Shown: positions 1 to 64,000 of the stretch, piece after piece
Layout of the letters: each line of letters opens with the position of its first letter
Position numbering within the stretch: the first letter of the stretch is position 1
Sequence record: MH791409.1
Source: Escherichia phage EcWhh-1
DNA length: 64,000 nucleotides
Direction: 5' to 3' (one strand)
The notes under the pieces: model-generated
Told to the model about the DNA's origin: nothing
The model's input: only the letters and a program-made list of their open reading frames with translations
The model's database searches: none
Position numbers and translations under genes: made by a program

Positions 1-8
1 GCCCTTAA

Positions 9-170
9 TTAGTTGCTTGAATCGACTCTATAAACTTGACCACGGGTTTGGTAAACTTCGCCGTCCCATGTTTCAACTGTGATAGTAACGTACTCGGCAA
101 AAAGAGGACGTGTATCTGTCCAGAGATAACCATATTCACCTGTGACGAGCGTAACCCAGTACTTTCTCAT
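9..170 (-). CDS. hypothetical small protein, 53 aa
   Basis: Below ORF-track cutoff. ATG at 170 with AGGAG 5 nt upstream, TAA at 9-11. MRKYWVTLVTGEYGYLWTD... First gene downstream of gene 39. Confidence 0.45.
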   Translation of the reverse strand: MRKYWVTLVTGEYGYLWTDTRPLFAEYVTITVETWDGEVYQTRGQVYRVDSSN

Positions 171-184
171 AAAGTCTCCTTTTA

Positions 185-204
185 TACGGTACTCATGTAC
201 CGTA
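185..204 (-). other. perfect 8-bp hairpin just after gene 39 stop
   Basis: tacggtac-tcat-gtaccgta. No U-run follows on the minus strand, so this is an RNA stability or processing hairpin rather than a clear terminator. Confidence 0.4.
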
Positions 205-212
205 CGTATTTA

Positions 213-2033
213 TTATGACATCCAAGCCTTACGCAGCTGTGGGTCGTTTCCAAGGAGCATTTCGAACTGGTCTTTCCAATCTTCAGGTAATTGAACTACA
301 TCGAATTTAGGGTCTTGAATCATTCGACGGTATTCAGCCTTCTCAAGAGAACCGAGTCCTTTAATATAACGAATAGAATGCTTAGGTAGAGAGTCCTTAG
401 CTTTGGTATAACTAGGTACATCATAGAACCATTCCTGTTCTTTACCAACCTGAGCAATGATTACAGGAGTCTTACAGAAACGAATTCGTCCCTGTTCAAA
501 CAATTCCGGCCACTGACTAAAGAAAGCTAATAACGAAGGATAAATCGAACCAGTACCATCCACATCGGCGTCAGTCATGATAGCGATATTACGATAGTTG
601 GTTTTATCTGCAGGTTCACCAATAACCAGTCCAGTGATTGCACAGATATCAAACAATTCTTTGTTCTTCATGATATCGGCAGCAGTCATACCCCAGGTAT
701 TCATAACCTTTCCGCGTAACGGATAACCACCTTGGAGGTCTTTATTACGAACTTCAATGAAAGGACCCATTGCAGAATCACCTTCCGTAAGGAATAAAGT
801 CGTATCAGCATCTTTGCCATACATATTGGCTTTAATATGCTTATGGACCTTGGCTTTCAAAGCTTTCTTAGCAGCTTTTGTTTCGGCAGCCTTTTCAGCA
901 GCGAGCTTACGTGCTAATGCAGCCTCAATAATAGGCATCAACACAGCTTCATTAGCTAATATGGATTTAGCTAGTTTTTTAGAATCTAACTGAATATGCG
1001 AACGAATTTCACCATACGGCGATGTTAGACGTTCTTTAGTCTGGGAATCGAATCGCATATTTTTCATGCTTCGCACAAACATCAGCATCGTTAAACATTC
1101 TTTAATACGGGCTTTGGTTACTTCAATTTTAAACTTACGCTTAATTTGTGGGATAAGCTCGTCACAAATATCATCCATAACACATTCAACGTGGTGACCA
1201 CCGTTTTTAGTATGAATATTGTTCACGTACGTTAATTGTCGGAATCCATCAGGAGAGCGTCCTATAGATATCGAACAATTGTCCTGTTCTTGGATAATGC
1301 ACTCTTCGTCGAACTGTTTGGCGTATTTTTTAAACGACCCTTGGATTTTCTTACCATTAAATTTAAATTCAATATCAGGATAAATGACTGCTAAGGTTTG
1401 AAGTCGGTCAATGGTAATATCTTGATAAATTTTTTCAAATTGGTTCATTTCAAAGTGGCTAAAATCAGGTACAAATTCTACTTTGGTTCCATTAGTTTTA
1501 GATGGCTTTGATTTCCAAGAAACGTTTTCAGCGTTATTAGAGCAGTTAACAATAAGTTCAGATTTACCATCAGAAGTTGTGCCTGTAAACATCACAGAGA
1601 ATATATTTGTTAAACTGGAACCGACACCGTTTTGACCACCGGTAACACGTTCAGAGTCATCACCAAAGTTACCGCCTGCCTTGGTTTTTGTCCAAGCCGC
1701 GACGGGTCCTGGGATTTCTTCACCTTCAGGAGTAACCACTAGAGCTTGAGGAATACCACGGCCATTATCTTCTACAGTAACCTTATTAGAACTTAAATCA
1801 ATGCTTACTGAAATTTTGTTGGCAAACTTAAAATTAGTACGAATAGCTTCATCAACTGAGTTATCGATGATTTCATCAACTAATTTAAGAACACCCGCTA
1901 CATACCGTACTTTGGTAAACTCGCCGAAAAGAAATCGTTCATGGTCTTCAAATGATACACTTCCGATGTACATTCCAGGACGCTTAAGAACGTGTTCCTT
2001 ATCTGAAAGCATTTCAATTTTATTATCAATCAT
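213..2033 (-). CDS. 39: DNA topoisomerase II large subunit, uninterrupted gp39+gp60 type
   Basis: 606 aa. GHKL ATPase blocks (IIDNSVDEA, GQNGVGSS) and Toprim blocks (LTEGDSA, MTDADVDG). The C-terminal part, which T4 encodes as separate gp60, is in frame here. T4 synteny. Confidence 0.93.
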   Translation of the reverse strand: MIDNKIEMLSDKEHVLKRPGMYIGSVSFEDHERFLFGEFTKVRYVAGVLKLVDEIIDNSVDEAIRTNFKFANKISVSIDLSSNKVTVEDNGRGIPQALVVTPEGEEIPGPVAAWTKTKAGGNFGDDSERVTGGQNGVGSSLTNIFSVMFTGTTSDGKSELIVNCSNNAENVSWKSKPSKTNGTKVEFVPDFSHFEMNQFEKIYQDITIDRLQTLAVIYPDIEFKFNGKKIQGSFKKYAKQFDEECIIQEQDNCSISIGRSPDGFRQLTYVNNIHTKNGGHHVECVMDDICDELIPQIKRKFKIEVTKARIKECLTMLMFVRSMKNMRFDSQTKERLTSPYGEIRSHIQLDSKKLAKSILANEAVLMPIIEAALARKLAAEKAAETKAAKKALKAKVHKHIKANMYGKDADTTLFLTEGDSAMGPFIEVRNKDLQGGYPLRGKVMNTWGMTAADIMKNKELFDICAITGLVIGEPADKTNYRNIAIMTDADVDGTGSIYPSLLAFFSQWPELFEQGRIRFCKTPVIIAQVGKEQEWFYDVPSYTKAKDSLPKHSIRYIKGLGSLEKAEYRRMIQDPKFDVVQLPEDWKDQFEMLLGNDPQLRKAWMS

Positions 2034-2703
2034 TATGTTTTCTCTCGAATTGTTTTAAAATATTTTTATAGGACCCTTCAGGAAATCCACGTTTAATACT
2101 TTCTTTCATGAATTTAGCCAGTTTAGGTTTATCTAATTCTAACCATAAATCTTCTAAAGCGGATTCATATTCCCAAACAGGGCTTTTACGATTTTTAAGA
2201 CCGCATTTGATTAAGGCCTCGTCTGTATGTTTCTTACCAAAGAAAGGGTTGTTTTCTTTAGCCATTGCTTTGGAATGTTCAGGGCGTTTAATCCCATACA
2301 TAGGGTTAAGTTCACCTAATTTAAGGCCTGATTGGATTTTTATAGTTTCATGAGAATGATGTTTGTTAAAGAAAGGATTGTTTTCTTTACTAACGTCGGA
2401 GCCGAAAAATCCTTTAGGTGCTGCAGTTGCTCTATTAAAAAATAAATCAGATTTAGCCGCATTATTAAGGACTTGATACTTATACTCCGCTTTAGTAGCT
2501 TCTTCTCTTGTCTCGAATTCTTCAACTATCAAACTATCGAAAAGCTCAGGATGGGCAGCCAATTCAGACTTGTAAATCTCTTGGTACTTTTTAGATTTTA
2601 CGGAGCCGTGGTATCCGTTTAAATGTTTTTCTAGGCTAGTCGAACCTATATAAAATGGAGGTAATTTGTCTCCGGAATAAATCGTCAAGTAAACTATAAA
2701 CAT
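2026..2703 (-). CDS. GIY-YIG homing endonuclease (Seg-like, free-standing)
   Basis: 225 aa. N-terminal GIY-YIG (IVYLTIY...FYIGST). Repeated NNPFF(N/G)KKH and NPMYG NUMOD3-like repeats. Stop overlaps the gene 39 start by 8 nt. Confidence 0.8.
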   Translation of the reverse strand: MFIVYLTIYSGDKLPPFYIGSTSLEKHLNGYHGSVKSKKYQEIYKSELAAHPELFDSLIVEEFETREEATKAEYKYQVLNNAAKSDLFFNRATAAPKGFFGSDVSKENNPFFNKHHSHETIKIQSGLKLGELNPMYGIKRPEHSKAMAKENNPFFGKKHTDEALIKCGLKNRKSPVWEYESALEDLWLELDKPKLAKFMKESIKRGFPEGSYKNILKQFERKHND

Positions 2704-2726
2704 ACATCCTCCTTTAATTTATGAAG

Positions 2727-2756
2727 ATTATATCATGGCTTTATTGGAGCGTAAAC
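2727..2756 (-). promoter_or_regulatory. early-type promoter for the GIY-YIG gene
   Basis: Minus strand: GTTTAC (2756-2751), 18-nt spacer, TATAAT (2732-2727) preceded by TGa. AGGAGG SD before ATG 2703. Confidence 0.6.
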
Positions 2757-2777
2757 AAAAAAAGGGCCGAAGCCCTT
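2757..2777 (-). terminator. rho-independent terminator after lipoprotein gene
   Basis: Minus-strand RNA AAGGGC-UUCG-GCCCUU followed by a U7 run. Overlaps the stop codon at 2776-2778. Confidence 0.7.
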
Positions 2778-3036
2778 ATTCGAATCGAATAGTAGAGTTT
2801 TTAAACAGTAATCCTGAGCACACGGTACCCTTAACAGTTTTACCTGTAGGACCTACAGCAATGAATCCTGTACGTTGGAAGTCATCTTCAGAACATCCAA
2901 ACAAGCTATAACCTGTGATTTGGACCTGATCGAACCCGTTTGCATTCAAAACTTTAACAGCATTATCAGCATCAGTACAACCAACCAACGAAACTGCTAG
3001 TACAAGAGCCGCAATAGAACGATTAACATATTTCAT
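2776..3036 (-). CDS. predicted lipoprotein, 86 aa
   Basis: Signal peptide plus lipobox: MKYVNRSIAALVLAVSLVG|C. Confidence 0.6.
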   Translation of the reverse strand: MKYVNRSIAALVLAVSLVGCTDADNAVKVLNANGFDQVQITGYSLFGCSEDDFQRTGFIAVGPTGKTVKGTVCSGLLFKNSTIRFE

Positions 3037-3042
3037 AATTTC

Positions 3043-3219
3043 TCACTTAGTTAGCAGGTCATAGAACCCGCCGTTAACATGTTTAGGAGCTGAAACTAGC
3101 CGAACAGCCGGCCGATGGCAATCAGGGCAAACATCATTATCTCTTTCAGAGATTTTCTTGATTTTTTCGTATTCTTTTGCACAGTCTTCGGATTGGCATT
3201 TGTAATCATAAAGTGGCAT
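3043..3219 (-). CDS. FmdB-like CxxC...CxxC zinc-ribbon protein, 58 aa
   Basis: Below track cutoff. MPLYDYKCQSEDCAKEYEK...CPDCHRPAVRL. AAGGAA SD. ATG at 3219 follows the upstream stop (3221-3223). Confidence 0.55.
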   Translation of the reverse strand: MPLYDYKCQSEDCAKEYEKIKKISERDNDVCPDCHRPAVRLVSAPKHVNGGFYDLLTK

Positions 3220-3220
3220 A

Positions 3221-3658
3221 TTATTCCTTAAAGTGCGCTTTCAGCATCTGGTAAACAGTCCAGGCTTCAGAATTATTAGAGATAGTGATTTTAGTCAAAG
3301 GGAAATCACTCGGTTCAGATGGGGCTGCATCTTCAGACTGGTCTTCGTCTTCAGAAAAACCATCTTCGGCCCATTCGTCTTCACTGTCAACTACAACCAT
3401 TTCCGTAAAGAATTTACGCTCGCTTGGATATAAAACCATATCAATGTTATCACCATAAGCCAAGTCCACGTTCATCACATAACCTGCCGCTAATCTAACA
3501 GGGCAAAACCCTTCAGCATTGACAATAATATCGGCTAAGCTAGAATTATCAGGATTCCTAATATTATGGGCATTCAGCTTACGGAATTCAGCTTCTGCAG
3601 CGTCATCTTTAAAATAGTACCATTTACCTTTTTCAAATTCGAGTTCTTGATTAAGCAT
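3221..3658 (-). CDS. hypothetical acidic protein, 145 aa
   Basis: Start moved to ATG 3658 (GGAAGGAAAC SD; ATGCTTAA overlap with the upstream stop). Acidic tract SEDEWAEDGFSEDEDQSEDAAPSE. Confidence 0.55.
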   Translation of the reverse strand: MLNQELEFEKGKWYYFKDDAAEAEFRKLNAHNIRNPDNSSLADIIVNAEGFCPVRLAAGYVMNVDLAYGDNIDMVLYPSERKFFTEMVVVDSEDEWAEDGFSEDEDQSEDAAPSEPSDFPLTKITISNNSEAWTVYQMLKAHFKE

Positions 3659-3869
3659 TGTAAGTTTCCTTCCAGAAGTCGGTGCCTTCAGCAGTGATTT
3701 CACGGAACACTGCATAGATAGGGTTTTTATCACCTTGATTTTCGTATACATAAACCGACGATAAATGAGAAAACGTATCAGAATGTTCCTTTTGAACCAC
3801 GATTAAATCAGGGTTGAACAGAACATCTTCAAATTCTTCACGAGTCGAGTTCACAGTAACTTTAGCCAT
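3651..3869 (-). CDS. hypothetical protein, 72 aa
   Basis: Coding-strand ORF with GAGAGGAAAA SD and its own promoter-like element upstream. Confidence 0.5.
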   Translation of the reverse strand: MAKVTVNSTREEFEDVLFNPDLIVVQKEHSDTFSHLSSVYVYENQGDKNPIYAVFREITAEGTDFWKETYNA

Positions 3870-3900
3870 TTTATTTTCCTCTCATTTGTTGATAGGGTAA

Positions 3901-3930
3901 ATAGTATCACTACCCTACCGTATTGTATAC
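3901..3930 (-). promoter_or_regulatory. early-type promoter (weaker match)
   Basis: GTATAC (3930-3925), 18 nt, TACTAT (3906-3901), then the conserved ...CCCTATCAAC leader. Confidence 0.4.
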
Positions 3931-3943
3931 TATTTTTTAAACT

Positions 3944-4510
3944 TTATGCACGGTGAATGTTAGCATATTCAACAATAAAGCTTTCAGGAACAACCTTAAA
4001 GGTTCCAAGGAACACGATGTTATAGAGCTTAACGCCACCTTCAACCCACTGGTCTGTGATGTAACCAGACATGCTACTGGTTTCGTAAGTACCAAAAGGT
4101 TCGTCAACATATTTGAACGGTTTAGGAGTATTAAAACACACTCCTCGACCTAATTTCCATTTGAAATCAACGCCAACATGGGACTGGTCGATAGTTTCAA
4201 CGTCTTGAGCTACTACGCCACGGATATCATTGCTTTCACATACATACCCATCATGGGATTCAACTTCTTCAACTACAGGAGCGATGTACCCGGTAAATTC
4301 AGTCGATTCCAAGAATTTAGCACGCACATAACCGAATTGAGTTTCAGTCTGGCGATTTTTAGGAATGATACGAACTTTTACTTCATAATTTTCTTCACTG
4401 ACACCTTCTTTAAGTTGGATGCTAACAACTTCAACTAAACTGCCCGCAGCTTTTGAACGAGACTTTTTGGATACACGAACGATACTGCCGATATCGGAAA
4501 TAGTAATCAT
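3944..4510 (-). CDS. hypothetical protein, 188 aa (paralogue of 4584-5132)
   Basis: C-terminal block GYITDQWVEGGVKLYNIVFLGTFKVVPESF matches GWVTDQWIEDGVELLNVVHAGDFSIVPRSA of the neighbouring gene. Confidence 0.6.
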   Translation of the reverse strand: MITISDIGSIVRVSKKSRSKAAGSLVEVVSIQLKEGVSEENYEVKVRIIPKNRQTETQFGYVRAKFLESTEFTGYIAPVVEEVESHDGYVCESNDIRGVVAQDVETIDQSHVGVDFKWKLGRGVCFNTPKPFKYVDEPFGTYETSSMSGYITDQWVEGGVKLYNIVFLGTFKVVPESFIVEYANIHRA

Positions 4511-4552
4511 AATTTTTCTCTCTTGGTTAAAGGTTTATAATCCATGAGAGCC

Positions 4553-4581
4553 ATTATAACATGGCTCTCGATAAAGTAAAC
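4553..4581 (-). promoter_or_regulatory. early-type promoter
   Basis: GTTTAC (4581-4576), 17 nt, TATAAT (4558-4553) with an upstream TGt. Confidence 0.6.
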
Positions 4582-4583
4582 TA

Positions 4584-5132
4584 TTAATTCAATACGTTAA
4601 CCACTGCACTACGAGGTACTATGCTAAAATCACCAGCATGTACAACGTTCAGGAGTTCAACACCATCTTCAATCCACTGGTCTGTTACCCAACCACAGAT
4701 AGGATTATCAAAAGGACGACGGATAGCCACAGCAGCACACAACAGGTCGGTAGGGCCTTGTTCTTCAACTTCTTGGAACAGGATGAACTCATCTTCATAA
4801 ACCAGGTTTTTCTCTATTTTGTTATTATCTAACCGGCGACCGTGGATGACGTAAGATTTGTCAAACCACTCACTTTTGGCGAATTCTTCAACAATAAATT
4901 CGCCTTCGCCAAAAACATCAGTCAGAGTTTTATAACCAGAAATCAAGGCCTTAGTTTTAATTTCAGGTTCAACCAGTTTGTAGGTTTTGCCGATTTCGAT
5001 AGTCTGAGTAGTCATAGTGGTTTCCTTAATTTCCAGTGGTTTAACAGGGCATACATAAGTGCTTAAAACATCAAAATCAATCAGTTTAGCTGCCGGATTC
5101 GGGGTGTATTTAGGGTTGTAATTAAATTTCAT
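4584..5132 (-). CDS. hypothetical protein, 182 aa (paralogue of 3944-4510)
   Basis: ATGA overlap with the upstream stop at 5129-5132. An alternative start is ATG 5015 (AAGGAAAC SD, MTTQTIEIGK), which aligns with the paralogue's N-terminus MITISDIGS. Confidence 0.55.
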   Translation of the reverse strand: MKFNYNPKYTPNPAAKLIDFDVLSTYVCPVKPLEIKETTMTTQTIEIGKTYKLVEPEIKTKALISGYKTLTDVFGEGEFIVEEFAKSEWFDKSYVIHGRRLDNNKIEKNLVYEDEFILFQEVEEQGPTDLLCAAVAIRRPFDNPICGWVTDQWIEDGVELLNVVHAGDFSIVPRSAVVNVLN

Positions 5133-5638
5133 ATTGTTCTCAATTCAATAAAATCTACGAGTTCGGCATAGGATTTGCGGAACATTACTTGGCGGCCACC
5201 AATGACAACCTCATCTTCAGGTATTTCGTAAACAGCAAGATAGAATCCTTTAGAAGATAATTCTTTACGCTCTTCACGAGTGAACCAGCGCATCATATCA
5301 TACTCACTGGCAAAAGCAAAATGGTAGAGGTTAACAAACCAGCCTGGAATATAATCGTCGCAGCCTTCATAATCAGGTCGTTTCCACTTAGTTCTAATGG
5401 TTTTATTAGAATTTTCTACCAGCAACTTATCTTGACTTGGTAGTGGGATATTTTTATTAATGCTATGATGATGTCTAAAAATAGGTCTGTCTAAACCTAC
5501 TTCTAATAACCAGCCTTCACTCCATGAGTCTGTTGTACTTCTATACGGGGTCATTTGGGTACAGAGGTCTCGTCGTATTGTGATAGCGTTTCCATCATCT
5601 AAGATACTGAACGATGACTCAACTCGATAAATTTTCAT
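5129..5638 (-). CDS. hypothetical protein, 169 aa
   Basis: GAGGAG SD and an early promoter upstream. No domain recognised. Confidence 0.55.
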   Translation of the reverse strand: MKIYRVESSFSILDDGNAITIRRDLCTQMTPYRSTTDSWSEGWLLEVGLDRPIFRHHHSINKNIPLPSQDKLLVENSNKTIRTKWKRPDYEGCDDYIPGWFVNLYHFAFASEYDMMRWFTREERKELSSKGFYLAVYEIPEDEVVIGGRQVMFRKSYAELVDFIELRTI

Positions 5639-5665
5639 TTTGTTCTCCTCATGTTGATAGGGTAG

Positions 5666-5694
5666 ATAATATCATGTCATGAGGAGAAGTAAAC
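5666..5694 (-). promoter_or_regulatory. early-type promoter
   Basis: GTTTAC (5694-5689), 17 nt, TATTAT (5671-5666), leader ...CCCTATCAAC, GAGGAG SD. Confidence 0.6.
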
Positions 5695-5698
5695 ACTT

Positions 5699-6373
5699 TT
5701 ATCGATTTTTTACACTTAATGGGTCTGGATTCTCAGGAACATCTTCCAGGTTTAAAGCATATCGTTGGGCATATTTCAGCATCAAGATATCCTTAGCACA
5801 GTCATGGATAGAGTCATGGGCTACAAAGCCATTCAATGTTCCGTTAGGCAGAGGGCACATGCTTAATCCACGCGTCAGTGAATAGGCTTCAATGGCCGTG
5901 CGGATATCACGTTGGTTCCAGAATTTAACCGGTTCCAACTTAGTGGTATCGATTTCGTTCTCAGGAACACCTTCAGAACGATAAGCATCGCGAATAAGGT
6001 CCACTAAGATTGGAAAGTCAAAGGACATTCCGCGGCACCACATCTGCGATTTCCATTGGTCCACTTCGTTTTTACGGCAGTATTCCAGGAAATTACCAAT
6101 GCCGATAGAAGTACTCACATCAATTTCGGACGGAGCCAGGTTTTTACGTGCTTCGGGTCCTTGTTCTTTCCACCACTGCAATGTGCTTTTAGAGAACAGA
6201 CGTTTATCGCGTTGAGAAGCCAAATCGAATTTAATACGAAGGCCACGTTGAGTAAGCTCTTCAAACGATTCTACTACCTCTGGATTAGGGTCATAAGCAA
6301 TTACGGCGAGGTCGATAACTGCTGCATTTTGGGTAGTGGCAAAGGTTTCGAAGTCAATAATTATATCTTTCAT
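5699..6373 (-). CDS. dexA: exonuclease A (DEDDh 3'-5' exonuclease)
   Basis: 224 aa. Exo I IIDFET, Exo III HDSIHDCAKD. Lies immediately downstream of dda as in T4. Confidence 0.8.
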   Translation of the reverse strand: MKDIIIDFETFATTQNAAVIDLAVIAYDPNPEVVESFEELTQRGLRIKFDLASQRDKRLFSKSTLQWWKEQGPEARKNLAPSEIDVSTSIGIGNFLEYCRKNEVDQWKSQMWCRGMSFDFPILVDLIRDAYRSEGVPENEIDTTKLEPVKFWNQRDIRTAIEAYSLTRGLSMCPLPNGTLNGFVAHDSIHDCAKDILMLKYAQRYALNLEDVPENPDPLSVKNR

Positions 6374-6609
6374 TTAACGTACCTCATAAGGTCTCGGATT
6401 TGGCCAACAGTATAGTCTTCAATATAAACCGAAGAGATATTGTCGTCCATCAGTTTTTGCACTGCAATAAAATCACTTTCAATCTCTTTAAGTGAATGCA
6501 AGACCTTATGAGCCTTGCCACGGATATTTGTATCGTCTGGGTTGACCTTAATAATATATTCCGTCTCGAATTTCAACTTATAAAATTGGTCTTTAGTTAC
6601 TTTAATCAT
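6370..6609 (-). CDS. hypothetical protein, 79 aa
   Basis: Start moved to ATG 6609 (TGAGGAAAAT ATG right after the dda stop). 4-nt overlap with the dexA start. Confidence 0.5.
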   Translation of the reverse strand: MIKVTKDQFYKLKFETEYIIKVNPDDTNIRGKAHKVLHSLKEIESDFIAVQKLMDDNISSVYIEDYTVGQIRDLMRYVK

Positions 6610-6616
6610 ATTTTCC

Positions 6617-7948
6617 TCAAACATAATAGGCATCAGTACGAGCACGGGTAATACTAACATAAGCCAGCTGTGAAGCTAAATTGGCATCTGCCATGTGCAT
6701 GCACGGAGTATAGATGAAACTGTTTTGGACAGTAAGACCCTGTGATTTATGAACAGTGCTCACCGGAAGAGCTCGAACCTTAGTGAACATTCGCTTAGCT
6801 TTCCAGAAATCAGCCCACTTAGGTTTCTTACCAGTTCCACGCATAGCCTTGTACTCAGTAGCCACCTTAGCCAAGAAATAATGGAACTTCTCAACTGAAG
6901 CCTCATCAATAACTTTCAAGTGTTCTACATAGTACTCGTCATCCTCATCAACAGATTCAACCTGGAGGTCCCAGTAATTAATCATCTGGCGAGTGCCTAC
7001 ATCCTTGGCAGACAAGAACAATGAGGTGTGGTTCACATCTAAAATACGAACCATCTGGCCGTTATTAAAAATGGTTTCAGAGAATTTCTTACCGTCGTAT
7101 TCAAGTTCCTTAATAAAAGGCTCTTGCATCACGAGGATTTCGCCCTTGATATAAGGCGCATCGGTTTCATAAAGCTTTTTACGAATAATACTATTCAGTT
7201 TTTCAACTGATTTATTTGTATAAGCAAACATCCTATTCTCAAACAAGGCATCGGCATCTTTTACGATGGAAAAATAATTCATCATAAAATCTTTTAAAGC
7301 CGTTTGAGATTTAAAACCATGGACACCGTGACCTTCGAATATACAATCTCGGAACCATCCACCATTACGGATTTCAGTAGCAACCTCAATGATGGGAGCA
7401 TTACTACGCATTACTTCAGTAAGGTGCAGCTGTTTAATTTTAGGATGAGTAAAGAATGGAGACAACTGAGGGCTTCCATCACTTCCTGGTTCTACAGGTT
7501 GTAACTGTGCTCGGTCGCCAATCCCTAGTACAGTGCACCATGGTGGAACCGAAGCTTCGATAATCTTAAACAGCTTGCCGTCAATCATTGAGCCTTCGTC
7601 GACCACAAGAACATTACATTTGCTCAAGTCAGGAGCTTCACGTTGTTCAAAAATATCCTGGTCTTCGTATGTAGTCGGGTTAATCTTTAAGATTCGGTGG
7701 ATTGTCGATGCTTCTTGGCCTGCGAGTTTCGACAATACCTTCTTGGCCGCGTGTGTAGGTGCGGTCAAAATAACTCCGAGTTCGCCATTCTTGACTAAGT
7801 GGTCAAGGATAAATTTAGTAAGGGTCGTTTTACCTGTACCCGCAGGACCATTCAATGTAATCCATTCGCCCTTACGTCGTTTAATAGCTTCAATGATTTC
7901 TTTAAAGGCCGTCCGTTGCCCAATATTCAAGTCTTCAAATGTAATCAT
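6617..7948 (-). CDS. dda: Dda SF1B DNA helicase
   Basis: 443 aa. Near-colinear with T4 Dda as I recall it (INGPAGTGKTT Walker A, STIHRILKINP, SNAPIIEVATEIRNG, ALPVSTVHKSQG). Confidence 0.95.
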   Translation of the reverse strand: MITFEDLNIGQRTAFKEIIEAIKRRKGEWITLNGPAGTGKTTLTKFILDHLVKNGELGVILTAPTHAAKKVLSKLAGQEASTIHRILKINPTTYEDQDIFEQREAPDLSKCNVLVVDEGSMIDGKLFKIIEASVPPWCTVLGIGDRAQLQPVEPGSDGSPQLSPFFTHPKIKQLHLTEVMRSNAPIIEVATEIRNGGWFRDCIFEGHGVHGFKSQTALKDFMMNYFSIVKDADALFENRMFAYTNKSVEKLNSIIRKKLYETDAPYIKGEILVMQEPFIKELEYDGKKFSETIFNNGQMVRILDVNHTSLFLSAKDVGTRQMINYWDLQVESVDEDDEYYVEHLKVIDEASVEKFHYFLAKVATEYKAMRGTGKKPKWADFWKAKRMFTKVRALPVSTVHKSQGLTVQNSFIYTPCMHMADANLASQLAYVSITRARTDAYYV

Positions 7949-8244
7949 GCCAATTTTACTCGCTTAACATATAAAGTATCTAAAATCAATTTTAATTCTC
8001 GGGCCCGTTCTTTGGTAGGAAAAACTGTTTTAGTTTCCCACTTATCAAACCACCACTTTCTTGGCGTGCACACTGTTTCAAGGCGTCCAAGCCGAAGATA
8101 TCTTTTTGTTGAGATTTCATAAGCCTCTAAAGCAGTGTCAGCCCCAATCTTTGTCGAATACAAAGTCACTTCACCGGCATCTTCTAACGGAATTTCATAC
8201 CCGTCTTTGTCCTTGTGAACCAATACGTATGCATAGTACATCAC
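7945..8244 (-). CDS. hypothetical protein, 99 aa
   Basis: Coding-strand ORF with a 4-nt overlap onto the dda start. Occupies the dda.1 position. Confidence 0.5.
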   Translation of the reverse strand: MMYYAYVLVHKDKDGYEIPLEDAGEVTLYSTKIGADTALEAYEISTKRYLRLGRLETVCTPRKWWFDKWETKTVFPTKERARELKLILDTLYVKRVKLA

Positions 8245-8245
8245 G

Positions 8246-8995
8246 TTAACCTCTAATCAGTGAAAAAATTGAAGCATTCAGCGGAAGACCTTTTTTCAAC
8301 TTCAATTTGTCAATAAAAGAAAGGTGTTCTAAACGCTCCAGACCTTGAATAATTTTATCATACATATCGTAACGCGTTTCTGCTTCAGACAATTTAAACT
8401 TGACACGCCAGTCAGGTCCACCAATTAAAGATTTAAGACCTTTTTCCATAGTACCGATTGAAGCATTAGAACCGTGGATACGGGCCTTAACTGCGATAAC
8501 AGAAGGAGTCTTATCAGTAGCTCCTGATTTAATAAGGTCTTTAAGACGTTTTTCACGTTTTTTAAGACCTCTTTGGGTATCTTTTATATTTTTAACGATT
8601 TTACGGATTTTATAATAATTATCAGGGGTAACTTTAAAACTATTAGGCATTTTAGAACTACCTGAAATACGAACTGCTAAACGAGTCTGAGCACGTTTCA
8701 GTTCATCAAGGGACAAATCGGCACGTAAGCTGTTATACTTAACTTTAACTGGGATTACATTACCCTCAATATAGCCGATATCGTTGTTAAAACGTTCAAA
8801 TGAAATCTTATCATTAACTGAATTTTCATCAAAGTACTCGCCTGAATAAGCGCACACTTTTTGTTCGAGAAGTCTACGAACATATTTACTAGACAGATTG
8901 AAGTCCTTACCACGTTTATAAGCAGAAGCTTTGGTGTGTTTGCGGCGGTTGTAAACCTTTAACTCAAATTCATCGTTAGTTTTAATAGTAGGCAT
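8246..8995 (-). CDS. Srd-position protein, 249 aa (possible Srd homologue)
   Basis: The size and the slot between modA and dda match T4 srd. That assignment rests on synteny and size only. Central block CAYSGEYF...SFERFNNDIGYIEGNVIPV is noted. Confidence 0.4.
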   Translation of the reverse strand: MPTIKTNDEFELKVYNRRKHTKASAYKRGKDFNLSSKYVRRLLEQKVCAYSGEYFDENSVNDKISFERFNNDIGYIEGNVIPVKVKYNSLRADLSLDELKRAQTRLAVRISGSSKMPNSFKVTPDNYYKIRKIVKNIKDTQRGLKKREKRLKDLIKSGATDKTPSVIAVKARIHGSNASIGTMEKGLKSLIGGPDWRVKFKLSEAETRYDMYDKIIQGLERLEHLSFIDKLKLKKGLPLNASIFSLIRG

Positions 8996-9035
8996 GATAT
9001 TTTTCTCATCTTACGGACGATTAGTTGATAGGTCT

Positions 9036-9064
9036 ATAGTATCATGTTGCTTGATAAAGTAAAC
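9036..9064 (-). promoter_or_regulatory. early-type promoter
   Basis: GTTTAC (9064-9059), 17 nt, TACTAT (9041-9036), leader AGACCTATCAAC. Confidence 0.6.
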
Positions 9065-9068
9065 ACTT

Positions 9069-9096
9069 TTTTGCTTTAAATTTTCAACGGTATAAT
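9069..9096 (+). promoter_or_regulatory. consensus MotA-type middle promoter on the plus strand (antisense to modA)
   Basis: Plus strand: ttTTGCTTTA (9069-9078), 12 nt, TATAAT (9091-9096). It points into the 3' end of the minus-strand ART genes. No credible plus-strand ORF follows. Confidence 0.4.
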
Positions 9097-9133
9097 GAAT
9101 CAAGGACTTTGCCTTTCAATTAAACCGGGTGGT

Positions 9134-9748
9134 TCAGTAAGAAAGAACGGAAAGATTCCAAATGGTGTAATTATTCCATTTAGGATTTCTCTCAATAGAG
9201 TCTACGCGCAGCGTAGTTCCCGCAGGGAACATCATCTCATCTTCATCATTAATTAATTGTAAGTTTGCTACACGTGTAGATTCAGGAAATGCGCCTGGGA
9301 ACTCTTCAGGGGGCGCAGCACATAACATTTTAAAGATTTCTTCCTGATAATTGTACACAAATGGCGCATCATTAATACAAAAGATATTAAATGTGCCGTA
9401 GAAGTTATAAGATGCGAAATTCCTTGCTACGTTGAAGTCTTTAGAGAAGCTCATCACACGGTCGAATTCAATTACCGCACCCACACACATTGTGGACTCT
9501 AGATACTTCAGGGTCTTTTTAGATATACCGCGATAGAGCTTATCAGGCACTACAGAAGTCAGGTTCTTACGAATAATTTTGTTCAGAGTTTCCTGGATAG
9601 AATCAGGTTTATTTTCCATACACTGCCAGAGCGTGCTCTGTTCTAAATCAGAATACACCTCATCAATTTCTATCTGAGTATTCTCACGGAAATCATCGCA
9701 TTTGGCATTGTTGATAAATTCTGCTAATTTATGGCTTGGATATAACAT
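9134..9748 (-). CDS. modA: ModA/ModB-family ADP-ribosyltransferase
   Basis: 204 aa. R-S-E triad: LYRGIS, MSFSKD, NDEDEMMFPAG. The A versus B label comes from gene order only. Confidence 0.7.
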   Translation of the reverse strand: MLYPSHKLAEFINNAKCDDFRENTQIEIDEVYSDLEQSTLWQCMENKPDSIQETLNKIIRKNLTSVVPDKLYRGISKKTLKYLESTMCVGAVIEFDRVMSFSKDFNVARNFASYNFYGTFNIFCINDAPFVYNYQEEIFKMLCAAPPEEFPGAFPESTRVANLQLINDEDEMMFPAGTTLRVDSIERNPKWNNYTIWNLSVLSY

Positions 9749-9773
9749 ATTATTCTCCTCAGTTGATAGAAAG

Positions 9774-9803
9774 ATAGTAACATAAGCATCCTTGCCTGTA
9801 AAC
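9774..9803 (-). promoter_or_regulatory. early-type promoter
   Basis: GTTTAC (9803-9798), 18 nt, TACTAT (9779-9774), GAGGAG SD. Confidence 0.55.
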
Positions 9804-10372
9804 TAAAAATCTAACATTTTTAAATGAATTGTTTTATACTCGATTTCGTATGGATCCCTTTTGACGGTTTCGATTGCAACAATCTCAAATCGCGATAGAC
9901 TAGAGACCATGAACTCACATTCAGTTTCAACCATATCATAGAGGTCGATACGAGATTCATCTATTTCAAGCTCATCCACATTCCCTGCAAGAACAAGGTC
10001 GATAGCATGATTGTAGTAGTCGAAAATGAACGGTGCATTCCTGAGACTTAAAATGGTTTTGGTTCCATACTCCCATGCCCCTGCGAACTGACGAGCCTGA
10101 GAGTATTGTGTACTAAAAGAAGTAACTCGACCAGGAGACCATTGACACCCTACTGAAAGGAGCTCTAATTGCTCAAGTTCTCTGGTGGTAATCCCACGAT
10201 ACAACTCTACTGGAACCGCTGAAGTAACATGCTTGCGAACCAGTTTGTCGAGGTCGTAATGGAAGTTAGGGTCTTTTTTGGCGTCCAGACATTTCTCTAA
10301 CAACGCTTGTTCAGATTTTGAAAATTTAGAATTGATTCGGTCTTGATAAAGACATTTTTGTTCGATGTTCAT
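9803..10372 (-). CDS. modB: ModA/ModB-family ADP-ribosyltransferase
   Basis: 189 aa. LYRGIT, TSFSTQ, ETECEFMV (R-S-E). Paralogue of the adjacent gene. The label comes from gene order only. Confidence 0.7.
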   Translation of the reverse strand: MNIEQKCLYQDRINSKFSKSEQALLEKCLDAKKDPNFHYDLDKLVRKHVTSAVPVELYRGITTRELEQLELLSVGCQWSPGRVTSFSTQYSQARQFAGAWEYGTKTILSLRNAPFIFDYYNHAIDLVLAGNVDELEIDESRIDLYDMVETECEFMVSSLSRFEIVAIETVKRDPYEIEYKTIHLKMLDF

Positions 10373-10396
10373 ATGACCTCCAGTGATTTAGAGGTC

Positions 10397-10425
10397 ATTA
10401 TAACATGAAGGGAGGGGGTGTAAAC
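10397..10425 (-). promoter_or_regulatory. early-type promoter
   Basis: GTTTAC (10425-10420), 17 nt, TATAAT (10402-10397) with TGt. Confidence 0.6.
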
Positions 10426-10658
10426 TACTTAAACACACCAAGTGGGACGCCAAACACTGCAATGTCGGCAGCCATGCCTAATGAGGATTGGGTATATGAA
10501 GTATAGGAGCTTTTTGATTCATAAGAGCTTTTTGTTTCTGGCTTCTCAGCTTCAATCTTAGGAGCTTTTGCCTGAATATTTTTTTGCTCGGTTTCCTTAC
10601 GAGCTTGTTTACGGTCGATATCCAACGCCGATGTAGGTATATTAGTTAGCCAATTCAT
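10425..10658 (-). CDS. hypothetical protein, 77 aa, Ser/Tyr-rich with hydrophobic tail
   Basis: The track start is TTG. ATG 10658 is TAATG-coupled to the upstream stop. Contains KSSYESKSSYTSYTQSS, then AADIAVFGVPLGVF. Confidence 0.5.
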   Translation of the reverse strand: MNWLTNIPTSALDIDRKQARKETEQKNIQAKAPKIEAEKPETKSSYESKSSYTSYTQSSLGMAADIAVFGVPLGVFK

Positions 10659-10846
10659 TATTTTACCCAAGGGGCCCAAGGTGGAGGGTCTTGATAGTAA
10701 GAAGCTAGGTCACTAAGGACCTCTTTAGGCAACTTAAAACCGTGCTTCTGTATAATCATATCAAGTTCGTTGACAAGGTCAACAGGCGGCTCCTGAGTTG
10801 TTTCAGGCTCAGGGTCCGGAATGACAAACATATCAAATAAGTCCAT
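10658..10846 (-). CDS. hypothetical protein, 62 aa
   Basis: TAATG coupling to the upstream gene at 10846. Acidic and Pro-rich. Confidence 0.5.
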   Translation of the reverse strand: MDLFDMFVIPDPEPETTQEPPVDLVNELDMIIQKHGFKLPKEVLSDLASYYQDPPPWAPWVK

Positions 10847-11337
10847 TAGTAACCACCGATAGGACCATAACCATACATACGAGCTCGTAACTTAGCATCA
10901 CGAATAGCTTCTTCGGTCGGGGTAAAACGCAAACCAATATCAAAGTGTTTCCAAATCTGACATTCTACCTCCGTCAGGTCTTCGACGGTAGAAATCAGAT
11001 AAGTACGACCTTTAAGACGTTCAGTAGCCATTCTATCTCTATCTTTATAGAAAATATCCATTGTTCCATCGGCATACGGGTCTGCCGGGTAACGATAGCC
11101 TTTGATATGCAAGGCTTGAGCCACACTAAAAGGGCACCCCTCAGCGACATCAACATTTTTGTTATGGTAAGCCTTCATCAGAATATTTTCTGGCAGCTTA
11201 ATATCTTTTAATCTTGTTTCTAACTGGGTTATAGAATTCATACCATTGTCGACAAAGATAAGACACGCCGTAGCATCATAAGGACGCGTTTGGCCTGATG
11301 AATCACGTACATGGAATTCGAGTTCATAGACTTTCAT
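10846..11337 (-). CDS. hypothetical protein, 163 aa (T4 mrh-like size and position)
   Basis: Coding-strand ORF. Any name would rest on synteny and size only. Confidence 0.5.
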
Positions 11338-11491
11338 TATGTTTTCCTCTTTTTAGTTTACCTACTAAAGGACCATCCGGAATTTTATTTTCCTGGATGT
11401 ATTTCTCGTTTTCTTCCATCATTTTACTACCAATTTTAAGAAGCAAATCCATTGCCTCTTTAGTACGTGCTTCAGCTTCTTCAATAGTCAT
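11324..11491 (-). CDS. hypothetical small protein, 55 aa
   Basis: Below cutoff. ATGA overlap with the upstream stop (11488-11491). The 3' end overlaps the next start. [31 protein letters not shown]... Confidence 0.45.
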
Positions 11492-11688
11492 GATTTATCC
11501 CCATAGATATCACGCATAATCCTAAGGGCCTCGCGTTCTAATTTCTTTTCGCGTTCGTCACGGATGCCTTTAAGAATCCATTCCTCTGATTCACGTTTCA
11601 TTTCTGCATTAGCTTGGTCTAACCAACCGTCATCAAGATAATCACCGGGACGGTCTAGCCAATCTTTAAGCCATGATAAAGGTTTCAT
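11488..11688 (-). CDS. hypothetical protein, 66 aa
   Basis: TAATG coupling at 11688. Charged and helical. Confidence 0.5.
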
Positions 11689-12023
11689 TAATCACACGAG
11701 CCGGACGATGAGTCACAGCTTCCTGAGTCAGAATAAGACGAATCGCCGGTCCAAGAACTAACGGCAGCCGCTACTACAATAGGAGTGGTATCAATATAAT
11801 TTTGCCTTTGCGCTCGCTCGTCTTTTAATTTTTCTAAACGGGCTTTTAATTCGTCGGCATTTAAGCTCGAAGCGTGAGACCCAACATTGCCTGCTTTTTC
11901 AGGCTGACGGATAACTTCTTCCATCATACCGTCGCCTACATAAACATATTCCTTCGGGCCTGAGATAGGAACTACACCTTCGCCAGGAGTGGTCTTGAAA
12001 AAATTCTTAAGCCACTGAATCAT
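11688..12023 (-). CDS. hypothetical protein, 111 aa, Ser/Cys-rich C-terminus
   Basis: Tail VSSWTGDSSYSDSGSCDSSSGSCD. 4-nt overlap with the upstream gene. Confidence 0.5.
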   Translation of the reverse strand: MIQWLKNFFKTTPGEGVVPISGPKEYVYVGDGMMEEVIRQPEKAGNVGSHASSLNADELKARLEKLKDERAQRQNYIDTTPIVVAAAVSSWTGDSSYSDSGSCDSSSGSCD

Positions 12024-12229
12024 AGGAAACCTCGTTTAAATTCAACTTTATCAATATCATCAGTCTCGTGACGGATTTCGGCGTTAAATTCGATAGAACC
12101 GTCTTCATGCATCATAAATGAATGGACAATAACTTCGGTATACCAAGGAGTATAGAAATACTTTTTCAATACGTGATTAGCGATAATTTCATCCAAAGTT
12201 TTATTTGGTTTAATCCAACGATTTAACAT
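12020..12229 (-). CDS. hypothetical protein, 69 aa
   Basis: Start moved to ATG 12229 (GAGGAG SD). The longer track ORF would run through its own promoter. Confidence 0.5.
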   Translation of the reverse strand: MLNRWIKPNKTLDEIIANHVLKKYFYTPWYTEVIVHSFMMHEDGSIEFNAEIRHETDDIDKVEFKRGFL

Positions 12230-12255
12230 AGTGTTCTCCTCTATAAGATACATCT

Positions 12256-12285
12256 ATCTTAACATGGCCTACTCGTAAAGTAAAC
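12256..12285 (-). promoter_or_regulatory. early-type promoter (weak -10)
   Basis: GTTTAC (12285-12280), 18 nt, TAAGAT (12261-12256). Lies directly downstream of the soc terminator. Confidence 0.4.
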
Positions 12286-12295
12286 TACTAAAACG

Positions 12296-12319
12296 AAAAA
12301 AGGAACCCGAAGGTTCCTT
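12296..12319 (-). terminator. rho-independent terminator after soc
   Basis: AAGGAACC-UUCG-GGUUCCUU followed by a U-run on the minus strand. Confidence 0.75.
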
Positions 12320-12323
12320 ATAA

Positions 12324-12557
12324 TTAAACAATATCGGTAGGCGTAAACATCGCCGCGTTCTTAGTTCGCCAATCGGCTGCATCAGTCACTACAGTAGTAT
12401 AGGCTGCAACGGCCGAAGGGAAAGTCTGATAATGAGCATTAGCAATACGATGCTCATTTGAATAGATTTCAAACGGAACTGAAACCTCAGTACCTTTAAC
12501 TTCTTTACCTTCACCAGCTGGATGCGTAAAGGTTTTGATATTAACGAAACCACCCAT
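12324..12557 (-). CDS. soc: small outer capsid protein Soc
   Basis: 77 aa. GFVNIKTF...ANAHYQTFPS... matches T4 and RB69 Soc as I recall them. An exact late promoter lies upstream. Confidence 0.9.
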   Translation of the reverse strand: MGGFVNIKTFTHPAGEGKEVKGTEVSVPFEIYSNEHRIANAHYQTFPSAVAAYTTVVTDAADWRTKNAAMFTPTDIV

Positions 12558-12588
12558 AATTAACTCCTTTGTTGTTTAATTACAGGTG

Positions 12589-12596
12589 TATTTATA
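12589..12596 (-). promoter_or_regulatory. late promoter TATAAATA for soc
   Basis: Exact TATAAATA on the minus strand, 31 nt upstream of ATG 12557 and just after the gene 56 stop. Confidence 0.7.
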
Positions 12597-12598
12597 AC

Positions 12599-13120
12599 TT
12601 AATAACCTCGGTCTTGACGAGCAAAGTTCTCGGCATTTTTCAGGTAATACAGTTTAAAGATTTCTTCAGCGGTCAGTCCAAGACCCTGGAACATATTCAG
12701 AACAAAGTGCAGAATATCAATCATTTCGAATTTAATTTCGAGCTGGTCTTCAGGAGACAAATCGTTAATCAGGGTTTCACGACGTTCAGCATGTTGAGCT
12801 TTCCAAGGCTTCCATACTGCAGATGCATCTTTTTCACCATTGCTCATACCACCAAGAGAAGTCAGAAGTTCACGGAATTCGTCATCAATATAATCTTTCT
12901 GGTTGCGAAGCCAATCGACAACTTCACCCGCAGTGGCCAAATCATCAGGATGACGATTATATTCAGGCTTATCTTTAGCTAAACGAACCTGCAAAGATTT
13001 CTGCATATCAAGCATAACCTGCAGAGGGTCTTTATCTTCGTGAATCAGAGCATTAAAATAAGCTTCTTCAGCTTTATCGGCACCGGCAATCAGTTGAGAA
13101 CATTCATTAAAATGAGCCAT
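12599..13120 (-). CDS. 56: dCTPase-dUTPase (dCTP pyrophosphatase)
   Basis: Start at ATG 13120 (MAHFNE, AAGGAAA SD). Strongly similar to T4 gp56 (PLQVMLDMQ, IDDEFRELLTSLG, EIFKLYYLKNAENFARQDRGY). Confidence 0.93.
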   Translation of the reverse strand: MAHFNECSQLIAGADKAEEAYFNALIHEDKDPLQVMLDMQKSLQVRLAKDKPEYNRHPDDLATAGEVVDWLRNQKDYIDDEFRELLTSLGGMSNGEKDASAVWKPWKAQHAERRETLINDLSPEDQLEIKFEMIDILHFVLNMFQGLGLTAEEIFKLYYLKNAENFARQDRGY

Positions 13121-13161
13121 TATATTTTTCCTTATCAATTCATTTGTTAGTAAGTTAGATA

Positions 13162-13187
13162 ATTATAAACTGCTAGATTAAAGCGAA
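13162..13187 (-). promoter_or_regulatory. MotA-type middle promoter for gene 56
   Basis: ttCGCTTTA (13187-13179), 11 nt, TATAAT (13167-13162). Confidence 0.45.
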
Positions 13188-13214
13188 TAAATATTAATTT
13201 AACAGGAGGATAAC

Positions 13215-13415
13215 ATGGGTAGTATTTTTTACCAAATCTGGAAATTGGCTGAAAAGAAAGACAAGAAAATGATGTTAGGTTTTCTTGCGCTAGACGTATT
13301 CCTTTGGAATCTTTTAGTAGTTCCTGTAGCCGCTAGCCAAGGGGTAATTTTACCAGCGGTTACAATGGAACACGTATTAAGCATAATTGGATTCTTTAGC
13401 GGAGTTCCTGTCTAA
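13215..13415 (+). CDS. hypothetical membrane protein, 66 aa (only credible plus-strand gene)
   Basis: AGGAGG SD 5 nt before ATG 13215. Sits in the 56-61 intergenic gap. Hydrophobic (LGFLALDVFLWNLLVVPVAA). AATAAATA late-like box at 13186-13193. Confidence 0.5.
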   Translation: MGSIFYQIWKLAEKKDKKMMLGFLALDVFLWNLLVVPVAASQGVILPAVTMEHVLSIIGFFSGVPV

Positions 13416-14440
13416 ATTTTAGAATATTTTGAAAGCCTCATTTTTGCCATTAACCCTTGGGCTATATTAGCTTTCATATACGCCAATATATCATTTATAT
13501 CAGCTTTATCTTTCATAACCATATCATTTATATCTTTAGAAGGCCATGGAGCCTTGTCCCAGAATAGGACCCTTTCGCCGGCATCAACTAATCGTTGCAT
13601 ACGCTTAATTGTGTCAGGATGACGGGGTTCATTGTCCATTACCCAAGCACGAGTTTCTTTACATGGAACCATAGCCAAGTCCAACGACCCACCAGTAATT
13701 GCTATTGCATTAGGTACGAATAATGAATCAATAGGACCTTCCATTACCCACACCAATTGACGTTCGTCAACTGTATCCATTCCATATATTTTTGTAGCTT
13801 GGTCATGAGCTTTTATTGTAATATATTTTTGTGGAGCATCTTTACGCAAGGCTCGGCCCTGAAAACTTTCAATTTGTTTATTCTTATTGAAAATTGGAAT
13901 AACCAAACGTGGTTCAGGCATTTCTTTGGAATAGGTCCCCGGATTAACAGAATTCACCAATGCAGGCCATTCTTTAGTAAACCATAACCGATTCCATTTA
14001 TTTTCAGGAATGCACCGCAGAGTTACATACTTAATAATAGGATGGTCCTTAGGCATTCTATCTAATCGTTCACAGAAATTAAGCTTTTCGATGACAGGCA
14101 TCTTAGCTTTAATTTTTTCAGATATCTCCACCTTAGGTGCAGCTTGTCTCCCAAACGATTGCTCTTTATGTTTCTCAAGAATATATTCGCGATATAAATC
14201 AGGCTCATATTCGTATAGGTACTTCTTAATTCCTGCCGAATAATCACAGTTAAAACAGTGTAGCATTACAGAGCCGTCATTGGCCGGATAGGCCCAGAAT
14301 CGAGCTTTGTTCTCATCCTTTTGGGAGTCGCCACATACACGACAACGACAGTTTAATTTAAAATCACTACCAGTTACTTGTCTGAATTTAGGTTGGTAAT
14401 TCAAGGCACGTACAGCAAATTCTCTATCGACATATGACAT
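13412..14440 (-). CDS. 61: DNA primase
   Basis: 342 aa. N-terminal Zn ribbon CRCRVCGDS...CFNC and a Toprim core. Same length and synteny as T4 gp61. Confidence 0.93.
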   Translation of the reverse strand: MSYVDREFAVRALNYQPKFRQVTGSDFKLNCRCRVCGDSQKDENKARFWAYPANDGSVMLHCFNCDYSAGIKKYLYEYEPDLYREYILEKHKEQSFGRQAAPKVEISEKIKAKMPVIEKLNFCERLDRMPKDHPIIKYVTLRCIPENKWNRLWFTKEWPALVNSVNPGTYSKEMPEPRLVIPIFNKNKQIESFQGRALRKDAPQKYITIKAHDQATKIYGMDTVDERQLVWVMEGPIDSLFVPNAIAITGGSLDLAMVPCKETRAWVMDNEPRHPDTIKRMQRLVDAGERVLFWDKAPWPSKDINDMVMKDKADINDILAYMKANIAQGLMAKMRLSKYSKI

Positions 14441-14478
14441 TATTTTTCCTTGGGCTCTAAATTAATAGAGCCATTATA

Positions 14479-14640
14479 TCATTCGTTTTCGGATTTTTCT
14501 TTACGCTTTTTGGATGGGATTTGTTCAGGCCCTTTGTTGACGACTGCACCTGAGGTAGTTCCGGAGGCAATATTAGATGGGTTTCCACCTGCATCGCCTG
14601 CGACCATATCTTCGTTCATAACTTCTTTAAAAGATTTCAT
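14479..14640 (-). CDS. hypothetical small protein, 53 aa, late-promoter driven
   Basis: Below cutoff. Exact TATAAATA, then AGGAG, then ATG 14640. MKSFKEVMNEDMVAGDAGGNPSNIASGTTSGAVVNKGPEQIPSKKRKEKSENE. Confidence 0.5.
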   Translation of the reverse strand: MKSFKEVMNEDMVAGDAGGNPSNIASGTTSGAVVNKGPEQIPSKKRKEKSENE

Positions 14641-14653
14641 AGGCTCCTGGCCT

Positions 14654-14661
14654 TATTTATA
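14654..14661 (-). promoter_or_regulatory. late promoter TATAAATA
   Basis: Exact minus-strand TATAAATA overlapping the stop of the upstream ORF, 13 nt before ATG 14640. Confidence 0.55.
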
Positions 14662-14848
14662 TTACGAAAATAGCTTTGTCACCGTTGGCGTCAGTGACTT
14701 CGTACGTATCTTCGTGGTAAAGTGGGATAATCCAGGTCACACCATCATCAGCAATAACATGGATAGCTTCTTGGTCTTTTGATACGATTTCATATTCTTC
14801 GAACAACTCGAATACAGAAATCTTAGAGCCCGTACACATTGCACTCAT
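14657..14848 (-). CDS. hypothetical protein, 63 aa
   Basis: AAGGGAAC SD. Acidic. Confidence 0.5.
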   Translation of the reverse strand: MSAMCTGSKISVFELFEEYEIVSKDQEAIHVIADDGVTWIIPLYHEDTYEVTDANGDKAIFVI

Positions 14849-15044
14849 ATTGTTCCCTTCTTTTAATCAGTTGACGATGGGCCTTTTTAAGTTTACGAAG
14901 CTGGCGCTTAGTTGGCCGTGCAACATAAGCTTGAGTAGTTACTCGTCCAAAAACACCATACTTAGGTGAAGGAGAATCAATAAAGACTTCCCACTGGCAG
15001 GAGTAACCATATACCGCTTTAGAGAATTGAGTTAAAACAAACAT
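14823..15044 (-). CDS. RPTKRQ-motif small basic protein, 73 aa
   Basis: ARPTKRQLRKLKKAHR motif shared with 15866-16129 and 40002-40187. Confidence 0.55.
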   Translation of the reverse strand: MFVLTQFSKAVYGYSCQWEVFIDSPSPKYGVFGRVTTQAYVARPTKRQLRKLKKAHRQLIKRREQYECNVYGL

Positions 15045-15045
15045 A

Positions 15046-15486
15046 TCAACCTCGATTCATAAAGGCATTAAAAATCTGGTCGTCAATTGAATAAACCGGA
15101 GCTTCCAGAATTTTCAACAGGCTATTTTTGATATACTTGCTAGGGATATCCATATTAACGCAGTCGTTCAATTCATTGTCCGGGAGGATATCTTTAAATT
15201 CGAATCCTTCAAATTCAACCTTGTCAGGAAAACCATCAGCGAAAAAATAAACCAATTGGTGTATTGTATTGCGCGAAAATAATTTAGACTTAACAGCAAT
15301 AAGTTCTTGCCAGTGGTTTAATTCTCTATTAAGAAGTTTATGGGCAAATACAATCCTATCATCGCTATCAACAATAAAATAACCCAGGTATTGATGGTCG
15401 TCGCTCCAATACATTCTGTATGCCTGGGCATTTGGATTTTTACAACGAAGTTTTTTGATAACCAAATTTCTGTTAATCTTATTCAC
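15046..15486 (-). CDS. hypothetical protein, 146 aa
   Basis: GTG start at 15486 with a GAGGTG SD. Overlaps the sp stop by 8 nt. Confidence 0.5.
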   Translation of the reverse strand: MNKINRNLVIKKLRCKNPNAQAYRMYWSDDHQYLGYFIVDSDDRIVFAHKLLNRELNHWQELIAVKSKLFSRNTIHQLVYFFADGFPDKVEFEGFEFKDILPDNELNDCVNMDIPSKYIKNSLLKILEAPVYSIDDQIFNAFMNRG

Positions 15487-15772
15487 CTGTCACCTCTTTA
15501 ACGATATTTTTGTTATCGAAATTAGCATCACAGTACAGAACATAGTTATACTGCATAACACCGCTAGAAGCCAATTGGTCAGATACTTCTTTAACCATAT
15601 CAGGACGGTCACGTTTAGTGATGTTCATGATATCGGCATAAATCTGATGCTCAACTGCTTCTTGATCGGCAGTCATAGACCACTCACAAAGGTCTGCGTC
15701 ATAACCGGCCGTTACCGGAGCCGTGCCACATGATGCTACTGTAAGGATTGCTGCGATTAATAACTTTTTCAT
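15479..15772 (-). CDS. sp: Spackle periplasmic protein (superinfection exclusion / lysozyme inhibitor)
   Basis: Start at ATG 15772 (MKKLLIAAILTVASC). AGYDADLCEWSMTADQ...VMQYNYVLYCDANFDNKNI closely matches T4 Sp. Confidence 0.88.
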   Translation of the reverse strand: MKKLLIAAILTVASCGTAPVTAGYDADLCEWSMTADQEAVEHQIYADIMNITKRDRPDMVKEVSDQLASSGVMQYNYVLYCDANFDNKNIVKEVTGE

Positions 15773-15800
15773 TTTTAACTCCTCGTTAGTTGATAGGTCC

Positions 15801-15830
15801 ATAGTATCATTACCATAGACCATTGTAAAC
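15801..15830 (-). promoter_or_regulatory. early-type promoter
   Basis: GTTTAC (15830-15825), 18 nt, TACTAT (15806-15801). Confidence 0.55.
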
Positions 15831-15865
15831 ACTTATTTTACTTTAGCGTAATCTAAAGTTACTAA

Positions 15866-16129
15866 CTATGATTCCATTATCAGACGACGTTGACGACGGA
15901 GAACCTCACCGCCGACATAAGCACGAAAAGCTTTTTTGCACTGACGAATCTGGCGCTTAGTAGGACGAACAGTAAATTCGTAGAACTCTACAAAATCCAT
16001 TTCACCTTTAGTTTCCTGAGAAAGGACAAGTTCCCAGCGACTGTTAATACGATCTGCATAAATCTTATGCTTACCGAAAGACCGGTCCCAAAAGCCACTT
16101 TTAACAGGCTTCATAATTTGGATATTCAT
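15866..16129 (-). CDS. RPTKRQ-motif small basic protein, 87 aa
   Basis: Start at ATG 16129 (GAGGAA SD). VRPTKRQIRQCKKAFR motif. Confidence 0.55.
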   Translation of the reverse strand: MNIQIMKPVKSGFWDRSFGKHKIYADRINSRWELVLSQETKGEMDFVEFYEFTVRPTKRQIRQCKKAFRAYVGGEVLRRQRRLIMES

Positions 16130-16130
16130 T

Positions 16131-16271
16131 TTATTCCTCGTCTTCATGTTTATGAGCAATTTCTTCGAATTCACTGTCACAGTCTAAACAGGTTGCGTTG
16201 TCCCAAGCATCAAATACCGCTTGCTCTTCACAAACTGAACAGCCGCACACTACACATTCTACTTCTTCCAT
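16131..16271 (-). CDS. Cys-rich zinc-ribbon micro-protein, 46 aa
   Basis: Below cutoff. TAA-ATG junction with the dmd stop. GAGGAA SD. MEEVECVVCGCSVCEEQ...CLDCDSEF. Confidence 0.45.
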   Translation of the reverse strand: MEEVECVVCGCSVCEEQAVFDAWDNATCLDCDSEFEEIAHKHEDEE

Positions 16272-16478
16272 TTAGATTTCCTCAATGCGGGCATCATATT
16301 CAAAAACTTTATTGTCATTAACAAAGGCTTTCACCAGCGCATTATTCACTTCTGCATACTGCACCGTAACCCATTCAATCATATTTTGGTCACTAACATC
16401 CAGCGCAGTTTCTTTGGTAAACATATTACCATTTTCAAACCAACCAATAAACACTACGATCTCTTCTAATTTACGCAT
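16272..16478 (-). CDS. dmd: Dmd antitoxin (inhibitor of RnlA/LsoA RNases)
   Basis: Start at ATG 16478. VVFIGWFENGNMFTKE...VQYAEVNNALVKAFVNDNKV matches T4 Dmd. Lies just downstream of 41 as in T4. Confidence 0.85.
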   Translation of the reverse strand: MRKLEEIVVFIGWFENGNMFTKETALDVSDQNMIEWVTVQYAEVNNALVKAFVNDNKVFEYDARIEEI

Positions 16479-16479
16479 T

Positions 16480-16797
16480 TTAGATTTCCTCACAGAAGGC
16501 CCATTCAGCATGATAAACCGTGGCGCCTTTAGTATCATTTAAACAAACCACATCTACCGGAGCAATTACACGATAAAGACGAGGTTCTCCTCCCACTGAA
16601 CGAGCAGCTCGTCCAGCATAAATCTTAGCCAAACCGATATCTTCAGTAAAGAATACACGATTCAGGTTTTTCTTACGACCAGTTTCAGACAGAACTCCTG
16701 TTTCCTCAGGAGGACAAAGCATATTACCAATATTAGCCACACTACAACTTCCGTGATAATACACTTTATATTCTGCTTTACAGTCGATGGTTTTCAT
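16480..16797 (-). CDS. Arr-like (rifampin-ADP-ribosyltransferase-fold) protein, 105 aa
   Basis: The track start is TTG. ATG 16797 has a GGAG SD. By eye, the blocks YYHGS, RVFFTEDIGLAKIYA and RLYRVIAP align to Arr FYHGT, IYFS and YIYIVEP. Needs a profile search. Confidence 0.4.
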   Translation of the reverse strand: MKTIDCKAEYKVYYHGSCSVANIGNMLCPPEETGVLSETGRKKNLNRVFFTEDIGLAKIYAGRAARSVGGEPRLYRVIAPVDVVCLNDTKGATVYHAEWAFCEEI

Positions 16798-16821
16798 TTT
16801 GTTCTCCAAGTTGATAGGTCT

Positions 16822-16850
16822 ATAGTATCATGCCTATAGGAGATGTAAAC
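16822..16850 (-). promoter_or_regulatory. early-type promoter
   Basis: GTTTAC (16850-16845), 17 nt, TACTAT (16827-16822). Lies immediately downstream of the gene 41 terminator. Confidence 0.6.
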
Positions 16851-16856
16851 CCTTAA

Positions 16857-16881
16857 AACAAAAAAGGAGCCGAAGCTCCTT
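16857..16881 (-). terminator. rho-independent terminator after gene 41
   Basis: AAGGAGC-UUCG-GCUCCUU plus a U-run. The stem includes the TAA stop. Confidence 0.7.
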
Positions 16882-18310
16882 AAAATTTGATAGATGCTGC
16901 TAAATCGTCTAAATCACTTCTATTAACACGCGACTGGCGATTGACCTCTGCTTGGCGGTTCATTTCACCTGTAGCCTCACGAACAGTGTTCACTGGACCT
17001 GGGTTAAAATCGTCTTCAACTTCATACCAACGCTGGTTTCCTTTCTTAACACCAATCTTAAATTTGTTGTAGTAGCTCTTATCACCATAACGAGATTTAA
17101 GCTGCTTAACCATCTGCATACCCATCTGAGCAAACTCTTCTGTCTCGACCACACCTAACATGAAGTCTGCAGTATGTGCAATACCAAAGGATTCAGCGAT
17201 ATCAGCCATATCGATTTCGGCGGCAACGTTCGCACCACGAGTAGTCTGGGCTGCAGTCCACAACAATAATTTCTTCTCTACTGCAAGTCCACGTAGTTCT
17301 TCGGCAACCATCTTAATCAATCCATAACTGTTTTCAGAGAAAACTTTCGTACGGGATGAAGCACAGATAGCCAAGTAGTCGACGATAACGACCTGTGGGA
17401 CAAAGTTTTGTTTGAGCTTGTATTCGTTTAATAATGCACGGAATGTATCGGCATTAGCACCACCAGTAGGGTACTGTTTAATCTTTAAACGACCTAAAGT
17501 AGCAGTTGAACGCCACTTATCCATCTTAGCTTTATATTCAGGCCATGAGACGTGACCATCATCGATATCATCCAGTGATACATCCAGAAGGTTAGCATCG
17601 ATACGCTTAGCACATACTTCCTCTGCCATCTCCATAGAGATATAAAGAACATCATAACCGGATTGAAGGTAATCAGCAGCCAATGAACACAGTCCAAGAG
17701 ACTTACCTACGTTTGTTCCTGCCAACAATACGTTTTCAGTACCAAACTCTGCTCCACCCTTAGTAATCTTGTTCAGAATATTAAGACGGAATGGAACCTT
17801 ACGTGCTTTATCGGAATAACTTTTGAATCGTTCTTCATAGTCATCCATCCAGTCATGACCTAATTCGGAATCGAAACAAATCGATAATGCATCACGCATG
17901 ATATCTGGAATAGCACCAATACCTGGAAGTTTTCTATTTTGTTGCTCAACCGGAAGGTCGGCATTAGTTTGGATTTCAATGATTTTTGAAGTTGCATTAT
18001 ACATCGCTGCTTTCTGAACGTATTTCTCCGTTTCTTTAACCAACCATTCTTGGTCTTCGGGTCCAGCATTCAGTGAGCTTAAAAGCTCTTTAGCTCCTTG
18101 ATGTTCAACTTCTGAAAGCGTACTGTTATCTAATGCAATGCTCAATGCGTTCTTAGAAGGCACTGCATTATATTCATTGACGTGTTTTTTAATTTCTTTG
18201 AAAAGGGTCTTTGCAGGACCCTGGTCAAAATATGAATCATTCATATAAGGCCAGACCTTAGTGAAATAATCACTATTGCCTAGCAGTTGAGCCAAAATAG
18301 TTTCTACCAC
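16880..18310 (-). CDS. 41: replicative DnaB-like helicase
   Basis: Colinear with T4 gp41 (GVNVGKS-type Walker A: GTNVGKSLGLCSLAADY). There is no ATG. GTG 18310 gives MVETIL, aligning with T4 MVEIIL, with a GAGGTGG SD. The track start is GTG 18319. Confidence 0.93.
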   Translation of the reverse strand: MVETILAQLLGNSDYFTKVWPYMNDSYFDQGPAKTLFKEIKKHVNEYNAVPSKNALSIALDNSTLSEVEHQGAKELLSSLNAGPEDQEWLVKETEKYVQKAAMYNATSKIIEIQTNADLPVEQQNRKLPGIGAIPDIMRDALSICFDSELGHDWMDDYEERFKSYSDKARKVPFRLNILNKITKGGAEFGTENVLLAGTNVGKSLGLCSLAADYLQSGYDVLYISMEMAEEVCAKRIDANLLDVSLDDIDDGHVSWPEYKAKMDKWRSTATLGRLKIKQYPTGGANADTFRALLNEYKLKQNFVPQVVIVDYLAICASSRTKVFSENSYGLIKMVAEELRGLAVEKKLLLWTAAQTTRGANVAAEIDMADIAESFGIAHTADFMLGVVETEEFAQMGMQMVKQLKSRYGDKSYYNKFKIGVKKGNQRWYEVEDDFNPGPVNTVREATGEMNRQAEVNRQSRVNRSDLDDLAASIKF

Positions 18311-18633
18311 TTCCACCACCTCTTAGATTTAATTTTATCCAGTTCTTCTTGTATTTGCATTGTAACACATTTTTCTACATGAAGCGCTAGCTCTTCTTTT
18401 CGGTCTTCGGAAGGTGTTCCGAAATCAACCGACACTTTTCCATCTTTCTCAATAACAATATTCATCACATAAACGATGTGAGCAGTGCCATCGGGTAAAG
18501 TAAGCATAATTTCCTGCTTAACAGAACCCATTGACTTACGGATTATATCTAATGATTTCTCATAATAACGAGGGTCACTAGGACCCTCTTCGGTATCTTT
18601 AACAAAATTATCTAAATCAGATAAATCAGTCAT
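18304..18633 (-). CDS. 40: gp40-position protein (head vertex assembly chaperone slot), 109 aa
   Basis: Lies between uvsX and 41 as in T4. Overlaps both neighbours. Confidence 0.5.
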   Translation of the reverse strand: MTDLSDLDNFVKDTEEGPSDPRYYEKSLDIIRKSMGSVKQEIMLTLPDGTAHIVYVMNIVIEKDGKVSVDFGTPSEDRKEELALHVEKCVTMQIQEELDKIKSKRWWKW

Positions 18634-19807
18634 GGTCGCTCACAAAATTCATGTTTTCTAAATCGCTTTCGATGTCAGCAGCGCTTTGGGTATTTCCACC
18701 TAATTTAACAGAAACGTTCTTAGAGACACGAGAGTTAATAAGGTCGTTCACTGCATCGTCAACTTCTTTAATAGAATTAATTGCACCGAGCTTATACTTA
18801 TTCTCGATTGCTTCACGGAACGGAGCATGTTTAAACAGTGGTCCCCAGAACTCAACACAATCGGTAGCTTTAGCACGCCATGCTTTTTCTTCTTGAACCA
18901 TTTCACCTGTGGTTTCGTCAAGGAATGCACGATTATACCACCCAGCTTTAGGTTTCACGACAAAGCCGATATCAGTAGCCATTTCAAGCAATCCACTGAA
19001 TGGGTCGATACCGCCTTCAAAGTTAACGGTGATAGGGAACGTTGACTTCTCTTTAACCGTACGAGATTTCTCAGCCTTAAGTGTGAAGTCATAACCAGTG
19101 AGCTCAGTACCATCTTTAACCTGGCGTTTAGAGATAAAGAACACGGTAGAAGCAGAGTACAGAATACCAGTACCACCACCCATAATCTCTTTAGGATACA
19201 TTCCACCAATTTCCATAGCCGTGTGGTTAATTGCTACACAAGGGATATCCTTGATGGTCAGATAAGGTGTTACGATACGGAACAGAGATTTCAGTGACTT
19301 AGCACGAGTCATATCACCTACAACTTTCTCGTTCAAAGCATCTTCGGTTTCTTTCTTAGAAGCAGTGTTACCAATGGAGTCGATAAAGATAATAACCTTT
19401 TCGCCACGAGTAATTTCTTCTAACTGGTTGGTCATATCAACTTTAAGCTGTTCGACTGACTGGATTGGTGTATGAACCACACGTTCCAAATCAACACCCA
19501 TCGAACGGAAATAAGATTCTGAAGCACCGAACTCAGAGTCATAGAACAAGCAAATTGCGTCTGGATATTTCTTCATATATGCCGCAACCATAGTTAATCC
19601 AAACAACGTTTTAAAGTGTTTAGACGGTGCAGCAAAGATTGTCAAACCTGATTGTAAGCCTGCATTCAACGCACCACCCAATGCAATATTAAGCATAGGA
19701 ATACGAGTAGGAACTTCGTCACGACCATTAAACAATTTAGATTTGGTCAGGTCGGCAGTCATTTTAGAAGTAGAAGCTTTAATCAAACGGGATTTTAAAT
19801 CAGACAT
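18626..19807 (-). CDS. uvsX: UvsX RecA-like recombinase
   Basis: 393 aa. Walker A region AAPSKHFKT. T4 UvsX-like throughout. Synteny. Confidence 0.93.
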   Translation of the reverse strand: MSDLKSRLIKASTSKMTADLTKSKLFNGRDEVPTRIPMLNIALGGALNAGLQSGLTIFAAPSKHFKTLFGLTMVAAYMKKYPDAICLFYDSEFGASESYFRSMGVDLERVVHTPIQSVEQLKVDMTNQLEEITRGEKVIIFIDSIGNTASKKETEDALNEKVVGDMTRAKSLKSLFRIVTPYLTIKDIPCVAINHTAMEIGGMYPKEIMGGGTGILYSASTVFFISKRQVKDGTELTGYDFTLKAEKSRTVKEKSTFPITVNFEGGIDPFSGLLEMATDIGFVVKPKAGWYNRAFLDETTGEMVQEEKAWRAKATDCVEFWGPLFKHAPFREAIENKYKLGAINSIKEVDDAVNDLINSRVSKNVSVKLGGNTQSAADIESDLENMNFVSDHD

Positions 19808-19859
19808 TATATTTTTCCATAGGCATCATTATATTTTTCTCACGTTTTAAGATAGGGTA

Positions 19860-19887
19860 ATTATATCACTTCACAGCTACAGCATTA
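19860..19887 (-). promoter_or_regulatory. MotA-type middle promoter for uvsX
   Basis: taATGCTGTA (19887-19878), 12 nt, TATAAT (19865-19860). Confidence 0.5.
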
Positions 19888-20016
19888 CTTAATTCCTCGG
19901 TTGATAGCCTTATCGACTATCTTCCGAACTTCTCGTTTCTCGAGCCACACTAATAATAGCAAGCCTCCGAAAGAGAATAATAACAAACCTATAAAAAGCA
20001 ATAGAGGACCTAGCAT
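19885..20016 (-). CDS. single-pass membrane micro-protein, 43 aa
   Basis: Below cutoff. GAGGA SD. ATG 20016 overlaps the upstream stop by 7 nt. MLGPLLLFIGLLLFSFGGLLLLVWLEKREV... Confidence 0.45.
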   Translation of the reverse strand: MLGPLLLFIGLLLFSFGGLLLLVWLEKREVRKIVDKAINRGIK

Positions 20017-20903
20017 ACTACGTCCTCATAACGTGGCATTTCGTATTCAGAATGAATATTGGCACCGAAATAAATGAATTCAGCCAGACCAGGATGGAAT
20101 ACTAAACCTGGGTTCTCATGATAAATGATATGTGGTCTTGATTTCAGAATTTGATAATATTCAACCTTACTCGGTTTGAATTTAATAATCTCTACATCAG
20201 GACGATAGTCTTCGCGCTTAAATGAATCATTAGGGTCGGTGATATAAAGACGAGCACCTTCAGCGGCAGCTTGGTCTACAACTCTTTCGAATTGATAACA
20301 CTTATCCGAAATACGGAATGGATGGAAAATACCATCAATTTTAATAGGCGCTAGACCTTCAGAGTAACGCTCAATTACTGCAGGATTAATTACCTTTTGG
20401 TCTACAAAAATCTTATCAGAGGATGCACCTCGTGACATCAGGACGTCTTTCTGGCATTGATTCAAGACTGTAGTATAAAGTGAACGTTCAACTGAAGCCA
20501 CATCAATATCAATGAACTCGTCGATATAATAACGAGGAACTTCAGGGTCCATTGTGATATTAAAGTTGAATTGTACAGTATGAGCACCATCATAACCGGT
20601 GATATCGGTCACCAGTCCTGAGCAATCATAGTATTCGATTAGTGAATCGACTACAAACTCATTTTCAGACCAGAAATGTTTACGGGTTTCATAAGCATTT
20701 TCTTTATACCAAAGTGGTACGAAATTCAGTTCTGGGAATAATTCAATGCATTCTTTGATATCGCTCGAATTTCTAGGATAAGCCAGATAATCACCTGGAC
20801 GAGCACGATTTAAATGGAGTTGAAAATTACCGTCCTTAAGGACGGCATATTCACCTGTTTCGTAACTACGCATACTGAAAATAGGAACGATAAACAAACT
20901 CAT
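20010..20903 (-). CDS. orphan 297-aa protein in the beta-glucosyltransferase slot; candidate hmC glycosyltransferase
   Basis: ATGA-coupled to gene 42. Not alignable by eye to T4 beta-gt, except for a loose GT-B-like block IFHPFRISDKCYQFERVV versus T4 GGSFRSGQRESKMVEF. Confidence 0.35.
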   Translation of the reverse strand: MSLFIVPIFSMRSYETGEYAVLKDGNFQLHLNRARPGDYLAYPRNSSDIKECIELFPELNFVPLWYKENAYETRKHFWSENEFVVDSLIEYYDCSGLVTDITGYDGAHTVQFNFNITMDPEVPRYYIDEFIDIDVASVERSLYTTVLNQCQKDVLMSRGASSDKIFVDQKVINPAVIERYSEGLAPIKIDGIFHPFRISDKCYQFERVVDQAAAEGARLYITDPNDSFKREDYRPDVEIIKFKPSKVEYYQILKSRPHIIYHENPGLVFHPGLAEFIYFGANIHSEYEMPRYEDVVC

Positions 20904-21598
20904 TTCAGGAAACCTCGGACGTAGTCAAAATCACGTTCAAACACGTGTGCACTTACCATGGTGTGGGAATATGTACCTAAACCGACACCACACTGTTCAG
21001 CAATAAATGCCATCAGTTTACCCTGCAGATAGAAATCCAGCTGCATAACAACGGCGCAGTTTTGTGAACGCATATGAGTGTGTGCATACAGACGTCCATC
21101 ACGAATATAATATGTTACCGAATCGGTACACGGATATTCTAGGGATTCGTCAGAATCAAGGAGGGCTTGGTCTTGTTCTTGGAGAATTTGGAACACAACT
21201 CGTCTCGAGTTAGGCTTTTCTTTAAGCTCTTTAAGTAGGGCTGGGAGTTGGGCCACAATTCGAGGGCCATAGAAAGTGTTGAAGTTTGCAGGCAATACGT
21301 CACTTTTCGGCTTATCAATGAACTTAGCAACATTAGGGTATTCCTTAAATGCTTCGGCAGCGTCAGTACCACCAGAAATCATAAATTTCCAAAAGGATTC
21401 GGCATATTCATAACTAATACGATTGATACGTGGGTCGGTGAATTTATAGGTGCTTGCATCCAGTACTTCTACCGAAGCAGAACCAATTTCATAACAACGT
21501 CCGATACGAGAATCAACTGCAAACTGTGGAGCTTCCAGGATTTCTTCGTTCATTTGTTTAAATGCATTTTCAAAACTAACAGCGGTAATGTGTTTCAT
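20900..21598 (-). CDS. 42: thymidylate-synthase-family deoxypyrimidylate hydroxymethylase (divergent gp42)
   Basis: 232 aa. Conserved blocks: KPNSRR, YPCTDSVTYYIRDGRL, HMRSQN, SAHVF. Lies at the T4 gene 42 position, but is much more diverged from T4 gp42 than its neighbours are from their T4 counterparts. Confidence 0.7.
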   Translation of the reverse strand: MKHITAVSFENAFKQMNEEILEAPQFAVDSRIGRCYEIGSASVEVLDASTYKFTDPRINRISYEYAESFWKFMISGGTDAAEAFKEYPNVAKFIDKPKSDVLPANFNTFYGPRIVAQLPALLKELKEKPNSRRVVFQILQEQDQALLDSDESLEYPCTDSVTYYIRDGRLYAHTHMRSQNCAVVMQLDFYLQGKLMAFIAEQCGVGLGTYSHTMVSAHVFERDFDYVRGFLK

Positions 21599-22131
21599 TT
21601 ATTCACCTTATTTTCAATATATTCGTTCAGACGTTTTAATTCTACCATATCAACATTAAGCAAATTATTATGGCCGTCATGATTTAAGATTTTAAACACG
21701 TTTTCAAAACATGTTTCGTATTGCCGGATAGTTAGGTTGAACTCATCTTTGGTTAATTTAATAAGGTCGTCTTCGAAGTCTTCGTCTAATGGATTGCGAG
21801 TTAAAATAACCTCGATAACGTTAAATTCGGATTTAAACCCTTTCCAATCTTCCAGTTCTACATAAGGGTCCATTTCACCACGAAGGAATCCTGAGTAAAC
21901 AATATTACTTGGATAACCACGGTCAAGGATATAAACGAAATTAGGGTCTAAAAACTTATACAGAGTTTCAACTAAAGCCTTATCGTTATCAGTTCCTAAT
22001 GAAATACACTTGCCATTAATCTTTTTAGGAAAATCAATAAGGCGGTATTTCTTATTGGATAACAGATTTTTAATTAAAGTGGACTTCCCGGAATTATCCG
22101 GGCCGTCTATAACAATGATTTTTGGATTCAT
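21595..22131 (-). CDS. P-loop (thymidylate/dNMP kinase-like) kinase
   Basis: 178 aa. Walker A VIDGPDNSGKST, DRG motif. ATGA overlaps at both ends. Confidence 0.55.
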   Translation of the reverse strand: MNPKIIVIDGPDNSGKSTLIKNLLSNKKYRLIDFPKKINGKCISLGTDNDKALVETLYKFLDPNFVYILDRGYPSNIVYSGFLRGEMDPYVELEDWKGFKSEFNVIEVILTRNPLDEDFEDDLIKLTKDEFNLTIRQYETCFENVFKILNHDGHNNLLNVDMVELKRLNEYIENKVNK

Positions 22132-22511
22132 GGATGATAGGCCTTATAACTATCAAGAGTTCCTTCACGAACCATTTCTTTAAAGTGGTCAGGACGGATT
22201 GCTCGGTCATCGATGATAAAAGTATAACTCGGCTTATGCGTAAGCAGATTATGATATTTCAATCCAATCTTTTCAAGGTTCTTAACCAATGCAGGAACTA
22301 CTTCAACCAAGATTCGACCTGGGCCACATGAAGTCATGCCACGGGCAGTGAATAATGTAATCTCGTACCCTTCATCATAAAGCTTATTAATCATGGACAC
22401 CATTTCGGTGTCCGGTTTAAAGTTCTCATAATCACGGTCATGGTTCCAAATCGTGATTGTGTTATCGATATCAAAACATAAATGTGGCTTATTTTCTACT
22501 CGATGCGACAT
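22128..22511 (-). CDS. HAD-superfamily phosphatase
   Basis: Motif I FDIDNTIT, motif II LFTAR, motif III KPSYTFIIDDR. ATG 22511 is TAATG-coupled (alternative start ATG 22526). Confidence 0.6.
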   Translation of the reverse strand: MSHRVENKPHLCFDIDNTITIWNHDRDYENFKPDTEMVSMINKLYDEGYEITLFTARGMTSCGPGRILVEVVPALVKNLEKIGLKYHNLLTHKPSYTFIIDDRAIRPDHFKEMVREGTLDSYKAYHP

Positions 22512-24184
22512 TAAATTTTCTTCCATTGTTTGTGGAGTTCAGTAGAACCTGTAGGTTTATATTTTACACCAGTTTCCTGGTCAAGCAAAACCCACTTATC
22601 AGGACAACGAGTAATAATTTGAGCCGTGATAGGGTCACGAACTTCATCGACAAATTCACCAGTAATAAGCTTACGCTTATGAGGATGCCGCTTCAGCAGC
22701 ACACTCAGTTGATACAAACCGTTATAATAAGCACCCAGAGCTTTCAGAGGGTTATTCTTAAAGTAACCTGCCAGCGCCATCCAAATAACAGCAATCCAGA
22801 GCTTGTGCTTAAATGTGCACATAGGAATATCGTCTAAAGGCATAACCTTTTCGATATCAACGAATACACGAGTTCCGTTACGAGTTAATCCACCCCATAG
22901 AGGGTCTGAGTTAAATTTGTCATAGCCATCGATAGAATAAAGCACCTTAGCTTCATCATAAATCGCAGGGCCTTTAGAACTATTACCGAAATAACCACGT
23001 GGGTCGATGATTTTAATATCACCTTCGTCCGACAGCATAATATTACTGTAGTGCGGGTCGCCATGAATAAGTTGGTACGGTTCTTTATGTTCAGACAGAA
23101 TTTCTAGTGCATGGCGGAGAAGTTTTTCGGGGTCGCCTACTTTGAAATCGTTAACATAGGTAATGCCCTGTGGAGCAAAGCCTTCAATCAATCCGGCAAT
23201 AGAAGCATTACGAATAAGGACCTTGTCCAACACTTCTTTCTTAACATCGGAATACCATTGCTCATCGGACGGGTTATCGATAGTTCCACCGAATGAACGT
23301 AATGCACTAATGACCTTATAAACCATGAGGACTTTAGTTTCTTTGGACATAAACCGGTAGGCATCTGCCATGGTACGACCAAAGATACGTTCCATTTTAA
23401 TGAATTCGCCTGGAGAAAAGTCTACAATGCTAGGAACGAATTCAGAATCAATAGAATTATACCAATTGATTTCTTTAGATTGAATTTCTTTACCTAATTC
23501 GTTAGTTGGTACTTTAATAGCCAGATTCTCGGTGAACTCTAATTTATTAAATTCACGGTTAATTTCAGAATCTTCATGGGCCTTGGCAAGTTTCAATTTG
23601 TCACCGACATCAACTACAAAATCCAGTTTACGTTCAGTCAAATAGACCATTGAATCCAGGTTATCAGCAAGGTCTTCGCCATAATTAGAACGGTCGAAAC
23701 CTGTCCAATTGGCTACCTGATACAAACCAACTACACCGCCACCGGTACCAATTTCACGTAAGTACGGTTCTTCAAATGTAAAGCGACAGTCAGTTCCATA
23801 GGTATAACAATAGTCGTTACCCCATTCAACTTTATGACCGATAGGAATGATGTCACACCAGTTAAACAGGACATTATGGCCAATGATATCTTCGGCAATG
23901 CAATCGATAGCATGAGCTGAACCATTAGCAACATCAACGTTACGAATAGTGAATTTAGGCTTATCACCAGTAATCATGTTAATGGATTTAATATAGCCTT
24001 TAACGAGGTCGTTAAATTTGCTGTGAATAACCAGAATAATTTCATCTGATTGGTTACTATACAAATCATACAAATGTTTTAATACCGTATGTTGTTTGTA
24101 GTTAACCAATACCTTTGGGATTTCGTTAGTAATTGGATACAACCGTGAGCCAAGACCTGCGCCTAAAATAACAACCTTTTTCAT
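22511..24184 (-). CDS. bifunctional sugar-1-phosphate nucleotidyltransferase / APH-choline-kinase-like kinase
   Basis: Start at ATG 24184 (GAGGAA SD). N-terminal VILGAGLGSRLYPIT...PKVLV (GxGxRL NTase). C-terminal LIHGDPHYSNIM...IIDPRG (Brenner HGDxxxxN plus Dxx). Confidence 0.65.
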   Translation of the reverse strand: MKKVVILGAGLGSRLYPITNEIPKVLVNYKQHTVLKHLYDLYSNQSDEIILVIHSKFNDLVKGYIKSINMITGDKPKFTIRNVDVANGSAHAIDCIAEDIIGHNVLFNWCDIIPIGHKVEWGNDYCYTYGTDCRFTFEEPYLREIGTGGGVVGLYQVANWTGFDRSNYGEDLADNLDSMVYLTERKLDFVVDVGDKLKLAKAHEDSEINREFNKLEFTENLAIKVPTNELGKEIQSKEINWYNSIDSEFVPSIVDFSPGEFIKMERIFGRTMADAYRFMSKETKVLMVYKVISALRSFGGTIDNPSDEQWYSDVKKEVLDKVLIRNASIAGLIEGFAPQGITYVNDFKVGDPEKLLRHALEILSEHKEPYQLIHGDPHYSNIMLSDEGDIKIIDPRGYFGNSSKGPAIYDEAKVLYSIDGYDKFNSDPLWGGLTRNGTRVFVDIEKVMPLDDIPMCTFKHKLWIAVIWMALAGYFKNNPLKALGAYYNGLYQLSVLLKRHPHKRKLITGEFVDEVRDPITAQIITRCPDKWVLLDQETGVKYKPTGSTELHKQWKKI

Positions 24185-24244
24185 TATCTGTTCCTCAAGT
24201 GAATGTAGGTACATTATACACTATTTTTAATAAATTTCTATTGC

Positions 24245-24745
24245 TTAAATCTTATCTTTACCGTATTCCATGCACTGTTCTACTGCAGCAGGCACTTTGG
24301 TCTTAAGCTTGTTGATTTGTTTCTTATAATCACGAGCCTTATCGAAGCTCTCGGTTTCGAGCATTTCGTAATAACGAGCCTCGTGGACAGAAATCTGTAG
24401 ATTGATATGGTTTACACACATGGCATACAGTTTCTGCTTTTTGTACAAATCATCTTGGCGCTTCATTTCTGCCTGGTGTTTGGCTAGTACCGCTTCACGC
24501 TTAGACTCTTGTTCACGTTGGAATTCGATTTCCCTTTGAGCATATTTTGCACAGTTATTACCACATTGATTATTAGCTCGGGTGTACACAAGTCCAGAAC
24601 CGGCACGGAATTTCATTTCGCCGTCGAATTGTTTCTGTTCAGCTGCGATACGAGCTTTACCAACTTCATCAGCAGAAACTGCATCACCGTATTGGACTGC
24701 GCAACCTGATAGGAGCATACTCATTGCGATAATTAACTTTTTCAT
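24245..24745 (-). CDS. predicted lipoprotein, 166 aa
   Basis: MKKLIIAMSMLLSG|C lipobox. Coiled-coil-like, charged mature part. Confidence 0.6.
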   Translation of the reverse strand: MKKLIIAMSMLLSGCAVQYGDAVSADEVGKARIAAEQKQFDGEMKFRAGSGLVYTRANNQCGNNCAKYAQREIEFQREQESKREAVLAKHQAEMKRQDDLYKKQKLYAMCVNHINLQISVHEARYYEMLETESFDKARDYKKQINKLKTKVPAAVEQCMEYGKDKI

Positions 24746-24752
24746 AATATCC

Positions 24753-24890
24753 TCAATTAAAACAGTTATACTTAATTTGTGCTATAAGAATAATCCATCC
24801 CATGATTAATGTTGGAATCATTGGAGGAATTGCCACTGCCCAATAAACGGTAAAGGCAGCCATTATAAGAAATAAAATAATTATCTTCAT
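24753..24890 (-). CDS. membrane micro-protein, 45 aa
   Basis: Below cutoff. ATGA overlap with the imm stop. MKIIILFLIMAAFTVYWAVAIPPMIPTLIMGWIILIAQ... Confidence 0.45.
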   Translation of the reverse strand: MKIIILFLIMAAFTVYWAVAIPPMIPTLIMGWIILIAQIKYNCFN

Positions 24891-25123
24891 TGTTTAACGA
24901 TAATGATTTGTGCGTTTGATTTATGTTCAGCGACTATAGCCCAGATTAAAGCCACTACCCAACCAATCATCGTCCACCCTAACAGGAGATTAAGGAAGAA
25001 GATTCCGACATTGCTACGAGTGCCTCGCAGAAGGGCCAGAATCCATGGTAAAAAGTAACCAATGAACATAATAACCAGAGAACCGAATCCTAAAACACCA
25101 GCACTAACGATTAAAGCTTCCAT
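24887..25123 (-). CDS. imm: superinfection immunity protein Imm-like
   Basis: Start at ATG 25123 (GAGGAAAT SD). Two TM segments. LNLLLGWTMIGWVVALIWAI matches the Imm_superinfect signature. Lies at the T4 imm position. Confidence 0.7.
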   Translation of the reverse strand: MEALIVSAGVLGFGSLVIMFIGYFLPWILALLRGTRSNVGIFFLNLLLGWTMIGWVVALIWAIVAEHKSNAQIIIVKQ

Positions 25124-25154
25124 TGTAATTTCCTCTAAGTAGTTGATAGGAAGG

Positions 25155-25184
25155 ATACTACCACGTTCCTTGTGGTATGTAAAC
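25155..25184 (-). promoter_or_regulatory. early-type promoter
   Basis: GTTTAC (25184-25179), 18 nt, TAGTAT (25160-25155). Lies right after the gene 43 stop. Confidence 0.5.
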
Positions 25185-25186
25185 AC

Positions 25187-27898
25187 TTAAAAGTCGAACA
25201 TATCAAATAATGTTGCTTTTTTCTCGTAGTCGATTTTAGCAGACTCGGTAAAACCAGTTAGAGGCTTGATAAAGGTCTTTTGGAACAGTACGTTGTAGTC
25301 CATCCAACGGAGGACTTGGTCACGAATCTGAACTGGGAGTTCAATACCTGACGGCCATGCCATACAGGCTTCACCAAACGGGTTGCCTTCTTTAAGTGGC
25401 AGTACATATACCTTTTCACCGTCAACGATACGAGGCATAGTCAAATCACCAGCAGAAGCACGCATGTAAGCTAAGCAACCTTTGATGTGGTACGGGCATT
25501 TAGAACCAGGGAATCCGCCTTCATTATATTTCTCGATGTTGTTAGCACTGGATACTGCTGCAATGCTTACATAGTCCAGTTCGTTAAATTCCTTATTAAA
25601 CTGTTTGAAATATTCTTGCAAAGACGCCTCGCCTTCTTGAAGCATACGACGGATACATTCTTTCAGAGCTTTCTGAACAGCTTTAGGTGTACTTGATTTC
25701 TGAGTTTCGAGACCCATGATTTTCAAGTGTGGTTCGGCATAACGAGTGCCTTCCATGTCCCAAACGTTCAGTGCATAACGTTTCTTGCCTGTCCAGAATC
25801 CACCAAGACCTTTAGAACCAAGTGGAGGACCTGCGATAGCTTCTCGGTCCATGAACATCAAGTGTTGTTTGTTGTTCATGTATTCGCACATCTCACGGAA
25901 GCCTGCATCAATAGTCGGTTCCATACGTTCACGTGCAAATTTATCTAAGAAGTCGACCCAGTGGTTAGTGTCACGGAATTTATCTTCGCCTACTTTATTG
26001 ATGATTGCATCTGCCTTAACATAAATGGAGTCAGTATCACCATAGAGCACGAACTTCTGGTTTTCAGTCTTACACACGCTATTCAGATATTCGTTAACCT
26101 TACGTTCAATCCATTGGAGAGCCATTTGACCAAACAGTGTGATTGCAGTTGCGTTCCTGAGGTCGTAATAACGAAACCATACGTTACCAAGTGCACCATA
26201 AAGGGAGTTGATAAGCAACTTACGGTTAATCTGAGCAGTGTTACCTGCAACTTCGGTACGTTCAGCTCTGAACAACATTTCTTTTAAAGAAGAGGCCGAC
26301 AGTTTTTTAATCTGGGCTTTTATTTCATCAGAGAAGTCGAAACGGTAATCGATATCCAGTGGACTATCAACAGACAGATTAGGATTTTCCAATGCTTCTT
26401 TAATTAACTCGCCATTACGTTGGGCTGCAAGCATATAACCTTTATGTTCTTTACGTTGTAAGAACACCTTCGTGATTTCTGTAGGAATCACACCATCACG
26501 GTCTTTATAGTACATCATGCCGTTAGGAGAGCAACTGTAGGTGTCGCTAGGACGCGGAGCAGTTCCGGCAATATATTCATGTATCGGTGCGTTGGCGAAT
26601 GTGCCTGCGATGGTCTCTGGGCTTATATTCACTTGTCGAATGATACTCGGGTACAGAGATGTAAGGTCGAAACTCATTACATATTTGTACGCGTTAGGAA
26701 TAGGTTCCTTAACGAAAGCACCTGGATAAGGTTGAACCGCATGCGATTTGGCCTGAGGAATAACTTTACCCTGTTCTTTAAGGCTATTAAAGATAATAGC
26801 GTCCCAAGTCTTAATTGGACTGAACACCGACTGAATCTGCATCTTAGCATAATAACCCATGTCCAGACTAAGAAGAATGAACTGGCGTTTCATATCAATC
26901 TGCACAACACGATATACGTCGATAATGTTATAGGAAATATATCGTTGGTGGTTCGTCTCACGTAACTTGGAGATAGGACCATCATATTTCAACTTACCTA
27001 CTTTCAATTCATATTCAGAAACATAATCCAGAGAATAAGAAGGCTGGTTAGTAAAGCTGAATTTTTTATAAAGGTCGATATAATCCAGAACAGAGATACC
27101 GAACAGTGTAATAATTTCGCGAACACCGTACATATTCTCGATAACTTTAACACGAGTCTTACGATGTGGGCTTAATCGCTTAGCAGTGTTCTCACCAAAC
27201 AGATTTTTCAGACGGTTATAAACGTATGGCACGTCAAATGATTCAACGTTCCATCCAGTCAAAATCACAGGAGTTTTCTGTTGCCAGAAATTCAGATACT
27301 CAAGCATCATTTCTTCTTCAGAATTAAACGGAAGATAAACGATTTTGTCAATGATTTCTTGTGGAACTTCGTCACCACCTTCGTCTTGGAGTTTCTCAGC
27401 GATTTTAATCGACCACTCTTCGACCGTACCATAAGGTGAAACTAAAAGGTCAAATACATAGAATTTATCATCAATCGAGTCGTAGTGAGTAATGGCATCG
27501 ATAGGATGTTTAGCCTGGGCAGGTTCAGGGAATCCATCAGGGGATGTTACCTCGATGTCGAAGTTAGCAATACGAATCTTGGAAGAATCATACTTGATTT
27601 CTTTACGATAGGTATCAGACAAATAGGCTAATTTATAGTCGTCCATACCAAGGGCTTCGAGACCCATATCGTCCATGCGCTTCATCCACTGAGAAGCATC
27701 GCGCATTGAATCGAATTCTTTCTTAACACAACCCTTACCGTAGATGTCAATATATTTTACGGCTTGCTCTGGGTTAGCGTGCATAAACATTGTAGGCTTG
27801 TAAGGAACTTCACGACTACGTTCGTTACCATTTTTATCGATGTAACGTTCGAGAATATTATCACCGATTTGTTCGACTGTCAAATAGAATTCTTGCAT
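25187..27898 (-). CDS. 43: DNA polymerase (family B)
   Basis: Start at ATG 27898 (MQEFYLTVEQIGD, AAGGAA SD). Very close to RB69/T4 gp43 as recalled (FDIEV exo I, SLYPSII, YGDTDS). Confidence 0.97.
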   Translation of the reverse strand: MQEFYLTVEQIGDNILERYIDKNGNERSREVPYKPTMFMHANPEQAVKYIDIYGKGCVKKEFDSMRDASQWMKRMDDMGLEALGMDDYKLAYLSDTYRKEIKYDSSKIRIANFDIEVTSPDGFPEPAQAKHPIDAITHYDSIDDKFYVFDLLVSPYGTVEEWSIKIAEKLQDEGGDEVPQEIIDKIVYLPFNSEEEMMLEYLNFWQQKTPVILTGWNVESFDVPYVYNRLKNLFGENTAKRLSPHRKTRVKVIENMYGVREIITLFGISVLDYIDLYKKFSFTNQPSYSLDYVSEYELKVGKLKYDGPISKLRETNHQRYISYNIIDVYRVVQIDMKRQFILLSLDMGYYAKMQIQSVFSPIKTWDAIIFNSLKEQGKVIPQAKSHAVQPYPGAFVKEPIPNAYKYVMSFDLTSLYPSIIRQVNISPETIAGTFANAPIHEYIAGTAPRPSDTYSCSPNGMMYYKDRDGVIPTEITKVFLQRKEHKGYMLAAQRNGELIKEALENPNLSVDSPLDIDYRFDFSDEIKAQIKKLSASSLKEMLFRAERTEVAGNTAQINRKLLINSLYGALGNVWFRYYDLRNATAITLFGQMALQWIERKVNEYLNSVCKTENQKFVLYGDTDSIYVKADAIINKVGEDKFRDTNHWVDFLDKFARERMEPTIDAGFREMCEYMNNKQHLMFMDREAIAGPPLGSKGLGGFWTGKKRYALNVWDMEGTRYAEPHLKIMGLETQKSSTPKAVQKALKECIRRMLQEGEASLQEYFKQFNKEFNELDYVSIAAVSSANNIEKYNEGGFPGSKCPYHIKGCLAYMRASAGDLTMPRIVDGEKVYVLPLKEGNPFGEACMAWPSGIELPVQIRDQVLRWMDYNVLFQKTFIKPLTGFTESAKIDYEKKATLFDMFDF

Positions 27899-27956
27899 TT
27901 CATTTCCTTTATAGACGAGTGATTGTCTTTTGTTTGTTGATGAATCATTATACTCC

Positions 27957-27978
27957 AAAAAGGGACTTCGGTCCCTTT
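27957..27978 (-). other. 8-bp hairpin upstream of gene 43
   Basis: AAAGGGAC-CGAA-GUCCCUUU then UUGGAG-TATAAT (27952-27947). May be a weak terminator, a leader hairpin or a promoter context. Confidence 0.4.
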
Positions 27979-27980
27979 GC

Positions 27981-28196
27981 TTAAATTTCTATTGTCAAGC
28001 GTTTAATAGTCGGATTGCCATCTTCGTCTTTAGTTTTAATCATAGCCTGGAAGACTTGCTGACCTGGATGTAGTAACTTATGGAGGTCCTTTTGAAATTC
28101 TATTTGGAGCTCTTCGGAAAGGTCAAAAACAGTTTGAGTTGGTGAAAGCCCATACACCTCTTTAAGACGTTCGCACGTTTCAATTTCAAGAATCAT
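27981..28196 (-). CDS. hypothetical protein, 71 aa
   Basis: ATG 28196 lies 1 nt after the regA TAA. The track N-terminal extension overlaps regA. Confidence 0.5.
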   Translation of the reverse strand: MILEIETCERLKEVYGLSPTQTVFDLSEELQIEFQKDLHKLLHPGQQVFQAMIKTKDEDGNPTIKRLTIEI

Positions 28197-28197
28197 A

Positions 28198-28560
28198 TTA
28201 ATTACCAATCGTATACTTAGACAATAGTTCCCAGTCATTTTTCTGTTTAAAGGAAATGACACGGAAATTATTAGTAATTTCGAACAATTCAGAATCGTCT
28301 ACTATATCAATAAGTCCCCAATCCTTAAGAAGCTGGGCGATAGAATCACGACGTTGGTAGTCTTCACCATCGATATCTACCTGGCGGCCATCCATACGCA
28401 ACATCTCTTTAAAGTGGACAATATAATACCGTCCTTGCTTTTGCAAAATGTGACAGGATTGATATAGTTTCTTTTCTTTATTATTAGCGATACCCATACG
28501 AGTCAGGGTCTCTTTCACTTTCAAAAAGTCTTCAGGTTGTTTCAGAGTAATTTCAATCAT
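28198..28560 (-). CDS. regA: RegA translational repressor
   Basis: 120 aa. MIEITLKQPEDFLKVKETLTRMGIANN...FRVISFKQK is near-identical in pattern to T4 RegA. Confidence 0.95.
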   Translation of the reverse strand: MIEITLKQPEDFLKVKETLTRMGIANNKEKKLYQSCHILQKQGRYYIVHFKEMLRMDGRQVDIDGEDYQRRDSIAQLLKDWGLIDIVDDSELFEITNNFRVISFKQKNDWELLSKYTIGN

Positions 28561-28566
28561 TTTAAT

Positions 28567-29139
28567 TTACCATTCCAATGCTTTCTTTTTCAAGTCTTTT
28601 TGTTCTTTCACATTTTTAGTTACGGATTTCAGGAACTCGTCCGTAACCAACCCTTTCATCTTCTTAAGCATTGCTGGAAGATGGCCTTTAATTTTATAAG
28701 TCTCGAGATAACGATAAGCGTCATCATTATTAATTGAATGGTATTTCATCAATAAACGAGTAATAAAAACTACACTAACTTCATCATCATGGGCCTTAGC
28801 CCATTTACCAAATCTCTTACCCTTAGGAACGGCATGTAAAAGATAATTGAAGTGACTTTGGTCGTCAAGTTTAAGACAGTTAACCATCGCGGCTTGCATA
28901 ATACAATCTACGTGTTGGCTCAAACTATTATCTAGCCAAAATTGATTATAGTTTTCTGATTGAGCCAAGTTACGTTGTTTTTTACCGTATGTGATATCGT
29001 TCATAATGGCAAACAATTCGTTTTCAGCCTTTTCTTTAAATGAATCGGCTAAGGCTTGAATAGCAGCGTCGTTACGTTGTTTCCAAGCAACTTCATGTTC
29101 ATTCAGTTCAACGTCATCATCAAAAAGACTTATAGCCAT
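28567..29139 (-). CDS. 62: clamp loader small subunit
   Basis: 190 aa. T4 gp62-like (NEHEVAW, GLVTDEFLKSVTKNVKEQK). Confidence 0.92.
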   Translation of the reverse strand: MAISLFDDDVELNEHEVAWKQRNDAAIQALADSFKEKAENELFAIMNDITYGKKQRNLAQSENYNQFWLDNSLSQHVDCIMQAAMVNCLKLDDQSHFNYLLHAVPKGKRFGKWAKAHDDEVSVVFITRLLMKYHSINNDDAYRYLETYKIKGHLPAMLKKMKGLVTDEFLKSVTKNVKEQKDLKKKALEW

Positions 29140-30089
29140 TGGAGCTCCAGAGCAAGTTGGATAAACAGATAAGTCAGGTGAATTTCTGGGTTAGCAGCAA
29201 TACCATGGTATTGGTTATTTTCACCGACGATTTCATACATTCTAACAATGCTTGGTCCAGGCAATTTACCATAGAGTTCATTAGCCAATGTCATAATAAA
29301 GTTGGCATAATCATTGACATGACGTGGAGCTAATGCACGGAGTTCTTTAAAGTTTTTATCTTTCAGTGCAGCCACTACTTCATCAATAGGCGAATTGGTA
29401 TTCATTACAATACTCAAAATGCCTGTATCGATTTTACCACTTGAGGAATAACGGTCTAGTTGGTTAACTGTTTTACGGAAGTCAGGGAAGTTTTGTTTAA
29501 CCAAAGCAGCAATAACTTTAAGGTCTTCGACTTCGATATTTTCGTTTTTACAAATTGCTACGGCACGATGAATCATTTCTTTCATCATGGCTGTTTGGTC
29601 AGCTGGAGTGGCTTCACCAAATTTAATTACACGACAACGGGATTGAAGTGGACCGATGATACCATCAATATTGTTTGCTGTAATAATTACAGAACAGTTT
29701 GAGGAATAGGCCTCTAAGAATGAACGAAGGTGGCGTTGAGCTTCAGCAACACCAGCACGGTCGAATTCGTCAATAACAATTACCTTACGTTTACCTTCGA
29801 TAGATTTAGAAGATGCAAAACGAGTAAGTTCGTTACGAACGAAATCAATACGACAGTCGGAACCGTTAACAAACAACATGTCTGAATTTGTATCAGCACA
29901 CAATGCTTTAGCCACGGTAGTTTTACCTGTGCCTGGTGAAGCAGAGACTAGGATAATGTTAGGGATTAGGCCCTTATTAACAATGGCTTGGAGGGTTTCT
30001 TTATCATGTGCAGGCAGAATACACTCAGATAAAGTACCTGGACGATATTTCTGTTCGAACATGAATTCATTATTGTTTACTGTAAGCAT
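29130..30089 (-). CDS. 44: clamp loader large subunit (AAA+)
   Basis: 319 aa. EQKYRP, SPGTGKTT, VIVIDEFD, SRC. T4 gp44-like. Confidence 0.95.
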   Translation of the reverse strand: MLTVNNNEFMFEQKYRPGTLSECILPAHDKETLQAIVNKGLIPNIILVSASPGTGKTTVAKALCADTNSDMLFVNGSDCRIDFVRNELTRFASSKSIEGKRKVIVIDEFDRAGVAEAQRHLRSFLEAYSSNCSVIITANNIDGIIGPLQSRCRVIKFGEATPADQTAMMKEMIHRAVAICKNENIEVEDLKVIAALVKQNFPDFRKTVNQLDRYSSSGKIDTGILSIVMNTNSPIDEVVAALKDKNFKELRALAPRHVNDYANFIMTLANELYGKLPGPSIVRMYEIVGENNQYHGIAANPEIHLTYLFIQLALELQWL

Positions 30090-30126
30090 ATTAATTTCCT
30101 CAGGTTTGTTTTTACATTATACTCCA

Positions 30127-30145
30127 AGGGAGGAATTTCCTCCCT
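30127..30145 (-). other. hairpin between genes 45 and 44
   Basis: GGGAGGA-(AUU)-UCCUCCC, followed by TTGGAG-TATAAT (30121-30116). Same architecture as upstream of gene 43. Confidence 0.4.
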
Positions 30146-30150
30146 ATGCT

Positions 30151-30849
30151 TTAGAACGAGTGGCTTGAGCCTGCTTCCATAGCTAATACATAAGAAGCTT
30201 GTGTACCTTCAAACTTAGCTGCAAATCGAGCATCCTGACCTTCACCGCGCGCCCATAACAACACATGATAATCAGCAGGCATCATTTTCATATTGGTTTT
30301 GTTAATGATGAACTTAAAGTCAGGACCATCATGGTCGGCCACGACCAGAGAATACAATGGGCGAGTTAATTCTTTATCGTCGACTTGTTTATAACCGTTG
30401 ATAACAATTTTACCATCGTCTACAGTGATTGCAAATGTATCAATACTCAGACCAGAGGACACACGCATCAACTGTTGATAATCTTCGGCTTTCAGGTCGA
30501 AAATAACTTCGGCCACAGGGAACGGAATAGCTTTACTTGGGAATGCGATTGTGCTTGGGTCGGCAATAGGCCACTTAATTGTTGAACGTTGGTCTTTAAT
30601 AATTAATGTTGTTTGGTCTTCACTTACCGAAACTTCAGCACTTTCCGATACCAAAGACAGAATACTTAAGAAGCCATTCAAATCATAGATTGCTGCTTCG
30701 ATATCGAAGGTATCACTTACAGTAGCTTCACCATAACTTGCACCGGTAACAGATCGGGTCAGAATGGTGTTACCTGGTTTAAGCATAATGCCTGGGTTAA
30801 TACCAGAGAAGTTTTTAAGAATGTTCAGGGTTTCTTTAGAGAATTTCAT
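30151..30849 (-). CDS. 45: sliding clamp
   Basis: 232 aa. Colinear with T4 gp45 (AIYDLNGFL, IFINKTNMKM-type block). Confidence 0.95.
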   Translation of the reverse strand: MKFSKETLNILKNFSGINPGIMLKPGNTILTRSVTGASYGEATVSDTFDIEAAIYDLNGFLSILSLVSESAEVSVSEDQTTLIIKDQRSTIKWPIADPSTIAFPSKAIPFPVAEVIFDLKAEDYQQLMRVSSGLSIDTFAITVDDGKIVINGYKQVDDKELTRPLYSLVVADHDGPDFKFIINKTNMKMMPADYHVLLWARGEGQDARFAAKFEGTQASYVLAMEAGSSHSF

Positions 30850-30874
30850 AATGTTTCCTTATCAAGTCAAATTA

Positions 30875-31309
30875 TTAAGCAATTACGATCATTTGTTTAC
30901 GGATTGATTCAGGCAGAGATTCAATATACTCTGGAATCTTGGAAGCAATAATAGAACCGGCTTCAAGCAACTGCTCATCAGGGTCGACGCAATAATCATC
31001 TTCTAAACGTTCAGAACCGTCGCGGTCGATAACAAGTTTAGCACCTGCAGCCAAAGAATCTTTAAAGTGTTTACGCATGATTTCAATCCACTTATCAGAT
31101 ACATCATTATCGATGATACTGTACAGCATAAACTTGGTTTCTTGTGGAAGAGACTGCAGTCGGCGTGCAGAGTCGGTATCAATATTCAGTACCCATGATT
31201 TACGGATACGGTTCTGATTATGTGGGTTGGAATCAGTACGGATGGTTTTAACTTGGATATCTTTAACGGTAACGCCATTAGAAGTAGCAAACATAATATT
31301 TTCTCTCAT
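30875..31309 (-). CDS. rpbA: RpbA-position protein (RNA polymerase-binding protein slot)
   Basis: Lies between 45.2 and 45 as in T4. Alternative start ATG 31294. A consensus middle promoter lies upstream. Confidence 0.5.
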   Translation of the reverse strand: MRENIMFATSNGVTVKDIQVKTIRTDSNPHNQNRIRKSWVLNIDTDSARRLQSLPQETKFMLYSIIDNDVSDKWIEIMRKHFKDSLAAGAKLVIDRDGSERLEDDYCVDPDEQLLEAGSIIASKIPEYIESLPESIRKQMIVIA

Positions 31310-31324
31310 TTAGTTGGTAAATGT

Positions 31325-31350
31325 ATTATAAATCAATATTTTAAAGCAAT
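31325..31350 (-). promoter_or_regulatory. MotA-type middle promoter
   Basis: ATTGCTTTA (31350-31342), 11 nt, TATAAT (31330-31325). Confidence 0.6.
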
Positions 31351-31542
31351 TTAATCAAAGTACTCATAGACAAACCATGCTGGATTTCTATTTGACATGA
31401 TTGTAACATATTCTGACTTAAAAGCATTTTGGAGATAATCTTCAGTAACAAGATGTTCGTCTCCAGAGAAGTTGTTAACTAAAACATATCTCTTTATTTC
31501 TGGAACGGCCAACAAATGCTGGCCTGTTATAAAATCACTCAT
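31351..31542 (-). CDS. hypothetical protein, 63 aa (45.2 slot)
   Basis: 4-nt overlap with the gene 46 stop. Confidence 0.5.
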   Translation of the reverse strand: MSDFITGQHLLAVPEIKRYVLVNNFSGDEHLVTEDYLQNAFKSEYVTIMSNRNPAWFVYEYFD

Positions 31543-33221
31543 TCTAACACCGTGAATCGCCCAACTTTCTTCATTTGAAGATGTTGGCCATAAGCTTGTG
31601 GGTCATGGTCTCGGTGAGAGATAATGAACACGTTCGTATCCTCAAGGCTATTCAAGATGGTTGCAATGCTCTTAACGCCTTCAGAATCCGTGGCACTGTC
31701 AAATACCTCATCAAGAATCAGTGTGGATATATTAACACCTGATACCCTAGAAGCAATATCACGCCATGTAAAAAGTAGTGCGATATCAATACGTGCTTTC
31801 TCACCCTGTGAAAATGAAGCATAACTAAAGTCTTCACGTCCACGTGATTTAATCGTCTCATTGAATTCTTCGTCTAGGGTAAAGACGTAGTCCGCTTCCA
31901 TAATCTTCAAATAAGAATTAATCTGCTTATTAAAGATAGGAATGTATTTCTTAATAATGGAACCTTTAATACCTGTATCCTTCAACATTTCTGTCAGAAT
32001 TCCACGATGATATTTTTCCATTACCAAGGACGATTTGGTAGAGACGATTTTATCAAGCTCTGCTTGAAGCGCAGCAATCTCTTCGGCATTACTTACGAAC
32101 TCAGCTGCCGCTTGGTCAATTAATACCTTAACCTTTTTGGCTTTCTCTACAGCAGTAATGGCTTGCTGCTTATGAGTAGCTATCTGAGATTTAATAGCCA
32201 ACGCTTTATTGCGTTGTTCTGTTACTTGGTCTTTAATGAGCTTGAGCTCTTGGTATTGCTCATTAATCTTATCCAAAGATTTTTGAAGCTCAAAGTTTTT
32301 ATCCTTAATTTTAGTAAGGATATTACCATGCTCTTCTAACCCTTGCATACACGTAGGGCAGTGACCACCGGTTTCGTATAACTTAACCACCTTTGTAAAG
32401 GTTGCCATATCATTTTTGATTGCAAATCCTTTATTACTCAGGTCACTCATGGAATCGCTAGGGTCATCATCTACGATAACATTGAGTAATTCATCAGTCA
32501 GGGATTCTATGCTCGCCTTAGCAGTCCTGGCTTCTTTAACGAGCTCATCATACATTAATTGTAGACGGGCAGCGTTTTCGCCAGATAATTTACGTTGACG
32601 TTCTTCGTTGTCATTATAAATTTTAATTTGTTGGGTAATAGAATCTTGCTTAACGTCTATTACTTGGATTTGGCTATTAGTCTCACGAATCAAAGATTTG
32701 TTCAACTTATCCATATCCGCCAATACAGAAACCTCTAAGAGGTCTTCGACGAGTTTTCTTCTTGCAGGAGTGGATAGGCCCATAAAAGGGGTATATCCAG
32801 CTGTGCCGAGTACGACAATTTGTTTGAAGCTTGCATAGGACATTCCGATAAGCTGTTCAAATTCCGCTTGGAAGTCTTTACTGCTGGCAGATTCATCAAG
32901 ACGTTCACCGTCACAAGAGATTTCAAAAACGTTGGGTTTTTGCCCGCGTTTGATATAGTATTCTTTGCCATCATATTCCATCCACAGTTCGACCAAAAGG
33001 TCTTTCTTGTTACTTGAGTTAATCAACTGCCCTTTCTTAACATCACGAAAAGGCTTACCGAACAGAGCAAATGTTACAGCTTCAAGGAATGTTGATTTCC
33101 CTGCACCATTTTTACCAGTGACTAAGGTCTTTTGGACCTTATCAAGTTGGATTGTAATGGGCTGCTGCCCGACCGACATAATATTTTTATACGTTACTTT
33201 CTTTAACTTAAAAGTCTTCAT
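31539..33221 (-). CDS. 46: recombination endonuclease subunit (Rad50/SbcC-like)
   Basis: Start at ATG 33221 gives 560 aa, colinear with T4 gp46 (GKNGAGKST, FSQGEKARIDIALLF, LILDEVFD). Confidence 0.95.
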   Translation of the reverse strand: MKTFKLKKVTYKNIMSVGQQPITIQLDKVQKTLVTGKNGAGKSTFLEAVTFALFGKPFRDVKKGQLINSSNKKDLLVELWMEYDGKEYYIKRGQKPNVFEISCDGERLDESASSKDFQAEFEQLIGMSYASFKQIVVLGTAGYTPFMGLSTPARRKLVEDLLEVSVLADMDKLNKSLIRETNSQIQVIDVKQDSITQQIKIYNDNEERQRKLSGENAARLQLMYDELVKEARTAKASIESLTDELLNVIVDDDPSDSMSDLSNKGFAIKNDMATFTKVVKLYETGGHCPTCMQGLEEHGNILTKIKDKNFELQKSLDKINEQYQELKLIKDQVTEQRNKALAIKSQIATHKQQAITAVEKAKKVKVLIDQAAAEFVSNAEEIAALQAELDKIVSTKSSLVMEKYHRGILTEMLKDTGIKGSIIKKYIPIFNKQINSYLKIMEADYVFTLDEEFNETIKSRGREDFSYASFSQGEKARIDIALLFTWRDIASRVSGVNISTLILDEVFDSATDSEGVKSIATILNSLEDTNVFIISHRDHDPQAYGQHLQMKKVGRFTVLE

Positions 33222-33471
33222 CGTTATAAGCATCCTTGATGCATGATTCAGCCATATGAATTAATGTTTCTGGAGTATCATCTACCATTACATTAAAGCT
33301 AAATTCTACAGCCCAATCGGTAGCAACATAAACTTTAATAAGCTCGTTGGTATCGCGAGTGCTCACGGCTTCAAACCAGAACTTAATTGTACTAGGTTGA
33401 CCATCATCATCAATAACTATACAGTCGTGTTCCAGTTCAAGTCCCGATTTTTTGAATTCATCTAAAGTCAT
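33208..33471 (-). CDS. hypothetical protein, 87 aa (46.1 slot)
   Basis: ATGA overlap with the gene 47 stop. Confidence 0.5.
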   Translation of the reverse strand: MTLDEFKKSGLELEHDCIVIDDDGQPSTIKFWFEAVSTRDTNELIKVYVATDWAVEFSFNVMVDDTPETLIHMAESCIKDAYNDEDF

Positions 33472-34490
33472 CGTGTAACCTCATTATAAAGTTGTGCAGC
33501 CATAGTCTTAAGGGCTTTAACATCGGCTTCAGTGTGGCCATCAGGAAGGGCATCGATATAATCATACATCATATCCAAGAGGGATTTAACTTCGTCTTCC
33601 TCTTCAGAATCATCGATATCAACACTATTATCTACCTTAGACACAATACGTAAAGAGTGAACAACCTTTTCAAGCTCTGATTCGAACTTAGTAAGACCGT
33701 CATCGATTTTATCGACTATAACACGAACTGCGATATTTGTAAAATCTTTGTAATCGATAGTCTCGTTAGGATAATGAATCTTACGATGCCAACAGGTTTC
33801 ATTAATGATGAAATCCATTTTATGAGTTTCGGTATCGAAAATCCAGAAACCACGAGGGTCGTTCTCATCGCCTGCAGTAAGGGTCCATGGAGTACCAATG
33901 TACTTGACGTTTGCTGCATCAGAAATAGTGTGGAAGTGGCCTGACCAAACTTGCTTATACTTTTTAAGGAAATCAGGTTCTAAACCATGAGATTTCATTC
34001 CTTTATAGAAATAGAAACCATTTAATTCCCAATGTCCAATACAGAAATCTGCTGTGGTATTTTTGATATGGTCCATGATATCGGTCGTGTTTTCTTCACA
34101 CATCCATGGAATCAAATCAATTTCGGTGCTATCAAAGTTAACAGTAGTAGGTTTTTCAATAACCTTGATATGGTCATATTTACCCAGAACTTCAGAAGCT
34201 GCGTTCGGAGTCAATGTATTTTTGTAGTGGGCATCATGGTTCCCGACAACGGTATACATGGTGATGCCATTGGTTTTAAGCAAATCTGAAATATGCCGAG
34301 CAAATTCCATACACTTATGAGTAATTGCTTTACGAACGTCAAAGATATCACCATATTGAATCCACACGGTAATACCATTTGCTTTAGAATAATTGATAGC
34401 ATCTTTAATGCCGGACAATTGAATGTTTTGGACCCAAGGGTCGTCGTTCTTAACTCCAAGGTGCCAGTCACCTGTGTTTAATATTTTCAT
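33468..34490 (-). CDS. 47: recombination endonuclease subunit (Mre11/SbcD-like)
   Basis: Start at ATG 34490 (MKILNTGDWHLG). Phosphoesterase motifs GDIFD, GNHD, GHFH. Confidence 0.95.
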   Translation of the reverse strand: MKILNTGDWHLGVKNDDPWVQNIQLSGIKDAINYSKANGITVWIQYGDIFDVRKAITHKCMEFARHISDLLKTNGITMYTVVGNHDAHYKNTLTPNAASEVLGKYDHIKVIEKPTTVNFDSTEIDLIPWMCEENTTDIMDHIKNTTADFCIGHWELNGFYFYKGMKSHGLEPDFLKKYKQVWSGHFHTISDAANVKYIGTPWTLTAGDENDPRGFWIFDTETHKMDFIINETCWHRKIHYPNETIDYKDFTNIAVRVIVDKIDDGLTKFESELEKVVHSLRIVSKVDNSVDIDDSEEEDEVKSLLDMMYDYIDALPDGHTEADVKALKTMAAQLYNEVTR

Positions 34491-34630
34491 AAGCCGAGCA
34501 CCGTTATCGCAATGCAAAATAAAATTATTGAGATGAACCCATCAGGAGTAGAAAAGAATCCTATCCAACAGGCTCGTGTGAATGTGTAGAATGCCATGAA
34601 TAACACGACATATCCTAAAAGTAATTCCAT
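34487..34630 (-). CDS. membrane micro-protein, 47 aa
   Basis: Below cutoff. GAGGAG SD. ATGA overlap with the gene 47 start. MELLLGYVVLFMAFYTFTRACWIGFF... Confidence 0.5.
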   Translation of the reverse strand: MELLLGYVVLFMAFYTFTRACWIGFFSTPDGFISIILFCIAITVLGL

Positions 34631-34672
34631 ATGTTCTCCTCAGTTGGTTCATTTTATCATCCTAATATAAAG

Positions 34673-34696
34673 CAAAAAAGGAGCCTAAGCTCCTTT
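34673..34696 (-). terminator. rho-independent terminator
   Basis: AAGGAGC-UUAG-GCUCCUU plus a U6 run on the minus strand. Confidence 0.65.
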
Positions 34697-34858
34697 ACCA
34701 ATTAATACGCCATACAGAGGTTCATGAGAAGACCTGAACTTGATAGGCTTATAGGTAATAGTACCTTCATTTTCCGCTTTAATACGAGCAGCTTCAAATT
34801 TAAGTATCATCTCATTTTTGTCAGATTTAATCTTATCAAAATCCATCGAATTCGTCAT
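34685..34858 (-). CDS. hypothetical small protein, 57 aa
   Basis: Below cutoff. AAGAGG SD. MTNSMDFDKIKSDKNEMILKFEAARIKAENEG... The stop lies in the terminator stem. Confidence 0.4.
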   Translation of the reverse strand: MTNSMDFDKIKSDKNEMILKFEAARIKAENEGTITYKPIKFRSSHEPLYGVLIGKGA

Positions 34859-34946
34859 TCATAAAACCTCTTAAACTTTTTCGTATTCGTCATTCATAGC
34901 TTAAAAATCCGGATGTTCGTCTTTCATTAGCCACCTGTCCATGTTA

Positions 34947-35147
34947 TCATCGTTGCCACCACTTCTTAAGTTGATGTGAATCCACCCAAACCTTGGCTAC
35001 AGGCTCAATCCGAAAAATTTCATCGGAATACTGCCCAACCATTTTATATTCGGTTTCAGTCTGCTTAATACAAATATTACCGTATGAGCGAAGTCTGAAG
35101 GCGGCTCCAATAAGAAGCCTTTTAAAGGGTTTATTTACTAGCGCCAT
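34947..35147 (-). CDS. hypothetical protein, 66 aa
   Basis: Start moved to ATG 35147 (MALVNKPF), 17-nt overlap with the upstream gene. Weak SD. Confidence 0.4.
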   Translation of the reverse strand: MALVNKPFKRLLIGAAFRLRSYGNICIKQTETEYKMVGQYSDEIFRIEPVAKVWVDSHQLKKWWQR

Positions 35148-35442
35148 TGATAATTTCCCAAATCTGTTTACGCGTAGTTTCCCACATAACTCTAACGATT
35201 TCGTCAGTAGTCGGTTGACGGTAAATACCACGTAATTTAATTATAGCATATTTGTAAGCTTCGAAATTGTTTTCGAGAACAGCGCCCTGAGCATGTGTAT
35301 TAAGACGCTTAATTTCACGGGCATTCTTTTTAAGAATTTTGGCAGCTTGAGAAGCGGCTTCTTTAGCATTATTCTCTTCTAAACGCTTCTGGGCTTCTTC
35401 AATTTGCTCTTCGGTCAATTGAGAAATGTCGGTGCTTTGCAT
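35131..35442 (-). CDS. hypothetical protein, 103 aa
   Basis: Helical and charged. Tightly packed downstream of the gene 55 operon. Confidence 0.55.
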   Translation of the reverse strand: MQSTDISQLTEEQIEEAQKRLEENNAKEAASQAAKILKKNAREIKRLNTHAQGAVLENNFEAYKYAIIKLRGIYRQPTTDEIVRVMWETTRKQIWEIINGASK

Positions 35443-35443
35443 A

Positions 35444-35671
35444 TTAATCCTTGTAATTCAGTTTTATATAAAAATCTTCGTCGGTAACGTGATAGTTATA
35501 AGTTAATGTTCCTTTTTCAGCTTTAATTTCTACCGAATCAGGGTGTTTTGGGTCTATTACAATAGGAAGCTTGGCAATATCCTTAAGATACATTTTAAGA
35601 ACATAAGGAATTGCCGAATACTCTCCATCTACTTCTTCTAAAAGGCCTACCAGGTTAATCTTGAGTTCCAT
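35444..35671 (-). CDS. hypothetical protein, 75 aa
   Basis: The track start is TTG. The first ATG is 35671 ([10 protein letters not shown]), which overlaps the gene 55 end. Confidence 0.45.
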
Positions 35672-36212
35672 ATAAAAAATCCAGCTCACCAACTTTAGAT
35701 TCGGCGCTCTTATCAGACCCTGGCGCTTTAACTAAAGAGGTTTCATACTGAGTCATTTTGTCGTAAATATCCTGGATAAAAGTTTCATCTGCGATACCTA
35801 CCATGTCGTCGTCATTGGCGTCATAAACGTTATGGACGAAGTAGCTGTATTTCTTTGCCATTTCTTTACGTTCTTTCTTGATACGCTGAACAAAGGCATT
35901 AAAACAAGCCATAGTGATATATGCATGCGGGTTGTCGTATTTTGTTTCGTCGAAGTTATGAAGACCTTTAATAGAGGCTTCGATTCCATCAGCAATCATT
36001 TCTTGCTTCCAAGATTGGGTATATCCGGAGAAGTTGAAACGCTTAGAAAGGCCTTCAGCAATGAGCATAATAGCCAAGCCGATAACGTCGTTCTGACGAA
36101 CTATTTTATTAGGGTCGGTATTTTCTCGGAGTTCTGTTTTCCACTGGGTAATGGCTTTCAGAAGCTCCTTATTATTTACATAGTTATTTTTAGTCAGTTT
36201 AATTTCGGTCAT
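35655..36212 (-). CDS. 55: late sigma factor gp55
   Basis: 185 aa. NNKELL...[48 protein letters not shown] is near-identical to T4 gp55. Confidence 0.96.
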
Positions 36213-36243
36213 TGTTACCTCAGATAACTCAAATCATAGGTCT

Positions 36244-36278
36244 ATTATATCATAGTATTTGGAGACCCGTTTAAAGCA
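36244..36278 (-). promoter_or_regulatory. MotA-box promoter region upstream of gene 55
   Basis: gaTGCTTTA (36278-36272), 14 nt, TACTAT (36257-36252). An overlapping TATAAT lies at 36249-36244. Confidence 0.45.
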
Positions 36279-36542
36279 TCAACGGAGTAAGCAATAAGCC
36301 TGAAATACTGTTTCAAGGATTTGTATGAACTCGGGATAAGAAATTGTATCAGTACATCCATGTTCGGACATATATCCGCAAAATTCTTTAAAAAGTTCCG
36401 GATAATCCCGATGGTTGTATTTGGAAATATGAGACTTCCATACTAAAGAAGTCTCACCACAAACAAACTCAACATCCATACAGTTATCTATTAAGAAAAA
36501 TCCGAGACCTTCATAAGCGAGGGTGGTGGATATGGGTTTCAT
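36279..36542 (-). CDS. hypothetical protein, 87 aa
   Basis: Coding-strand ORF with a 4-nt overlap onto the upstream gene. Confidence 0.5.
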   Translation of the reverse strand: MKPISTTLAYEGLGFFLIDNCMDVEFVCGETSLVWKSHISKYNHRDYPELFKEFCGYMSEHGCTDTISYPEFIQILETVFQAYCLLR

Positions 36543-36805
36543 TGTAGGAATCGAGCTCCTTCTAATGCATCATCAAGATTATCAAACTCATCGACGTAAT
36601 CAATACCGCCAACTTCATCTTTAGCGTATAGCCAGTACCGTTTAAATTCATATTCGATAATAAAGTGGTCACCTTCAATCTGGAGAGCCCCATCACCATT
36701 AAATTGGACTGCATAACCTGTAAAGCGGACATCATTCAGGAGTTCTTCTTTCATAGCAATCATTTCCAAGTTTTTATCGTAATTAGAGAGTTTTATTTTA
36801 ATCAT
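36539..36805 (-). CDS. hypothetical protein, 88 aa
   Basis: Coding-strand ORF with overlapping neighbours. Confidence 0.5.
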   Translation of the reverse strand: MIKIKLSNYDKNLEMIAMKEELLNDVRFTGYAVQFNGDGALQIEGDHFIIEYEFKRYWLYAKDEVGGIDYVDEFDNLDDALEGARFLQ

Positions 36806-37046
36806 TTAAATAATCCTCAAATTCATTTAATGTCATGCCTTCGTCCCAAGCTATTTTAGGATCGGGCATTTTCATATAAGTGGTCTTAGAGCTTATAGGA
36901 AATATCCTGAAATCGCGATGACTTCCACTTAGCATATTAGCCGCTTTTATAATGGTTTCACTATTATTCATCATAGGGGTACGTTGGAAACCGGCTAAAG
37001 CTTTAAGGACTATTATAACCGATACATCTTCAGGCAAATTACTCAT
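36798..37046 (-). CDS. hypothetical protein, 82 aa
   Basis: Coding-strand ORF with overlapping neighbours. Confidence 0.5.
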   Translation of the reverse strand: MSNLPEDVSVIIVLKALAGFQRTPMMNNSETIIKAANMLSGSHRDFRIFPISSKTTYMKMPDPKIAWDEGMTLNEFEDYLND

Positions 37047-37372
37047 TTAGCTGCCTTAACAATTTTCAGGTCAACGAATTTTTTCTTACGTTGATTCTTC
37101 ATACGACGGATGGTTTTGTCTGTGATTTCACCTGGCTGCCAAGCTTTAGATTCGACACCAAAGGCGGCCACATCAAACTCGTCGAGAATATATTGAACCA
37201 GGATTTCACGAATACCGTTCTTACCAATTTTTTGGTCTTTAGAGTGCATGATTGGTAACAGTTCAGCAACCCATTGGTCAAGAACCTGAGGAGTTACAAA
37301 GCCAGTTTTCATCAGTTCATTAACTTTATCGAAAGCGAAAGAGTTCAGTACGTTTTTAATAGCTTGTGACAT
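37043..37372 (-). CDS. hypothetical protein, 109 aa
   Basis: GAGGAAATTATT-ATG leader and MSQAI N-terminus, both also found on gene 44090-44938. Confidence 0.55.
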   Translation of the reverse strand: MSQAIKNVLNSFAFDKVNELMKTGFVTPQVLDQWVAELLPIMHSKDQKIGKNGIREILVQYILDEFDVAAFGVESKAWQPGEITDKTIRRMKNQRKKKFVDLKIVKAAK

Positions 37373-37412
37373 AATAATTTCCTCAGTTTAAAAATTTATA
37401 ATCCGTAGGACC

Positions 37413-37442
37413 ATTATACTCTGGTCCCAAGAGTTTGTAAAC
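37413..37442 (-). promoter_or_regulatory. early-type promoter
   Basis: GTTTAC (37442-37437), 18 nt, TATAAT (37418-37413). A TATAAATT late-like box lies at 37400-37393. Confidence 0.55.
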
Positions 37443-37642
37443 TATTTTTGTGCTAATGCACCTTTCCAACCTTCATACATCATTGCGGCTGATATTAATA
37501 TTGCTCCTGCGCATTTTGAATATTTGTTATTCCAAAACCAGTTTAGAAAAACTTCGTCATCAATACCTTGAGCTATCATATTTTCAAAGAACTGACGACG
37601 GGCTTCAGCAATTCGTTGTGATAATTTAGATTCAGGATTCAT
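37442..37642 (-). CDS. hypothetical protein, 66 aa
   Basis: Coding-strand ORF with a C-terminal hydrophobic segment (CAGAILISAAMMYEGW). Confidence 0.5.
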   Translation of the reverse strand: MNPESKLSQRIAEARRQFFENMIAQGIDDEVFLNWFWNNKYSKCAGAILISAAMMYEGWKGALAQK

Positions 37643-37774
37643 TTAAATTTTCCAGTTGCCGTTTTCATCAATAAATTTAATCCAGTCATTTACTGACCAC
37701 TTAGTCGTATCGCCTTTTGGAGTAACATTTAAAGTGTATAATCCTTGTTTAAAAAGCATACGTTTGATATTCAT
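37643..37774 (-). CDS. hypothetical small protein, 43 aa
   Basis: Start moved to ATG 37774 (GAGGAAAAT SD just after the upstream TGA). MNIKRMLFKQGLYTLNV... Confidence 0.45.
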   Translation of the reverse strand: MNIKRMLFKQGLYTLNVTPKGDTTKWSVNDWIKFIDENGNWKI

Positions 37775-37781
37775 ATTTTCC

Positions 37782-38075
37782 TCAGCTGTAACGATAGCAT
37801 TCGTTTGATTTACGTTTTGCAACTCGATGAGAAGTATTGTAATCAGGTTCATCGTCGCTGTAAACATCTTTTTTCAGTTTTCTCACTTCTTTACGAAGTT
37901 GGCGGTTCATTTCATTCTTAACTTCAGAATCAACGCCGCTAAAGCGTTTCCATTTATCTGACCGGAAGATATTTTCATTCAAAGTTTCTTCCGATACGCC
38001 ATCAGGTGCTTTACGTCTAGCAATGCAATTAAAATCTCTAGATGGCAATTCTTTACGACGGATAGTTTTACCCAT
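37782..38075 (-). CDS. hypothetical basic protein, 97 aa
   Basis: Coding-strand ORF, Lys/Arg-rich. Confidence 0.5.
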   Translation of the reverse strand: MGKTIRRKELPSRDFNCIARRKAPDGVSEETLNENIFRSDKWKRFSGVDSEVKNEMNRQLRKEVRKLKKDVYSDDEPDYNTSHRVAKRKSNECYRYS

Positions 38076-38077
38076 AG

Positions 38078-38332
38078 TTACCTCAACAGTTTGTATCCAA
38101 TAAGGTTTTTAATGTACTGGATGTCTTTGATATCCAAATCCAACTTAAGGTCTTTCAGACGGTCGGCCAGGGTCAAAAAGGTTACATGCTTCCAATTCTT
38201 AACAGGACAGCAATAAGTCTTAGGACCATTTGCAATTTCAATATTCTTATCAGTGACGGTGAGAAAAATTAGGCGCTCATCATCCAGATTAAGGGTGATG
38301 ACATTTTTCATTGAATGCAATTTCAGGCTCAT
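38078..38332 (-). CDS. hypothetical protein, 84 aa
   Basis: Coding-strand ORF with an ATGA overlap onto the upstream micro-ORF. Confidence 0.5.
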   Translation of the reverse strand: MSLKLHSMKNVITLNLDDERLIFLTVTDKNIEIANGPKTYCCPVKNWKHVTFLTLADRLKDLKLDLDIKDIQYIKNLIGYKLLR

Positions 38333-38505
38333 AATTTAATTTCCTTAGCTATCGAACAAAATACACCACGGTCACAAATCATTTTAATATTAAGGTCAAT
38401 TATGGTATACCACACGTCTAGGCTAGATATTTCAGTTACTAGAACAGCTTTGCCGTTGATTGAATAATACTGGTTGACTTTAATTTCTTTATCTTGGATA
38501 GTCAT
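38329..38505 (-). CDS. hypothetical small protein, 58 aa
   Basis: Below cutoff. GAGGAG SD and an early promoter upstream. MTIQDKEIKVNQYYSINGKAVLV... Confidence 0.5.
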   Translation of the reverse strand: MTIQDKEIKVNQYYSINGKAVLVTEISSLDVWYTIIDLNIKMICDRGVFCSIAKEIKL

Positions 38506-38534
38506 AATGTTCTCCTCATGTGTTGATAGGATAG

Positions 38535-38563
38535 ACTATAACACGTGAGGAGAGGAAGTAAAC
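38535..38563 (-). promoter_or_regulatory. early-type promoter
   Basis: GTTTAC (38563-38558), 17 nt, TATAGT (38540-38535). Confidence 0.55.
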
Positions 38564-38564
38564 A

Positions 38565-38882
38565 CTAATCTTCAATTAAATCTCGGTCATAACCAAGTTC
38601 AATCAAAAGTGACTTAAAGGCAGGAATATTTTCTATTTTCTTATTATCGACAAATATGACAGGATAGCGTATCGCTAAGCTCTTGAAGCCGGCACGTTTG
38701 GCCAATGATACTATAAGAGGCTTGTCATATACCGCGCCTGACGGCGTCTGGTTAATCACAGGATAGAAAGTATGTGGGATAGAAAGGGAATTTAGGAGCG
38801 ATAGAACTGCAATGCACCCTGGACAGCGCATGACTGTCTCAGGGATACCGTAAATCTCAATTTTAGTTAACTTTTGGTCCAC
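38565..38882 (-). CDS. thioredoxin/glutaredoxin-fold protein (CPGC), NrdH-like slot
   Basis: IEIYGIPETVMRCPGC...YPVIFVDNKKI. Preferred start GTG 38882 (AAGGAG SD 9 nt upstream). Alternative start ATG 38930. Confidence 0.55.
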   Translation of the reverse strand: MDQKLTKIEIYGIPETVMRCPGCIAVLSLLNSLSIPHTFYPVINQTPSGAVYDKPLIVSLAKRAGFKSLAIRYPVIFVDNKKIENIPAFKSLLIELGYDRDLIED

Positions 38883-39159
38883 AGGAAATAACTCCTTGGT
38901 AGTCCCAAGTTTTGATAACTTCTTCGTCATTAGTGTTGTACGGAACGTAAACCTGTACAAGAAAACCTGTGTCATCGAAAGAGAAATAAACGGTTGGTTT
39001 GATTCCGTGAATCTCTGATAGAGCATAGATATCTTTAAGGTCTTCTTCCTTATCTTTAAAGAATTCGGGGTTCAGGTCACAGTCATGGAAGTACCAATCA
39101 TCACCGAACTTGTCCCATGCGGTCCAATTGGTAGCTACATATTCTTCAAAACGTTTCAT
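38863..39159 (-). CDS. hypothetical protein, 98 aa
   Basis: Coding-strand ORF with an ATGA overlap onto the upstream gene. Confidence 0.5.
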   Translation of the reverse strand: MKRFEEYVATNWTAWDKFGDDWYFHDCDLNPEFFKDKEEDLKDIYALSEIHGIKPTVYFSFDDTGFLVQVYVPYNTNDEEVIKTWDYQGVISCGPKVN

Positions 39160-39371
39160 TCTTTCACCTTCATCATTTTAGAAATAACACCATGAACAGA
39201 CTGGATTCGTTTTTCGAACTCAGACCCTTCAAGACCTTTTTCAGTACTCAGGGCACCGATAATAACAAACAGTAATCCAAACGGGATGACCAGGATTAAA
39301 AGGCACACGATAAACAAGGCAAATGTAATATTGGCCAGGATATCGGAAACAGCATTACGAAATTTGTTCAT
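39156..39371 (-). CDS. membrane protein, 71 aa
   Basis: ATG 39371 is TAATG-coupled. TM segment ITFALFIVCLLILVIPFGLLFVIIGAL. Confidence 0.5.
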   Translation of the reverse strand: MNKFRNAVSDILANITFALFIVCLLILVIPFGLLFVIIGALSTEKGLEGSEFEKRIQSVHGVISKMMKVKE

Positions 39372-39496
39372 TAAAGAACCCACATGTTAGTTACAACAAA
39401 TAACCATTGAGCAGGATACTCAACACCCATAATACGCACCGCATCGTTCAGAGATTCGGCTAAAGCATAAAATGTGTAGCCATAAAAATTAATCAT
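39371..39496 (-). CDS. hypothetical micro-protein, 41 aa
   Basis: Below cutoff. ATGA overlap with the gene 49 stop and TAATG coupling with the next start. Confidence 0.4.
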   Translation of the reverse strand: MINFYGYTFYALAESLNDAVRIMGVEYPAQWLFVVTNMWVL

Positions 39497-39966
39497 TTAA
39501 GCGATTTCCTCAGTTGTTTTTTAAACGAATCGACCATTTGTTTCTTAGTGGCAGATTCATTATAAGTCATTCCATGTGAAAGCATTTCAGCAATCATTTC
39601 TTCCTTACCCAACCTGCTGAACTCTTTGGTTTTATCAGGAACGAAATTAGGATGAATATTATTTTCAGTATAATCAGCTTTCAGATAGACCAGCAAATTC
39701 TCTAACCATTCGAGGTAGTCAACGTTTTGACCTTTAAGACCAGAACGGTTGAACTTATGCTTCATTTGTCCTTCTGCAGCATTGCACAGGTTACATAGTA
39801 AACCACGAACCTTACCGGCTTTTGGCCCGTTTAACTCGTGGTCGTGGTCAAGGTGGTTACTTTGAACATCAGGGTTTAATTCACGTTTACAAATCAAACA
39901 CTTACCACATTGTGCATCATAAAGTTTTTGTTTTTCTTCTTTGTATAATTTGCCGGTCAACAACAT
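39493..39966 (-). CDS. 49: endonuclease VII (Holliday junction resolvase)
   Basis: 157 aa. MLLTGKLYKEEKQK...HLDHDHELNGPKAGKVRGLLCNLCNAAEG is near-identical to T4 gp49. Confidence 0.96.
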   Translation of the reverse strand: MLLTGKLYKEEKQKLYDAQCGKCLICKRELNPDVQSNHLDHDHELNGPKAGKVRGLLCNLCNAAEGQMKHKFNRSGLKGQNVDYLEWLENLLVYLKADYTENNIHPNFVPDKTKEFSRLGKEEMIAEMLSHGMTYNESATKKQMVDSFKKQLRKSLK

Positions 39967-39971
39967 AATAA

Positions 39972-40003
39972 ACCCTTACCATTATTAGATAAGGGTATTT
40001 ATT
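39972..40003 (-). promoter_or_regulatory. gene 49 leader hairpin sequestering the SD, plus late-like box
   Basis: ACCCTTA (39978-39972 arm) pairs with TAAGGGT (39996-39990), which contains the SD. AATAAATA at 40003-39996 abuts the 5' arm. Confidence 0.45.
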
Positions 40004-40187
40004 ATTTTTCAAATGTACTATAGAACGAACGATGCAACCGTTTAAATTGACGAATCATCTTTTTGGTAGGGCGAGTATACAATCCTACACAGGTGGCCAT
40101 AAACTGGTCGGTAGGACTTCCTTTGATAAGAAGTTTCCAGACCTTACTGCCATCCAACTTTTCGGTATAGACTAATTTAGTTTTCAT
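40002..40187 (-). CDS. RPTKRQ-motif small basic protein, 61 aa
   Basis: TRPTKKMIRQFKRLHR motif. Third family member. Confidence 0.55.
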   Translation of the reverse strand: MKTKLVYTEKLDGSKVWKLLIKGSPTDQFMATCVGLYTRPTKKMIRQFKRLHRSFYSTFEK

Positions 40188-40360
40188 CAGAACGCCTTAT
40201 CAGCAAAGCGAAGTTGAGCTTCAAGCCAATGGATATAGTCGGCTGCAGCTTTAATCAAATCGGATTCTAGGTCAGGTAAAGAACCCGAATCCGACAACTC
40301 GTAAAGCGAATGTTCAATCAGACGGCCTTTGTGACGGCCAATTTCAATTTTGGTACTCAT
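40187..40360 (-). CDS. hypothetical small protein, 57 aa
   Basis: Below cutoff. GGAG SD. TGATG junction with the next gene. MSTKIEIGRHKGRLIEHSLYELSDSG... Confidence 0.45.
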   Translation of the reverse strand: MSTKIEIGRHKGRLIEHSLYELSDSGSLPDLESDLIKAAADYIHWLEAQLRFADKAF

Positions 40361-40523
40361 ATCCAAACTCCATATCGATTAAATCATTGTTTGAAGGTTC
40401 ATTATACTCTATTTCGGAATCGTTGTAAACCGGTTCCTCTGGCTCGGTAGTTTCCCACCGAGCGACATACCATGGCTTAACGGTCACACCACCAACTCGA
40501 TACTTCAAAATCGGGTTCACCAT
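40344..40523 (-). CDS. hypothetical acidic protein, start uncertain
   Basis: Only the C-terminal part (VKPWYVARWETTEPEEPVYNDSEIEYNEP...) is free of the overlap with 40477-40785. Candidate starts are ATG 40523 or an in-frame GTG about 11 nt before the upstream stop. Confidence 0.3.
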   Translation of the reverse strand: MVNPILKYRVGGVTVKPWYVARWETTEPEEPVYNDSEIEYNEPSNNDLIDMEFGYEYQN

Positions 40524-40785
40524 CTTCCCAGTACCAAGGGCCGACCGGGTGCCAATCGCCGTGTTCATCTTCTTCAAATTCTTCGGATTCAAGCCCAACG
40601 TATTGCCATTGGACCTCATAAGCGGTGCCACCAATTACAACAGTGTTCTCGCCATACGGGTGAGCTACAGCAAAGTCTATACCTTCTGCTTTAGCCAGCC
40701 AAACCATATATTCGTATAGTTTATATTCCAGGTCATCTTCGGTGCCATCACCTAGAAAAATGGTTTGTTCGTTTAATTCAATCAT
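40477..40785 (-). CDS. hypothetical acidic Trp-rich protein, 102 aa
   Basis: Coding-strand ORF with a 4-nt overlap onto the upstream gene. Confidence 0.55.
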   Translation of the reverse strand: MIELNEQTIFLGDGTEDDLEYKLYEYMVWLAKAEGIDFAVAHPYGENTVVIGGTAYEVQWQYVGLESEEFEEDEHGDWHPVGPWYWEDGEPDFEVSSWWCDR

Positions 40786-40970
40786 AATTCCACCATAAAT
40801 TCAAATAGCTGGTCACGTACACAAGTATCAGTCCAACCCCATTTGGTGGCTTCTTCTTTTAACCAATCCGGGAGATTTGCCAATACGGTTTCTTTACTAG
40901 GCGCAGGAGTATCAAACTCACTTGCAAACTCTCTTGCGCAGGTTCCATAAGCTATATCAAATTCGGTCAT
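40782..40970 (-). CDS. hypothetical protein, 62 aa
   Basis: Start moved to ATG 40970 (MTEFDIAYG), ATGA-coupled to the upstream micro-ORF. Confidence 0.5.
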   Translation of the reverse strand: MTEFDIAYGTCAREFASEFDTPAPSKETVLANLPDWLKEEATKWGWTDTCVRDQLFEFMVEL

Positions 40971-41134
40971 TTGAAGTTCCAGAATGAAGCACCAACCAGA
41001 AATAAAGGCCAACAAATCATAGACGTCAGCCACCAACAAAAGTCACCTGCACCGAAATCATCTAATTTAGCTAGGGTCTTAGCATAACCAATACCGATGA
41101 TAAGATACAAAATACCCAACAATAATTCAATCAT
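40967..41134 (-). CDS. membrane micro-protein, 55 aa
   Basis: Below cutoff. ATGA coupling at both ends (nrdC stop and next start). MIELLLGILYLIIGIGYAKT...WPLFLVGASFW. Confidence 0.5.
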   Translation of the reverse strand: MIELLLGILYLIIGIGYAKTLAKLDDFGAGDFCWWLTSMICWPLFLVGASFWNFK

Positions 41135-41394
41135 TTGAAATACGCTCGCAGTTGGTCAAAGCCACCAATAGAAGTTCCATCGGGAGCAAATACCTGTGGC
41201 ATAGTCAAACCTACCTGAGATTCACGTCCAAGAGCAGCCAGGAGTTCGGCAATCTTCTCATCATCAAATACACCTTTTTCCGGCATCACGTTAATGAATT
41301 CGTAAGGTTGTTTCTTAACATCAAGCAGACGTTTGGCATTATCACAGAAAACACAACGGTGAATATTTGAATCGTAACCATAAACTTTAAACAT
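41131..41394 (-). CDS. nrdC: T4-type thioredoxin/glutaredoxin
   Basis: 87 aa. MFKVYGYDSNIHRCVFCDNAKRLL...MPQVFAPDG..IGGFDQLR is near-identical to T4 NrdC. Confidence 0.95.
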   Translation of the reverse strand: MFKVYGYDSNIHRCVFCDNAKRLLDVKKQPYEFINVMPEKGVFDDEKIAELLAALGRESQVGLTMPQVFAPDGTSIGGFDQLRAYFK

Positions 41395-41395
41395 T

Positions 41396-41632
41396 TTAAA
41401 TTCCTAATATTTGTTTGAATGCTTCAGAACGGTCGAGTTCTGTTCCATATTTTTCCGTGTGCTCATTTTTTAAATCATACACATCAGATAGTATATTATT
41501 ATACGAACGAGTTAAAGCAGATTTTAAAACTGAATAACTGTCCGGAAATTTACCGTGCTCTTTATAATAAGCTAGAGTAAGTTCGCGGACTGCCTTATCG
41601 GCAGCCTCTACATATTCTTTACGCTTTGCCAT
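41396..41632 (-). CDS. hypothetical protein, 78 aa
   Basis: Start moved to ATG 41632 ([15 protein letters not shown]). Overlaps the upstream stop by 14 nt. Confidence 0.45.
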
Positions 41633-41930
41633 TTTCGTCTCGCTCAAATCGGTGTTTGCAATGGCGGCATTTATATCGAAGATTACTGGTTTGCCAATGG
41701 ACCAATTGAACCTGTTCTGTGCCACACTTAGGACAGTTAGGAACATTCTTAGAAGCTTGTTCTCGTCGTGCGACCATAGCCATTACAGCATCCCAATTAA
41801 CGGCATCACCATAATCATCACAACCATGAATTTTACCGACCAATTCAACTTCAACATCCTCGGCTTTAATAAATTTCAATAAACCGGTATTAGATGCTGA
41901 AGCAATATCTTCAGCTAAACGTTGTTTCAT
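41619..41930 (-). CDS. zinc-ribbon protein, 103 aa
   Basis: CPKCGTEQ...CRHCKHRF. 4-nt overlap with the upstream gene. Confidence 0.55.
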
Positions 41931-42937
41931 TTCAGCAGCTCCAGAGCCTGTTCAAGACGGTCTAAACGATTGGTAGACTCTTCCCAAAGTTTCTTGGCAG
42001 CGGTATATTGCCCGGTCAGTTTTTTGTTAATAGCCAAGGCATCTTTATACGCTTTTTCTAAGGCAACGATTTCCGGTAACTTGGATTTAGTAATTGGTGT
42101 ATGGGCCATGATAGGGCTGTTCAAGTCGTTAATCAAGTCTTCTAATGTAGCAGGCTCTTTATCAGTATTCACAATTTCCTCACATTTTTCTTGGTAAATT
42201 TCAGCGTCAGTTTTTGGAACGGTACATTTGATTTCGCGAACTGTTACTAAGACCTCATATCCTTTCCAGCCTAAGCGGTGTTTAACTTCTTGGGTCTCAT
42301 ATTTCTCTACTGTATCCATCAAAGCTAGGGCTTGTTCGATAGTATTCAAGGTATCGTAAGCAATATCTTGATACTTTACAACTTCCGCATCATCTTTAGG
42401 TTTCCTATTAGGTGACCAAATAACAGAAATAATAGCTTTTCCTTTATAACTATTTGTTTTAATCATGCAATTAGCCATCGGGTGAATAGTACGACAATCA
42501 CCGGAAACTATAGTTTTAGAGGCCGCTTTGAGAATTAATGCAGAGTTAGCCTTGAATTCGCTAACCCAACGTTGCGGAAATAAACTACTAGGGTCCATAC
42601 CTTTAATTTTGATATAACCTTTTATGGTATCACCAAACCATTTGTAGCTAACAACGTGGCTAGAACCCGGATATTTCTCTTTACCGAACTCAGAAAGGAT
42701 GTCCTTATTGACCAGTCGAGAAAGCAGTCGAGAACCTTTAAATGTATCTACGATATCAGGAATAAACAAACGACCCGCTATCTTTTCGATTTCAGCTTTG
42801 AAACAGCGCGATAATGCATCATCAATTTGGTCGACCCATTTATTGATATTAGAAACTATTACCACATATGGGGTTAATGGAGGGGTGTTGGCAGTGATAT
42901 ACGTAGTAAAGGCATTGATGTATTCAGTACGAGTCAT
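41927..42937 (-). CDS. hypothetical protein, 336 aa, C-terminal coiled coil
   Basis: Own early promoter. Tail ...[22 protein letters not shown]. Confidence 0.6.
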   Translation of the reverse strand: MTRTEYINAFTTYITANTPPLTPYVVIVSNINKWVDQIDDALSRCFKAEIEKIAGRLFIPDIVDTFKGSRLLSRLVNKDILSEFGKEKYPGSSHVVSYKWFGDTIKGYIKIKGMDPSSLFPQRWVSEFKANSALILKAASKTIVSGDCRTIHPMANCMIKTNSYKGKAIISVIWSPNRKPKDDAEVVKYQDIAYDTLNTIEQALALMDTVEKYETQEVKHRLGWKGYEVLVTVREIKCTVPKTDAEIYQEKCEEIVNTDKEPATLEDLINDLNSPIMAHTPITKSKLPEIVALEKAYKDALAINKKLTGQYTAAKKLWEESTNRLDRLEQALELLK

Positions 42938-42963
42938 GATATTCTCCTCAAGTTGATAGAAAG

Positions 42964-42993
42964 ATTATACTCCATCCATCCTTGGATGTAAAC
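42964..42993 (-). promoter_or_regulatory. early-type promoter
   Basis: GTTTAC (42993-42988), 18 nt, TATAAT (42969-42964). Confidence 0.55.
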
Positions 42994-42994
42994 A

Positions 42995-43870
42995 TTATTT
43001 TAGAGCTAATACTGCAGCGCGGAGCTTGTCACGCTGGAGTTCCATGTTCTTGATGCGAATCAATACGTCTTGGATACTCTTTTTCTCATCTTCGATCTGG
43101 CCGTTTAAACGGTGGATTGATTCCTGGAGATGGTCCTCATGATACTTCTCGATAGGTTTCATCGTAGGGTTAGTAACCACCATAGAATTATCAGGTGTAA
43201 TTTTCCAATGATACGGTTTGGAATTGAATGGACTCGGTACAGCCGTGGTTTTGAATTTGTCATAGGCTGCATACTGGCCTACACTGTCACATGATACTGC
43301 AGAGGTAGAGATACGTCGTTCCATTTGTGGGTCCTTTTGTTGGGATTGGTAAGGGGCATAAGACAAAAGATATTCGCGAGTTAGTTTAATTCTGATGTAT
43401 ACTGCATCAGCCAGCCCGGAACATTCTGCGTACTCGTCAGTAGTAACCTTATATGATTCTACAGCCTTAATACGAGCCATTGCTTCTCTGAATAAGGTTT
43501 CAAATGCTTCACGAAGGGCCTTATTACCTTTTGAGGTAGGACGGAAACGAACTTGAACACCATCATCCAAAATATTAATGACCAGGTTACGAGCTGTAAA
43601 ATTAATATTTTTGATATTGACAGGAACCGTAGAAATACGCCCTGCAGTAGCCAATAGGTCTTTGATATTAGCTCGTAATGTTGCACCAAACAGATGGGCC
43701 GGGCTACGGCAATAATCATTCAAAGAGCTGATGTAAGTTCCTTTACGGCCTACACCATAAGTATAATTACCATTACAAATATGACCAAAGTCAGCTAGGC
43801 GGTCAATAGCGATACGACGAGTCGTGTCATGGTCATAGATGGAATATTCTTTACGTGTTTTAATGTTCAT
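42995..43870 (-). CDS. hypothetical protein, 291 aa, C-terminal coiled coil
   Basis: ATG 43870 lies 1 nt after the upstream TAA (the track start lies further upstream, inside the neighbouring gene). Tail ...IKNMELQRDKLRAAVLALK. Confidence 0.55.
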   Translation of the reverse strand: MNIKTRKEYSIYDHDTTRRIAIDRLADFGHICNGNYTYGVGRKGTYISSLNDYCRSPAHLFGATLRANIKDLLATAGRISTVPVNIKNINFTARNLVINILDDGVQVRFRPTSKGNKALREAFETLFREAMARIKAVESYKVTTDEYAECSGLADAVYIRIKLTREYLLSYAPYQSQQKDPQMERRISTSAVSCDSVGQYAAYDKFKTTAVPSPFNSKPYHWKITPDNSMVVTNPTMKPIEKYHEDHLQESIHRLNGQIEDEKKSIQDVLIRIKNMELQRDKLRAAVLALK

Positions 43871-43871
43871 A

Positions 43872-44087
43872 TTAAAGTCCAAATAATTTTTCATAGAGTT
43901 TAGCAATAGGCCATAGAACTAGCATACATAGCCAGGCAAAGCAAAATACCGGCCATACGAATGTAATGAATACTGCATCATAGCTTGATTCAATTTCAAC
44001 CGGGTTCCATGCACCGGACTTATGAACAAATAATGCAGTAATAAATCCTATCACAAGATATCCAATAATAAAACTGATAATTTCCAT
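43872..44087 (-). CDS. membrane protein, 71 aa
   Basis: Two predicted TM segments (IISFIIGYLVIGFITALFV; FVWPVFCFAWLCMLVLWPI). Confidence 0.55.
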   Translation of the reverse strand: MEIISFIIGYLVIGFITALFVHKSGAWNPVEIESSYDAVFITFVWPVFCFAWLCMLVLWPIAKLYEKLFGL

Positions 44088-44089
44088 AA

Positions 44090-44938
44090 TTAATCCTTAA
44101 GAAGATTTAGGATATCGATATATTTTTGACGTTCAGCCTTAGCTTTAGCATTCAGACCAGAGAGTCGGAAAATCTCATCATCTTGTTGTTGGATTGTAAC
44201 ATTCAAGCAAGTAAGCAAATTGCTAAAATACTCAATCTGGGCTTGATGCTTCTCATTGCTGCGCACTGGCACAGGTTCCGGTTTAGGAGCTTGTTCTGAA
44301 GGCTCTTCAGTCAGGTCTTTAATTTGGTACAGTTTAATACGCTGACCCGCTCCAGTTTCGGCATCACCAAAACTAAGAACACCATGCCGTTCTAATTCAG
44401 ACAGGGCTAAGCGCAGGTGGAACTTCCAGTTGTCATATTGACAACCACTATAAGTGGAAACAATATACCCACCATGTTCAGGTATTTGACTTTTAATAAT
44501 ATTAAAGACAATCCAATCGCCTGAACCATTGGTCTTAAAGGTCATTTGTTTATCAAGACCTTTTGCAAGGCGAGCGCCAAGAGCCAGTAGACGCCGTTGG
44601 TTGGCATGAAGGTCTTGAACAACTTCGTCAAATGACATCGCCGGGATTAAACGACCATAAAGGTCGTAGCCTTTGTTATAATTTTTAAGAATAATTTTGG
44701 CATTAGCACGAGACAACATACCTGTTTTACGAAGAGTTTTCATGACTCGGTCTTCTAACGTAAACGAACCTTTAGTCTTGTCAAAGATTTTAGTGAAGTC
44801 ATCTTTAACAGTACAAACATTGAACTTGTCCCACATCATATATAGAACCCTTTCAACCACTTCATTAGAACTCGGAATAAAACCAAAATTAATAACTTTT
44901 TTAACTTCAGAACGAATTTGATTAATTGCCTGTGACAT
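44090..44938 (-). CDS. hypothetical protein, 282 aa, C-terminal coiled coil
   Basis: Shares its leader and MSQAI start with 37043-37372. Tail ...AKAERQKYIDILNLLKD. Confidence 0.6.
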   Translation of the reverse strand: MSQAINQIRSEVKKVINFGFIPSSNEVVERVLYMMWDKFNVCTVKDDFTKIFDKTKGSFTLEDRVMKTLRKTGMLSRANAKIILKNYNKGYDLYGRLIPAMSFDEVVQDLHANQRRLLALGARLAKGLDKQMTFKTNGSGDWIVFNIIKSQIPEHGGYIVSTYSGCQYDNWKFHLRLALSELERHGVLSFGDAETGAGQRIKLYQIKDLTEEPSEQAPKPEPVPVRSNEKHQAQIEYFSNLLTCLNVTIQQQDDEIFRLSGLNAKAKAERQKYIDILNLLKD

Positions 44939-44975
44939 AATAATTTCCTCAGTAAGTAATTAAGAACCTAGAACC

Positions 44976-45002
44976 ATTATACCATCCTTGGTATAAAGCG
45001 TT
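44976..45002 (-). promoter_or_regulatory. MotA-type middle promoter (variant box)
   Basis: aaCGCTTTA (45002-44994), 12 nt, TATAAT (44981-44976). Confidence 0.45.
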
Positions 45003-45526
45003 TATGCGAGAACCGTCTTTAAACGCTCTTCAAATTTCTGAAGCAGAGCTTGGCGTTCAGCTCGTTGTGATTTGTACTGCTCGATACGACCTGAAGTGAG
45101 GGCGTACTGTTCGTTTACTGATTCCCGCATGAATTCAGGAATCTCTTTACACGCTTTGATTTCGTCAAACTTATCAATAACCGCTTGTTCCTCGGCAATC
45201 AGATTATCGAAATAAGCGATATCAGATTTAACATTTGCCAGGTCGGATTCAGTAGGCATTAAACGTTTGTTACGTTCAGCTTGATAAGCTTGATTGTTTT
45301 CACGGCTCCAGTAAAGAATACGTTTTTTGTTAGTGTTTTTATAGAGCTCTACAATACCAACTGAATCGATGATAGCAATCCAGTTCCAACGGCTTTTGTA
45401 AATCTCTCCTCCAGATACGGTAATCTCATTACCACAAGCAACGTCGTTAAAGAACTTGCTTTGTTTTTCAGATTTGAAATTACCATTATTAAAATTAATC
45501 AGTGAAAAAATATCTTTAGCGTTCAT
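45002..45526 (-). CDS. hypothetical protein, 174 aa, C-terminal coiled coil
   Basis: Own early promoter. Tail ...RAERQALLQKFEERLKTVLA. Confidence 0.6.
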   Translation of the reverse strand: MNAKDIFSLINFNNGNFKSEKQSKFFNDVACGNEITVSGGEIYKSRWNWIAIIDSVGIVELYKNTNKKRILYWSRENNQAYQAERNKRLMPTESDLANVKSDIAYFDNLIAEEQAVIDKFDEIKACKEIPEFMRESVNEQYALTSGRIEQYKSQRAERQALLQKFEERLKTVLA

Positions 45527-45552
45527 GATAACCTCCAGTAGTTGATAGGTCT

Positions 45553-45581
45553 ATAGTATCATTTCTACTGGAGATGTAAAC
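45553..45581 (-). promoter_or_regulatory. early-type promoter
   Basis: GTTTAC (45581-45576), 17 nt, TACTAT (45558-45553), leader AGACCTATCAAC. Confidence 0.6.
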
Positions 45582-45583
45582 AA

Positions 45584-45925
45584 CTAATAGAAACTTTTTT
45601 CACCGGATTGACCACTAAACCAAGCGGATTGGGTGTTCTCTTTCCGTTGGTGTTTAATACGAATAAGGTATTCATTCCTGATGGCGCAGAGTTCACCTCG
45701 GAAGTCGCCTGCCAACTTTACCTGCTTACGGTCTAGATTTATTAAGGCCTGAGTCTTAGCGGCCAAGGCCAGTCTCTTGTAGTCTCCTTCTTCACAATCG
45801 GTTTTATAAACCTTTTCGGCGAATTTGTATTTAAATTCATTATCATAGTCCTCGACGGACTGTTTCATGGCATTAGAGTACTTCAACTCTGCTTTTATAA
45901 GGTCGTAACTAAATTGTTCGAACAT
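45584..45925 (-). CDS. hypothetical protein, 113 aa
   Basis: Coding-strand ORF. No domain recognised. Confidence 0.5.
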   Translation of the reverse strand: MFEQFSYDLIKAELKYSNAMKQSVEDYDNEFKYKFAEKVYKTDCEEGDYKRLALAAKTQALINLDRKQVKLAGDFRGELCAIRNEYLIRIKHQRKENTQSAWFSGQSGEKSFY

Positions 45926-45935
45926 AATTTCACCT

Positions 45936-46916
45936 TTATTTCAGAAGTGTAACTTCAGCGATTTCGTTCCAGTCATTTTTATCAGTGGCAATGAAGTCCG
46001 CCAGATAAAGAGCTGTACGTAATGATACGTTACGAAGACGAGATACATTAGCCTTCATCCATGCTAAAGCTTGATAAGTCTCAGCATCAGTCAGACCTCG
46101 ATTTTGCATCATATCAGTGGACAGGATAACGTCTTCAACACGAACCATAATCTCTTCGTTCGAGTGAACTCCGAGGTCTAAGTAAACTGAACGAGATACT
46201 AAAGCCTGGAGGTGTGGAGCAAGTTTAGTTCCACGCTCTAATTCACGGTCAATATCAACGTTGGTGATGAACACGATGGTGCCTTCGTATTCGAATTCTT
46301 TATCGATATTTTTATCATCGAGGTAAGAACTTGAAGTGCTCCAGCACACTTTACGTTTTTCACCAGTATCCAATGCTGCTTTTAACAGGTTCAGGATATC
46401 CATATCAGAGAATACATCAACATCATCGATAAGAAGAACACTATTAGGGCCGCGGTTATTCCAAAGCTGCTCGTAAAGACCGATTCCACTAATCTTTCCG
46501 TTGATTGATTTATATTCGATAGTTTCATTTTCGTGGGCATTTTGTAATGCTTTATCCAAAGAATACGTTTTACCAATACCTGCGGCACCAGAGATGATAA
46601 GGGAACGAATTTTACCATCGATGATTCCGTTGGTCATCATGTTCATTACTTTAAAACGTTTGTTGATGCGATGTTTCATTTCTTCAGCGGATTCAGTAAT
46701 CACTACAGGAGCTTCAGTACCTTCCATTTCAACGTCACATTTGAACACCCATACACCACGTTCAACACCATCAATCTGTACGAATACCTTGCCATCACCG
46801 AGGTGAGCTTCGGATTCATGAATTTTATTTGGGAACCAGGTTTTACCTGAACTCATGAACGTACCAGAGATTTCATTACCGCGATAGATACCTTTGTTGA
46901 TTTTGATAGTTAACAT
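45936..46916 (-). CDS. AAA+ ATPase
   Basis: Start at ATG 46916 (AAGGAG SD). Walker A IISGAAGIGKTYS, Walker B VLLIDDVD. Confidence 0.7.
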   Translation of the reverse strand: MLTIKINKGIYRGNEISGTFMSSGKTWFPNKIHESEAHLGDGKVFVQIDGVERGVWVFKCDVEMEGTEAPVVITESAEEMKHRINKRFKVMNMMTNGIIDGKIRSLIISGAAGIGKTYSLDKALQNAHENETIEYKSINGKISGIGLYEQLWNNRGPNSVLLIDDVDVFSDMDILNLLKAALDTGEKRKVCWSTSSSYLDDKNIDKEFEYEGTIVFITNVDIDRELERGTKLAPHLQALVSRSVYLDLGVHSNEEIMVRVEDVILSTDMMQNRGLTDAETYQALAWMKANVSRLRNVSLRTALYLADFIATDKNDWNEIAEVTLLK

Positions 46917-46951
46917 TTTATTCTCCTTCACTCAGTAGATTTGATAGGTCT

Positions 46952-46980
46952 ATAATAACATGTTTGAAATGGATGTACAC
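46952..46980 (-). promoter_or_regulatory. early-type promoter (GTGTAC variant)
   Basis: GTGTAC (46980-46975), 17 nt, TATTAT (46957-46952). About 40 nt are near-identical to the copy at 47264-47292. Confidence 0.5.
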
Positions 46981-46982
46981 AC

Positions 46983-47213
46983 TTATTTTGCAATAATTTC
47001 ACAGAAGCCATCTTTATAGCGGGCCCATGTTTCACCATTTACTGTATAAAGAGCAGCTTTACGACCATTAGGCATAACAACTTGTTTACCTTTGTTTTTA
47101 GTTACAGCTTCAATAATTTCGTATTCTTCGGCACGATCAGCTTTAAATGTATCTTCCAGAGCGATCAAGTTAGTAGTGTAAGAACCGTATTTGTAATTTT
47201 TGATAGCGTACAT
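46983..47213 (-). CDS. hypothetical protein, 76 aa
   Basis: Flanked by the two near-identical promoter copies. Confidence 0.55.
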   Translation of the reverse strand: MYAIKNYKYGSYTTNLIALEDTFKADRAEEYEIIEAVTKNKGKQVVMPNGRKAALYTVNGETWARYKDGFCEIIAK

Positions 47214-47263
47214 TTTTATATCTCCGTTTGGTTTAAGTTTTCAGCTCTTTAGCTGATAGGTCT

Positions 47264-47292
47264 ATAATAACATGTTTAAAGCAGATGTACAC
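47264..47292 (-). promoter_or_regulatory. early-type promoter (GTGTAC variant)
   Basis: GTGTAC (47292-47287), 17 nt, TATTAT (47269-47264). Confidence 0.5.
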
Positions 47293-47312
47293 TACTTTTT
47301 TGCACTAAACCC

Positions 47313-47334
47313 AAAAAAGGCCCGAAGGCCTTTT
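47313..47334 (-). terminator. rho-independent terminator
   Basis: AAAAGGCC-UUCG-GGCCUUUU plus a U-run. Abuts the TGA at 47336-47338. Confidence 0.7.
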
Positions 47335-47335
47335 A

Positions 47336-48346
47336 TCATTTATAATACGAGTTATGGTTTTCTAGGTAAACCTGCTCAACGAACTTGTCCCAGAACTTCA
47401 TATCTACCTTATCAGGCATACCGTTCTTAGCTGCCCAGATGGCATTGGTTTCGACTTCATCAACTATAGCTTCGAGCTCAGCCTGTACATCTTTAAAAGC
47501 ATGTAGCCCCTGTTTGATTTCAAGGATAAATGGTGCTGTTCGTAAAGGATATTGAAGGTCACCGGTCATATAGATTTCCTTCAACTGATATCCAGCACGA
47601 TAAGCATGGCTCAGAGCTTTCCAGTCAATACCTTCATTAGCTTCAGCCTTACGAGCACGTTCGCCATATTCTGCATCAAGTTTATTCAGAGATTGCTTAA
47701 GCTCGACCAATGACAGAGTAGTTTGGTACTTACGTCCGAGGACAGTATAGAACGTTTGAGGACCTGTTTTCTCGTGGTTATGAAATACCCATTCACAGAA
47801 CTCGTTTTCAGGGAGCCGGTGCTTAATATCTTCTACCTTAGTACGTCGTTGCTTAGTAGAACCATCTTCTTGATAATCAACCCACTGTTCAGGAATCTGG
47901 TTAACGATAGCCAGTACACCACGCAGAGCAGCCAGACGAGAACCCTTAACACCATATTTAGAAGCTTGCTTACGAACGTACCCTAAATAGGCTTTCATGT
48001 TGGTTGTATAGAACCGAGAACGATTGTCTTGGATAAATTTCCATACATCAGGTAAATCAGATTTAACCACCAGTTCAGGTGGAGTATGAATCATGTCCAG
48101 AGCAACTGTTTCGCCATCAGCCGCTAGTTTAAAGAAATATTTCAGGCTGTAAAGCTCGTGGTCGACATCATCTTTAGTGTTTTTGGAAGCAGTGTTATTC
48201 GTGTTCAGGTTGGTATGGTTCATAGCCGTACCTAACAGAATATCACGCGGATGCGGAACAAAGATTTCTTTAAAATCGACATCAGATTCCGGAGTACTTG
48301 TTCCATAAAGGTGGCTACCGAAGTAGCCTTTCATAACTGTTCTCAT
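47336..48346 (-). CDS. predicted nucleotidyltransferase (pol-beta superfamily, RlaP-like)
   Basis: 336 aa. GSHLYGTSTPESDVDF (G-S...D-x-D) signature. ATGA overlap with the upstream gene. Confidence 0.6.
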   Translation of the reverse strand: MRTVMKGYFGSHLYGTSTPESDVDFKEIFVPHPRDILLGTAMNHTNLNTNNTASKNTKDDVDHELYSLKYFFKLAADGETVALDMIHTPPELVVKSDLPDVWKFIQDNRSRFYTTNMKAYLGYVRKQASKYGVKGSRLAALRGVLAIVNQIPEQWVDYQEDGSTKQRRTKVEDIKHRLPENEFCEWVFHNHEKTGPQTFYTVLGRKYQTTLSLVELKQSLNKLDAEYGERARKAEANEGIDWKALSHAYRAGYQLKEIYMTGDLQYPLRTAPFILEIKQGLHAFKDVQAELEAIVDEVETNAIWAAKNGMPDKVDMKFWDKFVEQVYLENHNSYYK

Positions 48347-48795
48347 TCTTTATTCTCGAAGTGGATTACAGGGCAGACCTTAGATTTACGAGCTTTGATA
48401 TATTGGATGACAACGTTTTCTTTAGTTTCTCGGCCTTCACGCTCAGCTTGAATACGTTGCCATTCCTTTTCTTCTCTACGGGCATCATACCATGAGTGTA
48501 AATTCATCGCACCGAATGCCAAACCAATGGATAGCGCAATAATAAGAGATATTGCAACCAACCCTAAAACAAACCCGAGACTCAACAGAACAGGGGTACT
48601 TAATACAAAGAAATGCTCTAATACACCAGCACCTGCAACAGTTAATCCAAAAAGCGTACTACCTGCAACAACAGCACAAGCAAAACAAGCCCAAACCATT
48701 TTCCAGAAGTAAGCACACAAAGAGTGTGGTCGAGAATGGCGGTCATAAAAACGGTCGTGTAATTTAACGTGCCAAGAGTTTGTATTGATAATCAT
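48343..48795 (-). CDS. membrane protein, 150 aa
   Basis: Three hydrophobic segments (CAYFWKMVWACFACAVVAGSTLFGL...). Confidence 0.55.
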   Translation of the reverse strand: MIINTNSWHVKLHDRFYDRHSRPHSLCAYFWKMVWACFACAVVAGSTLFGLTVAGAGVLEHFFVLSTPVLLSLGFVLGLVAISLIIALSIGLAFGAMNLHSWYDARREEKEWQRIQAEREGRETKENVVIQYIKARKSKVCPVIHFENKE

Positions 48796-48804
48796 AATAT
48801 TTCC

Positions 48805-49365
48805 TTAAGAGTTCATAGTTGGGATAACAGAGTTCAGATAAGAGACTAAAGCTTTGAGCTCGTCCTTAGTAAATACCACTTCATTTTCACCGTCGTGTCT
48901 TTGGGTCAAGGATAGCAAATCACGACCCTGATGTTGATACACAGACAATTCGGTGTCATAATCCATTTCTTCTTCATCACCTTCAAAGGTTTCACTAGAA
49001 CGAATTACCGCATCTTGGCCAGGGACTTTCCATTCAACTTCTGGATGGCATTCTTCCTGGAACAGTTTAAAAATATATTTAAAGAAATTAGCAGAATCAC
49101 TAATGCTTAGACATTCCCCATCCGTTTCCAAATTAAACCCGTTGTCATGGTTATAAATCTGGGCCCACATATCATCGTTAATATTAAATACACCTCTAAA
49201 ACTACCATTAAGATATTGGTGTTTGTCCAAAACCTTTAAATCGTAAAGTGGTTTGATATCTTGGATAGTCAGTACGATTTTATCGTCTTCTTGTGAAAGC
49301 ACAATTGCATTATCAACTACTTCAGCGGTCAGGTCACCAAACAACCCAGATGTTTCAATAATCAT
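48805..49365 (-). CDS. hypothetical acidic protein, 186 aa
   Basis: C-terminal block VFTKDELKALVSYLNS, shared with 49562-49759 and 50066-50302. Confidence 0.55.
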   Translation of the reverse strand: MIIETSGLFGDLTAEVVDNAIVLSQEDDKIVLTIQDIKPLYDLKVLDKHQYLNGSFRGVFNINDDMWAQIYNHDNGFNLETDGECLSISDSANFFKYIFKLFQEECHPEVEWKVPGQDAVIRSSETFEGDEEEMDYDTELSVYQHQGRDLLSLTQRHDGENEVVFTKDELKALVSYLNSVIPTMNS

Positions 49366-49375
49366 TTTCCGTTCC

Positions 49376-49558
49376 TCATTTCACATTTTGTTTAATAAAA
49401 TTTAACAACTCTTTAAGAGCTTCATCTTCTTCTTTAGAAAGCCTGCTACATTCACTAGCTGGGTAATCATTGCAAAACGCAGTTTCAAATCTGGCCACTG
49501 CTCCAGCATATGACTCGATAAGCTCTTCAAGTTTTAAATGCTTTTCTTCGGTTTTCAT
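49376..49558 (-). CDS. hypothetical helical protein, 60 aa (paralogue of 49879-50061)
   Basis: FCNDYPASECSRL...ALKELLNFIKQ versus MCEGYSYSGIERCKRD...ALVDYLEELK. Confidence 0.5.
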   Translation of the reverse strand: MKTEEKHLKLEELIESYAGAVARFETAFCNDYPASECSRLSKEEDEALKELLNFIKQNVK

Positions 49559-49561
49559 AAA

Positions 49562-49759
49562 TCACCGGTTGTGTTTTAAAATACTATAAAGCTCTTCGAC
49601 CTGGCTTGCGTTCAGACAAATCATATCATTTTCTTGTTGGAGCGTAATTCCACCTTTTTCTTCCCAATCTTTAACAAAGATGTCATCGTCAGACTCTTCA
49701 ACATCGGCCAAAAGGACGATAATACCGTCTTCAGAATTACCACTCGGATCGTATAACAT
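49562..49759 (-). CDS. hypothetical acidic protein, 65 aa
   Basis: Start moved to ATG 49759 (GAGGAAA SD, TAATG coupling). MLYDPSGNSEDGIIVLLADVEESDDD... Confidence 0.5.
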   Translation of the reverse strand: MLYDPSGNSEDGIIVLLADVEESDDDIFVKDWEEKGGITLQQENDMICLNASQVEELYSILKHNR

Positions 49760-49854
49760 TACAGTTTCCTCGCTAACCATGAAAAGAATAAACCAATTAA
49801 AACAGGCCCTACAGCCATTGTTAGCCAAGCCCAAGGTTCAAGATAGTAAATCAT
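49759..49854 (-). CDS. possible membrane peptide, 31 aa
   Basis: MIYYLEPWAWLTMAVGPVLIGLFFSWLARKL. TAATG-coupled to the next gene. Very short, so tentative. Confidence 0.3.
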   Translation of the reverse strand: MIYYLEPWAWLTMAVGPVLIGLFFSWLARKL

Positions 49855-49878
49855 CTCATGCTCCTGTGCCATCAGCCA

Positions 49879-50061
49879 TTATGCTTTCAATTCTTCTAAA
49901 TAATCAACCAAAGCCTGTTTTGATTTAGCCAAATCTCGTTTACACCGTTCTATTCCAGAATATGAATAACCTTCACACATCTCAACCGCAAGGTCGTTAG
50001 AATCTCTTTCAATTTCAATAGCCAATTTAAGAATTTTTGCACACTGTTCAGTAGTTAACAT
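49879..50061 (-). CDS. hypothetical helical protein, 60 aa
   Basis: Paralogue of 49376-49558 (C-x2-Y-x4-6-C motif). Confidence 0.5.
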   Translation of the reverse strand: MLTTEQCAKILKLAIEIERDSNDLAVEMCEGYSYSGIERCKRDLAKSKQALVDYLEELKA

Positions 50062-50065
50062 AATA

Positions 50066-50302
50066 TCACCAGTATTTGTTGATAGTAGAAATTAATTCTT
50101 GGGCTTGGGCTGTATTCAGTTTACACCCACAACCCTTTAATGTGTCTTTAAGGAGCCACGGTTCCTTGAGCTCGTCCTTTTCCAGACGAATTCTGTATCC
50201 TCGATAATCGGCAAAGATACTTCGGTCGTCGAATATCTTAATCTCAAGGATACGACCATTGATTTCATATTCTAATGAAACCGTAGTACTTGTAAGTTTC
50301 AT
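50066..50302 (-). CDS. hypothetical protein, 78 aa
   Basis: C-terminal CKLNTAQAQELISTINKYW block shared with downstream paralogues. Confidence 0.5.
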   Translation of the reverse strand: MKLTSTTVSLEYEINGRILEIKIFDDRSIFADYRGYRIRLEKDELKEPWLLKDTLKGCGCKLNTAQAQELISTINKYW

Positions 50303-50315
50303 ACTGTTTTCCTCA

Positions 50316-50546
50316 TTAAATTTTTTCGAATAATGCTAAAGCTTTTTCGATAGCTACAGATTTAGTACCAATAACCATTTTAGGCTGGTATTGGAACTTA
50401 GTAGCTTCGTAAACTTCTAAACCGGTTACTTTACCATTTTGTTCGATAATAGCAAAGGTGGCGTTTTCAAAATCTTCAGCTTTAACTTTAAGTGCTTTAG
50501 AAGCTTTAGCGATATCGATAACTTTCAGGTTGGTGATGGTTTTCAT
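50316..50546 (-). CDS. hypothetical protein, 76 aa
   Basis: GAGGAG SD. First gene after an early promoter. Confidence 0.55.
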   Translation of the reverse strand: MKTITNLKVIDIAKASKALKVKAEDFENATFAIIEQNGKVTGLEVYEATKFQYQPKMVIGTKSVAIEKALALFEKI

Positions 50547-50574
50547 TTTGTTCTCCTCATTAGTTGGTAGGTCT

Positions 50575-50603
50575 ATAGTATCATGTTCCTAGAGGATGTA
50601 AAC
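50575..50603 (-). promoter_or_regulatory. early-type promoter
   Basis: GTTTAC (50603-50598), 17 nt, TACTAT (50580-50575). Confidence 0.6.
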
Positions 50604-50612
50604 ACCTAAACG

Positions 50613-50640
50613 AAAAAAGGTCCCACCGAAGTGAGACCTT
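50613..50640 (-). terminator. rho-independent terminator
   Basis: AAGGUCUCAC-UUCG-GUGGGACCUU (one mismatch) plus a U6 run. Confidence 0.65.
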
Positions 50641-50643
50641 TGA

Positions 50644-51027
50644 TTATTCTAACGTCAGCAAATACTTAGTCTGGTAAAAGACGCCAGTGATATCGTCCAA
50701 AGTCGACTGGATGGCCTTGGGAAGGGTGTCATAGATTTTATCAGTTGCTTTAAGAAGCTCATCAAGGAAATCTACAGGGTCCTTAGGCAAGTCTGAAGCA
50801 GACGGTAATGATGCTTTATATTCTTTGCCACTGAATCCAAGATATTGCTCACTAAATTGGTCCAGAGGTCCTTGAACTTCTACATAATAGAAGTCATACG
50901 CTTTGTGTCTTGCATAGCTTTTGGTTTCTAAATGGGCTGACTTAAAATAGGCTAAAGAAACCAGTAGCCAACCAATATAAGAATCCACTTCAGACCCTCG
51001 ACCGGGTACGAAATCATTGAATTTCAT
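50644..51027 (-). CDS. hypothetical protein, 127 aa
   Basis: Coding-strand ORF. No domain recognised. Confidence 0.55.
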   Translation of the reverse strand: MKFNDFVPGRGSEVDSYIGWLLVSLAYFKSAHLETKSYARHKAYDFYYVEVQGPLDQFSEQYLGFSGKEYKASLPSASDLPKDPVDFLDELLKATDKIYDTLPKAIQSTLDDITGVFYQTKYLLTLE

Positions 51028-51307
51028 CTTCTACCTTCATTAGTTTTGCATAACGCTCTCCGATGGCACGACCTTCAATTGAGCATGCTTCTATAGTCCG
51101 ACAACTTGAATTCTTCCAGGAAGCCGTAACATAGGCCCAATAGTCTTCGGAGGCCTTTACGCTTGGTCTACTCATTTGCGCATAAACAGGCATCGCACTA
51201 CTAGCAAACGCGTCCATCAATTTATCATTGGTATCATTTGCTAGTGAAACTGAAGGGCCTAAACATCCCGCCATAAGGATACAAGCCGCTGTACGGAAAA
51301 TATCCAT
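51014..51307 (-). CDS. predicted lipoprotein, 97 aa
   Basis: MDIFRTAACILMAG|C lipobox. Confidence 0.5.
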   Translation of the reverse strand: MDIFRTAACILMAGCLGPSVSLANDTNDKLMDAFASSAMPVYAQMSRPSVKASEDYWAYVTASWKNSSCRTIEACSIEGRAIGERYAKLMKVEDEIQ

Positions 51308-51399
51308 ACAAATGTCCTTTGTTGTTTTATACTATTTGCCTTTCGGCCTTAACCGATAGCGATTACCAAAAGCTAAAGCTCTACGGTTAGTATTATTAT

Positions 51400-51678
51400 T
51401 TATAGCTTTTTAAGCTTACGACAATAAGAATAGAACACGTCGTTAAAATTATATTCAACCCAATTCCTCTGTATAGGCGAGGTAATGGAAAGCATATAAT
51501 GCGCTTTAATTAAATCCATCCCATTTTTATTAGGACACTCTTTATTATTAGCATTATACGTCGCTGCTACAACCTCTATCTCTCTTTTGTAAGCCACATC
51601 ATCCATGATAGGCGAAAGAACAATATAAGAAATAGCCACAGCGAACGCTAGAATTAAAATCTTTGAATTTAGGTCCAT
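51400..51678 (-). CDS. membrane-anchored protein, 92 aa
   Basis: N-terminal TM segment ILILAFAVAISYIVLSPI. Confidence 0.5.
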   Translation of the reverse strand: MDLNSKILILAFAVAISYIVLSPIMDDVAYKREIEVVAATYNANNKECPNKNGMDLIKAHYMLSITSPIQRNWVEYNFNDVFYSYCRKLKKL

Positions 51679-51685
51679 AGTACCC

Positions 51686-52258
51686 TCAACTCGTTATTTC
51701 TATCCAGTGCTTCCTGCACAATGACACGTAAGAATCGTTGCCACCTATAGAAACTTGGGCTCCGTCCTTAATTGCGATACCATCTTGGATACGAGCCGTC
51801 ATAGTAGCTTTACGGCCGCAATGGCACACACCTTTGTACTCAACGAGTTTATCTGCCGTAGCGAGTAATTCAGCAGAGCCAGGAAACAGTTTACCCTGAA
51901 AATCAGTTCTTAGTCCATAGCACATAACTGGAACATTATAATTGTCTACTATCTTTGCCAGTTGTTTTATCTGTACAGGTTCTAAGAATTGTGCTTCATC
52001 CACAAACACACAGTGGATATCTTTTTGAGATTCAGCCCAACGATAGAACTCGTATAGGTCCATATCCGGAGTCACTGCATTAGCCTCTTGGCTAATCCCT
52101 ATACGAGATGAAATGCTATGGCTTGATTCTCTATTGTCTATCGCAGGCTTTAAAAGGAGTACGCCCATACCACGTTCTTTGTAGTTATGAGCGGCTGTTA
52201 GCAATGAAGCGGTCTTCCCGGAATTCATTGCTGCGTAGTGAAAATAAAGTTGGGCCAT
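51686..52258 (-). CDS. tk: thymidine kinase
   Basis: 190 aa. YAAMNSGKTASLL, VFVDEAQF, CHCGRKA...SLCRKHW. T4 Tk-like. Confidence 0.95.
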   Translation of the reverse strand: MAQLYFHYAAMNSGKTASLLTAAHNYKERGMGVLLLKPAIDNRESSHSISSRIGISQEANAVTPDMDLYEFYRWAESQKDIHCVFVDEAQFLEPVQIKQLAKIVDNYNVPVMCYGLRTDFQGKLFPGSAELLATADKLVEYKGVCHCGRKATMTARIQDGIAIKDGAQVSIGGNDSYVSLCRKHWIEITS

Positions 52259-52267
52259 ATTACCTTC

Positions 52268-52453
52268 TTAAAGACTATTTACATAAGCTATTAATTCATT
52301 TTCTTTCTCATCAAATCGATTGGCAAATTCTTCCTGGTGTTCGGCATCTATAGGGCCATATTCATCATAAAAAGAATTTGCTTCTGCATGCTCATCCAAA
52401 AGCTCATGGATAAGCTCAAATAATTTATCTTTCTGTTCTTTACTCAGACTCAT
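52268..52453 (-). CDS. hypothetical acidic protein, 61 aa
   Basis: Start moved to ATG 52453 (AAAGGTG SD, ATGA coupling). Confidence 0.5.
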   Translation of the reverse strand: MSLSKEQKDKLFELIHELLDEHAEANSFYDEYGPIDAEHQEEFANRFDEKENELIAYVNSL

Positions 52454-52662
52454 AACCATTGCACCTTTAAGCAATATTCTTCTACATGATGTTTACGTTT
52501 ATTTTTATCTATAAAAGTATATTCAACGTATTCACCGATATACCATTTATCGGTGTTGTGTTGACTTTTTATAGGGCATTTAGTTACTCGGGTTTCAGTC
52601 CAACGTCGAATAATTTCCGCTTTGTTTTTAGGGTCAAACGGATGTGGGTAATGGGCTTTCAT
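52450..52662 (-). CDS. hypothetical protein, 70 aa
   Basis: Coding-strand ORF that overlaps the macro-domain gene end. Confidence 0.5.
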   Translation of the reverse strand: MKAHYPHPFDPKNKAEIIRRWTETRVTKCPIKSQHNTDKWYIGEYVEYTFIDKNKRKHHVEEYCLKVQWL

Positions 52663-53101
52663 AATCTACCACCACTAAATTAATATCAGGAGTAAACAAA
52701 TTAATCAATTGATAAACCTTGTCCCAATCACCACCAGCAATACCACAACCGATACGAGGGATATAAATTCTTGGTTTAAACAAAAGACCCTTTGCGGTAC
52801 GGTTTAATTCTATCATACAGTTTACTAAAGCACCGTAATCAAGATTAGGACCTGGTTCGTATTGGGTGTATAAATTATAGCAAATTTGGCCCTTATTACC
52901 TGTGGCTTGAGTAAACGTGCCAAGTTTTTCCAAATGGCCTAAATAAGTGGTTTTATCGATAGCGAGAATAGGCGGATAAGCCTTAGCCAATTGTCCGGCT
53001 ACACCTGAACCCATTGTGTGGAAACAGTTGCACCCGTGCGCAACATTATTGCCTTGAAGAAACAGGGCGACGATATCGCCCTTAATATAATCAATAATCA
53101 T
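52634..53101 (-). CDS. macro-domain protein (ADP-ribose binding/hydrolase)
   Basis: 155 aa. GDIVALFLQGNNVAHGCNCFHTMGSGVAGQL and IPRIGCGIAGGDW motifs. Confidence 0.65.
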   Translation of the reverse strand: MIIDYIKGDIVALFLQGNNVAHGCNCFHTMGSGVAGQLAKAYPPILAIDKTTYLGHLEKLGTFTQATGNKGQICYNLYTQYEPGPNLDYGALVNCMIELNRTAKGLLFKPRIYIPRIGCGIAGGDWDKVYQLINLFTPDINLVVVDYESPLPTSV

Positions 53102-53454
53102 TTAGAGTTTAATCCTCGATTGTAAGAATCGACGAGTCTGTCTACCATAGACGCGCACATTTCTTTGTACTTTTTATCAGATGGAATACATTCAGTAACG
53201 TTTAGACGTTGCTCGTATCTTTTAGAAAGAGTTTTCTCTTTCATTCGGCGATGCTCTACGTCGTTCTGGCCATCTTTAAAAGCAGCTGTGATTTTTGAAC
53301 TGAATTCGATAACGCATTCAGTATTACTTGGATGACAATAATCTTTTGCTGTACGGGTAGCATACTCGACAATTGAATTATTGCTATCATCAACTTGTGA
53401 CGCTAATACTCCCGGAGCTATCAACATAAGCGCTATAGTCATCTGCTTAATCAT
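53098..53454 (-). CDS. secreted protein, 118 aa
   Basis: Signal peptide MIKQMTIALMLIAPGVLA|SQ. Confidence 0.5.
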   Translation of the reverse strand: MIKQMTIALMLIAPGVLASQVDDSNNSIVEYATRTAKDYCHPSNTECVIEFSSKITAAFKDGQNDVEHRRMKEKTLSKRYEQRLNVTECIPSDKKYKEMCASMVDRLVDSYNRGLNSK

Positions 53455-53994
53455 TTAATATACCGCCTCAAACATCTTTTTAGATTTTAGGTAATTGGCC
53501 TTTTCTAGAACTTCAGAAGCATATTTACTGCCTGCTTTGACGTTCCAGCCCGCATTATAAGAAGCAATCGCTTTTCTCAGGTCACCTTTGTGAACATCAA
53601 TCCAATAAGACAGTTCAATGTAGGCCCAAGAGGCACTGTTCTGTCGTTTTTGGACCATACGAATTATTTCTTTGTCTGACATCTTCCAACCTACCTGTTG
53701 AACACGACTTCTTAACGTAGGCAAGTAATTTTGGAACATGCCATAAGCATGGTGCTTATCTTTATTTAAACCTTGATTAATTCCGGCTGATGATTCCTGC
53801 CATAGTAATCCGGCCATGATATATCCTAATCCTTTTTGATTAGGGTTTTCTTTGAACTTTCCCGACTTTTGGTATTGTTCACCGAAAGCATACGCATAAT
53901 GTAAATTATCGAGTTGTTCATTACTGAAAGTAGGCTCTACGCTATAGGCAGACATACTAACTGTCAATAGTAAAGTGGCTAATACTTTTTTCAT
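53455..53994 (-). CDS. secreted lytic transglycosylase (SLT domain)
   Basis: Signal peptide MKKVLATLLLTVSMSAYS. SLT motifs WQESS, GMFQ, SYNAGW. Confidence 0.7.
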   Translation of the reverse strand: MKKVLATLLLTVSMSAYSVEPTFSNEQLDNLHYAYAFGEQYQKSGKFKENPNQKGLGYIMAGLLWQESSAGINQGLNKDKHHAYGMFQNYLPTLRSRVQQVGWKMSDKEIIRMVQKRQNSASWAYIELSYWIDVHKGDLRKAIASYNAGWNVKAGSKYASEVLEKANYLKSKKMFEAVY

Positions 53995-54006
53995 GAGACC
54001 TCATTA

Positions 54007-54465
54007 TTAAAGATAGATTACTTTCGTGCTGGTTTTACCTTCTAAACGTTTAGAGTTAACAAATGCCATACGACATTTTAATGAATATCCTTTATCAGGA
54101 TGTTTACGATCTACGGTCATACCCAACCATAAGGTTTTATCGGTAATCTCGAGACGCAGCGGACGATACACCTTACCTGGGACAATTTCGGATTCTACAT
54201 CAGGCAGAGGTTCCTGGATTAAGAATTCATGGATTTCTTTAACATGGTTATGGAGTTGCTTGAATAAAGCAAAAACGTATTTTTCGTCGATTTCACGTTG
54301 GATAGCACGGTCCAACAAATGATTGGAGTACTTAATAAAGAAGGCTGGGACTCCGCTCTTAATGGCGGCTTTTTTGATGGACGCATTCAGTTCACGGAAT
54401 TCGGTTTCAAACTGACGACGTAATTTGTTGCGGCGGATGAATACTTCTGAATTAATTTCTGACAT
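54007..54465 (-). CDS. regB: RegB endoribonuclease
   Basis: 152 aa. EVFIRRNKLRRQFE...HLLDRAIQREIDEKYVF matches T4 RegB. Confidence 0.93.
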   Translation of the reverse strand: MSEINSEVFIRRNKLRRQFETEFRELNASIKKAAIKSGVPAFFIKYSNHLLDRAIQREIDEKYVFALFKQLHNHVKEIHEFLIQEPLPDVESEIVPGKVYRPLRLEITDKTLWLGMTVDRKHPDKGYSLKCRMAFVNSKRLEGKTSTKVIYL

Positions 54466-54493
54466 TTTGTAATCTCCTGTAGTTGATAGGTTT

Positions 54494-54522
54494 ATAGTAT
54501 CATGTCTACAGGAGATGTAAAC
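54494..54522 (-). promoter_or_regulatory. early-type promoter
   Basis: GTTTAC (54522-54517), 17 nt, TACTAT (54499-54494). Confidence 0.6.
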
Positions 54523-54526
54523 TGCT

Positions 54527-54736
54527 TTATTCTTGGAATGGGGTAAGTTTTCCAGCAGCTGAACAAATTTCTACCAGTACAGGGTAAAACTCTTTCACTT
54601 GTTCAAGGCGTTGGGCTGCATACTGTACTTCGCCTTCTTCGAGACAAGCCATTTGGTCGTCAAGCAAGTATTTGTGGTAACCAGTACAGGCTTCACCGAT
54701 GATACGTTGGAAATCTTGCAAACTTTCAATTTTCAT
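54527..54736 (-). CDS. hypothetical protein, 69 aa
   Basis: Start moved to ATG 54736 (GAGGAAAAA SD, TGATG junction). Confidence 0.5.
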   Translation of the reverse strand: MKIESLQDFQRIIGEACTGYHKYLLDDQMACLEEGEVQYAAQRLEQVKEFYPVLVEICSAAGKLTPFQE

Positions 54737-55014
54737 CAGTATTTTTCCTCGGGTTGGAAAACGGAACGACATGCCCACATGCTTGCTTCTTTCAAGCGTT
54801 CGATTGCTGTACGAATCTGGGCTAGGCGTTCATGGGTGAGGTTGAATTCTTCATCACTCATTTTATCAACACCCGAGCATGTAAAGGCTTCAACATATTC
54901 TTCTTCCAAGGCTTTAAAGATTAACCCTAATCGAACTTCAGCATCTTTAATCGCGTTCACTTTACCGATTTTATCGTCGGTATGCGGCTTATAACCCTTA
55001 ATATCTTCAATCAT
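54736..55014 (-). CDS. hypothetical protein, 92 aa
   Basis: Coding-strand ORF with a 4-nt overlap onto the upstream gene. Confidence 0.5.
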   Translation of the reverse strand: MIEDIKGYKPHTDDKIGKVNAIKDAEVRLGLIFKALEEEYVEAFTCSGVDKMSDEEFNLTHERLAQIRTAIERLKEASMWACRSVFQPEEKY

Positions 55015-55229
55015 TTCGCTTCCTCATCAGATGCAATATCGTATTCAACTAAATGAATCCCATCATATCCACCACGAACAGAGATATATGTGCTAGGATA
55101 AACGGTTTCTTTACCGTTCCATTGTCCACCATTCCAACATTCCAAAAAGCCTTGTTCGCCCTGTTCGTGGAACCAGTCAACAAACATCTTCAGAGCTTCA
55201 TCAGAGCCTTCAATTGTCAATTTAGACAT
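55011..55229 (-). CDS. hypothetical protein, 72 aa
   Basis: Coding-strand ORF with overlapping neighbours. Confidence 0.5.
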   Translation of the reverse strand: MSKLTIEGSDEALKMFVDWFHEQGEQGFLECWNGGQWNGKETVYPSTYISVRGGYDGIHLVEYDIASDEEAK

Positions 55230-55518
55230 ATTTCTTCCAGTCAGAAATCATATAAATCTCTTGGTCATATGTCAAGAGACTACGAGTTATAATACCCTTA
55301 CAAGGCCCTGAGATGAACTCGAGGGTGAAGTAAGGAACCTGTTTCATTAATCGGATGCTCGGGGCATGACATCTAAAACGAGAGCCCTTAAAGGGCCCTG
55401 TCATGAATACATATTCTAATGGATAGAAATAAGCATACTCGAAATTTTTAGTAAGGTCCTCTCTTCGAACCTTACGTGAGAAATAACAGAACTCAAAAAG
55501 TTCTTCATCAGTCATCAT
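55222..55518 (-). CDS. hypothetical protein, 98 aa
   Basis: Start moved to ATG 55518 (ATGA overlap with the upstream stop, AGGA SD). Confidence 0.5.
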   Translation of the reverse strand: MMTDEELFEFCYFSRKVRREDLTKNFEYAYFYPLEYVFMTGPFKGSRFRCHAPSIRLMKQVPYFTLEFISGPCKGIITRSLLTYDQEIYMISDWKKYV

Positions 55519-56042
55519 TGCATTCCTATCACAAAGAACAGAGGCAAAGGCTTGTCGCCTTGACACATAAATTTATTAATCATTACCTGGTAAGCTTCAT
55601 AGAACTTATCCATCGCCGGAAGGCGCATCGGCTCTTCGATAATAATCAATAATCGAGTAACAGATAGTCCACGATACTTATGGAAATTGTCTTCATCAAG
55701 GAAACTGCGCACAGTATCATAGACAACAAAACCAGGACCTTCGACTTGGAGATGTGGTTGTGCCTTAGAAACCTGTTTTATTACATTACAAATTTCCCGC
55801 GAGCGATGCGAAGAACTTGACATAACAATCACATCATTACCTTTGGAAACCCAATCAGCTGCGAACTGAGCAAGGGCACTTGTTTTACCTGTTTGGCGTC
55901 CGCCGTCAAGTCGAAGAGTACCAAACTCTTGCATTCTTGAAGCTGGTTCATACCAGGTGTATTGGTCTGAGTCTAAACGTTCAATGGCGCGTTCAGCGAA
56001 GGCGTGCATTAAGGTTAGATAAATGGGAGTTAAAAATTTCAT
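55515..56042 (-). CDS. small P-loop NTPase, 175 aa
   Basis: Walker A GGRQTGKTSA, Walker B-like LLIIIEEP. Confidence 0.55.
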   Translation of the reverse strand: MKFLTPIYLTLMHAFAERAIERLDSDQYTWYEPASRMQEFGTLRLDGGRQTGKTSALAQFAADWVSKGNDVIVMSSSSHRSREICNVIKQVSKAQPHLQVEGPGFVVYDTVRSFLDEDNFHKYRGLSVTRLLIIIEEPMRLPAMDKFYEAYQVMINKFMCQGDKPLPLFFVIGMQ

Positions 56043-56203
56043 AGTAGTCTCTTAGCGGTGGGGCCGTTCCTTGGCACATTAAGTCGTCCATGTATCCGTA
56101 TGTAAACCCTTTACCGCACTTGGGCTCGACCTTATTACAGGTAGGGAAAGGCCCATCACTCAGAGGACGCAACGTTCATGAGGAGAGGGTCGGCTTGCCT
56201 TTA

Positions 56204-56503
56204 TTAGAAAGAACCAGAACCTTTAATTGTGTTCTGACGACCTTTATTTTCTAATTCAGAGTGGTCGATTTCATATGCTTGTGCTACGCCAAAGGCCTTT
56301 TTAACTTTAGCTAAAGAACCTTTAGATGTAACAATATTAAAAGTATTACCTTTGGTAAAATCAACCAAATCGACTTGTACACCCTGTTTACCAAGGCTTG
56401 CTACAATAGCGTCAACATATTCTTGGTCTAAAGTGCCTTGGACTCCAATTTGAAATGCTTTAGGGGCTTTGGCTTCTGTAATAAATTCTTGATAAGTTTT
56501 CAT
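56204..56503 (-). CDS. head internal protein with capsid-targeting sequence
   Basis: 99 aa. N-terminus MKTYQEFITE|A equals the T4 IP capsid-targeting and gp21-cleavage consensus. The remainder is unlike T4 IPII/IPIII. Confidence 0.7.
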   Translation of the reverse strand: MKTYQEFITEAKAPKAFQIGVQGTLDQEYVDAIVASLGKQGVQVDLVDFTKGNTFNIVTSKGSLAKVKKAFGVAQAYEIDHSELENKGRQNTIKGSGSF

Positions 56504-56527
56504 ATTATTCCTTAAGTTGATAGAAGT

Positions 56528-56557
56528 ATTCTATCACGGATTTAATTAAGCGTAAAT
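56528..56557 (-). promoter_or_regulatory. early-type promoter (inside denV 3' end)
   Basis: ATTTAC (56557-56552), 18 nt, TAGAAT (56533-56528). Confidence 0.4.
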
Positions 56558-56962
56558 AGCCTTACCATAATGTTTGTACCAGGTAGGGCGCTGTGCAATT
56601 TTTTCGTCTAAACGGGCTTGTGAAATAGCGATAGAAGCTTCGTGAGGAACATAATCACCACGGAATTCCTGAGGAATATCACTAATGTCCTGGACCGTAG
56701 TATCCTTGATATTAAAACCACGTTTTAAACATTCGGCTATAAGCTCAATTTGTCGCTTACGTAAAAATTCAAGCTTATCGTAAAAGAATGTAACATGGCC
56801 TGTGCCAAGGATAAAAGTAGGACTGATTTTAAAATCACGAACACGTTTACCGTTAGCAACATGCTTACGAACTGCACCGAAAACACGTGGTAATTCACGA
56901 TATTCAGCCATTAAGTGTTGGTCAGCCAATTCAGATACTAAGGTAAGGTTGATACGAGTCAT
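56546..56962 (-). CDS. denV: endonuclease V (pyrimidine-dimer DNA glycosylase)
   Basis: 138 aa. Essentially identical in pattern to T4 DenV ([28 protein letters not shown]...). Confidence 0.97.
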
Positions 56963-56990
56963 TTTTTAATCTCCTGTAGTTGATAGGTCT

Positions 56991-57019
56991 ATAGTATCAT
57001 GCCTACAGGAGAAGTAAAC
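56991..57019 (-). promoter_or_regulatory. early-type promoter
   Basis: GTTTAC (57019-57014), 17 nt, TACTAT (56996-56991). Confidence 0.6.
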
Positions 57020-57418
57020 TTATTTGTAAGTTTTCATCCAATTCTTAAACAAAGCTGCGACGTCTTTCTCTTTAACGTTCAATTTAACGTCCAGCATTTT
57101 GCCACCAGCGGCACGTGTCTGACGAATCTTAGCCGTACCGGTTTCGCCATTCCACTCAACATAATACTGTCCGGTGTTCATAGCGATACCATCGCCATAG
57201 TCTTCGTTCTTAGAAGTAGTGAATGCTAACTTCATGGTCTTAGAGACACGGGCCTGCATGCCTGTCTGCAGAGCGTTACGAACGCGAATAACCTGAGGAG
57301 TGGCCTGGGTAAGGTTCTCATTCAGTTCTTCAGTGAACTCTTCGGATTCAAACATCGCCAAAAGTTCTTTAGATGCAGGAATTACATTCTCTGCGATAAA
57401 TTCATTATAAGTTTTCAT
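57020..57418 (-). CDS. head internal protein with capsid-targeting sequence
   Basis: 132 aa. N-terminus [10 protein letters not shown]|N. Lies just downstream of e, as ipIII does in T4. Confidence 0.7.
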
Positions 57419-57899
57419 ATGCTTTCCAAGTACCTGTTTTAAATGTAGAAATCACGCGCTTAGCACGATTAGGAGTTTGTCTATACCAACGAGATTGAGC
57501 CAGGTTAACTGCCGCATCGTCCCAACGTTTCTGTTGGAGCATACGTAAAGAGTTAGTGAACCCTGCTACGCCTGCTTCACCCATTTGGAAGACCATGTTA
57601 ATTAAAGCACAACGACGAACTTCGTCCAGTACATCATAAACAGGTTTCAATTTAGGATTACGCAGAATAGCTCTACGAGCATTTTCAACCGATCGGTTAA
57701 AGAGTTGCTCAGCTTCAGCCATAGTAATACGACCGTTGCAAACTCGACCCATAAGCTTATCAAGTTCAGCGCGAGCAACATCTTTAGATGGGTTCTTGGT
57801 AATCAACTGGCCAATGCCAATAGTCCAATAACCTTCGGTGTCTTTATAAAGATTTAAATCAAGACCTTCGTCTTGACGTAACATATCAAAAATATCCAT
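57405..57899 (-). CDS. e: lysozyme (endolysin)
   Basis: 164 aa. [13 protein letters not shown]...[13 protein letters not shown]...matches T4 lysozyme, including catalytic E11, D20 and T26. Confidence 0.97.
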
Positions 57900-57900
57900 A

Positions 57901-57929
57901 ATACCTCCTGAGTATAGGAGGTATTTATA
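57901..57929 (-). promoter_or_regulatory. gene e late promoter plus SD-sequestering hairpin
   Basis: Exact TATAAATA (57929-57922) overlaps the 5' arm of the hairpin ATACCTCCT-ATACTC-AGGAGGTAT (57924-57901), whose 3' arm is the SD. Confidence 0.7.
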
Positions 57930-58379
57930 TCAAAAGAGCGAATCTAAAACCTTAAACATCGACGGACCCATGACATATTCCCATTGAGGACGTTTAATCA
58001 AGGCGAACGCATCGAATTCAGGAACCGTGCGACCATCAGGGAACGTATGGTAAGCGGTACATTTGCAATCCTTGAACTGCTCGTGTTCCACAGGCACAGT
58101 ATATAAGAACAGATGTAGATTCTTATTGCTTGAATATTTGAACTCACCTAGGTCTTTCAGGAACGCAGGATCGTATGCTGTGAATCCGATCTCTTCTTCG
58201 GTTTCACGCATTGCCGCTTGAATAGGCTCTTCGCCCGGTTCGACATGGCCTTTAGGAATGTCCCATTTATGACGCATGTTCTCTGGATTACGAGAGCCTG
58301 TTACACGACCCATAACTAGTTCTTTATCAACGGTCATGAATAAAATACCGGCAGATAATTCTTTCGCTTTCTTACTCAT
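57930..58379 (-). CDS. nudE: Nudix hydrolase
   Basis: Start at ATG 58379 (MSKKAKE). Nudix box GHVEPGEEPIQAAMRETEEEIG. Lies at the T4 e.1 position. Confidence 0.85.
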   Translation of the reverse strand: MSKKAKELSAGILFMTVDKELVMGRVTGSRNPENMRHKWDIPKGHVEPGEEPIQAAMRETEEEIGFTAYDPAFLKDLGEFKYSSNKNLHLFLYTVPVEHEQFKDCKCTAYHTFPDGRTVPEFDAFALIKRPQWEYVMGPSMFKVLDSLF

Positions 58380-58608
58380 CGTCTCGTTCCCATGATTGTT
58401 TAAAGATATCTCGTATAATAATTTCAACACATGTTTCTGTTGACGGACTTTCACTATCAGATATTTGGACCATATAATCAGAAATAGGTCGGAACATATC
58501 CAAGTCGCTTTCTAAATCTTCTTTGATTTTCTCTTCTGATGTTCCGGTGTCATAGGAATACAGATAAGAATCACATGACTCGGATTTAATATAAATTGCA
58601 ATACTCAT
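58372..58608 (-). CDS. hypothetical acidic protein, 78 aa
   Basis: ATGA overlap with the upstream gene. Confidence 0.5.
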   Translation of the reverse strand: MSIAIYIKSESCDSYLYSYDTGTSEEKIKEDLESDLDMFRPISDYMVQISDSESPSTETCVEIIIRDIFKQSWERDDE

Positions 58609-59192
58609 TTACGGCATTCCTCAATAAAGGAGTTCAATGTATTTTTCTTGGTGTTATCATCATATACCTTTTTAACTTTAGAAATACGAAAAGGTACTTC
58701 GATAACCGAGGTCCATAAAAATGACGCAATAAGACCTGAGATAGCCGCAGACATCGCTGAAGCAAATACACAAATAGGCAGGTCATTATCTGTTTTCAGG
58801 AAAAACCAAAGGAGTGGAAAAAATAATATTCCCATCCAAACATAGAACCTAGAACTCACTAATTTGTCATATTCGTCACTCCATGCACGAAAGCCGTATT
58901 TTTTGCTATAACAAATCAATGGGTCGGGTGTCTGTTCTTTGAGTGGTTCTGGTTGCCAACCGTTTACGATATAGCCCATTTTATATTCCTCAATTAAAAG
59001 CCGTTTCATTTCAGCAGTACAACCGGACCAATCTATCGTACTAGCTGGAATTCCTTCATCGCCATCATCAATATTTCGCCAAGACTTTTTAATAACCATA
59101 TTCTCACCACTTGGGATAATAATTCCAGCATTTTCCGACCGACGGATGAAGTTTGCATCAATACCCATACACCCAGGTTCATAAAGGGCCAT
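58605..59192 (-). CDS. membrane protein, 195 aa
   Basis: C-terminal half has 2-3 TM segments (FYVWMGILFFPLLWFFL; CVFASAMSAAISGLIASFLW). Confidence 0.55.
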   Translation of the reverse strand: MALYEPGCMGIDANFIRRSENAGIIIPSGENMVIKKSWRNIDDGDEGIPASTIDWSGCTAEMKRLLIEEYKMGYIVNGWQPEPLKEQTPDPLICYSKKYGFRAWSDEYDKLVSSRFYVWMGILFFPLLWFFLKTDNDLPICVFASAMSAAISGLIASFLWTSVIEVPFRISKVKKVYDDNTKKNTLNSFIEECRK

Positions 59193-59878
59193 TACCAGCC
59201 CTCCATAGGAAATTCCAGATAAACTTGAGCATTAACACGGATTTCATTAGTAATCTTTTTAACACGGTCGGTATTACGAGAGACACGACCAAACCAGCGC
59301 CAACCGTTACTTACTGCACGAGAACCTGTATGCCATGTCTGCCAATCAAACTGGAGTAACGTGCGGTCAGGGGCATCCCACTTGGTTAATTCATTAGACT
59401 CAATTTTTTCCAGAACTTCTTTATGCCACTGGCGATAGATAAGTTCGCCTTCAGGAATCTGGCTAAATTGTGCAGTTCCGGTTGCAAAATAAGTAGGACA
59501 CACATCAGCGTTAACAAGACCGAGAATATGTTCAGAATGGTAACGAGGATTATCATAATCAGGTTGCCCTGCGGTAATAAAGTGCTGGCCAACCGGAATA
59601 TCCGGACGCGGTACATCATCATGATGATAACCTGGGATAGCAGGGTACCAACCAGGCATCAGCATATGAACACGAGAATCAAATACAACCTGGTCGGTGT
59701 TCCAATCATCTGGTAGGTTCATGATGAAGCTGCGGGTAATAGGTCCGCCATTATCAAAAGCGAAGGCTAACGAGCTGTTGAAGAACATAGGTTCGTTTTT
59801 GATTTTATCATTAGAAATTTTACCAGCGAAACCGCCTACTGCACGAGCTTTAGAATTAAAAGTTTTTGGACCGTTCAT
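59192..59878 (-). CDS. putative Fe(II)/2-oxoglutarate dioxygenase-like protein
   Basis: 228 aa. HxD candidate YHHDD, distal H in QTWHTG, and an RVS (RxS) 15 residues later. This pattern reading needs a fold search. Confidence 0.4.
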   Translation of the reverse strand: MNGPKTFNSKARAVGGFAGKISNDKIKNEPMFFNSSLAFAFDNGGPITRSFIMNLPDDWNTDQVVFDSRVHMLMPGWYPAIPGYHHDDVPRPDIPVGQHFITAGQPDYDNPRYHSEHILGLVNADVCPTYFATGTAQFSQIPEGELIYRQWHKEVLEKIESNELTKWDAPDRTLLQFDWQTWHTGSRAVSNGWRWFGRVSRNTDRVKKITNEIRVNAQVYLEFPMEGW

Positions 59879-59892
59879 AATATTTTCCTCAC

Positions 59893-60105
59893 TTACTTTT
59901 TGTTGAAAAAGTACATTTTACCTTTAGGGGACAAGGATACACGAAGTGCATTACCAATACCAACTGAACATTTAACCAGGTCAGCAGATTTCAATTCACC
60001 AAATGCTTGACGAAGGTCTCCATCACGAGTGTTAACCATCAGGCATTTAGCACCAGCTGCACGAACTTCGTTTAACATGTTGATTGCTTGATTAGAAAGT
60101 TTCAT
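59893..60105 (-). CDS. hypothetical protein, 70 aa
   Basis: Start moved to ATG 60105 (GGAG SD). The longer track ORF runs through its own promoter. Confidence 0.5.
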   Translation of the reverse strand: MKLSNQAINMLNEVRAAGAKCLMVNTRDGDLRQAFGELKSADLVKCSVGIGNALRVSLSPKGKMYFFNKK

Positions 60106-60142
60106 TTTATTCTCCATTTCACTCTGTTGTTTTGATAGGTCT

Positions 60143-60171
60143 ATAGTATCACACCTATAGACCTTGTAAAC
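60143..60171 (-). promoter_or_regulatory. early-type promoter
   Basis: GTTTAC (60171-60166), 17 nt, TACTAT (60148-60143). Confidence 0.6.
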
Positions 60172-60183
60172 AATTTTATGCAA

Positions 60184-61143
60184 TTATTTTTCGAAAGGAC
60201 GAATTAAATGATGGTTATCTTGGAATCGTTTGATGTAGTCACTTTCACCTAAAGTCTTGTACATATTAACCACAGCTTGGTAGTTTTCCCATGCATAAGT
60301 GCGGAACCAACCTGAAGTGATTGAGGTACACACTTTCTCAAGAGCCATATAGAAACTTAATGATGGTGAAATATTGAAGTCATTAGGAACCTGTGAACGT
60401 TCTAGTGCCAGGACACAAGTTTCTTCATATACACCAGCCAGTTTAATAGCTTCAGGCAAAGCCTCGAACTTCTCACGAGAGGTCATGACTTCAGAACCTT
60501 CCTTCATATAAAAGGTATATGCAGGGCGCCCTGCCAATGCCACTGCTTCATGGATAGAGTCGTGGTCTAGCGTATAAATGGTATCGTTAAAGAACGATGA
60601 TTTGTTTACATCCAATTTAGGGTGCTTGTAGCTCAACGTTTCTTTTTGACGTTGCAGCATAATTTCCTGGAGTTCTTCGTTCAGGGTGATACCTTTATTA
60701 CGAAGGTATTTGATGTGGGACATAGTTTTCAGGAAGAAAGGATTATTCTTCAGGAAACGATGAGAGGTTTTGATAGCCAGACAGATATCAGGCGTGGCCC
60801 AATAAAAGCCTGTCATACGGTCCTTTTTAATATGATTTTCAGCATATTTTAGGAGACGATAACTTGAGGTGAAATCTTCGTCTTGAAGCTCACCGGTGAT
60901 TTCTCGTACGTTAGTCAGAGCACGAACGATATATGCTTCAAAATAGGTTTCTTTACCGTTGTACATGCATTTAAAAGCCTGGACATCAGGGTTATCCACA
61001 GGAACATGGGCGCCGAACATCCGAGCTTTAAAGTGGTTCCATGAGCCTTGGTCGGCAATGAAATCCCAATCAGAATTTTCGATATACTTACTTTCAATCA
61101 GACCAGCGTGGTGCAGTGCACGAGAACCAATAACTAACATCAT
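60184..61143 (-). CDS. hypothetical protein, 319 aa (possible pol-beta-like NTase N-terminus)
   Basis: N-terminal VIGSRAL...NSDWDFI loosely fits the G-S...D-x-D pattern. Otherwise unrecognised. Confidence 0.5.
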   Translation of the reverse strand: MMLVIGSRALHHAGLIESKYIENSDWDFIADQGSWNHFKARMFGAHVPVDNPDVQAFKCMYNGKETYFEAYIVRALTNVREITGELQDEDFTSSYRLLKYAENHIKKDRMTGFYWATPDICLAIKTSHRFLKNNPFFLKTMSHIKYLRNKGITLNEELQEIMLQRQKETLSYKHPKLDVNKSSFFNDTIYTLDHDSIHEAVALAGRPAYTFYMKEGSEVMTSREKFEALPEAIKLAGVYEETCVLALERSQVPNDFNISPSLSFYMALEKVCTSITSGWFRTYAWENYQAVVNMYKTLGESDYIKRFQDNHHLIRPFEK

Positions 61144-61156
61144 AATATTTTCCTCA

Positions 61157-61324
61157 TTAGTAGAGACGAGTTACTTCATATTTACCTAGTTCAGATTTTT
61201 TTGCTTCAACACGCGTGGCAGCGAGATTAGCGGCCTCTAGTGAAGAAAATTGAAGCACTTGTGAAGTATTCTGCCTTACGCCACCTTGTGGGTGAGTAAC
61301 AAAAACAATAAGAACATTATACAT
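61157..61324 (-). CDS. hypothetical small protein, 55 aa
   Basis: Below cutoff. GAGGAAAATATT-ATG leader identical to that of the next gene. MYNVLIVFVTHPQGGVRQNTSQ... Confidence 0.5.
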   Translation of the reverse strand: MYNVLIVFVTHPQGGVRQNTSQVLQFSSLEAANLAATRVEAKKSELGKYEVTRLY

Positions 61325-61345
61325 AATATTTTCCTCAGAGTAAAC

Positions 61346-61585
61346 TTAAATTTCGGCAACGTAAGTATTATGCAATTCCCACATATCATCGGAATTACTC
61401 TCAACGATAGGAATTATCTCATTAGAAATTTCTTCTGCATAAGGGTCATTGATACAGTGGGCATCTTCAAAACGAACACCGTAATCAGACTTCTTATAGG
61501 CAAAGCCATAAATCTTTTTAAACTTGGCACGAGTAATGCGTACCGGTTCATTAGACTTATCGGACATCGGAGCGTAATACCACAT
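61346..61585 (-). CDS. hypothetical protein, 79 aa
   Basis: GAGGAG SD. A promoter-like element lies upstream (TACTAT 61618-61613, ATGTAC 61642-61637). Confidence 0.5.
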   Translation of the reverse strand: MWYYAPMSDKSNEPVRITRAKFKKIYGFAYKKSDYGVRFEDAHCINDPYAEEISNEIIPIVESNSDDMWELHNTYVAEI

Positions 61586-61628
61586 ATGTTCTCCTCATGT
61601 TTGTGTAGGGTAATAGTAACACGTATTT

Positions 61629-61958
61629 TTAGAGTTGTACATCACTTCTGCAATATTCTAAAAATAATTTATCGTTGTCTACCGTATCCCAACGACGCCA
61701 AGATGGATTCCAGACCAGAGCGTTGTCACCACAATCATTGAGCTTAAAATGGTCGTAGTACATAGCTATACGTCTAGTTTCGTCACCAGAGAACCCCAGT
61801 ATAGGCTCACCATGGGTGTGATACATATGATGGTGCATTGAGAGGTCGCATTTGTAAAACATCTCACGTTTACCACGAACGAACAAGAAGGCTTGCCCAT
61901 TCATATAGAATTCTTTGTCTGTTTTCAAAAGATATTTGAATACCGAATCTTTATGCAT
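61629..61958 (-). CDS. hypothetical His-rich protein, 109 aa
   Basis: Start moved to ATG 61958 (AGGAGG SD). Confidence 0.5.
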   Translation of the reverse strand: MHKDSVFKYLLKTDKEFYMNGQAFLFVRGKREMFYKCDLSMHHHMYHTHGEPILGFSGDETRRIAMYYDHFKLNDCGDNALVWNPSWRRWDTVDNDKLFLEYCRSDVQL

Positions 61959-61988
61959 AAATCCTCCTACCACATCCATGTGGTTAAA

Positions 61989-62216
61989 TTATTTTCCTAA
62001 CGAAACACGAGTAGGTTTTTTACCAAAATAGTCTTCGTAAGAACCATCTAAACGACCTGCTTTAGACCGACAATACGAATCATACTTTTTGTAATAAGTC
62101 ATCTCAGTATTATAACGTGGGTGTCTATCGGCCATAATAATACTTAGTGGCCAACCTTTGGCATAATCGCGAAGACCGTTTATTTTACGAATGTATCGTT
62201 TTTTCAATTTTAGCAT
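61989..62216 (-). CDS. hypothetical basic protein, 75 aa
   Basis: Coding-strand ORF that overlaps the upstream family member by 7 nt. Confidence 0.5.
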   Translation of the reverse strand: MLKLKKRYIRKINGLRDYAKGWPLSIIMADRHPRYNTEMTYYKKYDSYCRSKAGRLDGSYEDYFGKKPTRVSLGK

Positions 62217-62434
62217 GAGCTTGGGTACCAGATTTCACCATCGGCACGAGCAACGAAGGTGCGACCAGCTTCTTCACCATAACAAGAGCTATTCAGCCAA
62301 TCTTCGAGACGAACTTCACCGTCATAATCGTCGAGCTCAACACCAAAATCCTGAGCAGAAGCCATATCTTTTACTTTCTTATACAGTGCAGCCAGTTCAA
62401 GTGCCGCTTTTTCTAATTCATTAATAGTAGTCAT
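62210..62434 (-). CDS. W-x-S-S-C C-terminal-motif family member 1 (74 aa)
   Basis: Start at ATG 62434 (TAA-GGTGATAAAA-ATG). Ends GEIWYPSSC*. Acidic. Confidence 0.6.
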   Translation of the reverse strand: MTTINELEKAALELAALYKKVKDMASAQDFGVELDDYDGEVRLEDWLNSSCYGEEAGRTFVARADGEIWYPSSC

Positions 62435-62444
62435 TTTTATCACC

Positions 62445-62654
62445 TTAGCAAGACATAGAGGAGCTAAACCAGAAACCTTCACCTTCAGGAATACCGTAAT
62501 CATCACGGACCCATTCGTAATCATCATATTCCGGACTAGAAGCTGGAATATATTCTTCGCCACCAGCGTGGAAGTGCTGACCTGTTTCGTCAGCCACGGA
62601 CTGGCCTTTACGTACTAATTCACGGATTTGTTTTTCAATTTCATCAATAGTCAT
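62445..62654 (-). CDS. W-x-S-S-S-x-x-C family member 2 (69 aa)
   Basis: Ends GFWFSSSMSC*. TAAGGAAATAAA-ATG junction. Confidence 0.6.
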   Translation of the reverse strand: MTIDEIEKQIRELVRKGQSVADETGQHFHAGGEEYIPASSPEYDDYEWVRDDYGIPEGEGFWFSSSMSC

Positions 62655-62663
62655 TTTATTTCC

Positions 62664-62861
62664 TTAGCATTCGTAAGAGGAGGACACCCAGGAGCCACCT
62701 GTAATTGTAATACAGCCATTGTAAATCGTGATATGACGGTCCAGATGGTTTTCACCATCGATATAGATATCAGCTTCTTCGCGTTCTTCTTTACAAATCT
62801 GGATAACGTTTTCAATAGCTGCGGCTGCAGTACGGATTGCACAATCTAGTTCACGAGACAT
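62664..62861 (-). CDS. W-x-S-S-S-x-x-C family member 3 (65 aa)
   Basis: Ends GSWVSSSYEC*. TAAGGAATTATT-ATG junction. Confidence 0.6.
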   Translation of the reverse strand: MSRELDCAIRTAAAAIENVIQICKEEREEADIYIDGENHLDRHITIYNGCITITGGSWVSSSYEC

Positions 62862-62870
62862 AATAATTCC

Positions 62871-63152
62871 TTAACATTCAGAAGAAGAGGACACCCAACC
62901 ACCATTTTCTAGGCTGGTAGTGTAATCATGTTGGTTTACAATAGCGTACTGAGCTTCACCGTATTCTTCCCAGTGGGCAAGGTCGGCTTTCAGGGCGCCA
63001 GGAGAATAATAGTCACCGCCCATACCGCGAGCAGGGTATATATTAAAATGAGTCTCATATTTGTTAGCAATTTCCTCAGCACGTCGAATAGCTTTATGGA
63101 TATCATTTACTGCTTTGGCCAGCTCTTTATTTTTACGGTAATCATTCATCAT
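62871..63152 (-). CDS. W-x-S-S-S-x-x-C family member 4 (93 aa)
   Basis: Ends GGWVSSSSEC*. TAAGGAAACACT-ATG junction. Confidence 0.6.
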   Translation of the reverse strand: MMNDYRKNKELAKAVNDIHKAIRRAEEIANKYETHFNIYPARGMGGDYYSPGALKADLAHWEEYGEAQYAIVNQHDYTTSLENGGWVSSSSEC

Positions 63153-63161
63153 AGTGTTTCC

Positions 63162-63452
63162 TTAGCACATTGCTGAAGAGGAGACCCAAGCACCAACTGT
63201 AACGACACCATTTTCAACTTCACCGCCGTTGTTTTCAATTTCATCTTTAAACCACTGGGAGCATTCATAACCGACAGGATAATATGTACGGCCTGAACCA
63301 TAATCACCGGTGCCGAATTGGATACCATACTTATCGGCAATAGCTTCGCATTCATGTTCGATGGCATCTACTTTATTCAGAAGAGCATAGATAGCCTTTT
63401 CTGCAGATTTCTCGTCATTGTGTTCTGGGATTTCAATTTCAATTTTATTCAT
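63162..63452 (-). CDS. W-x-S-S-S-x-x-C family member 5 (96 aa)
   Basis: Ends GAWVSSSAMC*. ATGA overlap with the upstream membrane-protein gene. Confidence 0.6.
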   Translation of the reverse strand: MNKIEIEIPEHNDEKSAEKAIYALLNKVDAIEHECEAIADKYGIQFGTGDYGSGRTYYPVGYECSQWFKDEIENNGGEVENGVVTVGAWVSSSAMC

Positions 63453-63802
63453 GATTTACATTCCTTAATAAAGGTTTCAAGGTCATTACGTTTAGTTTGT
63501 TTTACATACTCATTATAATTAGCCATCTCTAAAGCATATCTCTTACGGATGGGAGCATTCAAAGCATTTGTATGGCAAATATCATACACGAGAGGGATAA
63601 AATAGGCCACAACTGCTGGAGCGATTATCATATAGAAACCCATCTCAATAGGTGTGACTCCTTCGATTACAGCCATAACCACGGTCATTACCAGGCCAAT
63701 TAGGCCACCAAGCATGGCTGTAACAATCCCTAATAATAAATTGGCACCAATATCATATTCAGCCAATTGATAAACATGCGATGAAAGACTAGGCCGTTCC
63801 AT
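63449..63802 (-). CDS. membrane protein, 117 aa
   Basis: Start moved to ATG 63802 (AAAGAGG SD). Three TM segments. Confidence 0.5.
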   Translation of the reverse strand: MERPSLSSHVYQLAEYDIGANLLLGIVTAMLGGLIGLVMTVVMAVIEGVTPIEMGFYMIIAPAVVAYFIPLVYDICHTNALNAPIRKRYALEMANYNEYVKQTKRNDLETFIKECKS

Positions 63803-63989
63803 TTTGAACCTCTTTAGCGTATTCACGGCATTCAGCAATAAAGCGATTAAGCTTCCGTTGTTGTTTACGACTTTCTAATGTGTACTCAGCAGTTAAGATA
63901 CCAAGCTCGGCTTTATCATAATTTTTAATATCAGTGTAAGATGGTCGACGGTCGACCATTCCAAATACATCACCATTTTCTAAAGCCAC
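63789..63989 (-). CDS. hypothetical protein, possibly 5'-truncated by window edge
   Basis: The track start is GTG 63989. The frame stays open to the window end at 64000. Confidence 0.4.
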   Translation of the reverse strand: MALENGDVFGMVDRRPSYTDIKNYDKAELGILTAEYTLESRKQQRKLNRFIAECREYAKEVQNGTA

Positions 63990-64000
63990 ATAGCATACTA

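Follow-up and report, generated by a model that had tools for sequence, protein, structure and literature searches.

A Dhakavirus locus predicted to encode a version of the arabinosyl-5-hydroxycytosine pathway

We analysed a 64,000-nucleotide stretch (the window) of Escherichia phage EcWhh-1 (MH791409.1), a Dhakavirus sharing 99.6% identity with Escherichia phage UP19 and 98% with JS98. In the ORF listing of the window, exactly five overlapping genes occupy the minus strand from 24184 to 20010. In transcription order they encode a nucleotidyltransferase (NTase)-kinase fusion (22511-24214, with an internal ATG at 24184, 557 aa), a HAD protein (22128-22526, with an alternative ATG at 22511, 127 aa), a P-loop kinase (21595-22131, 178 aa), a thymidylate synthase (TS)-family protein (20900-21598, 232 aa) and a GT-B transferase (20010-20903, 297 aa). 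The four junctions read TAATG, ATGA, ATGA and ATGA, and these 1- and 4-nt start/stop overlaps agree with the first-pass annotation of the locus. Upstream lies a promoter-like site (TAGAAA-16-TATAAT, 24213..24240, minus strand) that matches the consensus at 10 of 12 positions as a pattern only. ATG 24214 falls within its TATAAT hexamer and a GAGGA ribosome-binding site precedes ATG 24184, which makes 24184, as first proposed, the better start of the NTase-kinase. Together, the promoter-like site, the ribosome-binding site and the four overlaps would favour a single expression unit. A 43-aa hydrophobic peptide (19885..20016, minus strand), whose ATG overlaps the transferase stop (ATGCTAG), is a possible sixth coupled gene. 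It is annotated in CLB_P2 and kept in only a subset of the Dhakaviruses, and its membership of the module is uncertain.

The overlaps had also been taken to mark one translational unit. A run of four fits such coupling, but it indicates functional linkage only weakly against the background: in a hand count from the gene table of UP19 (100-150 kb), such 1- or 4-nt overlaps made up about 28 of about 107 junctions on the same strand (26%), with two runs of three among unrelated small ORFs. Functional linkage of the five genes follows rather from homology and co-occurrence. The P-loop kinase, the TS homologue and the transferase (GT1) were found together in nearly all loci, whereas the NTase-kinase and HAD genes are missing from some contigs.

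Gene content beyond the window was scored on UP19, the nearest relative. The dCTPase noticed earlier, a homologue of T4 gp56, was confirmed at 12599-13138 on the minus strand (PHROG 173, E=1.6e-46) as an unlinked accessory part of the pathway. The reported lack of T4 alpha-gt and beta-gt was likewise upheld, as tblastn found neither in the window nor in the whole UP19 genome. Neither a transferase like RB69 gp3 or DLP3 gp76/77 nor an arabinose-5-P isomerase was found anywhere in the UP19 genome, and a U32-like gene (RB69 gp50) and a small gp49-like ORF were not found in the window clade. In T4, segA, beta-gt, 42, imm and imm.1 lie between uvsX and gene 43; the earlier description of beta-gt and 42 alone was nearly right.

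The fusion protein carries PF00483 (residues 13-110) and an APH domain, PF01636 (residues 356-427), and has a conserved catalytic loop (HGDPHYSN) and IDPRG motif. Over its full length it is 42.5% identical to Bas47_0151, 44.8% to DLP3 gp82 and 80% to the protein of Klebsiella phage Marfa, and the NTase domain gave weak matches to HddC models and HddC-like PDB entries. These features suggest an AfhE-like bifunctional enzyme with an N-terminal sugar-1-phosphate nucleotidyltransferase and a C-terminal APH-type sugar kinase. Two distant homologues (P0184 and P0210) are fused with HAD and SIS (arabinose-5-P-isomerase-type) domains in a single polypeptide.

The HAD protein matched TIGR01689, a capsule-biosynthesis phosphatase of the HAD-IIIA type (E=1.1e-14), and PDB entries 9iqw (E=6.9e-54) and 1xpj (E=4e-12); 9iqw shares its accession series with 9iqz, titled 'phage HY126 glycosyltransferase'. 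Motif I (DIDNT) is present in the translation, and identity is 62% to Bas47_0150 and 64% to DLP3 gp81. We predict that this AfhF-like protein (22128..22511) converts arabinofuranose-1,5-bisphosphate to arabinofuranose-1-phosphate. In RefSeq and PHROG 1238 the protein is mis-annotated as 'phosphoheptose isomerase'.

The P-loop protein has the motifs GPDNSGKST and LDRGY and falls in PHROG 761 ('thymidylate kinase'), with identities of 38% to Bas47_0145 and within 38-40% to DLP3 gp78. It appears to be a nucleoside-monophosphate-kinase-like homologue of RB69 gp45 and DLP3 gp78. Although it had been placed in the sugar route, it probably lies outside it, because contigs with neither NTase-kinase nor HAD still carry it together with the TS homologue and the transferase. 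RB69 has a gp1-type kinase that already phosphorylates 5hodCMP (PMC13326640).

The TS-family protein (PF00303, E=3.9e-14) matched PDB entries 9iqu/9iqc/9ir2 with E=1.7e-126, as compared to 3e-14 for MilA and 1e-5 for T4 gp42 (1b49), and is 80.5% identical to Bas47_0147, 71.6% to DLP3 gp80 and 25% to gp42. Its active site contains Cys157, Glu154 (L143E), Asn180 (D169N) and Asp188 (N177D); at position 169, T4 gp42 retains Asp. D169N is diagnostic of hydroxylases, RB69 gp48 (the counterpart of the Bas47 enzyme) makes 5hodCMP, and Lee et al. chose and assayed nine further D169N homologues, every one of which gave 5hodC (PMC13326640). Based on the similarity to the Bas47 enzyme, the 9iqu match, D169N and the low identity to gp42, the protein is predicted to be a dCMP 5-hydroxylase (5hodCMP synthase) and not a hydroxymethylase.

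The 297-aa protein gave no sequence match in Pfam, NCBIfam or PDB and had been left as an orphan in a scheme that called for a new transferase. It has a GT-B glycosyltransferase fold in line with that scheme, and as a homologue of DLP3 gp79, RB69 gp46:47 and Bas47_0146 it is predicted to be the base-proximal alpha-arabinosyltransferase.

Gene structure, homology, active-site signatures, the transferase fold and gene content were established here, and we consider the locus, with a probability of about 80%, to be the Dhakavirus version of the arabinosyl-5-hydroxycytosine pathway. The gp56 dCTPase would deplete dCTP and supply dCMP, which the TS-fold enzyme would hydroxylate at C5 with flavin and O2. 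The resulting 5-hydroxy-dCMP would be raised to the triphosphate by host Ndk and a T4 gp1-type dNMP kinase, perhaps with help from the clustered P-loop kinase, and inserted by the phage polymerase instead of dC. In the sugar arm, the C-terminal kinase domain of the fusion would phosphorylate D-arabinose-5-phosphate at C1 (to Ara-1,5-P2), the HAD phosphatase would strip the 5-phosphate (to Ara-1-P), and the N-terminal domain would join arabinofuranose-1-P and UTP into UDP-arabinofuranose. The GT-B protein would then place arabinose on the 5-hydroxyl in an ether linkage. As the phage has no isomerase, arabinose-5-P would have to be drawn from host KdsD/GutQ; the first-pass annotation had already named KdsD as the source. 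With a single glycosyltransferase, the product should be mono-arabinosyl-5hoC, and we predict this modification for Dhakavirus DNA, of which our literature search returned no chemical analysis. The enzymatic activities, and both the kind and the number of sugars, are presumed from homologues.

The earlier proposal of a phage-made NDP-arabinose via a sugar bisphosphate matches the route of the homologous AfhE/AfhF of phage HY126 (A5P to Ara-1,5-P2, Ara-1-P and UDP-Araf), which is also proposed for RB69 gp52:53/gp51 and DLP3 gp82/gp81; arabinosylated 5hoC occurs in the DNA of Bas46/Bas47, RB69, DLP3 and HY126 (PMC13326640).

The base could also be 5-hydroxycytosine with another sugar, the NTase-kinase activating for example host ribose-5-P to give a non-arabinose pentosyl-5hoC, a reading that we hold to be unlikely. 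The enzyme belongs to a lineage (B) found in Dhakavirus, Marfavirus, Proteus PM2-like and Providencia phages, with 71-80% identity within the lineage and 42-46% to the characterised lineage (A), whereas the enzymes of DLP3 and Mosigvirus, much more distant phages, share 57%. Lineage-specific residues adjoin the kinase catalytic loop, which reads HGDP-HY-SN in the window protein but HGDP-NF-SN in the characterised lineage; with the low identity, this means that the sugar could differ. An isomerase lies within 10 kb of every full-length lineage-A locus and of no lineage-B locus, and the collection counts agree (GT1 352 records, isomerase 276, the lineage-B enzyme about 80). Klebsiella is missing from the ten commonest organism names among the isomerase records. 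One Proteus-type pair (L032 and L034) shares 87% identity in GT1, 75% in HAD and 47% in the NTase-kinase, with an isomerase in one and not the other. However, the sugar-recognising GT1 and HAD are not unusually diverged, either in this pair or between Dhakavirus and Mosigvirus (68% for GT1, 61% for HAD), and 153 NTase-kinase positions, all catalytic motifs included, are invariant across both lineages. All of these hosts produce arabinose-5-P for Kdo synthesis, which makes it more parsimonious to suppose that a redundant isomerase was simply lost.

It is also rather doubtful that the first glycosylation precedes replication, with the GT-B protein acting on free 5hodCMP, the P-loop kinase on arabinosyl-5hodCMP, and the polymerase inserting the glycosylated dNTP. 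Such a scheme would give the P-loop kinase a bulky substrate beyond a gp1-type kinase, beside whose homologue a second nucleotide kinase otherwise seems redundant. The almost universal TS/GT1/kinase trio, joined here by ATGA overlaps, persists in metagenomic contigs that have no nearby sugar-activation genes and in Rhizobium phage RL38J1, a galactose user (PMC13326640, Table 1). GT1, at 297 aa, is small for a DNA glycosyltransferase; neither UDP-Araf nor UDP-Arap supported activity of purified DLP3 gp79 on DNA containing 5hoC, which also tells against the main reading, and Lee et al. left undecided whether the first arabinose is added on DNA or on the mononucleotide (PMC13326640). On the other hand, glycosylation acts on DNA in the T-even paradigm and in the later steps demonstrated for DLP3 gp76 and gp77, expression of hydroxylase and gp1-type kinase alone readily puts 5hodC into DNA (PMC13326640), and transfer on DNA may already have been demonstrated by He et al. 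2026.

The first-pass annotation had put the sugar on 5-hydroxymethylcytosine through a dCMP hydroxymethylase like T4 gp42, with arabinose or another sugar attached; the Pfam domain, the 'dCMP hydroxymethylase' label in several public records, N177D and L143E shared with gp42, and a paper of 2018 that described arabinosyl-hmC in RB69 (PMC6024577) speak for this, but it is highly improbable given the 25% identity to gp42 as compared to 80% to the Bas47 enzyme, D169N where gp42 has Asp, and the revision of the RB69 structure to arabinosyl-5-hydroxycytosine by NMR, 18O2 labelling and mass spectrometry (PMC13326640; PMC13390438).

The arabinosyl-5-hydroxycytosine reading keeps the sugar logic first proposed and replaces the base; the first finding holds in broad outline, but the module is already known. 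The JS98 annotation of 2007 ties all five genes to RB69 orf045c-052c, and Dhakaviruses are listed among the clades with the syntenic cluster by Lee et al. 2026 (PMC13326640). The pathway was published in 2025-2026 (Lee et al. NAR 2026, PMC13326640, with its citations of He et al. Nat Chem Biol 2026 and Mahler et al. Cell Host Microbe 2025). The interest that is left lies in a minimal variant lacking a phage isomerase, a second glycosyltransferase and the U32-like gene, with an AfhE of a divergent lineage.

Among known systems, T4 (gp56, gp42, gp1, alpha-gt, beta-gt) has the same genomic neighbourhood and sequence of dCTP depletion, TS-fold dCMP modification, incorporation and glycosylation. 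However, the base would be hydroxylated here (flavin and O2) and is hydroxymethylated there (folate), the sugar would be ether-linked directly to C5-O, the donor would be phage-made instead of host UDP-glucose, identity to gp42 is just 25%, and neither alpha-gt nor beta-gt occurs here. HddA/GmhB/HddC (and HldE/GmhB) likewise use a kinase, a HAD phosphatase and a nucleotidyltransferase via a sugar bisphosphate, with the same superfamilies for the latter two, but the kinase here is APH/choline-kinase-like and NTase-fused, not GHMP or ribokinase-like, and the substrate would be a pentose-5-phosphate; the resemblance is limited to chemical logic, with no orthology.

Acinetobacter phage DLP3 (Lazarusvirus, gp76-gp83), with tri-arabinosyl-5hoC, has a homologue of each of the five (45-72% identity) and tight or overlapping junctions as well; its isomerase gp83 and the GT-B proteins gp76 and gp77, for the di- and tri-arabinosyl forms, have no counterpart here. 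The Mosigvirus cluster (RB69 gp45-gp55 and gp3; Bas46/Bas47; HY126 Afh) also has homologues of all five, in the same slot between DNA polymerase/imm and uvsX, with the same dCTPase and neither alpha-gt nor beta-gt. In contrast, the window clade is without the isomerase (RB69 gp55), the U32-like gp50 and the small gp49-like ORF, and it also has no second transferase like gp3, sited between rIIA and gene 39 in RB69. The P-loop kinase lies between HAD and the TS homologue here and after GT1 there, the window NTase-kinase and P-loop kinase come from divergent lineages, and a mix of mono- and di-arabinosyl forms there compares with the mono-arabinosyl form predicted here.

Shewanella phage Thanatos has mono-pentosyl cytosine and encodes GT1 (TH1_063), NTase-kinase (TH1_060) and TS (TH1_062) proteins. 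TH1_063 was reported as a UDP-xylose pyrophosphorylase, at odds with a transferase role. Host and phage are distant, and the NTase-kinase, 43% identical to the window protein, falls in lineage A, as does that of Yersinia phage TG1, its best published BLASTP match. With a single GT1-type protein and a product called mono-arabinosylated by Lee et al. (PMC13326640), Thanatos is the best precedent for the mono-arabinosyl product predicted here.

Five minus-strand open reading frames were present in the ORF list where the first-pass annotation had placed them, encoding a nucleotidyltransferase-kinase fusion (NTase-kinase, 24184-22511), a HAD phosphatase (22511-22128), a P-loop kinase (22131-21595), a thymidylate synthase (TS) homologue (21598-20900) and a 297-aa protein (20903-20010). 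The four junctions were read in the sequence as TAATG, ATGA, ATGA and ATGA, as that annotation had described. The longest version of the first ORF begins at 24214, and its ATG falls within the TATAAT of a promoter-like TAGAAA-16-TATAAT element (24240-24213). The start at 24184 favored earlier is the better one, as it is preceded by GAGGA, and the five genes possess a promoter-like element of their own. Two starts are possible for the HAD gene, 22526 and 22511, the latter producing the TAATG overlap, and both are used in public records. The overlaps are consistent with the single translational unit that had been proposed, but they do not prove functional linkage, being common in the genome. In UP19, the nearest relative, a hand count over the annotated 100-150 kb segment gave 1- or 4-nt overlaps at about 28 of some 107 same-strand junctions, roughly a quarter, and runs of three were seen among unrelated small ORFs. 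Translational coupling was therefore downgraded as functional evidence.

The 4.9-kb region was 99.6% identical to UP19, 99.3% to IME281 and 98.2% to JS98 and JS10, all of which are Dhakaviruses, and the JS98 RefSeq notes tie the five genes to RB69 orf047c, 048c, 045c, 051c and 052c. All five window genes were recovered by tblastn when the annotated gene clusters of Bas47 (a Mosigvirus) and DLP3 (a Lazarusvirus) served as queries. Identity to Bas47 and DLP3, respectively, was 42.5% and 44.8% for the NTase-kinase (full length, E=1e-128 and 1e-137), 62% and 64% for the HAD phosphatase, 38% and 40% for the P-loop kinase, 80.5% (Bas47_0147) and 71.6% (gp80) for the TS homologue, and 67.6% (Bas47_0146) and 49.8% (gp79) for the 297-aa 'orphan'. 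A homologue of the dCTPase gp56 was also found within the window (12599-13138), as the first reading had stated.

The pathway is already known: work on close relatives characterised it in 2025-2026, and the Dhakaviruses are listed as one of its carrier clades. In the literature searched we found no chemistry of Dhakavirus DNA, so the product assignment for this clade is a prediction. The DNA of RB69 and DLP3, previously assigned arabinosyl-hydroxymethylcytosine, was found by NMR, mass spectrometry and 18O2 labelling to carry arabinofuranose ether-linked to 5-hydroxycytosine (5hoC), and the TS homologues RB69 gp48 and DLP3 gp80 produce 5-hydroxy-dCMP (5hodCMP) (Lee et al., NAR 2026, PMC13326640). 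Independently, 5-ara-dC and 5-ara-ara-dC were reported for a Mosigvirus and the hydroxymethylcytosine (hmC) assignment was termed erroneous (PMC13390438).

The TS homologue of the window matched PDB entries 9iqu, 9iqc and 9ir2 with E=1.7e-126, MilA with 3e-14 and T4 gp42 (1b49) with 1.1e-5, the last ranking under MilA and many ThyA entries. It was aligned with its counterparts in Bas47 and DLP3, T4 gp42 and the phage's own td. Cys157 stands in an invariant column equivalent to the catalytic Cys146 of E. coli ThyA. Asn180 occupies the position of ThyA Asp169 (D169N) in the motif MRSQN, likewise in Bas47 and DLP3; gp42 keeps the Asp (MRSND), and td reads QRSVD. D169N has been proposed as diagnostic and as the signature of the 5hodCMP-producing Straboviridae groups (section 28), and nine out of nine further enzymes chosen by it made 5hodC (Lee et al., PMC13326640). 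Asp188, at the position of the dCMP-specifying ThyA Asn177, and the acidic Glu154, at that of Leu143, are common to gp42 and hence do not discriminate between the hydroxylase and hydroxymethylase families. A dCMP hydroxymethylase of the T4 gp42 type was rejected on the 25% identity across 159 aa between the two proteins, the low-ranking 1b49 match and the Asn in place of Asp169. The earlier assignment of the base as hmC thus appears wrong, the predicted base being 5-hydroxycytosine made by a putative flavin-dependent TS-fold hydroxylase. The DNA of this phage should be expected to carry arabinosyl-5-hydroxycytosine and not hmC, as predicted for this clade.

For the sugar, the NTase-kinase contains PF00483 at residues 13-110 (N-terminal) and the APH-like PF01636 at residues 356-427 (C-terminal). 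The catalytic motifs of both domains are all kept in 20 homologues, and neither lineage of the enzyme varies at G10/R14/K24, HGD(374-376)...N381 or D394. The HAD phosphatase has motif I (DxDxT) as DIDNT, matches PDB 9iqw with E=6.9e-54, and also matches the TIGR01689 capsule-biosynthesis phosphatase of the HAD-IIIA group. The HY126 counterparts of these two proteins are AfhE and AfhF. As relayed in PMC13326640, He et al. [quoted passage not shown] We infer that 9iqu, 9iqc, 9ir2 and 9iqw come from HY126, because the adjacent entry 9iqz is named 'phage HY126 glycosyltransferase'. The logic of an NDP-arabinose supply through a bisphosphate, put forward from the sequence, was right, given the homology to AfhE and AfhF and the characterised close relatives. 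Three metagenomic proteins of 922-946 aa (P0184, P0198, P0210) each hold HAD, SIS (isomerase-type) and nucleotidyltransferase domains and a kinase-matching region in one polypeptide. P0184 and P0210 are distant homologues of the NTase-kinase, and their fusion independently links what would be four steps, from ribulose-5-phosphate to NDP-arabinose.

No family match was obtained for the 297-aa protein in Pfam, NCBIfam or PDB sequence searches. Its glycosyltransferase fold is apparent from structure prediction only: AF2, with a 41-sequence alignment, gave a GT-B two-Rossmann fold (pLDDT 95.0, pTM 0.89), and Foldseek agreed with a GT-B glycosyltransferase. The new transferase suspected in the module would accordingly be this predicted GT-B protein, the homologue of DLP3 gp79, RB69 gp46:47 and Bas47_0146; we refer to its family as GT1. 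The suspected lack of a T4-like alpha-gt or beta-gt held in tblastn searches of the window and the UP19 genome, which gave no match save for one 36-aa chance match (E=0.03-0.07). We scanned 51 IMG/VR loci encoding a GT1 relative for all components of the pathway. In nearly every locus the GT1 gene followed immediately after that of the TS homologue, and the exceptions were mainly truncated contigs or the most remote matches. The purified DLP3 transferases, gp79 included, did not singly arabinosylate 5hoC-containing DNA, and by the authors' own account the first transfer could be on the mononucleotide or on DNA (Lee et al., PMC13326640). The GT1 homologue of Thanatos has been reported as a UDP-xylose pyrophosphorylase.

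The whole UP19 genome, assembled from four pieces, was searched by tblastn. No homologue of the arabinose-5-phosphate isomerase (Bas47_0153, DLP3 gp83) was found in the window or in this genome, and the genome gave none for the U32-like protein (Bas47_0149) or for second and third transferases (RB69 gp3, DLP3 gp76, gp77). At the Mosigvirus site of the second transferase, between rIIA and gene 39, UP19 shows small ORFs only and tblastn was negative. Lacking the isomerase, the U32-like protein and the extra transferases, the Dhakavirus cluster is the pathway in a minimal form of five genes. The 'phosphoheptose isomerase' of JS98 and UP19 was considered as the missing isomerase and rejected, as it is actually the HAD phosphatase, mislabelled. 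A host source of arabinose-5-phosphate, suggested earlier, fits the lack of a phage isomerase in the UP19 genome; for Dhakavirus we predict from gene content that it must come from KdsD/GutQ of the host. Thanatos has one transferase and was called mono-arabinosylated by Lee et al. (PMC13326640), and by analogy the predicted Dhakavirus product should be mono-arabinosyl-5hoC.

The NTase-kinases form two lineages. Lineage A contains those of Mosigvirus, of Yersinia, Serratia and Edwardsiella phages, and of DLP3 and PspYZU05. Lineage B contains the window protein together with those of the other Dhakaviruses, Klebsiella Marfavirus, and Proteus PM2-like and Providencia phages. Identity was 54-73% inside A and 71-80% inside B, as compared to 42-46% between them. 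In the loci scanned a phage isomerase always accompanied lineage A and never lineage B, to which the Marfavirus loci L018, L019 and L021 belong. Collection-wide counts agree with its absence from lineage B, with GT1 in 352 phage records, the isomerase in 276 and the lineage-B enzyme in about 80; GT1 and the NTase-kinase are present in about 25 Klebsiella records, and Klebsiella is outside the ten commonest organism names in the isomerase list. Two Proteus-type loci (L032 and L034) are 87% identical in GT1 and 82% in the TS homologue but 47% in the NTase-kinase, and one alone has the isomerase, which looks like the exchange of a unit that combines the AfhE lineage with the isomerase. In the accessible literature text we found no discussion of this correlation. 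In Sphingomonas phage PAU (NC_019521, JQ362498; 154226-157185), a jumbo phage outside Straboviridae, the isomerase gp212 is near gp215, a distant NTase-kinase homologue (28% identity); the pairing is therefore old and widespread.

That isomerase presence tracks the NTase-kinase lineage could also mean that lineage B activates another sugar phosphate. The lineage-specific residues include two that adjoin the kinase catalytic loop (HGDP-HY-SN in B, HGDP-NF-SN in A). However, the two other enzymes that have to recognise the sugar, transferase and phosphatase, show no unusual divergence, and we give this explanation a modest chance beside arabinose-5-phosphate of host origin.

Some neighboring ORFs were also recorded. 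A strongly hydrophobic 43-aa ORF (MLGPLLLFIGLLLFSFGGLLLLVW...; 19885-20016, minus strand) has its ATG overlapping the transferase stop (ATGCTAG) and may be a sixth coupled gene. It is kept in Dhakavirus loci L012-L014 and L017, not in L015 and L016, and CLB_P2 is the only record to annotate it. The ORF at 24245-24745 (minus strand), located between the operon and imm, encodes a 166-aa protein of PHROG 1754 with a lipoprotein-type signal, MKKLIIAMSMLLSGC, and weak homologues (28-33%, one shorter match 46%) are found at the equivalent site of isomerase-bearing loci. As an isomerase substitute in lineage B it was rejected, having a lipobox and homologues in isomerase-carrying loci. A 225-aa ORF (2026-2703, minus strand) whose N-terminus resembles GIY-YIG (...PPFYIGST...) sits immediately upstream of the homologue of topoisomerase gene 39 (213-2033) and is probably a seg-type homing endonuclease insertion; UP19 is without matching sequence there and the window is about 700 bp longer. 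Identity to UP19 falls from about 98% to 83-88% at 1-1888 and 40183-44097, a pattern that indicates mosaic exchange with other Dhakaviruses and sets the window apart from UP19 itself.

For the window, the practical value lies in correcting misleading public labels. Public records name the predicted 5hodCMP synthase 'thymidylate synthase' or 'dCMP hydroxymethylase', and 'thymidylate kinase' and 'hypothetical protein' also occur as names of operon genes. RefSeq and PHROG 1238 list the HAD phosphatase as 'phosphoheptose isomerase', and for the transferase region some records give 'RNA polymerase binding protein' or 'capsid and scaffold protein'. JS98-type phages have been studied for phage therapy. 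In a passage of PMC13216743 citing Mahler 2025, the modification is reported to protect against type II restriction, against the glycosylase Brig1 and against type I CRISPR-Cas; arabinosylated DNA is still targeted by GmrSD-type enzymes such as BrxU (PMC13390438). This profile of protection and sensitivity is therefore relevant when therapeutic phages are chosen. Our addition to the accessible literature is the minimal five-gene variant, with no isomerase, no second transferase and always a distinct AfhE lineage. It serves as a natural test of the extent to which the host can contribute to the pathway, and as a clean single-transferase system for locating the first sugar addition, on the nucleotide or on DNA.

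Placing the P-loop kinase in the sugar route, as the first-pass annotation did, is probably wrong, since across the 51 loci it goes with the TS homologue and GT1. This trio was found together almost everywhere. The metagenomic contigs L038-L053 carry it and no NTase-kinase, HAD phosphatase or isomerase inside 10 kb, and the kinase would therefore belong to the base branch; the viruses concerned may decorate 5-hydroxycytosine by means of a host NDP-sugar or with a different sugar. The RB69 gp1-type kinase already phosphorylates 5hodCMP (PMC13326640). A tightly coupled, near-universal trio could also reflect a first glycosylation at the nucleotide level followed by a dedicated kinase, which we rate as unlikely. 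We regard as quite improbable the fuller scheme, in which free 5hodCMP would be arabinosylated, rephosphorylated by the kinase and incorporated as a pre-glycosylated dNTP, with the divergent AfhE of the isomerase-less lineage maybe serving a non-arabinose pentose.

With the AfhE-type enzymes (RB69 gp52:53, Bas47_0151, DLP3 gp82) the NTase-kinase of the window shares the domain fusion and full-length homology, but it belongs to the separate lineage B and lacks their genomic link to a phage arabinose-5-phosphate isomerase. In T-even phages glycosylation is post-replicative, and a nucleotide-level pathway, if true, would differ from it.

Follow-up and report, generated by a model that had tools for sequence, protein, structure and literature searches.

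A thymidylate synthase homologue in the gene 42 slot of a Dhakavirus is a predicted 5-hydroxy-dCMP synthase within a five-gene sugar operon

The open reading frame at positions 20900-21598 of the 64,000-nucleotide stretch of Escherichia phage EcWhh-1 DNA analysed here (MH791409.1; henceforth the window) very probably encodes, to judge from its sequence, a 5-hydroxy-dCMP (5hodCMP) synthase, that is, a dCMP C5-hydroxylase of the thymidylate synthase (TS) superfamily. The homology, the signature residues, the clade placement, the operon structure and the gene content are established on the window itself; the hydroxylation chemistry and its dependence on flavin and O2 would carry over by analogy from homologues of 70-80% identity described in the literature. 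The window belongs to a Dhakavirus, a JS98-like relative of T4, and is 99.5% identical to phage UP19. The first-pass annotation, which read the gene as a diverged homologue of gp42, rightly cautioned that its product should not be assumed, but the options that it offered (dCMP or dUMP as substrate, a hydroxymethyl or another one-carbon state as product) miss hydroxylation without carbon transfer. Papers of 2025-2026 describe this chemistry in close relatives, so that the gp42-like oddity is real but already explained.

The gene begins with ATG and specifies 232 amino acids, fewer, as first noted, than the 246 of T4 gp42, and all four motifs initially reported for it are present (Table 1). The Pfam family Thymidylat_synt (PF00303) covers only its C-terminal half (residues 114-229, E=4e-14). 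In most database records the gene is labelled 'thymidylate synthase', 'dCMP hydroxymethylase' or 'hypothetical', the RefSeq/PHROG name of the family being 'thymidylate synthase', and Petrov et al. 2010 list the JS98 counterpart among the alleles of gene 42.

Table 1. Features of the predicted hydroxylase gene, its operon and its upstream partner gene in the window
Feature	Residues	Position (nt)	Strand	Remarks
Predicted 5hodCMP synthase (dCMP C5-hydroxylase), TS superfamily		20900..21598	-	PF00303, RB69 gp48 identity, PDB, signature, clade
NSRR motif	130-133	21200-21211	-	
PCTDSV motif	156-161	21116-21133	-	
HMRSQN motif	175-180	21059-21076	-	
SAHVF motif	216-220	20939-20953	-	
E154-Y-P-C157 codons	154-157	21128..21139	-	C157, catalytic nucleophile (ThyA C146); E154 at ThyA L143 (L143E)
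R177-S178-Q179-N180 codons	177-180	21059..21070	-	N180 at ThyA D169 position (D169N)
D188 codon	188	21035..21037	-	ThyA N177 position (N177D)
Glycosyltransferase candidate, 297 aa		20010..20903	-	Homologue of RB69 gp46:47 ('arabinosyltransferase 1'); start overlaps hydroxylase stop (ATGA)
P-loop thymidylate-kinase-like 'nucleotide kinase', 178 aa		21595..22131	-	Homologue of RB69 gp45; phrog_761 E=1.5e-39
HAD-family sugar-phosphate phosphatase, 132 aa		22128..22526	-	Counterpart of RB69 gp51 / HY126 AfhF
Bifunctional sugar-1-phosphate nucleotidyltransferase (N-terminal) and APH-type sugar kinase (C-terminal), 557 aa		22511..24184	-	Counterpart of RB69 gp52:53 / HY126 AfhE
Sigma-70-like promoter match, TAGAAA-16-TATAAT, 10/12		24213..24240	-	Directly upstream of five-gene block; best in region
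gp56 dCTPase/dUTPase homologue		12599..13138	-	66% to T4 gp56, 89% to RB69 gp56

The assignment is carried in the first place by the active site. Residue equivalences were derived from an alignment with the verified E. coli ThyA sequence, the numbering of which was checked. In this alignment the column of the catalytic cysteine is invariant, and the asparagine of 'MRSQN' aligns with D169 of 'QRSCD', an aspartate kept both in T4 gp42 and in the two thymidylate synthases. The D169N exchange is the diagnostic residue of 5hodCMP synthases, and the ThyA N177 position decides between cytosine and uracil specificity (PMC13326640 and work cited there). Over and above its 80% identity to the RB69 counterpart gp48 (ORF048c), the protein shares 71% identity with the enzyme of an Acinetobacter Lazarusvirus and 70% with that of Thanatos. 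5hodC is made in vivo by RB69 gp48, by DLP3 gp80, by a Thanatos enzyme and by several other D169N enzymes; for RB69 gp48, 18O2 labelling and co-purification of FMN have been demonstrated, and the chemistry of the family is an O2- and flavin-dependent hydroxylation without any transfer of carbon (Lee et al., NAR 2026, PMC13326640). In the account given by this paper, flavin- and O2-dependent formation of 5hodCMP is demonstrated only for RB69 gp48, DLP3 gp80 and the HY126 enzyme; it also cites He et al. (Nat Chem Biol 2026) for experimental work on 5-hydroxy-dCMP synthases. Three PDB entries titled only 'Thymidylate synthase' (9iqu, 9iqc and 9ir2) match the Dhakavirus protein at E=2e-126 with approximately 80% identity. 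Since their sequence is nearly that of RB69 gp48 and a neighbouring deposition, 9iqw, matches the HAD phosphatase of the same operon, these entries presumably represent the HY126 enzyme with flavin bound, as studied by He et al.; a literature text search for the codes 9IQC, 9IQU and 9IR2 returned unrelated papers only.

The wider family points in the same direction. Among the best 150 representatives of 50%-identity clusters, drawn from 1.84 billion proteins, the combination E-C-N-D occurs in almost all of ranks 1-69, and the T4 gp42-like combination D-C-D-D, carried by 38 aligned sequences, appears first at rank 70; some family members have S, C or H at the D169 position, the D169N rule being an empirical one. 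In a neighbour-joining tree the six references of the 5hoC type form a clade without T4 gp42 and td (89/100 bootstraps), in which the window enzyme stands together with those of RB69 (gp48), Thanatos, Lazarusvirus, PTm1 and IG49, and groups with the Straboviridae enzymes in 100/100 bootstraps.

The genomic setting is that of a sugar-modification operon. The hydroxylase gene is the fourth of five, preceded by those for the sugar kinase/nucleotidyltransferase, the HAD phosphatase and the P-loop kinase and followed by that for the glycosyltransferase; stops and starts overlap across the five genes, the module is translationally coupled, and the operon replaces the beta-gt/42 pair of T4. The four partners had at first been taken for diverged T4 genes, whereas T4 homologues of them are absent altogether. 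Their identity to the RB69-type proteins is uneven: 67-69% for the glycosyltransferase, 61% for the HAD phosphatase, 42% for the bifunctional enzyme and 38% for the kinase. The glycosyltransferase candidate matches phrog_3891 at E=1e-158, Pfam and PDB sequence searches with it gave no match, and in almost every related locus a member of its family adjoins the TS homologue; the function of RB69 gp46:47 itself was assigned by structure prediction (PMC13326640). The kinase gives weak Pfam P-loop matches, and its gene separates those for the HAD and TS proteins here but stands beside uvsX in the RB69 type. The HAD protein, which would have 127 residues if it started at the TAATG overlap, matches PDB 9iqw at E=5e-54 and the capsule-biosynthesis phosphatase model TIGR01689 at E=1e-14, under the cut-off of that model; AfhF, as the work of He et al. 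is described in PMC13326640, converts arabinose-1,5-bisphosphate to arabinose-1-phosphate. The bifunctional enzyme matches PF00483 (E=3e-8), PF01636 (E=1e-5) and phrog_4098 (E=1e-267, the alignment beginning at residue 11). Its frame is open to 24214, and it likely starts at M11 (24184), because a GAGG Shine-Dalgarno sequence is found there and the family alignments begin at this residue. The promoter match directly upstream is weak evidence, sigma-70-like sites being no commoner in the region than in shuffled sequence. Beyond the operon, the gp56 homologue works upstream of the hydroxylase as a partner that supplies dCMP and removes dCTP, and a homologue of the gp1 dNMP kinase is present in UP19. 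Dhakaviruses are named among the genera with the syntenic cluster (Lee et al., PMC13326640).

These genes can be arranged in a pathway. The gp56 dCTPase would deliver dCMP, which the hydroxylase would turn into 5hodCMP, C157 attacking C6 of the pyrimidine and D188 selecting dCMP over dUMP; with the folate-binding aspartate lost (N180), a loosely bound flavin together with O2 would place the hydroxyl on C5. The product could then be raised to 5hodCTP by the phage dNMP kinase and the host NDP kinase and be built into DNA by the gp43 polymerase in place of C. The co-transcribed bifunctional kinase/uridylyltransferase and the HAD phosphatase would provide an NDP-pentose, by homology UDP-D-arabinofuranose made from arabinose-5-phosphate, and since the hydroxyl is set on dCMP, the sugar could be attached directly to cytosines: the 297-residue glycosyltransferase would join it to the 5-OH by an ether bond. 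DNA bearing the sugar would then resist restriction and Cas nucleases.

Mono-arabinosylation is the probable end product, a conclusion that we hold with appreciably less confidence than the hydroxylation itself. Which sugar the Dhakavirus genus uses, and that each base bears a single one, we infer. The Afh-type four, namely the hydroxylase, the first arabinosyltransferase and the AfhF-like and AfhE-like proteins, all have homologues in the window, and the genome contains a single glycosyltransferase. A literature search on the DNA chemistry of Dhakavirus, JS98 and IME08 returned genomic inference only and zero measurements. An arabinose-5-phosphate isomerase (RB69 gp55 / DLP3 gp83) was found at E<=0.01 neither in the window nor in the remaining 108 kb of UP19, and it is missing from all Dhakavirus and Klebsiella-phage-type loci examined, within at most 8 kb of the TS gene. 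Given a genome without such a phage enzyme, host isomerases would have to supply the arabinose-5-phosphate. E. coli possesses the isomerases KdsD and GutQ and makes arabinose-5-phosphate of its own for KDO synthesis.

It is nevertheless conceivable, if improbable, that the hydroxylase is correctly identified but that the Dhakavirus-type module adds a sugar other than D-arabinofuranose, or the same sugar by another route. The bifunctional enzymes of the window, of the Klebsiella-phage-type contigs L012, L013 and L045, and of L024 form a clade of their own, sharing 71-79% identity among themselves and 42-46% with all others, and those of the RB69 type, Thanatos and Acinetobacter phages are 47-58% identical to one another. 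In the loci compared, up to 8 kb on each side, the isomerase accompanies the RB69/Acinetobacter type of bifunctional enzyme, with Thanatos as the sole exception, and none of the loci in the clade of the window has it, the whole genome having been checked for Dhakavirus alone. The divergence and different placement of the P-loop kinase would also fit a different sugar. Against this stand the good conservation of the glycosyltransferase and of the HAD phosphatase with the arabinose systems and the availability of arabinose-5-phosphate from the E. coli host. Nor is the isomerase strictly defining, Thanatos being reported as mono-arabinosylated although its cluster is free of an isomerase for 7 kb around. 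The corresponding proposal, that the Dhakavirus-type module, which a group of Klebsiella-phage-like and Proteus-phage-like contigs has as well, decorates 5-hydroxycytosine with a sugar that is not arabinofuranose, is equally improbable; if it were true, coliphages of a common group that serves in therapy would carry a glycosyl-5hoC base that is new.

The module was compared in 44 loci from IMG/VR, found with a profile of five close sequences and covering up to 8 kb on each side of the TS gene. The association of a TS homologue with the glycosyltransferase and sugar genes recurs in most of these loci. Compared with the Klebsiella-phage-type contig L013, gp43 of the window is 68% identical, and the bifunctional enzyme, the kinase, the HAD phosphatase and the hydroxylase are 79, 85, 84 and 87% identical; compared with an RB69-type locus (L018), gp43 reaches 84%, against 42% for the bifunctional enzyme and 38% for the kinase. 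The earlier suggestion that the module was acquired or evolves as a unit thus holds as far as a history unlike that of the flanks is concerned, but the composition bears no sign of a recent acquisition: GC stays at 0.38-0.40 throughout the module, no different from elsewhere in the window, and recent horizontal acquisition as judged by composition was rejected.

The divergence of the gene depends on the reference chosen. Against T4 gp42 the protein shows 25% identity over 159 residues, which places it last of the 32 window ORFs with a T4 alignment of at least 100 residues, whereas its neighbours range upward from 59% (gp45) through 61% (gp43), 65% (gp41), 67% (UvsX and gp44) and 78% (gp55) to 87% (gp49). 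Against RB69, in contrast, its 80% is like the values of other genes (gp43 84%, UvsX 90%, gp56 89%). The statement that it is far more diverged than its replication neighbours is thus correct for T4 and does not extend to RB69, a phage that had been assumed to carry a conventional gp42 but lacks one of the T4 type, gp48 being the counterpart. The gp42 alleles of T-even phages are highly similar to one another. At 25% identity once aligned, the Dhakavirus protein does not belong with them, in agreement with the first-pass annotation, which a high identity would have refuted.

It is accordingly very improbable that the gene is a conventional, fast-evolving gp42, a folate-dependent dCMP hydroxymethylase producing 5-hmdCMP. 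Such a reading could appeal to the position in the T4 gene 42 slot beside a glycosyltransferase, between uvsX and imm/43, to two residues in common with T4 gp42, namely the cytosine-specific aspartate and an acidic one at L143, and to the hydroxymethylase label in several phage records and the allele listed for JS98. However, in the PDB search T4 gp42 (1b49) scores 28.6 bits (E=1e-5), true thymidylate synthases being equally close (29-42 bits) and MilA reaching 56 bits; the equivalent of Asp169, which T4 gp42 keeps, is asparagine here, and the clade differs from that of T4 gp42. Enzymes of 80% identity yield 5hodC rather than 5hmdC, and the supposed hmC linkage of RB69 has since been corrected. 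The alpha- and beta-glucosyltransferase partners are absent as well, tblastn with T4 alpha-gt and beta-gt giving zero matches in the window and in the part of UP19 outside it. That the enzyme is instead a thymidylate synthase or an SPO1-type dUMP hydroxymethylase acting on uracil nucleotides, as the Pfam and PHROG family matches and the RefSeq product names would have it, has a negligible probability, since the uracil-selecting N177 position holds Asp and not Asn (the substrate determinant on which alone the SPO1 type was rejected), all NCBIfam equivalog models for thymidylate synthase stay far under their cut-offs (63 bits where 174.55 are required for the best, 18.6-43.8 where 108-427 are required for the others), and the genome (window and rest of UP19) already has, separate from the 232-residue gene, a true td that is 47% identical to E. 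coli ThyA and has frd next to it.

The predicted 5hodCMP synthase gene decides what the phage DNA is made of. Since a 5-O-glycosylated cytosine is chemically unlike the glucosyl-hydroxymethylcytosine of T4, the consequences would extend to the defences met by the phage, that is, to which restriction, CRISPR and type IV (modification-dependent) systems it escapes or triggers, as well as to the behaviour of its DNA in sequencing and cloning and to phage engineering. Dhakaviruses are often considered for phage therapy against E. coli and most records still carry one of the labels quoted above, so that a correct annotation of the gene is of practical use.

In comparison with known systems, the predicted hydroxylase is closest to RB69 gp48, DLP3 gp80 and the HY126 enzyme, with which it shares 80% identity over the full length, the E-C-N-D combination and a size of 232-238 residues. 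The RB69-type cluster likewise has glycosyltransferase, P-loop kinase, HAD and bifunctional neighbours and occupies the slot between uvsX and gene 43, but the kinase gene of the window is inserted between the HAD and TS genes, and the window lacks the isomerase, the U32-peptidase-like gene (RB69 gp50) and the second arabinosyltransferase (RB69p003). With T4 gp42 the enzyme has in common the TS fold, the catalytic cysteine, Asp at N177 (dCMP as substrate) and an acidic residue at L143, and with the T4 system the genomic slot beside a DNA glycosyltransferase and the strategy of modifying the base as a mononucleotide and glycosylating it later. It differs from T4 gp42 by its low identity, by the exchange of Asp169 for Asn and by its separate branch of the superfamily; the 5hodCMP family employs flavin and O2 instead of methylene-tetrahydrofolate, and adds OH rather than CH2OH (PMC13326640). 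Outside the 5hoC group, the characterised relative with the highest score is the CMP 5-hydroxymethylase MilA (5jnh/5b6d; E=3e-14, nearly full length), which is similarly cytosine-specific, but which acts on a ribonucleotide, transfers a hydroxymethyl group, is approximately 100 residues longer and comes from an antibiotic pathway; both L143 and N177 are replaced by Asp in MilA, as stated by Lee et al. (PMC13326640). Finally, E. coli ThyA is distant, at 18% identity, from the window enzyme, which is distinguished by N177D, D169N, L143E and approximately 40 fewer C-terminal residues, but ThyA and the phage td share with it the fold of the superfamily, the phosphate-binding R132/R133, R177, S178, H218 and the catalytic cysteine.

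The gene at 20900-21598 had been singled out by the first-pass annotation as a gp42 homologue far more diverged than its replication neighbours. Its product has 232 amino acids, bears the motifs NSRR, PCTDSV, HMRSQN and SAHVF exactly as originally listed and is, as also stated there, shorter than T4 gp42 (246 amino acids); the Pfam family Thymidylat_synt covers its C-terminal half only (E=4e-14). A tblastn comparison of every window ORF with T4 and RB69 (50 kb from the start of each) shows that the gene has truly diverged from T4 gp42, since the 25% identity (over 159 amino acids) is the minimum among the 32 ORFs with a T4 alignment of at least 100 amino acids, the neighbours standing at 59-87% (gp41 65%, UvsX 67%, gp43 61%, gp44 67%, gp45 59%, gp55 78%, gp49 87%). 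Against RB69, however, the gene is no outlier: it is 80% identical to gp48 (ORF048c), in a range like that of gp43 (84%), UvsX (90%) and gp56 (89%). The presupposition of an ordinary gp42 common to both phages was mistaken, as the compared 50 kb of RB69 contain no T4-type gp42.

The DNA of RB69 and of Acinetobacter phage DLP3 carries arabinosylated 5-hydroxycytosine, the sugar being ether-linked straight to C5 (Lee et al., NAR 2026, PMC13326640), and the former 'arabinosyl-hmC' assignment for RB69 is erroneous according to an independent paper (PMC13390438). The thymidylate synthase (TS) homologues RB69 gp48 and DLP3 gp80 convert dCMP to 5-hydroxy-dCMP (5hodCMP) with a hydroxyl oxygen derived from O2, as 18O2 labelling revealed; FMN co-purifies with the hydroxylase, and He et al. 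(2026) are credited there with solving the structure of the homologue from phage HY126 with bound flavin. Diagnostic is Asn at E. coli ThyA Asp169 (D169N), alongside N177D and L143E, and every tested D169N enzyme made 5hodC (PMC13326640).

We aligned the window protein with RB69 gp48, the Lazarusvirus, Thanatos, PTm1 and Rhizobium phage IG49 enzymes, T4 gp42 and E. coli ThyA (identical to PDB 1aob). At ThyA positions 143, 146, 169 and 177 it has E154 (L143E), C157 (C146), N180 (D169N) and D188 (N177D), that is, E-C-N-D; T4 gp42 reads D-C-D-D, and ThyA and phage td keep Asp169 and Asn177. When 1.84 billion cluster representatives were searched exhaustively with HMMER, 2565 relatives emerged, among the best 150 of which E-C-N-D is near-universal at ranks 1-69 and D-C-D-D first appears at rank 70. 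In a neighbour-joining tree (137 sequences, 100 bootstraps) the six 5-hydroxycytosine-type references form one clade without T4 gp42 and td (89/100), and the window protein falls together with those of Straboviridae (100/100). In a PDB sequence search it matched 9iqu/9iqc/9ir2 ('Thymidylate synthase', 234-238 amino acids) at E=2e-126, the CMP hydroxymethylase MilA at 3e-14, many thymidylate synthases at 1e-10 to 1e-5 and T4 gp42 (1b49) at 1e-5, and is therefore no nearer to T4 gp42 than to true thymidylate synthases; all its scores against the NCBIfam thymidylate synthase equivalogs lie far under the cut-offs. A fast-evolving gp42 is rejected, as the protein lacks those defining features of T4 gp42 that were tested. 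It likewise lacks those tested for thymidylate synthase and has all those defining features of a 5hodCMP synthase that sequence can test, which enzyme, as to enzyme chemistry, it very probably is.

Within the family, a minority of close relatives replace the Asn by Ser, Cys or His (E-C-S-D 9, E-C-C-D 4, E-C-H-D 3 among the best 150 of 2565; for example P0016, P0022, P0053, P0055, P0056), and these could represent further chemistries inside the superfamily. Four metagenomic E-C-N-D proteins (P0004, P0006, P0007, P0010) bear a C-terminal His_Phos_1 (histidine phosphatase) fusion, which ties a phosphatase for (sugar-)phosphates to the base hydroxylase, and Tenacibaculum phage PTm1 has a separate histidine phosphatase gene directly upstream of its TS homologue (locus L006, 3289-4657); together they suggest that an unrelated phosphatase stands in for the HAD enzyme in some lineages.

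Features of the window around the modification genes and at two further sites
Feature	Coordinates	Strand	Remarks
gp39 topoisomerase	213-2033		unsplit
Homing-endonuclease-like ORF	2026-2703	-	225 aa; phrog_10820 'HNH endonuclease' E=1e-46; 28% to T4 segA
gp41	16880-18319	-	
gp40-like gene	between gp41 and UvsX	-	
UvsX	18626-19807	-	
Small hydrophobic ORF	19885-20016	-	43 aa; module flank
Five-gene block	between UvsX and lipoprotein gene	-	next five rows
Glycosyltransferase candidate	20010-20903	-	297 aa; cf. RB69 gp46:47
Predicted hydroxylase	20900-21598	-	cf. RB69 gp48
Thymidylate-kinase-like P-loop protein	21595-22131	-	cf. RB69 gp45
HAD phosphatase	22128-22526	-	cf. RB69 gp51 (AfhF-like, after HY126); PDB 9iqw E=5e-54
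Bifunctional sugar-1-phosphate nucleotidyltransferase + APH-type kinase	22511-24184	-	557 aa from M11; cf. RB69 gp52:53 (AfhE-like, after the HY126 sugar-activating enzyme)
Predicted lipoprotein	24245-24745	-	166 aa; signal peptide + LSGC lipobox; phrog_1754, unknown function
Small hydrophobic ORF	24753-24890	-	45 aa; other module flank
imm	24887-25186	-	after lipoprotein gene
gp43	25187-27958	-	
gp55.8-like ORF, then directly gp49	39156-39966	-	T4 and RB69 hold nrdG-(mobC)-nrdD between

Region 19800-25200 is 99.5% identical in DNA to Escherichia phage UP19 and 98-99% to IME281, JS98 and JS10; these phages belong to Dhakavirus, a T4-like genus of Straboviridae, and the window's genes follow T4 order on the minus strand. 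The module genes overlap end to end through ATGA/TAATG junctions. The mechanical start of the bifunctional ORF, 24214, overlaps a TATAAT box; M11 at 24184 has GAGG 7 nt upstream, and Pfam and PHROG alignments start at residues 11-13, so that M11 is probably the true start and annotations using the longer ORF would carry 10 residues too many. The best promoter-like match lies directly upstream of the block; across the scanned region such sites show no enrichment over shuffled sequence. Of the flanking genes, that for the lipoprotein, between the modification operon and imm, may encode a further superinfection-exclusion factor; several related phages have weak homologues of it (28-46%), located between the isomerase gene and gene 43. 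ORF 24753-24890 shares 53% identity with RB69 ORF054c, an ORF tied by the RB69 annotators to the T4 42-imm intercistronic region.

Among 44 IMG/VR loci and reference phages the module occurs in two versions. That of RB69 and Acinetobacter phages includes a gene for arabinose-5-phosphate isomerase and has the P-loop kinase adjoining uvsX; the window's lacks the isomerase, has the kinase gene between those for HAD and TS, and is common to Dhakaviruses, three contigs with a TS gene at 86-87% identity (as found in Klebsiella phages) and a 162-kb contig, probably a Proteus phage. In the window's version the bifunctional enzyme makes up a clade of its own (71-79% inside, 42-46% to all others), the RB69-type, Thanatos and Acinetobacter enzymes sharing 47-58%. 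The flanking gp43 ranks relatives opposite to the module: the RB69 type (L018) is nearer by gp43 (84%; bifunctional 42%, kinase 38%, HAD 61%, hydroxylase 80%), the Klebsiella-phage type (L013) by the module (79%, 85%, 84% and 87%, with gp43 at 68%). The earlier proposal that the module was acquired or evolves as a unit is thereby borne out in part, this incongruence supporting a cassette-like exchange that took in the sugar half at least; base composition gives no hint of recent module acquisition.

The window together with the 108 kb of UP19 outside its coverage contains no arabinose-5-phosphate isomerase, RB69 gp50-like gene, second arabinosyltransferase (RB69p003 or Lazarusvirus type) or alpha- or beta-glucosyltransferase. 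Present are a genuine td (47% to E. coli ThyA) beside frd, dCMP deaminase, gp1 dNMP kinase, DenB, Ndd and an Alc-like protein, which with gp56, located in the window, make up a full T-even style kit excluding unmodified cytosine and fit a genome in which a modified base takes the place of all C. As to other genes, tblastn found no nrdD or nrdG (anaerobic ribonucleotide reductase) in the window and the rest of UP19 (L051-L053); the homing-endonuclease-like ORF adjoining gp39 occupies the slot that in RB69 holds RB69p003, and JS98 was listed in 2010 without homing endonucleases.

With a single glycosyltransferase, a mono-glycosylated 5-hydroxycytosine is predicted, and mono-arabinosylation is a reasonably likely end product. 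Host arabinose-5-phosphate isomerases operate in KDO synthesis and, if the sugar is arabinose, would have to furnish the precursor. That the isomerase-less version, with its separate AfhE-like clade, yields a different glycosyl-5-hydroxycytosine appears improbable. Mono-arabinosylation has its parallel in Thanatos, with one glycosyltransferase and DNA reported as mono-arabinosylated (PMC13326640). In the slot of the five-gene block T4 has segA, beta-gt and 42 only. The syntenic cluster genera include Dhakaviruses (PMC13326640), and as family, diagnostic residue, structure and Dhakavirus presence were all published in 2025-2026, the 5hodCMP synthase family and its occurrence in Dhakaviruses are already known.
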